From assembly GCA_964016885.1 (NCBI GenBank), contig OZ024743.1, positions 165,416,001 to 165,480,000 of the forward strand: a stretch of 64,000 nucleotides of DNA, written 5' to 3'. A model generated the notes under the pieces. That model ran no database searches. It was not told the origin of the DNA and worked only from the letters and a program-made list of their open reading frames with translations. This DNA comes from Eledone cirrhosa (Eukaryota). A program made the position numbers and the translations under genes. This document shows positions 1 through 64,000 of this stretch, piece after piece (the stretch's first letter is position 1; every line of letters begins with the position of its first letter).

Positions 1-332
1 TTTTCGGGATGTTTCTTTTTCCAGTTGATATATGTCTGTTCTGTATTCGATGTATTTGATGGGTAGTACATGGCAGTGTAGAAAGCCTCAAGGACTTCTT
101 CATTATCTTCCCTTGACCATTTTTCTCTCTTTTTCTTTGGATTTCTTGGTGGTGAGCATGGAGGGCCAACAGTAGGAGTATTCCGGTTATGGGAGGTCTC
201 CAGCTCCGAAGTGATGGGAAGGTTTGAACCATTAGCTGATTTTTCGACCCCAGTCTGGTTCCTCTCTGAGGGACGCGGCCCTTTTTTACCCGGGTGACGG
301 CCGATCCGGTATGAGATTTTATCATTAGACAT
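1..332 (-). CDS. N-terminus of an R4/Dong-type non-LTR retrotransposon ORF (runs off left edge)
   Basis: Hand translation from ATG at 332: MSNDKISY...KKKREKWSREDNEEVLEAFYTAM..., matching the pattern RTNWTKELNRTVMQCY at the start of the Dong-type ORF at 60222-60494. Confidence 0.6.
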   Translation of the reverse strand, partial: MSNDKISYRIGRHPGKKGPRPSERNQTGVEKSANGSNLPITSELETSHNRNTPTVGPPCSPPRNPKKKREKWSREDNEEVLEAFYTAMYYPSNTSNTEQTYINWKKKHPE

Positions 333-904
333 TTACTTTATTTTGTCGCGTTTTATCCTTATCCGCCAAGGGGTAATCATTTCGTGTTACCACTTCTAGA
401 ACGAGTGTCAACCAAGACTAGAGGGGTCGTTCTCCCCTAGAGACACGGCTATTCCCCGCCGGCCGCCATCCCGGTATTTCTTGGTCGCGGGGTTTTCATT
501 TTGTTGTTTTTTTAAATTGTTATTATCATGAGTGGTTCCTTAATGTGAGCATTGCGTGGCTTAAGAATGAAATTATTAATAATTGTCTCCACTCCAGGCA
601 CAAGGCCAGCAATCACCCAGTGCATTACAATAATATAATATACTTTTTGTTGTGGTTGGCTGTTATAGTTGTTGGCTATGTCGGTGGTGGTGCCGGGGCT
701 TTTTATATTGTTGGTGAGGAAGGGGTGAGCGAGCAGTCCCATAATTGTTGATGTGGCCAGGTCACTAAGTCAATCTATTTATATCTTTTGCTAGCCTCTC
801 CCTTGTCTAGTGATACCGCCACCTTCCCCTTTCTCTCTCAAGTTAACAGGGGAATAGTGGTGGTAGCATTGAAGGAGTGGTGGCGGCGGGGAGATGTGGG
901 AGAC

Positions 905-1399
905 AGTAGCGACGGTATCGATACTGAGACAGTGGTGGTGGTGATGTCGATACCGAGGCAGTGGTGGCGGTGATGTGATCGTATTACTGTAGCGATGGTG
1001 TTGTAGCGGTGGCAGCAATGAGGGAGTGGTGGCGGCGGTGATGGGATAGCGGTGGTAATGATGGCAGTAGTGAGTGGTGGTGGTGAAATTGCCGTTATCT
1101 GGCTGTTGTGTTTAGTGTACACAGAGAGGTGATGGGGTAGGTGTTGTATCTAGTTTCTGGTGTTGTTTGGCTGTTCTATATAGCGTAGACAGAGGAGGGG
1201 GGGTTCTTCTTCCATTTATAGCCATTTTCTTTTTTGAATATACAATGTACAATACAAAGTTGAATATTTGAATATTTGAGCCTTATAACAATATATTTTG
1301 GGTCCGAATTTTTTTGGGGCTCAAGCCGGATGCTTTACGTAGCATTTGTACTAAGAGTTGTTATTTCACAAATGATTTAAATATGTTAAAAATTCAAAA

Positions 1400-1400
<1 letters not shown>
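905..1400 (-). repeat. ~500-bp non-coding leader shared with 61025-61500
   Basis: Near-identical sequence (gatactgagacagtgg...gggctcaagccgg...aaattcaaaac) at both places, each upstream of a minus-strand Dong-type ORF. Confidence 0.9.

Positions 1401-1460
<60 letters not shown>
1401..1460. repeat. (ATT)n microsatellite at the 5' junction of the Tx1/L1 element
   Basis: Pure ATT run. Confidence 0.98.
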
Positions 1461-1579
1461 GGCGACCTACATAGTAAATCGTATCATCGTGAGCTCCGCA
1501 AAGGTTTGTAATTTTCAGTTATTTAAAATTGCCATTCATGGAACATTTTTATTGTTAACTCTATATAAGTGCGCATACA

Positions 1580-2775
1580 TTTCCAAAACAAATCCTCCTG
1601 TAGTTTTGTCGTATTTTCCAAAACAAATCTTGTATTGTTTGTTATTGCTTGTTAAATACGAGGTTTTTGTTGTATTTTACAAAACAAATCTTGTATTTTT
1701 GTTATCGCTTGTTAAATACGAGGATCTTATTCAAACCTTACCTTCTCGCTAACAACTCAACATTAATTCTATCGTATTTTTCAAAACAAAACAAAATCCT
1801 TCTTCTTCTTATAAATTCTTATAAATTCTTTTAAATATATTTGTTATTTCGAGGACCGTATTTAAACTCTTAATTCCCGCTCCTACTATCCTCTCCCCCT
1901 CCCCTACTCCATGAGGGTTCGCGGTCAGCCACCCCACTCTACATCATGCGGCCACCCCCCCCCCATCTCTCTCTCTCTATCTATATATATGAGATAAACC
2001 CTTCAAGTAATCACATTCGCCAAATTCATGGCTGCTTCCTTCACGGTATATAATGTAACGTAATGTACACATTTTTCTACCATTTCCACACTCCACTCAA
2101 AATCCATAGTCCAACCCATCCGACAATTCTATAGCATTTTCTCTTCCCCGAATCCAATCTTGCCTCGCTACTCGCTACTCTATCGTATTTCCAAAACAAA
2201 TCCTCCTGTAGTTTTGTCGTATTTTGCAAAACAAATCTTGTATTTTTTGTTATTGCTTGTTAAATACGAGGATCTTATTCAAACCTTACCTTCTCGCTAA
2301 CAACTCAACATTAATTCTATCGTATTTTTCAAAACAAAACAAATCCTTCTTCTTCTTATAAATTCTTATAAATTCTTTTAAATATATTTGTTATTTCGAG
2401 GACCGTATTTAAACTCTTAATTCCCGCTCCTACTATCTTCTTCCCCTCCCCTACTTCATGAGGGTTCGCGGTCAGCCACCCCACTCTACATCTTGCGGCC
2501 AAACCCCCCCCCCCATCTCTCTCTCTCTATCTATATATATAAGATAAACCCTTCAAGTAATCACATTCGCCAAATTCATGGCTGCTTTCTTCACGGTATA
2601 TAATGTAACGTAATGTACACATTTTTCTACCATTTCCACACTCCACTCAAAATCCATAGTCCAACCCATCCGACAATTCTATAGCATTTTCTCTTCCCCG
2701 AATCCAATCTTGCCTCGCTACTTGCTACTCTATCGTATTTCCCAAAACAAATCCTCCTGTAGTTTTGTCGTATTT
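1580..2775 (+). repeat. Tandem ~550-610 bp monomers in the LINE 5' UTR
   Basis: ccaaaacaaatcctcctgtagttttgtcgtattt recurs at ~1583, ~2191 and ~2742 with near-identical intervening sequence. Confidence 0.92.
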
Positions 2776-2979
2776 CTGAAAAGGACACTCAAAAATATTG
2801 GTGCCTTGAGCCCCAAATTTAAACTTTTTATAATTATCAAACAAAAATTTTTCTTTCAAAAATAATGGATTACTCAATCACTCCTTCCTCACAATCCAAC
2901 ACCTCACACCGACACCACCATTGTAAATATTGCTACGTTTGCCAACACTGGAATTGTAAGCAGTAGCAATATTTTTAAT

Positions 2980-4789
2980 TTGTCTCAGGCAGACGTTCAT
3001 TTCCCGCCATTACCAATGACTGCAGGTGTTAAAGTCGCCACCACCACCACCACCACAGCGACAACAGAAACAAAAGAAAAAAATAAATTAACTCATGATA
3101 TCGAAATGAATTCAACCAAAATGAACTCTTCCACACCGAACACCACTGACGCCACCACCACCACAACTGAAACTAAAATTAACAATAGCAAAAATAACGA
3201 TAATAACAACAGCAACAATGAAATTAAGAAAACTAGCCTAAGTTTTGCCAGAGTAGCAAAAACGTGCGAAGCGATCCAGGTAACTTAGGAAGAATTAGAC
3301 GAAGCCAAAGGAATGGTAAAGAAAGATGGGTACAGGGTCAGCCTCCCCACCCAACCTAATAAAATGGAGCAACGGCGCCTATGCACCGTGTCTTATCGGA
3401 CAATAAACACAAAATCGCGCCGAGTGGAACGGGCATCTGAGTCCCAAATCCAAAAAGCTTTGGGACATGTGTGGGCAAAAAAAACCCACATCAGACGTGG
3501 GCAGAAGTATGGAACCGTGGACGTGTTCTTTGAAACACCACAGGAGGCCAGAGAACACTCCATGGCCCCATTAAGAAGTGACGACTTCACACTCATCCCA
3601 AGCTATTGTGGCCAGAGACTTGTGAAGATCAGGGTGACCCACGTTCCACCAGCCATCGAAATTCCCTGGCTAATGGCTGCCGTCCTCGCCGGCATCGAGG
3701 CCAACACCAAAATAATAGAAATAGCAAAAGAAAAGCAGGAGAACTGGTCAGGATCTGGGATGGAGGTCCTGATCCAAGTGGATCATAAAAGCATTGAGGA
3801 GATCCCAGAGGTAATAGATCTCACTGACGGCAGTCACCTCACCGTAATCGTCGAGGGCAGAAGACCTAGGTGTGTCGTTTGTGGTGAAGGAACCCACCTA
3901 AGGGCTTTCTGCCCTCAGGCTAAAAGGGTGAGGCCACCTCTCTTACCCACCCCAGTGACTCAACCATCAACACCACCAATAGCAGAAATGGCAGCAACAA
4001 CTGTAGCAGCAACAACAGAAACAACTGTAACAGCAACAACCCCAGCAACAGTAGCAAAACCAACACCACCACCACCCAACGCCCCAGAACTAGCACCAGC
4101 GCCTACACCATCCACCACGCCACAACCAAAACCAACGCCTGTGGAGGAATTTCCACTCCCCGGCTTATCGAAACTGGAGACAGATTGTGACGACGAGGAG
4201 TGGGAAACGGTATCAGGAAAAAAGAAAAAAAGAAGCCAAAAAAGAAAAAAATTCTCTTCCCTCCCCCTCGAAAAACAAAATACAGAAGGAAACAAATAAA
4301 TTAGCAAACAAGAAAGTTAAGACAGATATGCCACCGTCCACACCAGCATCACCAACCCCATCACCAGAAACACCAACACCATCACCATCATTAACCCCAA
4401 CACCACCATCACCAACACCACAAAAGTCACCAAAAAGCGTAAGAGAAACAAACCCACAACAAACGCAAACAAAACAAAACAACCAAAACAATACACACTA
4501 CACAGCATTAAATTTGAACAACAACCAATTATTACACTACATGCAACACAACACCAGCATCACAGAAAAAGACTACACAACAACCCAAAAGTTCACACAA
4601 CCTCCACACATACAAATCACTCGCATCACACAGAAAACGTACACGACACTAAAACAAAAATTCCCCAAAGACATCGGAGACTTCCGACAAACACTCTCCA
4701 GGAGGATTTATAAGGACATCCTTCCGGAGGAGGCCACAAGCAGTGAAAAGGATGGACACACCATCCTTCCTCTACGAGAAGTAAGGTAA
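2980..4789 (+). pseudogene. LINE ORF1 (gag-like, zinc knuckle), disrupted
   Basis: CVVCGEGTHLRAFC (CX2CX4HX4C); in-frame TAG at 3286-3288 and a frameshift near 4200-4300 link ORFs 2980..3288, 3313..4299 and 4187..4789. Confidence 0.82.
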
Positions 4790-4823
4790 GTGGTCTTTCC
4801 CATCTTTTCCACTCCATTTCAAC

Positions 4824-7800
4824 ATGACCTCACTCAGAATAGGCAGCATAAATGCGCGTGGCTTGGGGTCGTCATGGAAGCAGGGCCACCTGCTCAACGA
4901 CCTCAGGTTAATAAACATAGATGTAGTGGCCATCAGCGAGACCAGAATCTCTGAAGCACGGGCCTTCGCACCGATCTTCGGCGGCTACGATGTGTACGCA
5001 TCTCCCAGCCGTCCGGGATCGGGGGGAGGAGTTGCTGTGCTTTTTCGGAGAGGTTTGGATCACGCCATTGGGCCATCTTCCTGGACCCAGAGGGTAAGTT
5101 GGTGGTGCTAGACGTGACCAGCGGAGACGGGCAAGCTTTCAGGCTAGTGGCCGTCTATGCCCCGACAGGAGCAGGGCGGCCTGATTTCTTCCGGCGTCTG
5201 GAGACCTTTCTTGGAACGTCCCGCTCTTTAGTGTTAGTGGGCGACTGGAACGGGATCTTAGATGCACGCTGGGACTGTGTGGGATTAGCTGATAGGGGAG
5301 GAGGGTGCAAGAGCCTCACCAGCCTGCTCAGGCGTTTTGAACTGTCTGACAGGTACCGATTCGATTTCCCGAATGTGCCAATATGGACTTGGACAAATCG
5401 CATAGGGTCATCCAGATCATATCTAGATAGACTATTTTGTAGGGAAATATATAGGTCTAGCATAGGCTGTCCACAATTCAAGATAGTCAGCTACACGGAC
5501 CACAAATTCGTGATCTGTGTGCTTGACTTAAATAGGCTTCATAGACGAGGACCCGGCTACTGGAAGCTAAACGCGTTCTTACCAGCGCGCAAGGCCTACA
5601 GAGACCGGATTAGCGAACTAGTTAAGCGGCCGTTGACGGGAGCCATCGTCAACAAGTGGTGGTTTGCTCTGAAAAGAGCGATTAGAATAGAGTCCATTAG
5701 GTTTAGTAAGGCTTTAACAATAGAGAAAAATAGAGCAGAGGGAGAACTCGTTAGAAAATTAGACGAGGCGCTTAGCAAAGGCATCGCGACCGTCGTGCTT
5801 GCGGCGAAATTGGCCCTTGACCAATTCTTCAATGCAAAGCACGAAGGCTGCATTGTCAGTGCTAGGGTGCGTGCTCTCACACACGAGGGGACGAAAGCCG
5901 TTCAATGGGCCCGAGTGGCGGAGGCGCGTTGTGGCAACAAAGCCACGATCCGGTTTTTGGTGGACCACAACGGGCGCATGCTACTCGATCCCGGGCAAAT
6001 GTGTGAACCTTTTTAGCGACACTCTGCTCGGCTGTTCGGGGGCAGCGGTGGTCCGGGTCGAGGGATGGACTTTAGTGTCTACCTCGATGGACTGCCGCGG
6101 CTCTCGGCCACTGAAGCGAAGAGTTGCGAAAAGCCAATAACAGCCGCTGAAATACGGGAGGCAATGACTGGCTGCACAAAGGGTAAATCGCCTGGTTTGG
6201 ATGGTCTGCCCTATGAACTTTACGTACCGATGCCAGACTTGTTCAGAGGCCTCTTGGCGGACGTCTACTGCAACTGGCAACAGAACGGGAAAATTCCCAG
6301 TTCTGTGAGCCGAGGAGCTGTGGCACTGCTGAGAAAGGATCCGAACAAGGGGGATAACATAGATAATTTCAGGCCCATAACTCTGCTAAACACAGAGTTC
6401 AAGATTTTGGCCAAGGTGCTAGCAAAGAGGTTGGCGCTTGTCGTTCGTGGTCTGGTGGGAGAGGCGCAGACATGCGCCATTCCCGACAGATCCATCCACG
6501 ACAACTTCCACCTCATGCGATACATCGTAGAGAGGGTAGCTAGGGAACCTGGCATAGGTGGGTCCTTGATCAATTTAGATCAGCGGAAAGCTTTCGATAG
6601 GGTCGACCATCGTTACCTAGCGGCAGTCCTGAGGGCGACTGGCTTTGGGCCCGTCTTCAGAGGCTGGATCGCTGCCATGCACAGCGACATCTGCTCTGTG
6701 GTGAGAGTGAACGGTCACCTTTCGGAACCGTTCAACATCATGCGCTCGGTCCGCCAAGGATGTCCCCTCTCGTCCCTCTTGTACGTATTGACTCTCGAGC
6801 CATTACTGCACAAACTGGAGACGTTGAGGGGCGTCCCGCGCGAACTAGGATGCGGAAGATCCGTGTCAGCATATGCGGACGATGTCACCGTAGTGATGTC
6901 GAACGCCAAACACATCGAGGCGATCAGCACTACACTAAGAGAATACGAAGCGGTGACAGGAGCAATGATCAACCAGGAAAAGTCAGTGGGCCTGCAGCTC
7001 GGCACCTGGAGAGGCAGGTCCATGCCGTCCAACAGCGTCGTCGGACGCTGGACGGACGGACCGGTTAAATTGCTAGGGGTCTGGTTCGGTCCAGACCTCC
7101 AGACGGACAAAAACTGGGACGAGGTGACGAGTAGGGTGGCTTCTCTCACCCAGAAATGGGCGGAGAGGAAGCTATCCCTGAAAGATCGAGCGGAGGTGGC
7201 TAACGCGTACATCGCGTCTGTCATCTGCTACCGCCTGACCGTCGTACCTTTTCCTAAGCCCCGCCTGACTGCGCTGGAGCGTTTGCTCTTTCGCTTTTTG
7301 TGGAAGGGACGCGCTCCGATAGTCAGGCGGTCCATCTGTTGTCAACACCCACTACGTGGAGGGCTGGGCATGCCGTGGCTGATGATGCGCAGACACGCGC
7401 TCAGGCTACGACATCTCCACCTCTTCCTCGACGGTGATCAGGTGCTGTCGCCGTTTGCTAGACACGTATCTCCCCAGCTCGTTTCTTTGAAGGAGCTGCA
7501 GTCCTGGGTCAAGCGAAGACCGGGAGGGAGCGCCTGGAGACTGGAATGTCTTCAGGCGCTGACAGCCCTCGACCAATCGGGCAATGTGATCGATGGAAAC
7601 TCCACCTCGGCGTTCTATAGAGGATTAGTGGAGGGGAAAAGCGACGACGTACTTGGGGAAACTCTAGGCGTCGACGAAAATCAACTAGTCAATCACTTCG
7701 GGAGAATTTTCGGGCCTGGGCCTATGGACAACTTCCAGAAATCTCTGGCCTGGCAGTGCTACCGAGGAGCTTTTCCAGAGGGTAAGTTGGTGGTGCTAGA

Positions 7801-10800
7801 CGTAACCAGCGGAGACGGGCAAGCTTTCAGGCTAGTGGCCGTCTATGCCCCGACAGGAGCAGGGCGGCCTGATTTCTTCCGGCGTCTGGAGACATTTCTT
7901 GGAACGTCCCGCTCTTTAGTGTTAGTGGGCGACTGGAACGGGATCTTAGATGCATGCTGGGACTGTGTGGGATTAGCGGATAGGGGAGGAGGGTGCAAGA
8001 GCCTCACCAACCTGCTCAGGCGTTTTGAACTGTCAGAGGTCTACAGAGACCGAATTAGCGAACTAGTTAAGCGGGCGTTGACGGGGGCCATCGTCAACAA
8101 CATGTGGTGGTTTGCTCTGAAAAGAGCGATTAGAATAGAGTCCATTAGATTTAGTAAGGCTTTAGCAATAGAGAAAAATAGAGCAGAGGGAGAACTAGTT
8201 AGAAAATTAGACGAGGCGTTTAGCAAAGGCAACGCGATCGACGTACTTGCGGCGAAATTGGCCCTTGACCAATTCTTCAATGCAAAGCACGAAGGCTGCG
8301 TTGTCAGAGCTAGGGTGCGTGCTCTCAGACACGAGGGGACGAAAGCCGTTCAATGGGCCCGAGTGGCGGAGGCGCGTCGTGGCAACAGAGCCACGATCCG
8401 GTCTTTGGTGGACCACGACGGGCGCATGCTACTCGATCCCGGGAAAATGTGTGAACCTTTTCAGCGACACTTCGCACAGCTGTTCGGGAGCAGCGGCGGG
8501 CCGGATCAAGGGATGGACTTTAGTGTCTACCTCGACGGTCTGCCGCGGCTCTCGGCCACTGAGGCGGAGTGTTGCGAAAATCCGATAACAGCCGCTGAAG
8601 TACGGGAGGCAATAACTGGCTGCACAAAGGGTAAATCGCCTGGTTTGGATGGTCTGCCCTATGAACTTTACGTACAGATGCCAGACTTGTTCGGAGGCCT
8701 CTTGGCGGACGTCTACTGTAACTGGCAACAGAACGGGAGAATTCCCAGCTCTGTGAGCCGAGGAGCTGTAGCGCTGCTGAGAAAGGATCCGAACAAGGGG
8801 GATTAAATAGATAATTTCAGGCCCATAACTCTGCTAAACACAGAGTTCAAGATTTTGGCCAAGGTGCTAGCAAAGAGGTTGACGCTTGTCGTTGGTGGTC
8901 TAGTGGGACAGGCGCAGACATGCGCCATTCCCGATATATCCATCCACGACAACCTCCACACCTCATGCGATACATCGTAGAGAGGGTACCTAGGAAACCT
9001 GGCACGGGTGGGTCCTTGAACAATTTAGATCAGCGGAAAGCTTTCGATAGGGTCGACCATCGTTACCTAGCGGCAGTCCTGCGGGCAGCTGGCTTTGGGC
9101 CCGTCTTCAGAGGCTGGATCGCTGCCATGCACAGCGACATCTGCTCTGTGGTGAGAGTGAACGGTCACCTTTCGGAACCGTTCAACATCATGCGCTCGGT
9201 CCGCCAAGGATGTCCCCTCTCGTCCCTCTTGTACGTATTGACTCTCGAGCCATTACTGCACAAACTGGAGACGTTGAGGGGGATTCCGCGCGAACTAGGA
9301 TGCGGAAGATCCGTGTCAGCATATGCGGACGATGTCACCGTATTGGTGTCGAACGCCAAACACATCGAGGCGATCAGCACTACACTAAGAGAATACGAAG
9401 CGGTGACAGGAGCAATGATCAACCAGGAAAAGTGAGTGGGCCTGCAGCTCGGCACCTGGAGAGGCTGTTCCATACCGTCCAACAGCGTCGTCGGGCGCTG
9501 GACGGACAGACCGGTTAAATTGCTAGGGGTCTGGTTCGGTCCGGACCTCCAGACGGACAAAAACTGGGACGAGGCGACGAGCAGGGTGGCTTCTCTCACC
9601 CAGAAATGGGCGGAGAGGAAGCTATTCCTGAAAGGTCGAGCGGAGGTGGCTAACGCGTACATCGCGTCCGTCATCTACTACCGCCTGACCGTCGTACCTT
9701 GTCCTAAGCCCCGCCTGACTGCGCTGGAGCGTTTGCTCTTTCGCTTTTTGTGGAAGAGACGCGCTTCGATGGTCAGGCGGTCCATCTGTTGTCAACCCGC
9801 TACGTGGAGGGCTGGGCATGCCGTGGCTGATGATGCGCAGACACGCGCTCAGGCCACGAAATTCCACCTCTTCCTCGACGGTGATCAGGTGTGGTCGCCG
9901 TTTGCTAGACGCGTCTTTCCCCAGCTCGTCTCCTTGACGGAGCTGCAGTCCTGGGTCAAGCGAAGACCAAGAGGGAGTGCTTGGGGACTGGAATGTCTTC
10001 AGGCGCTGACAGCCCTCGACCAATCGGGCAATGTGATCGGTGGAAACTCCACCTTGGCGTTCTATAGAGGATTAGTGGAGGGGAAGAACGACGACGTACT
10101 TGGAGAAACTTTAGGCGTCGACGAAAATCAACTAGCCAATCTCTTCGAAAGAACTTTCGGGCCGGGGCCTATGGATAACTTCCAGAAATCCCTGGCCTGG
10201 CAGTGCTACCGAGGAGCTTTGCCAGTTCGGGATAAACTCTACAGGCATGGAGGTGCCGTCAGCCGGGCATGTTCGAGATGCGCGCAGGGCGACGAACCGT
10301 CCTGCACGCACTCGTCCAGTGTCCGAGCATTGCTGAATTGTGGGTTTATGTCGAACACCTGCTGTCACCTGTAGGACGGATCCAGCTATCAGCTGAGTCC
10401 ATCGTGAGGATTGACCCGCACTCTTCCTTTAGCCGGGAAGGGCAGGCAGTTTTTTATCTGTCTGGTGGTAATGGCGAAAGAGATAGTATGGTGGACACGT
10501 TTGAAAGGGCTGAAGACGAGCACTTACCTCTTCGGTGATACCCTGATTAACTTTTTCAAATTTCATTTGAAAAGGAAAATCAGGGTAGAGAGGGAAGTGC
10601 TCTCTTCCCAGCATTTTGTTGAAAGATGGGTGAGAGAAGCAAGTATGGCCCGAGTATGTGTCTGTAAATTAAAGGTGGAAAACTGGGAGAGGGCACTTGC
10701 CTTGGTGGTCAGGGTCATTGTGGCTTTTTACTGGGCTTTCTCCACAAATGTCCCTCCGAAGTCTCCCCCCTATTGGGGAATTTTTCATTGTTATTTTTTG

Positions 10801-10893
10801 TTACATCCTCTGTTTTTGTTTTTTACACGCAGAAATGCCCATTTGTACCGTCCTGCATTGTCCTGCACTGTCCTTAATGTCTACTTTATGTAA
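4824..10893 (+). pseudogene. LINE ORF2 (APE endonuclease, reverse transcriptase, C-terminal CCHC), disrupted and partly duplicated
   Basis: SINARG, ISET, GDWN, YLDR, TDH (APE); KSPGLDG, FRPITLLN, KAFDRV, VRQGCPLS, YADD (RT); CSRC...HALVQC across a frameshift; stops at 6014, 8804, 9433. Confidence 0.95.
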
Positions 10894-10915
10894 ACCCTTG
10901 TGGTTAATAAAGAAA

Positions 10916-11000
<85 letters not shown>

Positions 11001-11486
11001 CACTACTATGAAAATATTTTATCTGTCAGATAATAAATAATTCTTACGGTCAGCAAACCTACAGTAAAGTAAATGGTCCATTGTTTCAAGCCCCAGGTTA
11101 TCTCTACACTATATATAATACACCCCATGGTAGCTTTTACATGTCAATTTCATACATCTGCTTCGTATCAGCTCGATATTTATTGGCTGAGAGCTTATGA
11201 CTATCGCAGTATTTCGGCCAATGGAGTATCTCTTCCTTCGAGGCATGATCTAAAAGCAGTATGAAGTACACTAAGACTAACTGATGTAATCGTATGCAAT
11301 TGTTGGCCTTGTTTGTTTATATATTTTTTTTGTGTATGCAAACATATCTGTCAGTGATGCATGTAATTATGTAATCGCCGGCCTTGTTTGGTTATATTTT
11401 GTTCTTGTGTATGCATCGTATGTAATCGTTGGCCTTGATTGTTTATATTTTGTTTTTCTGTATGCATATATATATATATATATATA

Positions 11487-11697
11487 GGAACGAGTAGGAC
11501 CCCGACGGCTGAGCACAAGCCGTTTCGACGGCTAATTCTGGACTAGAATTAGCCAGAATTAGTCCTGAATTAACCGTCGAAACGGCTTGAGCTCAGCCGT
11601 CGGGGTCCTACTCGTTCCTATTACCCACTCTACTACCCTAAGTATTGAGTACTTTGGTGCGTTATGGTCCACCTGGTTCCTTACCACATTTCCTTCG

Positions 11698-11700
<3 letters not shown>
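11487..11700. repeat. Short dispersed repeat with inverted end; other copies 32137-32277 and 42435-42575
   Basis: gaattagccgtcgaaacggcttgagctcagccgtcgg...cttaccacatt shared by three copies, all abutting (TA)n; 11487-11548 is an inverted copy of ~11560-11620. Confidence 0.85.
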
Positions 11701-11756
<56 letters not shown>

Positions 11757-11973
11757 TGATGTCTATTGAAACGTACGTTAGAACCGAATAAATCTCTTTT
11801 ACTGCATCTTTCTGTTACTTTTGATTCTTTATACACGCCCCGGAGTACAGCTAAACTGGAATATACACCAATTTTCTGCATTTCGTTGAGCACCACTCTG
11901 TTGTAAGCTGACCTTTCCCTACACGTTACATAACACTGTGTCCTGGAAAACCTTAATGCACTCGTACATAACC

Positions 11974-12041
<68 letters not shown>

Positions 12042-12329
12042 CATATTAAAGTTTAAGCAAAGAATCGCTGCTTTCAACCTTAACGGGACCTTCTGAAACT
12101 AAAAAAATCAATCTGTGCACGCAGATGTAAATATTTCGAAAAACGTTGCAACCGAAGGAAGACAGGAAGACGATACTTTGGTTCGTGAAGACGTTCCCTG
12201 GCATAAGAATATATATATATATATGCACACACTATATATACATACACACACACACACACACTGATCGAGTCATAATGATGTAATGCAGACAGTCAGGCAT
12301 ACAGACAGATATTATAAGGGCGCGACGTT

Positions 12330-12562
12330 ATATCTATGTATCTATCTAAAATGAGAAACACTAAGAATTATAGAGAGAGATCGCTAAATCGCCTAATGCA
12401 GTCCCTAGAGCATTGACAATTTGAATTTTTGCGCAAAACACTCACGGGACCATAAGTGTTACATGTGGAGAGTTTAAAAAAAACTCGGTTGGGTGATTCT
12501 CGAGTTTTAGTGATTGGACAGACAGACAGAATGACAGAAATTCTCTGTTTTAGTAATATAGA
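12330..12562 (-). mobile_element. Probable 5' part of a non-autonomous Helitron-like element
   Basis: Minus strand starts TCTATATTACTAAAA followed by a (CTGT)n tract, as in the adjacent element. Confidence 0.45.
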
Positions 12563-12566
12563 TATA

Positions 12567-13430
12567 CTAGCAGTAAAGCCCGGCGTTGCTCGGGGTCGCT
12601 CAGTAGCTGTGTTAAAGTTACAATGTTAAGTTTCTTTTTTGGCTTAAAAACTGTAGTGTCTACTGTGCAGACTTGCATGTGGTGTTTTTGATTAATATTC
12701 CCTCAACCAACAATATGCCTTATGAAGTTAAGAAAACATAACGATAACCCGAATGTTATAACAAAAGAGGATGCTGGGGATAAAAACTGCACTGGTTATT
12801 TATTAACAAAGATCGAAAATGTAAACACTGCAACGCAGAGAAAAACATTAGCGTAACCAAATTATCAGTTATGTCTGTCTGCACGCCTATATCACCTCTC
12901 TGCACGACTGTCTGTCTGCACGCCTATATCACCTCTCTGCACGACTATCTGTCTGCACGCCTATATCACCTCTCTGCACGACTGTCTGTCTGCACGACTG
13001 TCTGTCTGCACGCCTAACGACGAAATATTTGCTTGTTTTACGTACTCTTTAAATAGACTTGTTTTCAAGTAAAAATATTGTTTTAAAATGCTTTTAAATG
13101 GAAATGAAGCAAAACGGAAGCTTAGTGTTCGAACTGATGAATTTTGCAGGTCAATATTTTGCTGGCTCGACAACTGTTAAAGCCAGCGTAATTTTTTACG
13201 TAAGACGCTCAATGTAAACAGAACAAAGGGAAATAACTGATAACTTACGCTCAAAAATCGATACATTATATTCGATTTCGTCACATAGGGTGGGTCAATT
13301 TGAAATTTTTTTTTCCGATGTCTTCGCTAGGGCTCAATGTACAAGTATAGCAATTTCGGTGCAATTCCGTGAGAGATTCTAAGAGGAGATGTGTGCCAAA
13401 AATCGATAGACAGACAGACAACCACAGTTT

Positions 13431-13444
<14 letters not shown>
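12567..13444 (-). mobile_element. Non-autonomous Helitron-like element
   Basis: Minus strand: 5' TC(TA)nAAA then (CTGT)n; 3' hairpin CCCGAGCAACGCCGGG about 8 nt before terminal CTAG; flanked by A and T. Confidence 0.7.
12873..13015. repeat. 37-bp minisatellite inside the Helitron-like element
   Basis: tgtctgtctgcacgcctatatcacctctctgcacgac x3 plus partial units. Confidence 0.95.
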
Positions 13445-14790
<1,346 letters not shown>

Positions 14791-14989
14791 ATTAAATATA
14801 TTTTTGATTTCTATTTTGGTCTAGCATTTGATTAGAACGGTTTTTTATTCTCCCTTCTATTTCATCCTTTCCTTTCCCTTTTCTTCGTTTTTCTTTATTC
14901 CCCTTCGTTTTCTCTTGATTCTCCCCACATCTTCCCTCTCTTTTGTTTTTATTCCTCATTCCTCTTTTCTCTTACATCTTTTTTTCTTC

Positions 14990-20330
<5,341 letters not shown>

Positions 20331-20499
20331 ATCCACGCTTACAAATACAAATAATAATAGGGGGGAGGGGGGGGGGATTATAGTAAATATAGGTTTCAAG
20401 AAACATAGAATATTAATCTGCATTTAGATCATAATATGTGTTTACATAGTAGTTTCAGTATTAGGAAATGTAAGAAAGAAGGCAAAATTATGCATTTTA

Positions 20500-20885
20500 A
20501 TATAAGTAGACTATTAATTATAGGTTAACTAAATTAAAGATAGTTAATATATTGATTTCTAAGGTGTATACTACTTAGGTTTATAATATTTGAAGCGGAA
20601 TTTTGAAGTTAAATAGTAGTAGAGTATTAATTATAGTATAACTAAATTAAAATTATTAACGTTATGGTATCAATATAAGGAAATGAATTTAGTAATAGGG
20701 AAAAAAACCAAATAAAGTATTACATCGGTAGTAGAATATAAATTATAGGTTAACTAAATTAAAAATTATATATTAATTTCTATAGTATATGCTAATTAGG
20801 TTTATAATAATTAAAACAGATATTGTATTTTATCTATAGTAGAATATAATTATAGGTAAACAAAAATTAAAATTAATATATACAC

Positions 20886-20976
<91 letters not shown>

Positions 20977-21465
20977 CATATTTTTTCAAAAATTGCAAAG
21001 AATATATTAACTAGGTATACATCCAAAACCTATCTCAGTCTATGATTACATGACACTCTGCAATCCATCTGTATTAGGATTTTAATTTTAAGCCAATTAA
21101 ATTAAATTTTTAGGTTAACCAAATTAAAACCAAATTATAAATATATTTCTAAATTGTACATTAATTAGGTCTATAATATTAAAAAATATTTCTCTGTCAT
21201 TGAATACACGATATTTTGTTATATTTTATCTGTAAAGGAATTTTAATAAAAGGTTAAATAAATTAAAATTAATCTATAAATTAATTTACAAAGTATATAT
21301 TAGTAATATTTAAAAGTTTTTCACAATTTATGATTACACAATATTTTATAATCTCATCTGTAGTAGAATTTTAATTAAATTAAATTTATAGGTTAACTAA
21401 CATTTAAATTAAATTATATATTAATTTCTAAAATAATGTTATTAATTAGGTTTATAATATTTAAA
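20500..21465 (-). repeat. Degenerate ~110-130 bp tandem repeats in the PLE 3' UTR
   Basis: agtagaatattaattataggttaactaaattaaa and ttaggtttataatattt recur at ~20506, 20617, 20729, 20837, 21100, 21361. Confidence 0.75.
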
Positions 21466-23862
21466 TGTTTTTCTTAGTTCATGATTACACGATATAATTA
21501 ATTCCTGTCGTTTATTTAATAGGATATCCTTAGATTTCATTATTTCAAATAGTTCTTGGGAACATAATCTACATTCATTTCTATTATTTTGATAAGGGGT
21601 GGCTCTTTTGAGCACACTCCAGGTCATATCATATTCTATGTTCTTATTTTTATAACTATTGATTTTTTCTGCTAGAGATGTTGTATTAGCCAGTGCGGCA
21701 TTTTTAAAACTATGTTTGTGGGTATTAAACCTTACCTTAAAATTGTTAGAAGTAGCTCCTATATATGAGCAAATAGAATCTTTAGTTTTAACATTACATT
21801 TATAAACTATGTTGTTAACAAGACAATTTCCTTTTAATGGGCAGTTTGCTTTGTTTCTACAGTTACAACTTTTCGTTAATTCTGTATTTGAGGAGATATT
21901 ATGGTTAGTTTGATGTATTGGTGGTATACTTATGGTATTCTTACATTTATATGCATTATAGGCACTTATATTTTGTTTTATGTTATTGGTTGTTGAGTAT
22001 GAGAATTTAACTGTAGACCTATTTAAGATTTGATGGTATTTGTGGTTTGGCGGGAAGTTTTTCTCTAGGATATAAACATTTTTTTTAGCAATATTATCCT
22101 TAATTTGTAAATTAAATGGAGCATTATACCAAGTAACTCGTCTATTACGGTTTCTATGTTGTTTATTATTTTTATAGGTTGTATCGTGATGTTTACTAGG
22201 AGGATTAATGTTAATGATCTCACCACGCACATTTTTAGTTAGATTTATAGATTTAGGTGTTTTATCTTGTTTATTAGGAGTTTTATTATTAACATTTATT
22301 AGAGTTGTATGATGAGTAGTTTTTTGAGAGTTGCTATACTTTATATTAGAAGAGTTGTTGGTATTTTGGGGTATAGTGTGGGTGGCATTTAGGTGTGTAC
22401 TTTTCATTTGGTGTTTGTTGGTAATATTAGGTTGTATGTTTATAGTATTTTTAGTAGAAGGTATATATTCTAATCTATTTTTGTGGCCACTTCTATCTAG
22501 AGCTTCGTTATAGAAGGTCGCATTTTTATCAAATACATCTTGGTTAGAAGAAAGGTTAGAAATTCTAAGTGATATATTATATGCAAGGTTTTTAAGGATA
22601 GATTTAGGGTGATTAGATTGTGAGTGTATGTAGTGTAAGTTTTGGTTGGGTTTATGGTAAGGTTGGTAGATACCCGTAGCTAAGTCTAAAGTTATATCTA
22701 GGAAATTTACTACTTTACTTGTTTTTTCAAAAGTAATATGAAGACTATAATAGTCTTTAAGGAAAGTTCTAATATGCTTTTTGTTTTTTTCTATTTCTGA
22801 AAGGCTAAGGTTGTTGGAAAGAAGAAGACAGTCATCACGATATAAACCACCTTTAAGGTGGGGAAAGGAGGCATTTATGTTGAAAAGGAGAAAGAGGCCC
22901 ACAAGATCAGTAATTTGGGCGGAATCGCTTGAACCCATAGTAATATCAAATAGATTACTATAGTATTCATTCTGAAATTCAATAAGTGTTAGTCTAGCAT
23001 GTGTAATAATATTAATGTCATCCAAAGTTAAGTTAGATCTATTTTTAGCAAATATCAATGCTTTGTTCAGGAGTATAGGTGATATAGAAGAATAGTAATT
23101 ATCTATATCAAATTGTAGAAATGAAGCAGAAGATTTACATCTAATATTTTTAAACCAGTTAATTACCTGGGAAGTGTTTTCCCAGAGTGGTAAATTAACG
23201 TGTTTTCTTATTTGTGGGATGACTCTATCCAAAATTTTTTTGCTAATTATTCCAATATCAGATTTGGAGGGACATATAAGTCTTATAGAAGGATTTGAGT
23301 TAAAGTTTGATTTATGATCCTTCAGGTTGAAGTGTGGTCTTTTCAATGCCAAAGGTTCAGTTCTATCTTCAATGTTTAGTTTTTTTACTATGTTGTGTGT
23401 TTTGTTGTTGATGTTGGTGAGTGACGCATTATTAGATTTTTTATAATTTTTCCTGAGTTCTTTATATATGAACTCATTATAATCTTCAATATCCATGTGA
23501 TACAAGTTACCAGTTTTGTCCGAGTGGACATGGATTTTTTTAGACTTTTTTAGGTCCAATAGGGTAGAATCAAGGTCCTTTTGAAAGACAGATTTATACT
23601 TCTTAAATTTGAGGTGTTTAATTAAATTAAAAAGGTCTTTCTCAAAGTCTTCAAGTAAAGAGTTGTGTGGTGGATTCTTGTAAGTATTGAAATCATACAT
23701 ATATTTCCTATCTGCATATTTAGATTTTTTATCGAAGTGGTAGGCCCTCCATCTAACTCTTCTGATAAATTGGTTAGTTTTTTGAATCATAAGGAGTAAG
23801 AAGTCATCCTTAGAAGGTATTGGTATATTCTTTAAAGAGGTTCCCAAGTATTGTTTTTCCAT
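21442..23862 (-). CDS. Penelope-like reverse transcriptase + GIY-YIG endonuclease (Naiad-like), uninterrupted ORF
   Basis: SLKNIP, SDKT, LKDHK, QFDIDNYY, ITMGS, GLYRDD, FLDI; linker CNCRNKANCPLKGNC; IVY..YIGAT..R...H; CRLC; first ATG (MEKQ) at 23862. Confidence 0.95.
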   Translation of the reverse strand: MEKQYLGTSLKNIPIPSKDDFLLLMIQKTNQFIRRVRWRAYHFDKKSKYADRKYMYDFNTYKNPPHNSLLEDFEKDLFNLIKHLKFKKYKSVFQKDLDSTLLDLKKSKKIHVHSDKTGNLYHMDIEDYNEFIYKELRKNYKKSNNASLTNINNKTHNIVKKLNIEDRTEPLALKRPHFNLKDHKSNFNSNPSIRLICPSKSDIGIISKKILDRVIPQIRKHVNLPLWENTSQVINWFKNIRCKSSASFLQFDIDNYYSSISPILLNKALIFAKNRSNLTLDDINIITHARLTLIEFQNEYYSNLFDITMGSSDSAQITDLVGLFLLFNINASFPHLKGGLYRDDCLLLSNNLSLSEIEKNKKHIRTFLKDYYSLHITFEKTSKVVNFLDITLDLATGIYQPYHKPNQNLHYIHSQSNHPKSILKNLAYNISLRISNLSSNQDVFDKNATFYNEALDRSGHKNRLEYIPSTKNTINIQPNITNKHQMKSTHLNATHTIPQNTNNSSNIKYSNSQKTTHHTTLINVNNKTPNKQDKTPKSINLTKNVRGEIININPPSKHHDTTYKNNKQHRNRNRRVTWYNAPFNLQIKDNIAKKNVYILEKNFPPNHKYHQILNRSTVKFSYSTTNNIKQNISAYNAYKCKNTISIPPIHQTNHNISSNTELTKSCNCRNKANCPLKGNCLVNNIVYKCNVKTKDSICSYIGATSNNFKVRFNTHKHSFKNAALANTTSLAEKINSYKNKNIEYDMTWSVLKRATPYQNNRNECRLCSQELFEIMKSKDILLNKRQELIISCNHELRKTFKYYKPN

Positions 23863-24567
23863 TGTGATATGGATGATGGACAATTGAAAGAGCTCAACTA
23901 AATGTATATGGGTTTACAAAATCATACATATATATGTATATACATAAATATAAAATTAACACACACATACAGTACAAAAATACGAATATTTCCATGAAAA
24001 TAGGAGCAAAATTATGTAGATAAATCTACCAAGAGTTTACGGTAGTGTCCAATCCGTATGAAGAACTCAATGTAATCCGAATATCATGGAAAGAAGAGAT
24101 GCAATGAAAAATCACTTTCGGTGAAAGATAAACGGAATACAGAGTCAAGATAAAATATTAAAAAAATAATGAATAAAACAATGAAACAGTTCCTTATATT
24201 AAACAAAAAAAGTTCATTATTTAACGATCGTTTCTAGGATATATATGTGTTAGAATTGGCATGTATATTCAACAGATCTATGTACAAAATTATACAAAAT
24301 TATACAAACTATCAAAATTAAATATACATACCAACACATATATATGCCGTCTTCAGAAATAATGAAATATATTTATTGATAATAACAACAATTCAAAATT
24401 ACAGGTCTGTTTGGGAACAGAGTTCAAATTGACCAATGAAAACACAAAAAGTTTATACAGTTAGGTGTGTGTATATATGTAAGTAACTTCGTTCACAGAT
24501 ATGCATAAAAATATATGTTCACATGCATACGCATGCCGAAAAGATGTATGTAAATACAAAAATATAA

Positions 24568-24601
<34 letters not shown>

Positions 24602-24644
24602 GTATATATATATGTATATGTGTATATATTTAGGTGTGTGTGTT

Positions 24645-25480
<836 letters not shown>

Positions 25481-26628
25481 TTCACGATTTCACCGAACTT
25501 ATATTCATGGAAATTTGGGACTTGACTCGTTCTTCCTCACTTTTCGTTGCTTCACCATCTTTGTTTGTTTACACTCTCGCTGTCCCCTTTATTTACGTGT
25601 CCCAACGACCTTTTTTAGCCGTTGCTCGCACCAACCGGAGGTATATGGTCTTTAAAGCGAAGAAATACCTGTGATGGTTGGAAGATCACTGATGAAGGAC
25701 CACTTTATTCATATATATATATATAAATTAATAAAAATAATGAATAAAAACAAAGAAACAGTTCCTTATATTAAAAAATTCATCATTTTACGATCGTTTC
25801 TAGGATATATATGTGTGTGTTGGTATGTATATCATATAGATCTATGTAAAAATTTTACAAACTATCAGAGGGAATATACATACCTACACATATATATGCT
25901 GTCTTCAGAAATAATGATATTTGTTTATTGAAAAAACCCAACAAAGATTTAATATAATAGGTATGTTTGGGAACAGGTTTTGAATTGACCAATAGAAAGG
26001 TAGTAAGTGGTCAAGATGATAGAATAGTAGTAATAGAAATTTAATTTATGGGTAGGGGAAAGCAGACTTCAGTTTTGAATGGAAAGAGTATTTTGAATGA
26101 AAAGATTACTTTGGGGATGAAAATAGGCCAAGCCGGTGAAAGGTACACGAAAATTTGATGTTATAAAAGAATAATGCTAGTGTTAAAATCTAAGGAGAAT
26201 AAAATTTTACGATAAATGTGTTAGTGAAAAATATCAATCTTATTTAAAACAAGGAATTTACATCTATAAAAAGAAAATAAATTAAATTAATTGATAGGTA
26301 TATTTATATTGATAAATTTATATTAATTCATATAGATATGATAAATAAGAGTTAGATGTAATTGAAGAATGTTGTTAAAAACGAAGGGAGAAAAAAAAAA
26401 ATAATAATAATAATAATTGGGGGGGGGGGGTAAATGTATTAGTGAGAAATAACAAATTTATATAGCTTACAAGGAATTTAGATTCATAACAGGAAATTAA
26501 AATAGTTTATATGTATACTTATTGGTATAAATTTTAGGAAAAGATAGCTGTAAAAGGGAAATAAAATTATGCAGTTCATTAGTAGTAGAATATTAATTAT
26601 AGGTTAACTAATTTTTAAAAAAAATTTA

Positions 26629-27108
26629 TTATAATAATTTGTAAAGTGTATTAGGTTTATAATATTTAAAAGTTCTTCTAATTTTATGATTACATGATAT
26701 AATTAATTCTTGTCGCTTATTTAATAGGATATCCTTAGATTTCATTATTTCAAAAAGTTCCTGGGAACATAATGTACATTCATATCTATTATTTTGATAA
26801 GGGCTGGCCCTTTTGAGCACACTCCAGGTCAGGTTATAATCTATATTCTTTTTTCTATAATTATTAATTATTTCAGCTAAGGATGTTGTATTAGCTAATA
26901 CGGCATTTTTAAAACTGTGTTTGTGGGTATTAAATCTTACTTTAAATTGGTTAGAAGTAGCTCCTATATATGAATAAGTTGAGTCCTTAGAGTTAATTTT
27001 ACATTTATATACTATGTTATTAATAAGGCAATTTCCTTTTAATGGGCAATTTGCTTTGTTTCTACAGTTACAACCTTTCGTGAATGTTATATCAGAGGAG
27101 ATAGTCAA
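26629..27108 (-). pseudogene. 5'-truncated Naiad-like PLE, GIY-YIG C-terminus
   Basis: Highly similar to the last ~155 aa of ORF 21442..23862 (CNCRNKANCPLKGNC, YIGATSN, FKYYKPN). Confidence 0.93.
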
Positions 27109-27134
27109 ATTAGGTGTGGAATTTTCTCGACTTG

Positions 27135-27869
27135 TTGTATGTGAATGATTACATCGGGTCTACCACTACCTCCTTTAAATCTCGCTGGTATCGTCATCGA
27201 TTCTCAATTAAACATCCTAATCACCGTTTTGTGACCACGCTCGCCAACAAGACCTGGCAACTCCGTGAAGGCAACCAACAGTTCACTTTGAAATGGGATA
27301 TACTTTCCAGCGCTAGTGCATATCGGAGTGGATTGAATTACTGCAGGTTATGTAACCTTGAACTATTTTACATCTTAAAATCCAAAAATAAATTACTAAA
27401 TGACAGAATCGAACGATCATTATACTGCAACCACAAACTGAAGGCTAAATTCTCTCACTATAAAATAACTTAACATTCGAACCCGTAACTATAACATTGC
27501 TTTCTAGCTAACTACTTTCTCTCAATAACAACTTCTTAACTATATCCACCACACTACAAGACAATACCCTGCTTATCACTATAAATGGATACTTAGTGCA
27601 ATTTGTAGCCTACAACTATGAACTCAATAGCTTTCGTCTGTCCCCTCTCTATCTCTCCCTCTCTCTCCATCCCCCCCTCTCTATCTCGCCCTCGGTCCAC
27701 CTCCCTCCCTCTCCACATCTATGAACATGCCCTCTGTGGCAATAAACAATTCCAACCTTAACTATCAACGCATCGCTTTAAGAGTAACCAGTATAATAAA
27801 ACCCCTACCACAACATTTTGATTAAGATATCTGTATTCTACAAACCACTCTCTCCCATTTCTCCAACCC

Positions 27870-27937
<68 letters not shown>

Positions 27938-28330
27938 CTCTCCCCTTCTTTCTCTCTTCCTTTTCTACTCTATCTTCCCCAATAACCTCACTTAAGGGTA
28001 TTTACATTTTACAGATTAACCATTCTGCTCTGATGATACAGTGGTCACAGCATTTGATAATTGAGTTTTGCAAATAGTTATAAATTTGCACATAGCATAA
28101 CTAGGCTGTATAACCACCGTGGAAACATTTATAAGCACACAGAATAAATTACCTTTTTTATGATGTCTACCTATTATTATTCATTCTTTATCTACACTCC
28201 GGAATACAGAAGGATCAGGAACTCAGTTTCTTCAACTATTCTTCCATAACTCGTTGAGTAACCCATCACTGTACGTCAACTCTATCCAGTGTAGTAATTA
28301 AGCATTACTCCATCCAGGATAATCCTATAC
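27135..28330 (+). mobile_element. 5'-truncated PLE: GIY-YIG C-terminus (to 27473), 3' UTR, hammerhead
   Basis: YIGSTTTSFKSRWYRH, CRLCNLE, LLN..E...CNH; hammerhead at 28026-28137. Confidence 0.88.
28026..28137 (+). ncRNA. Hammerhead ribozyme with extended stem II
   Basis: tgct-CTGATGA-tacagtggt...accaccgtg-GAAA-cattta-TA-agca. Confidence 0.65.
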
Positions 28331-28362
<32 letters not shown>

Positions 28363-28365
<3 letters not shown>

Positions 28366-28506
28366 GGGGCCCTAACAGGTACTATTACTCCGGGCCAGAG
28401 CAGACCTGGGAGTTATGACAACTATGGGGTAACTTCACATTCCCCACAGCTCCTGAACTCCCGAATTGGAACGTTGCCACTGGATGTAGTTTAATGTCAT
28501 ACTCAA

Positions 28507-28509
<3 letters not shown>
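28363..28509 (-). mobile_element. Isolated copy of the RTE 5' leader (SINE-like fragment)
   Basis: Reverse complement matches 34930-35052 (gagttcaggag.tgtggggaatgtgaagttacc...ggcccggagta.tagtacctgttagggccccattt); flanked by (TA)n. Confidence 0.85.
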
Positions 28510-28582
<73 letters not shown>

Positions 28583-28589
<7 letters not shown>

Positions 28590-31500
28590 ATACTTGGGGA
28601 GGGTCATATGTCTGTAATATTGTCAGAATTAATAACAGAACACTCACTGTTTGGTTGGTTTTCGCTTTTCGCTTCTGTGTCTTTTATATCGGTAATCTAA
28701 TTTATTCGGTCCTCAATGTTGCCATTGACTGACCAGCGGTCAAAAATAATACAGATACAATATAGACACAAACACATATATATAGTTTATCATAAATCTT
28801 TCGTTGCACATCTGCAACATCGTCAGTGGTGCTATTGTTTCCTCCCATTACATTGTATTTTCTACGCCATCTTTATTTAGTCTGTTTATATATTTATTTA
28901 TTTGTTTATTTTATTTTGTCTTCTTTGCGCATGCGTTTGCGTGTGTGTATAGTGTTTTGTTTGATGTCTGTTCGTGATTAGGTGAATGTGTATTGGTTAA
29001 TGTATTCTATCTTTACTAGTGTGTGTTTATATGTGTTTGTTGTTATTGTGCTTGTGTATGTATTTATTTATTTATTTATCTATTTATTTATTTATTTATA
29101 CTTCATTTAGGTCAGTGTTGTTTGTTTGGGTGTTGTTGTTATTCCATTCATTCTTTCTGTTTAGCCTTGGCCTTCTAAGTTCTATTTCACTGGCCTCTCT
29201 GATTTGCCTATCTGCTGGGTCATTTCTATGTTTAGATATTATTCTAATTTCTATGTTGTCTATGTTGCCGCTGTGTTGTTGTCTGGCATGTTCGTACAGT
29301 ACTGACCCATTTTTTCGTCTTTTTGTTCCCCCCAGTGCTGGTCTATCCTTTCACCTATGCTACGAGCTGTCTCACCTATTAATGTTGTTGTCATGTTTCT
29401 GCAACTATCCTCTGTACATCTTATGCTATAGACTACGTTTCTAGTTTCACAGTTTATTCGGGGGTTTACCTTACATATGATACATTTCCTATTAGTACAG
29501 TGGGTTTTCTTAAAAGGTAGGTTTTTCTGATCAGGGATTTTATGGTGGTTCCTGGCTTTTCTACCACCTTAATCTTTAAGTGGGTCTTTCTCAAGGCCTT
29601 TCTACACTGGTTAGCTAATTTCCCTCCAGGGGTAGCGTCCACAAACATGACACTCTGGTATCTCTGGTTGTCGTACCATGAGGCGGCTTTCCCTATCTTA
29701 TGTCTAGCCCTATCTAAGCTATTCCATGATTTGCTCCTGTATAATGGAAAAATTCCTTTCATGTCCAGTTTTATGAGGGTCTTATACTTCTCCATGGCTC
29801 CTTCGTATACTCTGACTCTGTCTCTTTGGTTGTAGCCAGAGAACTGCATGCGGTTGATGAAGTGTTGGATGTGTCTTTCCATTTCTGTTGGGACGCACAT
29901 GCGGGACACATTCTTCATCACTCGTACCAAATCTGCGATCAGAATATTAAACTTAGCACTACTGGACATTGCTGAGTTTTTGAGTATCAGGTATTTGGAG
30001 GCCATGGGTTTAGCATAGTGTGAGTGGAGAATTTGGGCTAATTAACTAGTGTTAATCCAGAGTTCCGTGTCTAATACAGGTAGTCTATTGTTAGGGTGTT
30101 TGGAAGGGTAGTCGATAGTTACAGTTATACTCTGGTGTATGGAATTGGCTATCTGCTGGATGCTTTCCATTGTGCTACGTTCTAAATCAAACTTGTTAGT
30201 GCTCTCTAGTGGGGATGTTCTTATAACTATATTGCTATCGTCTACGTAACGAGAGTACATGATGAGGTCTATGGAGCTCTCATTAAGGAGATCTTTAAGT
30301 CTCCTTTCCCACCATACCATAAAAAGGTTGGCAACGTCACCAGCTATGCTGACGCCAATGGCTGCTCCCTCATTTTGGGTGTAGATCTTCTCGTTGAACT
30401 TGAATATGTGGCCCTTTAGGGTAGTTTTGATACTAGCCCCTATTGCATCTGCGACCATTTTTCTTACCTGATCATTGTTTTGGGGGTCCGTATAGCTTTG
30501 GTCCACCCAATCCACCTTCCCATGGGAGTCTTTTTAGCCATTGAGGTTATGGTGGGAGGTCTACCTCTTATGAGTCTACTAGGGCAGAAACATCTAAGGT
30601 CATGGCTGTCTAGGTAGTCAGTGTCGTAGGTAAGTCTAAGTAGGAGGCCCAGTTCGTCTGTGTCGACGTCGCAGAACTCCACCTCACTCTCAATGATCAT
30701 CTCCACACATTTTTCCACAGCAAAATCAATGTTAATGGATGGGTACAGTGATACCACATCCATGCTGCCTATTATGCAGTTGGATAGGTTCCTGTTTTTG
30801 TTGCACTCACTGATTCTGCTGAGGAGGTCCTCTGTACTGTCACATACATCTGGGGACATCTTGATTATGGGGCGTATAACCATTGAGAGGAAGTAGGAGA
30901 TCCTGTAGTTGCTAGCTATATTTGCTCCGCATACGGGTCTTGTTGGTGGTCCTGTTGTCGGGTCGTCGATTGTCTTGTGGTCTTTGCGGAGCCCATACAA
31001 GAGTGGTATGCCATTGTTAGACGCCTGGAAGTTGTTGGCAGTGCGTCTGCTTGGCTTTAGGATGTCGGTCCACATCATCATGTGAGCGTTGAGGATTTTC
31101 TCTCTCTCATCATGTTTGCTGTGCAATTTCGCTCGTGTTGGTGATGTGGGGTTGCATAGCCTTGATGTAGTTCGGCATGCTATCTATTGACATCCTACCA
31201 GACTTATCCGTGGGTAGACATACTACCTCACCATCCCTTGTGCGCTGCTTGAGGCTAACCAAACCTTCTACTGGTTTCCTCCCAAGTTGTTGAGCCTCTG
31301 GTCTGCTTTGTCTCTTAGTATACCGGTCTACTATTTGTCTAATCTTATTTCTAGCTATGGTGAACTGTGCCTCTGTCTCGTCATCTATTTGTTGTGGTAT
31401 GCAAACTCTTTTATTAAAGGATAACCGCGTAGGATAGATATTACCCATCTTATATGTTTTGTCAGCTGGGTTGAAAAATAGTTTCTCTAAGGGTTTGTCA

Positions 31501-31712
31501 TTATATCTATCGTCATAGTTGTGTGCGTTGCTATTATTGTTATTATGGTGGTTGTTGTTGTTCCTATCATTAGCATTATTATTATTGTTATGATTGCTAG
31601 ATGTATTGTTGCTGTGATTGTTAGATGTATTGTTGTTATGATTGCTATATATAATATTTAAGTATCGAGAGAGAGAGAAGAAGAGATAGTTATTTGCCAT
31701 TAGCATATGCAA
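28583..31712 (-). mobile_element. Penelope-like element (second clade), frameshifted RT + GIY-YIG, with 3' hammerhead (28790-28830)
   Basis: PTDKSG, LRKDHK, RPVCGAN, SMDVVSLYPSI, GAAIG, YSRYVDD, LPVLD; hand translation of 29300-29460 gives NVVYSIRC...IGETARSIGERIDQH. Confidence 0.9.
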
Positions 31713-31797
31713 AAGGTGATCAATGCTGGTGCCTGCAGTGTTAAATATTAGAAGTGTTAATATCTAGTGGGCGAGAAAATCAGCAGAGCGGATACAC

Positions 31798-32095
31798 GTG
31801 GAGAAATATATAAATGAAAACAAACCGTTAAAACATGTTTATTTAAAATAGCACCTACGTACGTTTCGCCCGACTAGGCTTCTCAAGGGCATAACAAATT
31901 AAAAAGCGTTCCTTACCTGACCTCTAATGGGTTTTAGAGATACGTTCACATCACTAAAACCCATTAAGGGTCATGTAAGGAACGCTTTTTAATTTTTATA
32001 CCCTTGAGAAGCCCAGTCGGGCGAAACGTACATAGGTGCTATTTTAAATAAACATGTTTTAACGGTTTGCTCTCCTTTATATATTTCTCTACGTA
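31798..32095. repeat. ~145-bp-arm palindrome containing two U3-A8 variant hammerheads (31853-31890 -, 32000-32038 +)
   Basis: cc-TTGAGAA-gccc agtc gggc-GAAA-cgtacg-TA-gg on both arms (one substitution in each). Confidence 0.8.
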
Positions 32096-32102
32096 TATAT
32101 AT

Positions 32103-32137
<35 letters not shown>

Positions 32138-32273
32138 ACGAAGGAAATGTGGTAAGGAACCAGGTGGACCTTAACGCACCAAAGTACTCAATACTTAGGG
32201 TAGTAGAGTGGGTAATGAGTCCAGAATTAGCCGTCGAAACGGCTTGAGCTCAGCCGTCGGAGTCCCACTCGGT

Positions 32274-32334
<61 letters not shown>

Positions 32335-33148
32335 GGGATAACAAGTTATCGTTATAGTCAATCCACTTAGAGGTAGTCCAGTTAGAGTACTCCGTGTTGT
32401 AGATCGTATTAACGTATGGCTTAGTTTGACTCAACAAGACGCTTCCATAGTGATGCAGCGAGTTCGCGATGATTTCTATGTAGGTTATACTTGGAGTAAT
32501 AATATGTCAAGAAATAAGAGTAACATGGTTGTCTGTACAATAAGGGTTTTATTCACAGTGCTGACAATTGTTTATTTGATCTGGTAGGTCTAGAGCTCGC
32601 TAATCGCTTGATGTTGCGTCAATCGATCTCCAATACTTTGTTTATAACCAGTCAATTCATCAGAGCGTGCGGATGTGAGGATAATACACAAGCCATGGCT
32701 TTTATAGAGGAGTGGTATTAGACCAGAACAATAATATCAATAACAAAATAACTAGATACTGAATAGTTAAAATAATAACATCAATATAAGTAAGAAATAG
32801 AATATAATGATAAATCTAGCATGGTAAACAAACTGATATGATACAGATGTATGAAATTGACATGTGAGAACTACTATCGGGTATATTAGATGTAGTATTT
32901 GAGGGATGAAGAGATAACTAATAAAATGTACTTAGAATAAGCCACCTAAACCTTAAAATACTGAATCTACAATTTCACTTAATACCACCTAAGAACCATA
33001 TATCTTTATACGCTCACTCTATCACAACATCAAGCTATTAGCGAGCTCTAGACCTACCAGATGAAACAAACAATTGCCAGCACTGTGAATAAAGCCCCTA
33101 TTGTACAGCCAACCATGTTACTCTTATTTCTTGAATTATATATATATA

Positions 33149-34148
33149 TATTGTTATACTTTGGTAGGGTCATGTTGCCAATAAGAAACACACGCACCAT
33201 TGCTTTCACTCCAATTTATTATAAATTAAATTTATAAATTTAAGAATTTATAAATTTCCGGTTGGTTGGTTGGTTCCACAACCGGACGGTTGTTCATATA
33301 TTGTCAAAGTTCTTTCGTCACACATTCTGTGACCTCTTCAGTGAGTGGGGATTCTTCTCTTTGTTTTGTGCCTCTCCATTGTTCTGTCCTACGCCATCTT
33401 GTTTTTGTGTGTGTTGTGTTTTTCGTTTGCGCATGTGTTACATCCGGGTGACTGTGTGTGTTTTTATTTGTTTATTTATTTGTTTATTTACGTTACTGGT
33501 TTGTTGTTTGTTCTATGTGTGTGTGTTTTCATTTTGTCCGTAATTGTAAGTTGTGATGTTGCTATTCCATTCATGTTTTCTATTTAATTTTGGTTGGAGT
33601 TCATTTATGTATATTGCTTCTGTGATTTGTCTAAACATTCCGTCTTTTCTGTGTGTAGATTTTATTTCTATGTTCTCTAATTTGCCCTTATGTTCTATTT
33701 TAGCATGTTGGTGGAGTACTGATGAATCTTTTCTATCTAGAAGCTCTCGCCAGTGTTCATTTAAACGATTAAACACACATAGAACAAACAACCAACCAGT
33801 AAGATGTAAATAAACGAATAAATAAACAAATAAAAACACACACAGAGACCTGGATGTAACACATGCGCAAACGAAAAACACAACACACAAAAACAAGATG
33901 GCGTAGGACAGAACAAAGGAGAGGCACAAAACAAAGAGAAGAATCCCCAGTCACTGAAGAGGTCACAGAATGTGTGACGAAAGAACTTTGACAATATATG
34001 AACAACCGTCCGCTTTTGGAACCAACCAACCAACCGGAAATTTATAAAAAATGTTTAAATTTATAATTTAATTTATAATAAATTGGAGTGAAACAACTGG
34101 TGCGTGTGTTTCCTATTGGCAACATGACCCTACCAAAGTATAACAATA
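33149..34148. mobile_element. Palindromic PLE 3'-end fragment: inverted ~370-bp arms around a GIY-YIG C-terminus; hammerheads at 33303-33345 (-) and 33950-33992 (+)
   Basis: RLNEHW..SVLHQH..RQITEAIYINELQPKLNRKHEW (33513-33770 -); gtca-CTGAAGA-ggtcaca gaatg tgtgac-GAAA-gaac-TT-tgac. Confidence 0.88.
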
Positions 34149-34229
34149 TCGGTTTCAACACACGTTTTCAGATAAAGAATCTTGCTAAACAAATTCAGAA
34201 ACGAAATATATATATATATATATATATAT

Positions 34230-34839
34230 ATAATCAAGGTTTAGCAAATAAGAAAAAGTTTTAAAATAAATTTTAAAAAATTCACTGTACCTGCTATGGT
34301 TACATTTACCGTACGGTTTCGAGTTTTAAAAATAAATGGATAGTCCTTGCAGGCCTCGATTGAAAAGAAAAACCCTCGTCAGAAGGTTCTTTTCACTCGG
34401 AGAATATAAAATTCCCGAGTTCGAATTACGAACTGGCGCTATTCAAAATTGTTCCCGAGATGAGAATGAATGATGTGGAAGCAATTCTGTCCAGCGCCGT
34501 GTAGAAGATAGAAGGCAGTGGCGGAGAGGTCAATCTACTACCACTATAAATAGCAGCAGTCAAAACGACCAAATGTTATCTCGACCAAGGGGAGGTTAAT
34601 AATAATAAAGTATATATCCCTACACGCAAAATACATATAGGGACACATGTATTATCCAACGATATGCCAATGTGGTTCTATGGCAGGTTAATAAATTAAC
34701 GAGCCAGAACATATATAATCAAGGTTTAGCAAATAAGAAAAAGTTTTAAAATAAATTTTAAAAAATTCACTGTACCTGCTATGGTTACCTTTACCGAACG
34801 GTTTCGAGTCTCAAAAATAAATGGATAGTCCTTGCGGGC

Positions 34840-34842
<3 letters not shown>
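34230..34842 (-). mobile_element. PLE-type terminal repeat with hammerhead (34302-34387) and ~125-bp direct repeats
   Basis: acctt-CTGACGA-gggtttt...aaaactc-GAAA-ccgtacgg-TA-aa(t/g)gt; 34230-34357 matches 34716-34842. Confidence 0.72.
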
Positions 34843-34929
<87 letters not shown>

Positions 34930-37900
34930 GTCCTGGGCAAGGCTCCAGTTCTGGAGTTCAGGAGGTGTGGGGAATGTGAAGTTACCTCTTAGTTGTCATA
35001 ACTCCCAGGACTGCTCTGGCCCGGAGTAGTAGTACCTGTTAGGGCCCCATTTATGGGTTAAATAATTACCTTATTCGAGTGGCGCCAGTAAGTTATTGTC
35101 AGCCATTGAAAAGAAATATGGAGAGTCTATCTAACAACACTAGGGTTAGAGCCCCTAACTACACTGTCAAGGAACAGTCTGGTCATTATGACTCTGCTGG
35201 CTTAGAGCCACAGAGAGGGCCAGAGGATGATGGATCAGCTGTCTCTGAGACAAATATAAAGAATGCTATCTTGTCCTGCAGAAGAGCCATCAAAATGAGC
35301 ACTTTGAATGTGAGGACTATTCGGACGCTGGAGAAGAGAGAGGAGTTGGGTCATCCGTTCGAGGAGAGTGATAAGCATATACTTGCTATCCAAGAACACA
35401 GGATCCTACACGATGAGTCCGTGAGGAGTGTGATGATTGGGAAGATGAGCCAGCTCATCATCACATCGGCAGTGAAGAACATGACCAATGCTGCAGTAAG
35501 AGGAGTGGGTTTTGTTTTCAGCACAAAAACCAGTCAATTGGTGAGGGAAATAATACCTGTCTCCAAGCGAGTGTTGAGGGTGACCTTTAATTGTAACCCA
35601 AGACTGACAGTCATCTCAGCCTATAGTCCAACCGAAGGAGACAGTGATGTGAGTGCCGAAGAGCTCCATGAGGAGGTGTGTAGAGCTGTCAACACCACAC
35701 AAGCACACAACATCCTGCTTGTTCTGTGGGACTTCAATGCACATCTGAGTAAGGAGGGCTGTAAAGATCCTTGCTGCTACTTCCGTAACAACACCAACCG
35801 AAATGGAAGACTACTGAGAGACACCCTGCTGGAGGCGAACTTGATAGCGACCAACCTAAGGTTAGGAGGAATCCGGGGAAGATGTGGATCTACATCACAG
35901 ATATGCACCTGTCCAAGTCCAAGATTGATTTCATTCTGGTGAGGAAAAAGTGGCGGAATATAGTTCTGAACACAGAACCATACAAGTATTTCAGTACACT
36001 GGGTAGTGACCACCGATTTGTTATGAGTGAGCTTAAGAAAGAGCAAGGCTCAGCCCCGCAGAGCAATCTATGACTGGGGAACTTTAAAGGAAGATGATAA
36101 GCTACAGGAGAGGTTCACAGTAGAAGTGAGGAACAGGTTGAGTGCTCTGTGTGGAGAGACAGAGGCGAGAGAGATTGGATGGACTGAGGAGATTGTGACG
36201 AGGAGGTACGGGTACTTCACCAATGCAGTGGCGGAAGCAAGTGAGACCCTGGTGCCGAGGATAATGAACAAAAGGAAGCACATCAGTTCTGCAGACCCAA
36301 AAGTGTGTGCAGCCAGAGAACACCTGAAAGCTGCCAAGGACCAATTCTATGCTGATCCTACGGAGGAGAGGAAGGAGACTGTGGAGGTGATGAGGGAAGA
36401 ACTCTGTACCGCTTACACTGAGGCCAGAGAGGAGGCACTGATAGAGAAGATCAGACGTGTGGAGAGAGCGCTTGACAGTTCGGGGTGTAAGGAGAGCTGG
36501 ATGATCATCAACGAGATCATAGGGAAGAAGAGAAGGTGTTCGAGTCAGATCCAGGAACAGGGTCCGAGGATAGGAAGAGGAAATGGCTAGACCATTTTAG
36601 GACCCTACTAGGAGAGCCGCCCTCCACAGCCCAGAGCACTGGGGAGATCAGGCGGCTATTTGAAGAGCTGGATATTGAGACAGAGCCCTTCACCAGAGAG
36701 GAGCTTCAGAGCGTCAAGAAGAAGATCAAGGAGGGCAAGGCCCATGGAGTAGATGGAGTGGCATCAGAGGTGATGAAGAGGTGTGATTTTGATGATATCA
36801 AGCTGGGGTTCTTTAACCAGGCACTGGAGAAAGGAGTTGCCCCAAATCAGTGGAGGATCAGTAACATCGTCCCAGTGTCAAAGAAGGGAGATCTCTCTAA
36901 CACCAACAACTACAGGGGGTCTCACTGACGTCACTTGTGGCAAAGACCCTCAACAGGATGATTCTTAACAGGATCCAGCCCGAGATGGAGAAGAAGCTCA
37001 GGGACAACCAGAACGGCCTCAGTGAGGGAAGGTCAACCACCAGTCACATCCTGATGCTGAGGAGGATATTAGAGGGAGCTAGAGCAAAGTGCCTTCTTGC
37101 TGTCAGGGTTTTCATTGATTTTAGGAAGGCCTTTGATTCTGTGGACTGTCACTTCCTGATGAAGATCTTACAGGCTTATGGAATCCCCAAGAAGATAGTG
37201 GACCTGATATCACTGCTCTACATCAACACCAAAGCCCAAGTCATTACACCTGATGGGATGACAGAGTTCTTTGAGATACTAGCTGGAGTGTTGCAGGGAG
37301 ATACATTGGCTCCCTACCTTTTTATCATCGTAGTGGACGATTGCATGTGCCTTGCACTAGAGAAACACCAGGACTCTGGCTTTACTGTAGCACAGGCTCA
37401 GAGCAAGAGAGTTAAGGCGAAAAGGATATCGGATGCTGATTTTGCCGACGACATAGTTTAGGTTACAAACACAGTGAAGGAGGCAGAGGATATTATGCAG
37501 GAGGTTGAGACTGTGTCGATGAGTGTGGGGCTGAGAATGAATGAGATTAAGACAAAATATCTGGTAGAGAATATTGAGAAGCCAGAAGAGATTATTAATG
37601 TAGGCGGGAAGTCGCTAGAATTGGTTGAGGACTTCCTGTATTTGGGAGCAAAGATGGGGAATACGGAAGATGATATGGTCGAGAGGAAGAGCAAAGACTG
37701 GGCAGCGTGCCACAGCTTGAGATTAGTGTGGAAGTCGGACCTTCGTAAAGACCTGAATATCCGCCTCTTCCTTGCTGTAGTGGAGTCTGTGCTACTGTAC
37801 TGGTCTGAGACTTGGACACTGACCAATAAATTCACTCAGATGGTGGATGGGTGCTACACGAGAATGCTGAGGATGGCTCTGAACATTAATCAGTATACAC

Positions 37901-38047
37901 TGAGGATGAAAGACGCAGAGTTGTATGGAAGCCTCCCAAAAGTCAGCTCAAAAGTGACACAGAGGAGACTGAGGTTAGCTGGACATGCTCACCGACATCC
38001 AGAGTTGACACTGCACTCAATGCTCCTGTGGGAGCCCTTGCACGGAC
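34930..38047 (+). mobile_element. RTE-clade LINE, decayed (APE + RT), 3' end missing
   Basis: TLNVRT, IQEHR, AYSPT, DFNAH, IDFIL, SDH; KAHGVDG, DFRKAFDSV, VLQGDTLAP, DFADD, FLYLG, YWSETW; several frameshifts and stops. Confidence 0.93.
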
Positions 38048-38295
38048 ACAATGCTTGCACTATCTTTAATGCTTATAATATTTCTCCACACACAAACTAT
38101 ATCAATCATATAAAGAATTTGCCACCAGATCTACCAACCTAACACTCTTATTTACCTACCTAAGTGCCTCTACCACACATATCTCTCTGCCACACTATAT
38201 AAACAAGACGCACATGCGTGCCACACATATAACATTTGCACTATATAACCGCTTATCTTCATGTTGTATTTTAACCTATATTTTTGATTTTTGAT

Positions 38296-38341
<46 letters not shown>

Positions 38342-38361
38342 ATATATATATATAAATATAT

Positions 38362-38938
38362 ATGGTGGCTGCCAACTCGTTTACGAGTGCGGCCACTACT
38401 TTATATCCATGTAGGAGAACCCCTACCGATGCGCTGAACGAGTGTGACTTTTTAGTCCAGCCAGCGACTTGAAAACTCTGGTACAAACACTACACTTGTG
38501 ACAATTATTGACACATAGTGCTGGGCCCATGGTACCATGTGACGACAGGTGCAGAGAGAGCTCCAGATATAAAGCAATGCCTGTGCCGTGAAGCTTTTAT
38601 AGTGAGCAAAGGCACTGCACAAAGCCAGTCCCACTCTCTTAACCAAGATGATATTTACCAAAAAGAAGAACAAGTCAACATCATTGGATACCATCAGGGT
38701 TGCAGGTGTTATATCAGAGTTTTCCTTCTCCTAGAATTCTGCTTTGACAAAGGCTAAGGGGTCATCTCTCCCGGTGATTTTGGATGGCCATTGCCCTTTA
38801 AGAGCTCCTTTGCCCTTTGACAGGTTTTGTTTTTAGTCCTGCAGGATGTCCAAAGTCACCCTTCTCACCAAGAAACCTTGGTGGGGTTGCCAGTTTAGTC
38901 GCCAACGACCCGACCATGGACAACGACCCGACCATGGG
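38362..38938 (-). mobile_element. Short RTE-derived non-autonomous element (leader-like part plus LINE 3' end)
   Basis: Minus strand 3' part translates HKCSVCTRVFKSLAGLKSHTRSAHR* (C2H2-type tail of RTE ORFs), short UTR, then (TA)n; 17-bp duplication at the 5' end. Confidence 0.55.
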
Positions 38939-39057
38939 ACATATATATACATACATACGTACATATAAATATATATATATATATACATACGTACATATAA
39001 ATATATATATGAATTTGTTTTGCAACATTTTTTGTATGAAATCGTGTCGAAACAAAT

Positions 39058-40076
39058 ATTCTTATACTTGGCAAGGGTTATATTGTTGTAATAATATTGC
39101 CAGAAATAATAAGAGAACACACTCACTGTTTGGTTGGTTTTCGCTTCTGTATCTTTTATATCTCCATAGTTAATTTATTTGGCAATCAATAGCCCTTTGA
39201 GAGAATACCCACTGTACAAATAAGAAATGTGTTATATGTAAAATGAACCCCCAGATAAATTGTAAAACTAGAACTGTAGTCTATCGCATAAGATGTACAG
39301 AGGGTACTTGCAGAATCATGACGTACATAGGCGAGACAGCTCGAAGCATAGGAGAAAGAATAGACCAACACCGGGGGGAACTAAAGGAAAAAAAAACGAT
39401 TCAGTAATATATACATGACAGTAATATAGACAACATAGAAATTAAAATAACATCTAAGCTTAGAAATGACTCTACAGGTAAGCAAATCAGAGAAGCAACT
39501 GAGATATAACTAAGAAAACTGAAGTTGAACAGAAAGAACGAATGGAATAACAACAACCATACCCAAACAAACATTACTGACTTAGGGGAAATGTAAATGA
39601 ATAAATAAATAAATAAATAAATAGATATATACACAGGTACAATAACAACAAACACATATAAACACACACTAGTGAACAAGATAGAATGCAAAAATAAAAA
39701 CACATACACTCAAACGCGAACACACACACACACCAAACATTATACACACACGCAAACGCATGCGCAGAGACAGAGACAAGTAGAAATAAATAAATAAAAT
39801 AAAAATGGCGTAGACATTACAATACAATAGGAGGTAACATAATAGTACCACTGATGATGTTGCAGATGTGCAACGAAAGAACTTTGATAGACTATATATA
39901 TATATTTATATCTGTATTTTTAACTGCTGGTCAATCAATGATAAACATTGATTGCCAAATAAATTAACTATGGAGATATAAAATATACAGTAGCGAAAAC
40001 CAACCAAACAGTGAGTATGTCCTGTTATTATTTCTGGCAATATTACAACAATATGACCCTTGCCAAGTATAACAAT
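39058..40076 (+). mobile_element. PLE 3'-end fragment (family of 28583-31712) with inverted terminus; hammerhead 39848-39888
   Basis: GIY-YIG remnant (gtagtctatcgcataagatgt...ataggcgagacagctcg); CTGATGA-tgttgca gatg tgcaac-GAAA; 39058-39187 inverted relative to 39950-40076. Confidence 0.85.
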
Positions 40077-40109
40077 ATATATATATATAAATGTATATAT
40101 ATATACACA

Positions 40110-40277
40110 CAATTACGAGACCCTACCACAAGACAGATACCACTCAGTGCACATCTAGCCATATGCGCACGCGTCTTCCCACTTTATCTTTGGGCTGACA
40201 ATACAACAGAACAAATACGAATAAATAAGGAAAATATGTTTATTCAAAAATATAGACTAGCATTAAATATAGTTTAA
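40110..40277 (+). pseudogene. Probable PLE GIY-YIG C-terminal remnant
   Basis: QLRDPTTRQIPLSAHLAIC...RINKENMFIQKYRLALN fits the H..C....R..KE..FI.....LN tail pattern. Confidence 0.55.
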
Positions 40278-41284
40278 TATACATTATGTTAACACCATAA
40301 CATGCTAACCATCCAAACAGAGACATGCATACACACACACATAACACCTTCTATACTCGAAAACAAAAATCAGAGCTCAATAAACCTTAAGATACGTTAA
40401 TACTCTAACACCTTAACATGCTAACATGCTAACATGCTAACATGCTAGTCCAGCCTCCTGTTATTTTATTTTATTTATAATTAACTCCGTATTCTCACCA
40501 CCAACTACACAAACGAAGATGGGTGAACTGCACTCCGTTGAGTACTCTTCACAATATTACACCAGGATTGACCATACGGAATGACCAGTTCTATCCAGTG
40601 GTGAACCAACAAACCTAAAGAAATAATGCTCCCCCCATAATGTTGAGCACTTCCAGATGTAATATTGAACAGCGGCACTGACTTCAGTGTACAGCTATCG
40701 TCAGCATGGAATTAACTGCTCTACTTACCATTCGGATTTTGGTTGCTCTGTGCTTTATCTGCCGCCACCTGATGCTACTTCCTTGTCGGGAAGAATCCGA
40801 TTCCGACAAAACTCTCCGTATTATACTAAAACATGTATTGTATTGACTGAATTCTCTACTCTATACCTCAGGACTTTTTTGACTCACACTGAATTCGGAG
40901 ACCCGAACTTTACACTAGGTACAACCTGTTACCATTCCATCTCCTCCATCCTCTATATCTATATGTTCAACCTGTATTATCTTACTACAACTTGATCTAT
41001 ATTGATTCTTATTTACCTTTATTAATTTTTTCATTAATGTATATATTTTTAACTTTTTTATTATTTTATTAATGTATTTTTATCAATGTATTCTATCTCT
41101 ATATTTGTATTTTATCTTTGTATCCTGCTTTTATTATTTTTTTGTAACTTTCCTTACTCAGGCCATTATGCACCTTTCATAGCCCCCTACCCACCTAAGA
41201 ACCACACTACTTATAACCCGGACTAACTGGGACTTTAAAATAATTTTGGTCTATTTGCACTTTTCATTGGGTTGCTACCTTCGA

Positions 41285-41445
41285 CATGTGTGGTGGCTTT
41301 TCCCGGCTGCGCGCTGGGCACTCGGAAAGTTCAGCCTTCCTTGAGTGCTTGGAAAAATAAATTTCTCCTCTCTCAGTAAACGAAATTACTCGGAGCGGCT
41401 TGCTTTGCCCAGGTCCCACCGCGCCGCCTGTTTTGGCCGCCATAT
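41285..41445 (+). ncRNA. Conserved GC-rich stem-loop motif (unknown function)
   Basis: tgtggtggc/gccgccata, cgcg/cgcg, ctgggca/tgcccag, gagtg/tactc nested helices around cttggaaaaataaattt...gtaaacgaaa. Confidence 0.6.
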
Positions 41446-42270
41446 TATACCTGTACCTATAAACTCCAGGTTTAGGCATAACTATTAGCTGTATCATGCC
41501 TCTACTGGCACGTAAATAAATCCCTCATGTGTGATTTAATAGTATTCGTTTGGTATAGACGATGGCCTGTCGAAATTGTGGAGTTCCCGCTAACGCTCCC
41601 GAGGCCTGAGGTAGCTACGTTCCTAGAGTACTCGAAAAATTTAAATTCCATTTCTTTCGCTGGACGATACCACTCGAGACTGGCTGACTCATGGTGGGGT
41701 GCGGTGGGGAGGGGGGGGGGCTGGCTGGGACTCCCAATCGAAATCTTTACTCTATATTCCATCCTAATATCTTATCGAGATAAATTTTTTCATATAAGAC
41801 TCTCTCCGTAAGTTCATTAAATAAATAAATCTCGCTACCTTAACCTTCTCTAATAACTTATTTTTTCAATTTATCATTTTTCAATTTAATATTTTTAATT
41901 TAATTTAATTTCATCCTATAACTCGCAACATAAGTTTAACGTTCCAACCTTCGGTTCACACATTATACCATACAAACACCCATTATAGATTCTTTGGAGT
42001 AGCATTTTTTCGCGGCATTTTCTAGCATGAATGTAGTGTGACCCTTACACTGACTTCTTTCTCCCTTTCTTTCTTCCCCTTTTTCTTAGACGGAGAGGTG
42101 GTAGTGCATTATAAGCCTTCACCCCCTCACCAGATATTCATTAGTAGATTCAGTTGCCACCACTTTGAGGGCGACTGGCCGAGCAGCTAGTTGGTCAGTC
42201 GTCCTCTTTGTCTCTGTCTCTGATATTTCGGACTCATGGTTTTTTTTACATATTCCTTTGTTATATTCCA

Positions 42271-42328
42271 ATACCTGATGATATCACCGGATTCATATGG
42301 AACCCGGTCATTGAAATGATCATAGTAT
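42271..42328 (+). ncRNA. Type I hammerhead ribozyme
   Basis: atac-CTGATGA-..accgg..ccggt..-GAAA-tgatca-TA-gtat; predicted cleavage after 42324. Confidence 0.85.
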
Positions 42329-42572
42329 AATCAACTTGTGATGTGACCAATCCTGGTGATTATCTCTCTGACCATATATGGAATTACCCCTTGATAAGTT
42401 CGGCTATTTAAATACCAGAATTAATTTTTAATTCAGTACAGAATTAGCCGTCGAAACGGCTTGAGCTCAGCCGTCGGGGTCTTACTTGTTCCTATTACCC
42501 ACTCTACTACCCTAAGTATTGAGTACTTTGGTGCGTTATGGTCCACCTGGTTCCTTACCACATTTTCTTCGT

Positions 42573-42610
<38 letters not shown>

Positions 42611-42656
42611 ATAAAATAAAAGGAGGCTGGACTTGTGTAAATCCTTGAAAGGTTTA

Positions 42657-42802
<146 letters not shown>

Positions 42803-42869
42803 ATGTGTGTGTGTGTGTTATATATTAGTATTGCGAGGTTTTTGATATGAAATCGTGTGTCGAAACAAA

Positions 42870-44089
<1,220 letters not shown>

Positions 44090-44090
<1 letters not shown>

Positions 44091-44951
44091 TCCGTGTAAT
44101 TTATGCACGGAGGAAACATTACAAATACTGTTTACGAAGGACCAACTCCTAAACAATAAAGACGAACTTGTAACTGCATGTAAACACGATTGCGTAGGAC
44201 TTACCTCGCCCTCAAACCCCTAATGACCCTGATGGGTAGAGAATGGCTGCACCATCCTTCTTTCCCCACTTGCCGAACAAGATAGGGGAAACCCCAGCTA
44301 ACATAGGTAGATGTACTTCTTTTCTTTTCCCTTTTCTTTACTTCTTCCCTTTATCCCTTCCTATCACTTTCTTCCACTCCCTCTCCTCTTCATTTTCTTT
44401 TTTTCCTTAATTCATATATATATTAATTCTTTATAATTATCTCCAAATTATTTGTCGAGCAATATTTGCCTAGACTGCTGCTATGGTAGCAGGCAGGACG
44501 TCTTCTTAACAAACCACTTTCCACTGATTAACCTCGATGTCACGTGATTGATTCTTTTTGAATTTGCCACCAACGCAGTAGGCAGTGATTTTCTCAATGG
44601 TTAGGAATTCAGTCCACGCTTTGCTATTTTCTATCCACTGAATTATTTTTGTATAAGTTTTCCAGAGTCCACGCTTTGCCTGGAAACTTAGCTGAGAATA
44701 GACTTCCCTGACGACGAAATGATTCTCTATATCTTCTTCGGAAAATATATTTATTCCATTTCAGAAACTAATTAGTTGGGAGTGAAATTTTAGTAAGTAA
44801 GTTTATTTTATAATTTTCTTATTTTACGTCTCTCATATTATAGTTCTGCAACCCCATGCATTGAACCACAATGTTACTAAGACAAAACCTATATATTTGC
44901 TAGCATTGATATGCATCTGTATGTATATATATGTTACTAGATATATTAATT

Positions 44952-44960
<9 letters not shown>
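44090..44960 (+). mobile_element. Naiad-like PLE 3' end with hammerhead-like motif 44696-44756
   Basis: CNLCTEETLQILFTKDQLLNNKDELVTACKH; CTGACGA-cgaa..ttcg-GAAA-ata-TA; homologous to 24690-25378. Confidence 0.75.
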
Positions 44961-44995
<35 letters not shown>

Positions 44996-45047
44996 TATAA
45001 TGAAATGACAGGAGGCTGGATTTGTGTAAATCCTAGAAAGGTTTATT

Positions 45048-45105
45048 ATACTATGATCATTTCAATGACCGGGTTCCGTATGAATCCGGTGATATCATCA
45101 GGTAT
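45048..45105 (-). ncRNA. Type I hammerhead ribozyme
   Basis: Reverse complement differs from the 42271-42328 motif only in the stem II loop. Confidence 0.85.
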
Positions 45106-45664
45106 TCGAAATATAATATGTGAATGTAATAGATAAAATCCATGGGGCTGAAAATCGAGGACCCGAGGGCGACCGCTATTCTGCTCCTTCAACCTCAGCC
45201 GGTCGCCCTCGAGTGACGTGGCTAAAGTTTACAGTGTGCTACTACCGGTCAGATAAACGAAAACAGAAAGGGATGGGAACATAAGTTAGCGTCAATCTCA
45301 TGCCACAAGATAAAAGAAAGAAAGGAAGGAGAGAGAAGAAGGGGGAAGGAAGAAGAAGAGAAGCCAGGGTTAATGTCAGCTATAAGAAGAAAGACAACTA
45401 CTACCGGTCAGATATAGGCAAACAAAAGGGGGAAGGAAGATAAGTCTGCGGGAGGAAGACAGGAAGAGGGGAGAAGAGAAGGAAGAGAAGAGAGAAGTAG
45501 AAAAGTAAGGGTTGATGGCTACAAGAAGGAAGATAGAAAGAAAGAGGAAGAAAGGTCGATATTAATGTCAGACCACAGTCAGGCCAGGAGTGGCGCGAGA
45601 AAATTTTCACAGAGACCCGCATCTTAGCAGAGGTGAATATATTGGGAGTCAGTGTGTTACAATG

Positions 45665-47037
45665 TTTAGACTTATAGGATGAAGTTAAAAAATCAATAAT
45701 CTATATTCAATATTAAAGAGGTTAGAAAATTTAAAGTTAAACAGTTTAACATTTTCAGGTTGATATATCTAATAGTTCCGATTTGTTCTGTAATTTAAAG
45801 GTTAAAACACCGGCCGCGCTCCGGGCCCCAGGGCGAATTAAGCTACGCCGAGTATTTTCATTTACCGAAAGAAGGGGAAATTTATTTTTCCAAGCACTCC
45901 AGGTAAGCCCGTGCGCCAGGGGGCCGGTCGCGCCGCCATTAAAACCCACCCAACAGTCCGACAGAAAGTTGGAACCTTAAAATATTGCTTAACTTTATAG
46001 GATGAAGTTGAAAGAATTCAGAATAACATTATAAAATTAAAGAGTAAGAAGATTGAGAATTGAACAAACAGAAAATTGAAAATTATAATGTGTGAGCGGA
46101 ATTTTGGAACGTTACGTTTTTGTTTAGACTTATAGGATGAAGTTAAAAAATTAATAATCAATATTCAATATTAAATATTAAAGAGGTTAGAAAATTTAAA
46201 GTTCAACAGTTTAACATTTTGAGGTTGATATATCTAATAGTTCCGATTTGTTCTGTAATGTAAAGGTACTATGTGGCGGTTAAAACACCGGCCGCGCTCC
46301 GGGCCCCAGGGCGAATTAAGCTACGCCGAGTATTTTCATTTACCGAAAGAAAGGGAAATTTATTTTTCCAAGCACTCCAGGTAAGCCCGTGCGCCAGGGA
46401 GCTGGTTGCGCCGCCATTAAAACCCACCCAACAGTCCGACAGAAATTTGGAACCTTAAAATATTGCTTAACTTTATAGGATGAAGTTGAAAGAATTCAGA
46501 ATAACATTATAAAATTAAAGAGTAAGAAGATTGAGAATTGAACAAACAGAAAATTGAAAATTATAATGTGTGAGCGGAATTTTGGAACGTTACGTTTTTG
46601 TTTAGACTTATAGGATGAAGTTAAAAAATTAATAATCAATATTCAATATTAAATATTAAAGAGGTTAGAAAATTTAAAGTTCAACAGTTTAACATTTTGA
46701 GGTTGATATATCTAATAGTTCCGATTTGTTCTGTAATGTAAAGGTACTATGTGGCGGTTAAAACACCGGCCGCGCTCCGGGCCCCAGGGCGAATTAAGCT
46801 ACGCCGAGTATTTTCATTTACCGAAAGAAAGGGAAATTTATTTTTCCAAGCACTCCAGGTAAGCCCGTGCGCCAGGGAGCTGGTTGCGCCGCCATTAAAA
46901 CCCACCCAACAGTCCGACAGAAATTTGGAACCTTAAAATATTGCTTAACTTTATAGGATGAAGTTTAAAGAATTCAGAATAACATTATAAAATTAAAGAG
47001 TAAGAAGATTGAGAATTGAACAAACAGAAAATTGAAG
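45665..47037. repeat. Three tandem ~478-bp units, each with the GC-rich stem-loop motif
   Basis: tttagacttataggatgaag at 45665, 46123, 46601; period 478 for units 2 and 3. Confidence 0.95.
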
Positions 47038-47177
47038 ATAAACATTTAAAGAACTTCTATGAGGTTTTGGGTTGCGGGGTTTAATTAAAGAGAGTCTTTT
47101 ATGAAGAAACGTTAATTGTATTATGTAGATCTGTAATTTATCCTAGTGGGATGTAGAGTACGGGATATAGTCGTGTA

Positions 47178-47901
47178 ATATTTATTTTTGTTCTCAGGAG
47201 GAGACATTCTAGTGTCGTGTGCTAATGGGTACAAGTGAGCAAAAGTCCCAATGTGAGGAGTAGAAATACATGGATACATAGAAGTGGAATACGTGAAAGA
47301 GCACATTGGTAAAGCAAAGGTATAAATATATAAACATATCAATATATAGGTATAAATATGTAAATAAACCAACAAGAGTGGTGTTGGAGTAAGATGGAGA
47401 AATCAAGACATAGGAGAATTACAATATAGTTCAGGTTGCAGTATTTATGTTCCCGGGGGGAGACAATCCTGTGTCGTGTGCTAAGGGTACACGCGAGTAA
47501 AAGTCCGAAAAAGGGAAGTAAGAAGTACATGGATGTATAGAGGTTGAGTACGTGGAAAAGCATTAATACAGCAAATAAAGATGTAAAGATATAAATAAAC
47601 AAACAAAAGTCGTTGTCTAGTAAATGGAGAGTTCAAGACAGAGGAGAAATACAATATAGTTCAGGTTGCAGTATTTATGTTCCCAGGGGGATATATTCCA
47701 GTGTCGTGTGCTAAGGGTACACGCGAGTAAAAGTCCGAATAAGGGAAGTAAAAAGTACATGGATGTATAGAAGTAGTATACGTGGAAAAGCATTAATACA
47801 ACAAATAAAGATGTAAAGATATAAATAAACAAACAAGAGTCGTTGTCTATTAAATGGAGAGTTCAAGACACAGGAGAAATACAATATAGTTCAAGTTGCA
47901 G
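47178..47901. repeat. Three tandem ~230-bp units
   Basis: gtgtcgtgtgctaa..gtaca recurs at ~47212, ~47471, ~47701. Confidence 0.9.
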
Positions 47902-48393
47902 TCAGATAATGCATATAGATGTGGAAACAGTGTGTGTTCGAGTCTGGGAATTCAGTGTGAGTTATACATGCCCACAAGTATAGGGTAGCGAATTTAGTTA
48001 ATACAGTGCAGTACAATACATGTTATGGTCTAATCCGTAGAGTTTCGTCGAAGTTCGAATATTCTGAGAGGGAAGTAGCAATGGGCCAGGCGAAAACACC
48101 GAGTAGCCAAAGTTCGAATGGTGGTTAGATATATTAAGTCCCATGCCGCTGTTCATTATTACATTTTGAAGTGCTCAACATTTCAGGAGCATTATTTATT
48201 CAGGTTTGAGGTTCACCACTGTATAGAGCTGGTGTATTCCGTATGGCCAATCGTAATGCAATAATATAGAGAGTACTCAACGTAAAGCAGTTCAACCGTC
48301 TTTGTTTTTGTAGTTGGTGGTGCTATTACGGAGTTAAATATTATAATGAAATGACAGGAGGCTGGATTTGTGTAAATCCTTGAAAGGTTTATT

Positions 48394-48451
48394 ATACTAT
48401 GATCATTTCAATGACCGGGTTCCGTATGAATCCGGTGATATCATCAGGTAT
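48394..48451 (-). ncRNA. Type I hammerhead ribozyme
   Basis: Identical to 45048-45105; 3346 bp apart on the same strand. Confidence 0.85.
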
Positions 48452-48737
48452 TCGAAATATAATACGTGAATGTAATAGATAAAATCCATGGGGCTGAAAA
48501 TCGAGGACCCGAGGGTGACCGCTATTCTGCTCCTTCAACCTCAGCCGGTCGCCCTTTCAAGGATTTACACAAATCCAGCCTCCAGTCATTTCATTATAAT
48601 ATTTAACTCCGTAATAGCACCACCAACTACAAAAACAAAGACGGTGGAACTGCTTTACGTTGAGTACTCTCTATATTATTGCATTACGATTGACCATACG
48701 GAATAGATCAGCTCTATACAGTGGTGAACCTCAAACC

Positions 48738-48833
<96 letters not shown>

Positions 48834-48928
48834 CAATAATGTAGTGATAATATATCGTTACGTTAGAGATGAGCAGCGTACGTGTAGGTTTGCTCAACGA
48901 GTATAAATTATATTCCGGAGAAAATGTA

Positions 48929-50028
48929 GAAAAGATGAATATAAAATGAAAGTGCTTTTTTTAAAAAAAGGGAATTTATTAGGTATTGACATATGTTTCT
49001 GTAACAGACGGAATACCTATGTATCGCTGCTTGCGTAATCATATAATGTTAGCAACTATTCGATAGCAAATGTATAATCAGTTGTAACTTCTTCAGAGAT
49101 TTTGGATAAATTGGATAAAATCAGAAAAATTGAAGTATTTATATTAGTTGTAATAGAGGAAGAAGAGAGGGGGTAGTATATGGCAGATGGTAATGCAATT
49201 TACTGCTAAACAAGTATATAAAGGGTTTCTAATGAGAATACAATGAGTAAATGGTTTATTTTATCTAAATAAGAATTTTTGGGAGTGCCTATTTTCATCT
49301 ATACTTGACCAATTGAACAATGGACAGGGCTGGTCAGTTGGTGTAGTAGTATTAATTATAAAGTGTCAATTGAGGAAGGGGAGATTTCGATTGCTACTGA
49401 ATAACAACAATGCTAGTAGCCAGCTGGTATATGCATTAGGGAATTGAATTAAGAAATCAGAAATCTTATTTTATCTATAGCAGTTTATATTAAATGGTAA
49501 ATAATAGAAGAGTTGATAGAATGAAGACTAATAGAGAATGTTAATATGTATTTTGACAATCAAACGGAGATGGAGACAGGCGTTCAATCCTGGTAGTATT
49601 TGTAATATGAAAATGTAGATTTTAAGCGATGGTTACAGTATAACGATCGCTCTATTCTGTTATTTAATAATATGTTTTTGGATTTCATAATACAAAATAA
49701 TTCCATATTACATAATTTACAAAATTCCTGTCCATGGGAATATATGGGGGGGGGGGGGGGGGGCAGCGCTATTATATCGCATTTTAGGTTAAATTTAACC
49801 TAAAATGCGATATAATAGCAGCTGCCCCTCCATAATCCCACGGACAGGAATTTTGTAAATTATGTAATATGGAATTATTTTGTTAAATTTAACCTATCGA
49901 ATACTTGCTAACATTATATGATTACGCAAGCAGCGATACATAGGTATTCCGTCTGTTACAGAAACATATGTCAATACCTAATAAATTCCCTTTTTTTAAA
50001 AAAAGCACTTTCATTTTATATTCATCTT

Positions 50029-50032
<4 letters not shown>
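48929..50032. repeat. Nested inverted repeats including a spacer-less 52-bp palindrome (49768-49819)
   Basis: 48929-49066 vs 49895-50032; 49695-49740 vs 49835-49882; gctattatatcgcattttaggttaaa|tttaacctaaaatgcgatataatagc. Confidence 0.9.
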
Positions 50033-50082
<50 letters not shown>

Positions 50083-50208
50083 AAGGCTTCTTCGGTTTAT
50101 TTTTTGTAATTCTTCGGCTCTGTTTAATTACATTGAGCTATATCTTATACTGTCATTTTTATAATATGAAGAGGGTGTTTAACTCCAACACACTCTAGTA
50201 TTTTAATT

Positions 50209-50277
<69 letters not shown>

Positions 50278-50321
50278 ATATTAAATAAATGGAAACTATA
50301 TTTATAAAACCATATTTATTC

Positions 50322-50377
50322 TATTATATATATTTCATGGGTACCAAATATTTTGGTACGCTATCATCAGATAAAAT
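50322..50377 (-). ncRNA. Hammerhead-like motif
   Basis: ttttat-CTGATGA-..gtaccaaa/tttggtac..-GAAA-tatatataa; register of stem III/I ambiguous. Confidence 0.6.
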
Positions 50378-51265
50378 ACGAAGTGTGTTTTATAAATGTT
50401 GACATAACCAAAGATAATATACCTTAACGGTTCATGACTATAAAATTGAGTCTTGTTTGCATAATTGCAAACGAATCGAATGTTATTATTAATATTCGAA
50501 AAACTCAGATTATATATATATATATGTGTGTATGTTCCGAAGATATTGTTCTGGTAAAAATAGGAGCAGGCAGTTGAAAGCTCTCAACATTCGTAGTTTG
50601 TAGTTACGATGGAGATTCAGTTTAACAATAACATTAATAAAGATGCTGATGTTATATAAATCGTTTATTAATCATAATTATTTCAACGGTTCTCCCATGC
50701 AATCAAGATGTAATTCATGCATTTGTTGCTGTTATGAGATTAAATTTGATTTCGTCATATGTTCCCGACAGGAAAAAAAAACACCTCCTTCTGCTCGTAC
50801 ATCCATATATATATATGTATGTATATACATATGTATATATGCATATATGTGTATAAAGAAAATATTTATATATATATATGTATATTGTCATTTGCTTATT
50901 GTTTAAATTTCATATAAATCGAAGGGAAAAGATTTTCAGCGGAGGTGTGTCCCCCTGGGGAATCCTTTGATTATAACGAGATATACTTATCCAAGTACCC
51001 TGGGAAATGTAGTTTCAGAATATATATGGTTATGGAGGTCTATCTCCAAAACTATATGAGGTGTTCGTGAACAAAGAAACAGACAGGAACTACAAATTTA
51101 TATATATATGAAATATATAAAAAGGGTACAAAACCAAGTTTTTAGTTTTATTACAAATTTCAAACTCTTTTGTGGATAAACTATGCACAACTAATATAGA
51201 TAACCAATATAATATCTTGGTGTATACACTATACCCTCTCACCTGTTTCAGCCATCCGGCTGAGG

Positions 51266-51357
<92 letters not shown>

Positions 51358-51652
51358 GCGCGTGCATACATAGATACACATATAGGCACATTTCAAGGCC
51401 GGGTTATTAAAATACATGTCTACATCTGACCAGACAGCCGAAAAAAAAAATATTAAGATATAAAAATATACACAAAATATAAACACTGCACGCGCACACG
51501 CACAACCCGTATGTAAAGACAGTGGCGTACAAAAATACATACAATTACATAAAGGCATGTAAACCGACATATATATATATACATACATACACATACATAC
51601 ACATGCATACATACATACATACACGCACACACACACACTCACACATACACAC

Positions 51653-51683
<31 letters not shown>

Positions 51684-51835
51684 CATACACATGTGAGTGA
51701 AGTGACAGCACAATTACGCAAAAACAAATATGTATGTATTGAATCCAAGAATAAATATGTAAATAATAGCGCATAAGCACGCAAATATATTTATAGGAAA
51801 ATACATTTAATTTTGTGGGAAAATTATGACTTGTA

Positions 51836-53240
51836 AAGATCAATGACAAGCGGGTATATGATTTAAAATCTCAACATTTCCTAGGATGTAATTATTATTG
51901 GGAAAGATAAAAATAAAAAGTAAAATATAAAAAAATAAATTTAAGGAAAGGTGGTACAACCATACACATACATTTAAAAGAATAGATCAGAAGTTCTCCA
52001 CTTCTTTGACACAGTTAATATGGTCTCTTAAAAACAAAAACATAGATTACTTCCTAGCTTGGCATAAGCTTGCTAATGCCCTACCATATGTAAATTCTTC
52101 TATTTCTAAAAATGTAATCTCTGTAATTACTGAAATTCTTTATATTATTAGTAATAGAAAATCTATTATTAATAAGCGAACGGAAATTTTCTGTGGCTGC
52201 TTGCACAAGCTCTCTAGATCTTTTCGTAGAATATATAGCTAAATTTATATATTTGTATGGTTGTATCTTAATAAGTGGCACTATATATTTTTTTCCATAA
52301 GATATTCTATATAGATTTGATATTCTCCTATACCTCCTCGACCATTTATCTTTCCAATCACATATTTATTCTACTTTCCATCCTCCGTCACTCCTTATAC
52401 TCTATTTCAATTATAATATATAAGAAAAGCAGACCTTAAACATCCCCCCCCCCCATACGATTATCTGATTGATCCGGTATAACCCTTACGTAATATTTTC
52501 TCACCTACCAAAACATAGGATTGTACTAGATAAATTTAATATAAATAACAAGTTATACAAATTTCTTCTATATCTACAATAAATATATATATATAATGCA
52601 TATCGGTTTTCTATATTACCCATATAATTAAAAATGTGGATTTATTGATATACTTATATTCTAAGCCCCAATAATAAATTTCTTTTCACCTGAAATATTC
52701 ATAAAACCTTATAATTATAATATAATTTTTAAAACTTACCTTATATAAATAATCAAAGTTCTCCCCTTGTTTGTTTATTTACTTATATTTAAATGCTTTT
52801 TTCATTATATATCTAAAATATATCTTCCTATTTTGTCACAATATAATAGAATATATATATGGAACTACGTATATACATATATATAAGCGTATGTGTATGT
52901 GTGTGTATATCAATTTCATAATAAGCTATACACATTTAACGTTTTTTTCCTATCCAATCTAATTACGTTATTTTAAAAGAAACATATGAAGCGTTTAGAT
53001 TGACTGTCTTTATTTTTTATTTTTTACTTTTCATTTTTATCTTGCCCAATAATAATACATCCTAGGAAATTTTGAGATTTTAAATCATATACCCGCTTGT
53101 CATTGATCGGTTAAGATCACTCTGGCGAGTATATCATCAAATATTTTATACATCTCATGTTGTATTTTATCTGAAGAAGGCATGCTCTAATTTATGTTAA
53201 ACATAGAGTTTTGAATCCCCGAAATATATATAATGAAATA
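51836..53240 (+). mobile_element. Decayed Naiad-like PLE 3' end with inverted flank and hammerhead-like motif (53165-53235)
   Basis: LIWSLKNKNIDY..W..L..A.PY...EILYI...IINKRTEIFCGCLH; 51836-51902 inverted vs 53045-53107; ttat-CTGAAGA...GAAA-tatatataa. Confidence 0.72.
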
Positions 53241-53269
53241 AAGTGATGTCATAAAGTTATATCTTTCGA

Positions 53270-56153
53270 TTATTATTATTATTATTGTTCTTTGAGTCTT
53301 AGTCATTGATGTTATTTAACTGGAAAGTTTGTTGAAATGAATATCAAGCTGCTACCTGCAGCCTCAGATATTCAGGACGTATCGGAGGGTTCTTGCTGTT
53401 CCCAGCAAGCATGCCTTTGTAAGTGTTCCAAAAAGCGGGGCTGGACTACTCTTCTTTAACCATCCCTGGAAACTCCTTGAGATAGTACCTAGTGCGCCTA
53501 TGACAATCGGGACCACTTTAACTTCATGGCAGTTCCAAATCCTTTTTACCTCCCACTTTAAGTCCTGGTATCGGTTAATTTTCTCCCTCTCCTTCTCTTG
53601 CACTCTCGTGTCGAATGGGCAGGCCACATCCACAATCAGGCACGATCTTTTTTCCTTTGTCCAAAACCACCGGGTCAGGTCTATTGTGTTTCAGTTTCTT
53701 GTCCGTCTGTATCATAAAATCCCACAGCACCTTCACCTGATCGTTTTCTATCACCGACTCTGGCTTATGCTCATACCACTTCTCAGAATGTGGTAAATTG
53801 TTTACTTTGGATAGGTGCCAGTGGATCACCCTGCCCATCACATCATGTCTCCAGCCTTCATAGTGAGTCTGGGCTAGGTGTTTATACTCGGATACAATGT
53901 GAGTCACAGTCTCCTCTCTCTCTCCACAGATCCTGCACAGTGGGCTAGTCTCCTCCTTGTAAATATGGTGTTTCAGCCACTTCGTTTTGAGGGCCTGCTC
54001 TTGCGCAGCCATTAGCATTCCTTCTGTAGCCTTTTTGAGGTCTCCTCTTTTCAACCAGTTCTATGTCTGTGGACCTCTGAATTCCGTTTTCTCAAAGAAG
54101 GTACAATGAAGGGATTTTTCATGAAGGCTCCTCTTTCTCGTTGTTGTTATTTCCTCCTTGGACATCCCTGGTCTATTGTCCTCTCCTTCAGTACAATTCT
54201 GAGCATTGGCTCCTTACTATCAGTCACGTATTTGTGTGGGTTGTTTTTCTCCATCTGAACACAGTTCTCTATGCTGATAAGATCGCTTCCACCTTCAGAT
54301 CTCCTTAAGTAGAGTCTATCGACATCACTCCTCTTGTGTAACATGTTGTAGATAGTCAATAGCTTCCTAGTCTTCCTATCCATTTCTTTTTGTTCAGCAA
54401 CATTCCATCTCAGAATTCCCGCACTGTACCTAATAATAGACACAGCTCGGGAATTTACTGCACTTATGGCATTCCTACTGTTCAGATGTGACTTTAATAC
54501 GCTCCTTATTCTCCGAATGTATTCAGATCTTATAAACTCCTTCATTTTTTTGTTCTTGATGTCATCAGCCTCCAGAACACCCAAATACTTGTATCCTTCT
54601 TCAGTGTCAATTTCCTTTATCATCTCACCTGTTGGTACCTGGATTCCGTTGCTTCTGCTAATTTACCCCTTTTCATCACAAAGACTCCGGACTTACTAAT
54701 ACCAAATTGCATACATATATCATTGCTGAAAATACGGACAGTGTCAACAAGCACATCCAACTCCTTCTCACTCTTCCCGAAGAGCTTAAGATCGTCCATG
54801 AAGAGGAGGTGATTGATGGTAAGCTCTCCCTTTCCCAACTTGTATCCTGCTCTCACTTTTCGCAGTATATTGGTCAGGGGCATCAAAGCAAGGACAAACA
54901 ACAGAGGGGACACACTATCTCCCTGGAAGATACCTCTCTTGATCTTCACGCCTCCCAAGGATTCTCCAACTGATGTTAACTCTGTTTTCCAGGACTTCAT
55001 ACTTTTGCTCAACAACTGTCTGATGTTATCTGCCACCCTGAAGATCTCTAGGCTTTTGGTGATCCAAGAATGAGGCACCATGTCAAATGCCTTTTTGTAG
55101 TCTATTCATCCCATGGCAAGACCAGTGTGTCTCCTCTTGCAATTCCTCATTACCATCTTATCAATAGGTAACTGGTCTTTTGTACCACGGGACTTCTTTC
55201 GGCATCCTTTCTGTTCGTCCGGTAACAAGTTGTTTGTGTGCAGGTGATGGTAGATTTCCTCAGACACAATGCTTGTCAACAGTTTCCACATTACGGACAG
55301 ACATGTGATAGGTCTATAGTTGGTAACATCATTACCCTTGATTCGGTCTTTCATTACCAGAACTGTGGTACCTTTTGTCAACCACTCTGGTACCTAACCT
55401 GACATCAAGCAGTCATTGAACATGGTTGTCAGTTTCGGGCGGAGGGATGTTATATTTATGATCCAATACCCCTGCACACCATCTGGGTCTGGTGATTTCC
55501 AGTTGGTTAGTTCTTTTGCCTGCCCCTTAAGAGTTTCAACTGTGATACTCAAATCAGTTTGTTGGTGTGCCTATTCACTAATCTCCTTTTGTACTGTCTC
55601 AATCCACACTGCCTGGTCATTATGTTTAACATCCTGCTCCCATATTCCTCTCCAGAATGTCTTAGTTTGTTCCGCCTCAGGGATCAAGTCGTTGCCTCTT
55701 TCTTTCCCTTCAAGCTGTCCAAACAGCATCTTCTGGTTGTTGTCAAACATGAGGCTCTGTCTATACTGACTGACTCTGCTCTAGTATCGCCTAATTTTTG
55801 CACTCTTTGCTACAATACGTTGCTTAAGTTCCTCTATGATAATATTTAGCATTTTCCTCTTAGTTTTGTACTTTATTTCCAATCTATTTTTAGTGTCTAT
55901 GTTTTTTAGTGTCCCATTCAGTAGGGACTCAAGCTTTCCAATGTCATTTCCTGATTTTACCATTCAGTCGTTTCTTCCACCAAGGTTCCGATCTTTCTTT
56001 TTTGTTGTTTCCTCTCGCTTTTATGCCAAGTAATTTCCTCACCGCATTTGCTGTTGCTTTGAGAATATTGTTGCACTGGTGAAGGCTCCTGCCTCAAGGT
56101 ATGGGATGACTTTGTTTACCTTAGCTGTTGTTTCTTTTAACTTTTTCCTGTCT
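53270..56153 (-). mobile_element. R4/Dong-type non-LTR retrotransposon, 5'-truncated, frameshifted
   Basis: YRPITCL, QKGC, IFQGDS, FMDD, YKYLG, CRIC..H, RHD, RPD; (AAT)n tail. Confidence 0.93.
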
Positions 56154-56159
56154 ACTGTT

Positions 56160-56990
56160 ACTATTGTTATTATTATTATTATTATTATTTGCATTTATCT
56201 TGCTTTATGTTTATACGAGTTATTACCAAGTCACAACCAGTGACCTCAAGAGACAACAAGGTCCGCCATGTTCAAGAAAGAACATACATATTCACACATG
56301 CATCCTTAGTGTTTAGACTTGTGATGTACTCATATTGACAGGATCTTCCTTAGTATATGGGCAGTTCCCATTAGTACTATCTTTTGTATTTCTCCTATAC
56401 GCGGGTTTCCTGGGATTTGCGATAAGTAGTCGTTAGACCCCTTAGGTATCATTCCCAGAGCGCCTACAACCACTGGTATTGTTTTAGTTCTCAATTTCCA
56501 CATTTTTCCAATTTCTATCTCCAGGTCCTTATACTTGCTCAATTTTTCAAATGTTTTTATAGATACATTCTTGTCTATTGGAACAGACATATCAATTAGC
56601 AGGCATACCCTCCTTTGAAAGTCCTTCAATATTATATCAGGTTTATTTGCATCTATTTTTCGGTCTGTTTGGATGCTAAAGTTCCACAAGATTGAGATGT
56701 GATCTTTTTCAAGTATGGGAGGTGGTTGATGCTCCCACCAATTCTTTTGATGGGGCAGGTCAAAATGCTTACACATTATCCAATGTATGTATTGTGCAGC
56801 TCTGTTATGCCTGTTTAGGTATTCGGTTGGAGCTATAGGACTGCACATTGAAATTATATGGTCAATGGTCTCTGGTTGTTTTTTGCATACACGGCATAAT
56901 GGGCTGCACCCATTTTTTATTATGTTGGCTTGGTAATTTTTTGTTGGCAGACACTGATCTTGTGCCGATATAATCAGTCCTTCAGTCTTT
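56160..56990 (-). mobile_element. 3' fragment of a second R4/Dong-type family (RLE domain, ORF ends 56330)
   Basis: KTEGLIISAQDQ, CRVC..HIISMC, RHN, KPDI..D, K..KY; own 3' UTR and (AAT)n tail. Confidence 0.92.
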
Positions 56991-56999
56991 CTTCTTCTT

Positions 57000-59900
57000 A
57001 TTATTATTATTATGGTTATTGTTATTCCTTGAATCTCAGTCATTGATGTTGGTTAACTGGAAAGTCCGTTGGAATGAATATCAAGCCACTACCTGCAGCC
57101 TCAGATATTCAGGACGTATCGGAGGGTTCTTGCTGTTCCAAGCAAGCATGCCTTTTGAAGCGTTCCAAAAAGCGTGAAGGGGCCGATTTTCTTTAACCAT
57201 CCCTGGAAACTTTTGGAGATAGTCCCCAGTGCGCCTATGACAATCGGGATCACTTTTACTTCATGGCAGTTCCAAATCCTTTTCACCTCCCACTTTAGGT
57301 CCTGGTATCGGTTAATTTTCTCCCTCTCCTTCTCTTGCACTCTCGTGTCGAACGGGCAGGCCACATCCACAATCAGACACGATCTTCTTTCTTTGTCCAC
57401 AACCACCAGGTCAGGTCTATTGTGTTCCAGTTTTTTGTCCGTCTGTATCCTAAAATCCCACAGCACCTTCACCTGATTGTTCTCCATCACCGCCTCCGGC
57501 CTATGCTCATACCATTTCTCAGAATGTGGTAAATTGTTTACTTTGCACAGGTGCCAGTGGATCACCCTGCCCATCACATCGTGTCTCCAGCCCTTATAGT
57601 GGGTCTGGGCTAGGTGTTTACACTCGGACACAATGTGAGCCACAGTCTCCTCTCTCTCTCCACAGATCCTGCACAGTGGGCTAGCCTCCTCCTTGTAAAT
57701 ATGGTGCTTCAACCACTTCGTTTTGAGGGCCTGCTCCTGCGCAGCCATTAGCATTCCTTCTGTAGCCTTTTTGAGGTCTCCTCTTCTCAACCAGTTCCAT
57801 GTCTGTGGATCTCTAAATTCAGTTTTCTCAAAGAAGGTACTATGAAGGGATTTTCCCTTAAGGCTGCTCTTCCTCCTTGATGTTATTTCCTCCTTGGACA
57901 TCCCCTGGCCTACTGTCCCCTCCTTCAGTACAGCTTTGAGCATTGGCTCCTTACTATAGGTCACGTATTTGTATAGGTTGTTTTTCTTCATCTGAACACA
58001 GTCCTCTATGCTGATAAGACCTCTTCCACCCTCAGATCTCCTTAGGTAGAGTCTATCGACATCACTCCTCTTGTGTAACATGTTGTAGATAGTCAATAGC
58101 TTCCTAGTCTTCCTATCCATTTCTTTTTGTTCAGCAACATTCCATCTCAGAATTCCCGCACTGTACCTAATAATAGACACAGCTCGGGAATTTACTGCGC
58201 TTATGGCATTTCTGCTGTTCAGATGTGACTTCAATACGCTCCTTACTCTCCGAATGTATTCAGTTCTTAACAATTCCTTCATTTTTTTTGTTCTTTATGC
58301 CATCAGCCTCCAGAACGCCCAAATACTTGTATCCTTCCTCAGAGTCAATTTCCTTTATCATCTCACCTGTTGGTATCTGGATCCCGCTACTTCTGCTCAA
58401 CCTACCCCTCCTCATCACAATGACTCCACATTTACCAATACCAAACTGGATACATATATCACTGCTGAAAATACGGACAGCGTCAACAAGCACATCCAAC
58501 TCCTTCTGACTTTTCCCGAAGAGCTTAAGATCGTCCATGAAGAGGAGGTGATTGATGGTAAGCTCTCCCCTTCCCAACTTGTATCCTGCTCTCACTTTTC
58601 GCAGCATAATGGTCAAGGGCATTAGGGCAAGGACAAACAACAGAGGGGACAGGCTATCTCCCTGGAAGATACCTCTCTTGATCTTCACGCTTCCCAAGGA
58701 TACTCCAGTTGATGTCAACTCTGTCTCCCAGGACCCCATACTCCTGCCTAGCAACTGTCTGATGTTATCTGCCACCCTGAAGATCTCCAGGCTTTTGGTG
58801 ATCCAGGAATGAGGCACCATGTCAAATGCCTTTCTGTAGTCTATCCATCCCATGGCAAGATCAGTGTGTCTCCTCCTGCAATTCCCCATTACCATCTTAT
58901 CAATAAGCAACTGGTCCTTTGTACCACGTGACTTCTTTCGGCATCCTTTCTGTTCGTCCGGCAACAAGTTGTTTGTGTGGAGGTGATGGTAGATTTCCTC
59001 AGACACAATGCTCGTCAACAGTTTCCACATTACGGGCAGACATGTGATAGGTCTATAGTTGGTAACATCATTACCCTTGATTCGGTCTTTCATTATCAGA
59101 ACTGTGGTACCTTTTGTCAACCACTCTGGCACCTCACCCGACACCAAGCAGTCATTGAACATGGCCGTCAGCTTCGGGTGGAGGGATGTTAAATGTTTAA
59201 TCCAATACCCCTGCACACCATCTGGGCCTGGTGATTTCCAGTTGGTTAGTTTTTTGGCTTGCCCCTTAAGAGTTTCAACTGTGATACTCAAATCAGTCTG
59301 TTGCTGTGCCTGCTCACCGATCTCCCTCTGTACTGTCTCAATCCACCCTGCCTGGGCATTGTGTCCAACATCCTGCTCCCATATTCCTCTCCAGAATGTT
59401 TTAGCTTGTTCCGCCCCAGGGATCAAGTCGTTGCCTCTTTCTTTCCCCTCAAGCTGTCCAAACAGCATCTTCTGGTTGTTGTCGAATATGCGGTTCTGTT
59501 TATACTGACTGACTCTGTTCTCGTATCGCCTGATTTTGGCACTCTTTGCTACAATGCGTTGCTTCAATTCCTCTATGATAATATTTAGCTTTTTACTCCT
59601 AGTTTTGTATTTTATTTCCAGTCTATTTTTAGTGCCTATGTTTTTTAGTGTCCCATTCAGTAGTGACTCAAGCTTTCCTATGTCATTTCTCATTTCCCCG
59701 ATTTGCCCACTCAGTCGCTTCTTCCACCACGGCTCTGCTCTTTCTTGTCTGTTGTTTCCTCTCGCTTTTATACCAAGTAGTTTCCTCACCGTATTTTCTG
59801 TTGCTTTGAGGATATTGTTGCACTGGTGAAGGCTCCTCGCCTCAAGGTATGGGATGACTTTGTTTACCTTAGCTGTTGTTTCTTTTAACTTTTTCCTGTC

Positions 59901-61550
59901 TACAAATCTTAGGTTCATAGGTCTCCCACTATCATTGTTCAATTCATCTACCACTAAATTTAGGATGTCAACCGAATCTTGTCCTAGCCCGTCAGCATTC
60001 ATCTCCTCAGTGGCCGTATCTCTGTTCCAGGTATTATTTATCTCAGTATTCAGATCATTGTCTGCTTCGGGTGGTTCCTCCGTTCTCAGGACCTCTTCAC
60101 CTTCATTTCCCACTGGCTCGCTTGTCTGGCGTACTACACCCGCCATCTCCAAGCCATTCTCTCTGCTCAGTTCCTCCAGTTCCAGCTCGCTTATCCATCC
60201 ATTAGTTCTTATTACCCGAGCCTACCCGGCCAATTTTTGTTCATCTAATTTAAATAAACCAATCTCGTTCCAGATGTTATGCATCCGTCTCCTGTAGCCC
60301 CTCTCCTTGGGGTTACTTTTCAGGTAACATTGCATAACAGTTCTATTCAATTCTTTCGTCCAGTTGGTTCTGGCCCCTTTCCTTCTTCTCCTTCCTCCAA
60401 CATCAGCAGTATTTGGTTGACAGTCAGGTTCCTGCTGCTGAGCCAGGGGGCACCTGTTGGGTGAGAGTCTGTCACATGACGTTCTAGACTCCATTTCACC
60501 GTTATTCGAACTGTTTATGTTCGATATTTAAACACTCTTATCGAGGATTGGCAAATGTATGGTTACATATCCATCTGTGGTTCCACCATTCCACTTGGCC
60601 CTTGTGTGGCATTATCACCACGCTGTATACGAACACACATAAACAAACAAACACACAGGCAGAAAGGGCCCCAAAAATGAATAAGCATAAGTTTCATTGT
60701 AATGTAGTGTTCGAATGTCTGACCTAGTTTTTGTTTTTTAAGTTTTAGTTTTTCCCCCCTCTTCTCTGTCCGTCCGCCTGCTTCTCTCTTCATTCTTATT
60801 TTCTTTACGTTTTTTGTTTTTTTTTTGTTTGTTTTTGTTTTTGTTTTTCTCTGTTTGTTTTTCTCGTTTTTTTCTGTTGTTGCTGTGCTGCTTTGGTTTT
60901 GTTGTTTATTTTTTCTTTTTTCTTTTGAGTCTATCTATATATTTTGATGCCTTCCTCTTTTTTAGCAGTAGGGATTCTATAATGTGGTGGCAGCAGCCAG
61001 CTAAAAGAAGAAGTGGGAGACTGGCGGCGGTAGCGATACTGAGACAGTGGCGGTGGTGATGTCGATACCGAGGCAGTGGTGGCGGTGATGTGACCGTATT
61101 ACTGTAGTGATGGTGCTGTAGCGGTGGCAGCAGTGAAGGAGTGAAGGGGTGGTGGCGGCGGTGATGGGATAATGGTTGTAATGATGGCCGTAGTGATCGG
61201 TGGTGGTTTAGTGTACACAGGTGATAGGGTGGGTGGTGTATCTAGTTTCTGGTGTTGGTGAGTTTGGCTGTTCTATATAGTGTATACAGAGGAGGAGGGG
61301 GGGGTTCTTCTTCCATTTATAGCCATTTTCTTTTTTGGATATACAGTGTACAATACAAAGTTGAATATTTGAATATTTGAGCCTTATAACAATATATTTT
61401 GGGTCCGAATTTTTTGGGGCTCAAGCCGGGTGCTTTACGTAGCATTTGTACTAAGAGTTGTTATTTCACAAATGGTTTAAATATGTTAAAAATTCAAAAC
61501 TTACGGGAGCGATTTCATGACCTCCGTCACCTCGTGCGTCTTCTGCCCTT
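57000..61550 (-). mobile_element. Full-length-like R4/Dong-type retrotransposon
   Basis: Leader, single long ORF region 57101-60494, short 3' UTR, bounded by (AAT)/(AAG) microsatellites. Confidence 0.9.
57101..60494 (-). pseudogene. RT + CCHC + restriction-like (PD..D) endonuclease, ~1130 codons, one stop and one frameshift
   Basis: ORFs 60222..60494 and 58260..60152 are in frame across a TAG; frameshift in a homopolymer run near 58285 to 57101..58282; WKSPGPDG, QGDSLSP, FMDD, RPDLVVVD. Confidence 0.95.
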
Positions 61551-61572
61551 CTTCTTCTTCTTCTTCTTCTTC

Positions 61573-61619
<47 letters not shown>

Positions 61620-61620
61620 G
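61549..61620. repeat. (TTC)n(TTA)n microsatellite between tandem Dong-type copies
   Basis: Direct inspection. Confidence 0.95.
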
Positions 61621-62615
61621 TTCTTTGAGTCTCAATCATTGATGTTATTTAACTGAAAAGTTTGTTGAAATGAATATCAAGCCGCTACCTGCAGCCTCAG
61701 ATGTTCAGGACTTATCGGAGTGTTCTTGCTGTTCCCAGCAAGCATACCTTTTGAAGTGTTCCAAAAAGCGGGGCTGGACTAATCTTCTTTAACCATCCTT
61801 CGAATCTCTTTGAGATAGTACCAAGTGCGCCTATGACAATCGGGACGACCTTGATTTCATGGCAGTTCCAAATCCTTTTTAACTCCCACTTTAAGTCCTG
61901 GTATCAGTTAATTTTCTCCCTCTCCTTTTCTTGCACTCTCGTGTCAAATGGGCAGGCCACATTTACAATAAGGCACGATCTTTTTCCCTTGTCCAAAACC
62001 ACCAGGTCAGGTCTATTGTGTTCTAATTTTTTGTCCGTATGTATCCTAAAATCCCATAGCACCTTCACCTGATCGTTTTCTATCACCGACTCTGGCTTAT
62101 GCTCATACCACTTCTCCGAATGTGGTAAATTGTTTACCTTGTATAGATGCCAGTGAATCCCCTTTCCTATCATATCATGTCTCCAGCCTTTATAGTGGGT
62201 CTGGGCTAGATGTTTACACTCAGATACAATGTGAGACACAGTCTCCTCTCTCTCTCTCCACAGATCCTACACAGTGAGCTAGCCTCCTCCTTGTCAATAT
62301 GGTGTTTCACCCACTTCGTTCTGAGTGCTTGCCCTTGCGCAGCCGTTAGCATTCCTTCTCTAGCTTTTTTAAGTCTCCTCTTTTTAACCAGTTCAATGTC
62401 TGTGGCTCTCTAAATTTCGTTTTCTTATGAAGGGATTTTTCATGAAGGTTGCTCTTCCTCCTTGTTGTTATTTCCTCCTTGGACATCCCCTGGTCTATTG
62501 TCTTCTCCTTCAGTACAATTTTGAGCATTGGCTCCCTACTCTCAATCACATACTTGTGCAGGTTGTTTTTCTCCACCTGAACACAGTCCTCTATGCTGAT
62601 AAGACCTCTTCCACC
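61620..62615 (-). mobile_element. 5'-truncated, decayed R4/Dong-type copy
   Basis: Homologous to 57025-58030. Confidence 0.92.
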
Positions 62616-62616
62616 T

Positions 62617-63598
62617 ACACGGCTCGGAAAGATCCCTTTCTTTGAGCTATTTAATTATAAAATACTATTTTCAGTTTCTAACTTAATCTATAATATTCTC
62701 GGCTCCATAGGTAGAGCCAAATTTAGTCTCATAAACCCGGCTGCTATTTTTAGCGGAATGAGAAGCGCTAGGCCCTGTATCATGTGCTTTTATATCAGCA
62801 TATCGTTCAGTCTTCTTAGATCCTTTGGAGTAAAATGACGAATTTCCTGGATACCGGCAGAAGATCACAGGAATGGTGGCTTTCACTTAATAATTCTTGC
62901 GGAACAGATTTAGATCTGTCCGGGTATCAAAGGCAGTTGCCCGATGTAGGTTTGTAATTTTTATTGATTTATTACTTTAAATCGAGACAGGCAAACCATA
63001 TTGTTTTAAATTAGTATTTTTTAAACTTAGCTAATTCGGACATCTGCAATTGGAACACATGTATACTTGATCGGTGTTCATCCCTCTCATATATTCAGTT
63101 GTATTACACGGCTCAGAAATATCACCTTTTTGAGCTATTTAATTGCAAAACACTATTTTGTGTTTGTAACTTAATGTAAGATATACTCGGCCCTATAAGT
63201 AGAGCTAAATTTAGTCTCATGAACCCGGCTGCTATATTTAGCGGCATAAGTATGAGACGCGCTAGAACCTATAACATGTGCTTTTATATCAGCATATCGT
63301 TCAGTCTACTTAGTTCCTTTGGAGTGAAATATACGAATTCCGGGATACCCGCAGAAAAGGGCAGGAAAGGTGGCTTTCACTTAATAATTTTTGCGAAACA
63401 GATTTAGGTCTGTCTGGGTATCAAAGGCAGTTGCCCGATATAGGTTTGTTATTTTTATTGATTTATCACTTTAAATCGAGACAGGTAGACCATAGTGTTT
63501 TAAATTAGAATCTTTCAACCCAGCTAACATGGTCATTTGCAATTGGAACACATGTAGACTTGTATCCGTGTTCATTCCTATCATATATTCATTTGTAT

Positions 63599-63600
<2 letters not shown>
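62617..63600. repeat. Two diverged tandem ~490-bp units of unknown family
   Basis: tacacggctc.gaaa.atc at 62617 and 63106 with collinear similarity throughout. Confidence 0.88.
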
Positions 63601-63645
<45 letters not shown>

Positions 63646-64000
63646 TTATGCATGTATATATATATACATATATATATAAATATATAGACACACAGACACA
63701 CTCACACGCACACACACACACGCACATACGCACATATATTTATAAATATACATATATATATATATATATATATACATGTCTGTATATCTCGTGTTTGTAG
63801 TAATAATGTGGCAACATGCCTCTGGTGCGTTATTCATTGTGTCACTATTACCTAACTTATTGTGTTCACTCTGAGGAGCAATTTCTAAATTACTCTATCA
63901 TTGAGTTCTTCGTGACAATCTCGAAATTCAATCGGATGCGAAAGAGAGAAAGTGGAAGAACAAGAGGCAAAACTTGGTTCACAACATTATATATGTGAAA

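Follow-up and report, generated by a model that had tools for sequence, protein, structure and literature searches.

The two elements and their surroundings

The window, by which the whole 64-kb stretch analysed here is meant, carries two repeat elements, A and B, whose features are collected in Table 1. The 3.0-Gb host genome may be that of a mollusc, going by its general traits and by a named relative of one neighbouring protein (41%). As judged from the sequence pattern, both elements bear the same type I hammerhead, and its 20-base 5' part has 5870 exact matches in the genome. Its palindromic helix III and the U.U at helix II have been described for animal retrozyme hammerheads (PMC7229834). 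A scan of the window with Rfam at gathering thresholds did not score this hammerhead. Element B possesses direct terminal repeats of 217 bp (44993-45209 and 48339-48555, 98.6% alike). Among 279 distinct 3' ends after the hammerhead, 125 fall at +100-119 and 111 at +250-259; two such discrete ends mark the reverse transcriptase (RT) start sites in one reconstituted element (PMC11167929), suggesting that those of the present element lie at about +110 and +250. Copies are mostly 5'-truncated, often inverted and inserted in (TA)n, as described for Penelope-like elements (PLEs; PMC8557442), and the tandem and inverted 5'-truncated arrangements match membership of this group. The longest ATG frame is 94 codons in element A and 56-117 codons in seven elements, and a tblastn search of these seven against 121 PLE-type proteins gave no match at E 0.1. 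Given the hammerhead, the two 3' ends, the truncated or inverted copies in (TA)n and the lack of a frame, the carrier is, on sequence evidence, a non-autonomous, non-coding Penelope-like element of 1.9-3.3 kb with thousands of copies.

No autonomous PLE sharing the pseudo-LTR was found among 60 hammerhead-picked loci with 1.5-kb flanks, out of at least 5870 copies. At locus L069 a PLE ORF immediately precedes a B unit, but it was rejected as the parent element, as that junction occurs in one of 30 copies of the ORF end. In L069:1-1620 a B unit truncated at its 5' end has, in this single instance, been joined to the 3' UTR of an unrelated autonomous PLE, which hints at a template jump. A GC-rich hairpin with a conserved stem and a rewritten loop lies 70-110 nt upstream of the hammerhead, in element B at 45166-45209 (-), and many 5' truncations and inversions are located near it. 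Element B also contains a 230-bp tandem duplication (47353-47902) upstream of its motif units. About 165 nt 3' of the hammerhead, older subfamilies (loci L093 and L095) carry a splice-donor-like GGGTAAGT or GGGTGAGT that was lost in families A and B, and pyrimidine tracts ending in AG are found between the motif described below and the hammerhead in B (45290-45540 (-)). The motif may lie in a former or retained intron.

Further mobile sequences were observed in the window. An open Penelope-like RT frame of 823 codons with a GIY-YIG-type C-terminal end and no Pfam match lies at 21442-23913 (-), with a hammerhead of similar build near it at 19240 (-). Its family has at least 150 copies that are 97-99% identical at the 3' end and is therefore very young and abundant; it possibly belongs to the Hydra clade. 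Broken frames of a second, different Penelope-like RT (29466-31763 (-)) adjoin a hammerhead at 28826 (-), and related repeats are present at 39194-40105 and 42743-43572. Hammerhead-like cores of several distinct repeat families, often as inverted pairs, occur at 24927, 25256, 33341, 33954, 39851, 43109, 44708 and 50370, and LINE-type endonuclease and RT fragments, some duplicated, at 4955-10374 (+), 35043-38142 (+) and 53269-62615 (-).

Table 1. Elements A and B, their motif units and associated features in the 64-kb window.
Feature	Position	Strand	Remarks
Element A monomer, non-coding, Penelope-type ends	40447..42335	+	period 1889 nt; joint 42335 to 40447
Unit a, element A (copy A), predicted irregular rod bearing the apex	41288..41445	+	MFE -64.7, z -3.98; model match 41317-41417
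Conserved apex, unit a, element A	41343..41391	+	predicted closing stem GAGTG/TACTC, hairpin 1 GGAAA-AATAAA-TTTC(T)C, pyrimidine linker, hairpin 2
Unit b, element A, diverged paralogue 283 nt downstream of unit a	41548..41755	+	88.3 bits; apex 41626-41675
GC-rich hairpin upstream of element A hammerhead	42167..42206	+	stem conserved, loop variable between subfamilies
Type I hammerhead, element A	42271..42328	+	ATAC-CTGATGA-stem II-GAAA-TGATCA-TA-GTAT; palindromic helix III, U.U at helix II base
Element B	44993..48555	-	hammerhead-to-hammerhead 3346 nt; inverted piece 48553-48747
Downstream type I hammerhead, element B	45048..45105	-	sequence pattern
478-bp tandem array multiplying unit a in element B	45663..47036		no strand; 2.9 copies, 96% matches
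Element B unit, third copy	45769..45976	-	apex 45899-45850; 3' base of rod partly deleted
Element B unit, second copy	46255..46440	-	apex 46377-46328
Element B unit, first copy	46733..46918	-	apex 46855-46806; z -0.53
Upstream type I hammerhead, element B	48394..48451	-	sequence pattern

The motif units and their predicted fold

Blocks of GAGTGCTTGGAAAAATAAATTT start at 41343 (+), 45899 (-), 46377 (-) and 46855 (-) in the window, and blocks of GTAAA(C/T)GAAA(T/A)TACTCGG at 41376 (+), 45865 (-), 46343 (-) and 46821 (-). Both are thus present as described in the first-pass annotation, which had reported a conserved core common to copy A and three repeats of B. A 22-base core gave 894 exact matches (474 + 420) in the 3-Gb genome and its reversed control none, and a looser 34-place apex pattern gave 1224 matches, again with none in the control; a chance origin of the core was dismissed in view of the 894 matches versus 0 and the z score of copy A (-3.98). 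All four copies compared in that annotation exist, but the three in B are units of one 478-bp array and 96% alike, so that two independent sequences, not four, had been available. A fifth unit, unit b of element A, had been overlooked and was recovered at E 5e-19 by a model built from genome copies. The apex of unit a in the window carries two private changes, in hairpin 2: at 41372 and 41375 it departs from the majority letter found in public runs (X1 and X2, both contigs from a single sample).

An apex profile applied to the fetched loci gave 320 distinct units, of which 274 fell into 15 clusters with at least four members and 46 into smaller clusters. Each element carries one to three copies of the motif, most lineages keeping two; the spacing between units is about 280-500 nt, and the next hammerhead follows about 470-1300 nt downstream. 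All 14 hammerhead-picked copies with homology reaching at least 790 nt upstream carry it (65 placements, one being the window's own). In an unrooted tree the majorities fall into two groups, a (upstream) and b (downstream), and therefore one duplication preceded the subfamilies; unit b is present in most family-A loci, and lineage B lost b and re-multiplied a. Across 12 subfamily majorities the identity is 87% in the apex and 63% and 60% in the two arms, and the loops and linkers of the apex are as conserved as its stems. The arms, previously taken to be re-written, do differ, but they are homologous and drifting rather than wholly replaced (76% between A and B over 41339-41456; 60-63% between the 12 subfamilies). 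Some of the pairings proposed for B are limited to part of the copies: accggcc is found only in the copy at 45805, and that copy lacks ccgcca.

Searches of Rfam 15 gave no match to the window at gathering thresholds and, at E up to 10, solely microsatellite and chance matches; with three single units as queries, also at E up to 10, the best score was HTH-XRE at E 0.22, followed by weaker ones. ARAGORN predicted no tRNAs. The first-pass annotation, too, had not recognised the motif as tRNA, snRNA, SECIS, 7SL or a known ribozyme. A tRNA- or 5S-derived SINE was rejected, as neither scan revealed a tRNA or 5S head, as was the SRP RNA/Alu domain, for which no covariance model matched three single units and two elements at E up to 10. 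SECIS has no Rfam match and the element no ORF, and known small self-cleaving ribozymes were rejected for want of both an Rfam match and a truncation hotspot. The hairpin-2 loop lacks the two conserved U of P6.1 in telomerase CR4/5. Likenesses to 5S rRNA loop E flanks, 7SL, HDV-like and pistol ribozymes, CTE and the type II IRES J-K domain were considered, but none of these scored in the Rfam scans; loop E requires AGUA opposite GAA, and the two do not occur together in any subfamily. The motif was found in no viral contigs and no phages. One metagenome match and two bacterial-genome matches represent two distinct places, one in an apparent coding frame, with at most 7.6 bits in the model, and were taken as chance. 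Among the papers listed by full-text literature searches, none dealt with a domain of this kind in a Penelope-like element.

The unit is predicted to form an irregular rod, comprising 160-210 nt, that ends in a three-way junction, in which a closing stem GAGUG/UACUC stands on UUCC/GGAA and is followed by hairpin 1 (GGAAA-6 nt-UUUCC), a 5-nt pyrimidine-rich linker and hairpin 2 (UUUCG-5 nt-CGAAA). This junction is the minimum free energy structure in 13 of the 15 cluster majorities; in the two exceptions, both family A unit a, a rival hairpin competes. A second ACTCGGA has arisen in the 5' arm of family A (41317-41349 (+)); by pairing with the 5' strand of the apex it can displace the junction, which might be either a weakness or a switch. 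Pairing probabilities are at least 0.82 for the closing stem in nine of 12 majorities and at least 0.83 for hairpin 1 in 11 of 12; for hairpin 2, values of 0.82, 0.85, 0.88, 0.98 and 0.33 were obtained in five majorities. The hairpin-2 loops are GUAAA, GUAGA, CUAGA, CUGGA and CUAGG.

Fold stability differs between copies. For copy A, none of 200 shuffles was as stable (z -3.98), and the best copy reached z -6.0 in sense versus -1.8 in antisense, whereas a B copy (z -0.53) and the window's unit b (z -0.45) are no stabler than shuffles. The earlier strand argument, that G-U pairs favour the strand of the hammerhead, fails when copy A is taken alone, as its antisense scored -4.27, but sense is favoured in 11 of 12 majorities, four of them by at most 0.2 z, with seven of 12 reaching z -2 (30 shuffles each). 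The apex alone gave z -0.2 to -2.1, no stabler than shuffles, and folds alike on both strands.

As for the arms, cognate pairs are stabler than swapped ones in 56 of 66 pairs, which come from related sequences and are not independent, and 78% and 83% of cells are paired in two alignments versus 33-50% for slid registers, each structure being taken from one aligned sequence. Arm variants shared between copies destabilise less than private ones (0.48 vs 0.98 kcal/mol, p 0.011), and a keep-versus-break test on the arms gave p 0.06. Covariation, proposed earlier as a check on the fold, is weak: pairs changed on both sides number 16 of 79, reached by 117 of 500 shuffles, and 7 of 61 in the second alignment, reached by 184 of 500, and so exceed shuffles in neither, and the covariation score was reached by one of 500 shuffles in one alignment and 243 of 500 in the other. 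RNAalifold recovers the apex but little of the rod in both alignments. The junction has no covariation support because the apex pairs are nearly invariant. Taken together, the rod has moderate support, with slipping registers, and the junction stands as a prediction of the folding models. No A-to-I editing footprint was seen in the arms (A>G 0.0062 vs T>C 0.0070).

Selection on the apex and its possible role

Non-CpG differences between the 12 majorities amount to 12% in the apex, 41% in the arms and 46% outside. Variants of individual copies were split into private ones, which arose at or after insertion, and ones shared by at least three copies, which passed through a source copy; loci L061-L104, picked by the exact core, were left out. 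Private variants occur at nearly equal rates per non-CpG site in the apex (1.4%), the arms (1.7%) and outside (1.7%), and in 10 clusters distinct private non-CpG variants per site number 0.299, 0.377 and 0.370 in apex, arms and outer sequence, respectively. The corresponding values for distinct variants shared by at least three copies are 0.016, 0.084 and 0.088 (10 clusters, non-CpG). Shared versus private counts are 7 versus 133 in the apex and 96 versus 430 in the arms (Fisher p 4e-5, 10 clusters), and the deficit of shared variants in the apex recurs when a units (p 0.002) and b units (p 0.005) are each analysed on their own; these p values are optimistic, given that some clusters mix lineages and changes may count twice, and the units were picked with the apex profile. 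With private rates near equal and shared variants five-fold rarer in the apex, the data point to purifying selection in source copies that is relaxed after insertion, suggesting from the variant pattern that the apex is needed for retrotransposition and not for the host. The claim of a functional, undescribed motif in a Penelope-like context is upheld by this selection and by the absence of an Rfam match. We conclude that the motif is real, selected and undescribed within Rfam and the literature searched; a Dfam or Repbase consensus, or the consensus set of PMC8557442, may hold the element.

Could the apex instead have no function and be conserved by a low mutation rate, gene conversion or copy selection? 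Total divergence from the majority is about halved in the apex (2.4% vs 5.3%), the units were chosen by the apex profile, and a scan of family A alone in 50-nt segments, with CpG sites included and copies picked by likeness to the region, gave no apex dip (shared/private 0.23 vs 0.05-0.27 for neighbours). The near-equal private rates and five-fold rarer shared variants nevertheless render this explanation quite improbable, and units a and b keep distinct apex variants and so are not homogenised. Fainter still is the prospect that the apex is a new small self-cleaving ribozyme. Such an activity would fit the invariant 50-nt core, the predicted three-way junction and an element that already uses a ribozyme, but no Rfam ribozyme matches, and a cut at the apex would sever the template. 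Moreover, 5' truncations are scattered over the unit, no position having more than two, and their density within the rod does not exceed that beyond it; this lack of a hotspot in the motif argues against self-cleavage, and hence against the catalytic role suggested in the first-pass annotation, and does not point to any start site. Stalling of the RT or a cut at the rod was likewise rejected, with 5' ends three before, six within and 17 beyond the rod, about equal per base.

The remaining two alternatives are each equally compatible with selection in source copies. A DNA-level internal promoter or enhancer, with inverted GGAAA...TTTCC sites needed for source-copy transcription and an incidental fold, would be consistent with apex helices that lack covariation and fold alike on both strands, and tandem duplication is common for enhancers. 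On the other hand, double-stranded DNA has no need of three nested inverted repeats and arms that stay complementary, the sense strand is favoured in 11 of 12 majorities, and 5' ends show no pile-up near the unit; we thus regard a promoter as improbable. Somewhat better placed, if still unlikely, is direct binding of the junction to the partner Penelope RT/endonuclease, at an additional high-affinity site separate from those where initiation occurs, like CR4/5-TERT. PLE RTs are sister to TERT (PMC8557442), the predicted three-way geometry has a short hairpin with a 5-nt loop, and a predicted dimeric PLE protein (PMC11167929) would suit paired units. Against it, the element's 3' ends at +110 and +250 after the hammerhead lie about 1 kb from the motif. 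The motif is also absent in 30 loci round the 3' end of the window's autonomous family and in its full window copy, as well as in 29 of 30 loci of a second autonomous family, the remaining one being the one-off fusion junction; neither of the families scanned shares the hammerhead of this element. The RT-recruiting role proposed earlier is therefore possible but not favoured.

The explanation that we tentatively rank highest, ahead of RT binding, a DNA promoter, no function and a ribozyme in that order, is that the apex is a cis part of a non-coding Penelope-like element that docks a host protein and so routes or protects the RNA for a partner Penelope protein. Docking to a host protein is favoured over direct RT binding because the RT start sites are about 1 kb away and the motif is absent from the scanned stretches of the two autonomous families. 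In the anole element, both the required RNA and the site of initiation have been located immediately 3' of the hammerhead (PMC11167929). A precedent is provided by Alu-SRP9/14, where a host-protein docking domain of 46 nt is needed by a non-autonomous element (PMC11760393). Since loops and linkers are as fixed as the stems and the arms drift, the likely mode is recognition of a specific sequence presented on a scaffold. In this scheme the 50-base apex, kept by selection in retrotransposing copies, would cap a long RNA rod as a three-way junction; that it acts as RNA, that it binds a protein and that this protein comes from the host rather than the element are all inferred. Docking would route or protect the parasite RNA, which the partner Penelope protein would then copy. 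The step served might be association with ribosomes, by analogy with the Alu domain, or export, or the stabilisation of a hammerhead-cut RNA that has no cap. Avidity would rise with each duplication of the unit, although one unit is enough in some lineages. Protein recognition, as suggested in the first-pass annotation, is the best, if tentative, reading.

A broader proposal is possible, though we would lean against it: the apex could represent a new class of RNA domain, a protein-docking three-way junction of the Penelope parasites' own, convergent with the Alu domain or telomerase CR4/5, whose duplication serves avidity and whose presence in cis is needed for capture of the partner RT. If so, Penelope-like RNAs would have their first internal cis element beyond hammerhead and tail, which would also be a handle on template choice in trans by Penelope RTs. 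Little is settled about the way in which Penelope-like elements select their RNA, or in which hammerhead-bearing parasites make use of their proteins; one element has been reconstituted in vitro (PMC11167929). The present family offers a 50-base target with the genetic signature of a requirement for copying. Its natural variants differ in apex type (a or b), in the number of units (one to three) and in the rod, which has two lengths, and its copies number in the thousands. A host factor as ligand would imply an independent invention of the Alu strategy, while an RT would bear on RNA-junction recognition by telomerase-related RTs.

Comparison with known systems

Non-LTR retrozymes and non-autonomous PLEs (PMC7229834; 10.64898/2026.07.22.740005; MRC1 in PMC8557442) share with this element its non-coding nature, the type I hammerhead with palindromic helix III and U.U, and tandem copies, and in both cases the dependence on PLE proteins is inferred. 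However, retrozymes measure 51-972 bp in a search limited to a 1000-bp period (10.64898/2026.07.22.740005), whereas the monomers here are 1889 and 3346 nt and thus lie outside the strict definition of non-LTR retrozymes as tandem monomers below 1 kb. Unlike retrozyme arrays, the copies here are mostly 5'-truncated and inverted, and they carry an internal, duplicated and selected domain, of which the retrozyme passages cited make no mention. With Penelope-like elements (PMC8557442; PMC11167929) are shared pseudo-LTRs, inverted 5'-truncated copies, two discrete 3' ends and (TA)n insertion; in contrast to the elements described in those sources, the present one is without an ORF and its 3' ends are about 140 nt apart rather than 30-40 bp.

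Telomerase RNA CR4/5 with P6.1 (PMC8480181) likewise combines a junction with a short hairpin near a telomerase-related RT. The hairpin-2 loop here has one U in place of the two conserved U of P6.1, and no telomerase family matches; protostome telomerase RNAs are themselves described as lacking P6.1 (PMC8480181). Compared with Alu SINEs, the element shows no similarity to SRP RNA in Rfam and has neither a tRNA head nor a poly(A) tail, and its predicted junction sits at the tip of a rod in mid-element. The Alu domain (PMC11760393) is nonetheless an analogue, being a structured domain of about 50 nt that is duplicated and needed in cis by a non-autonomous element.
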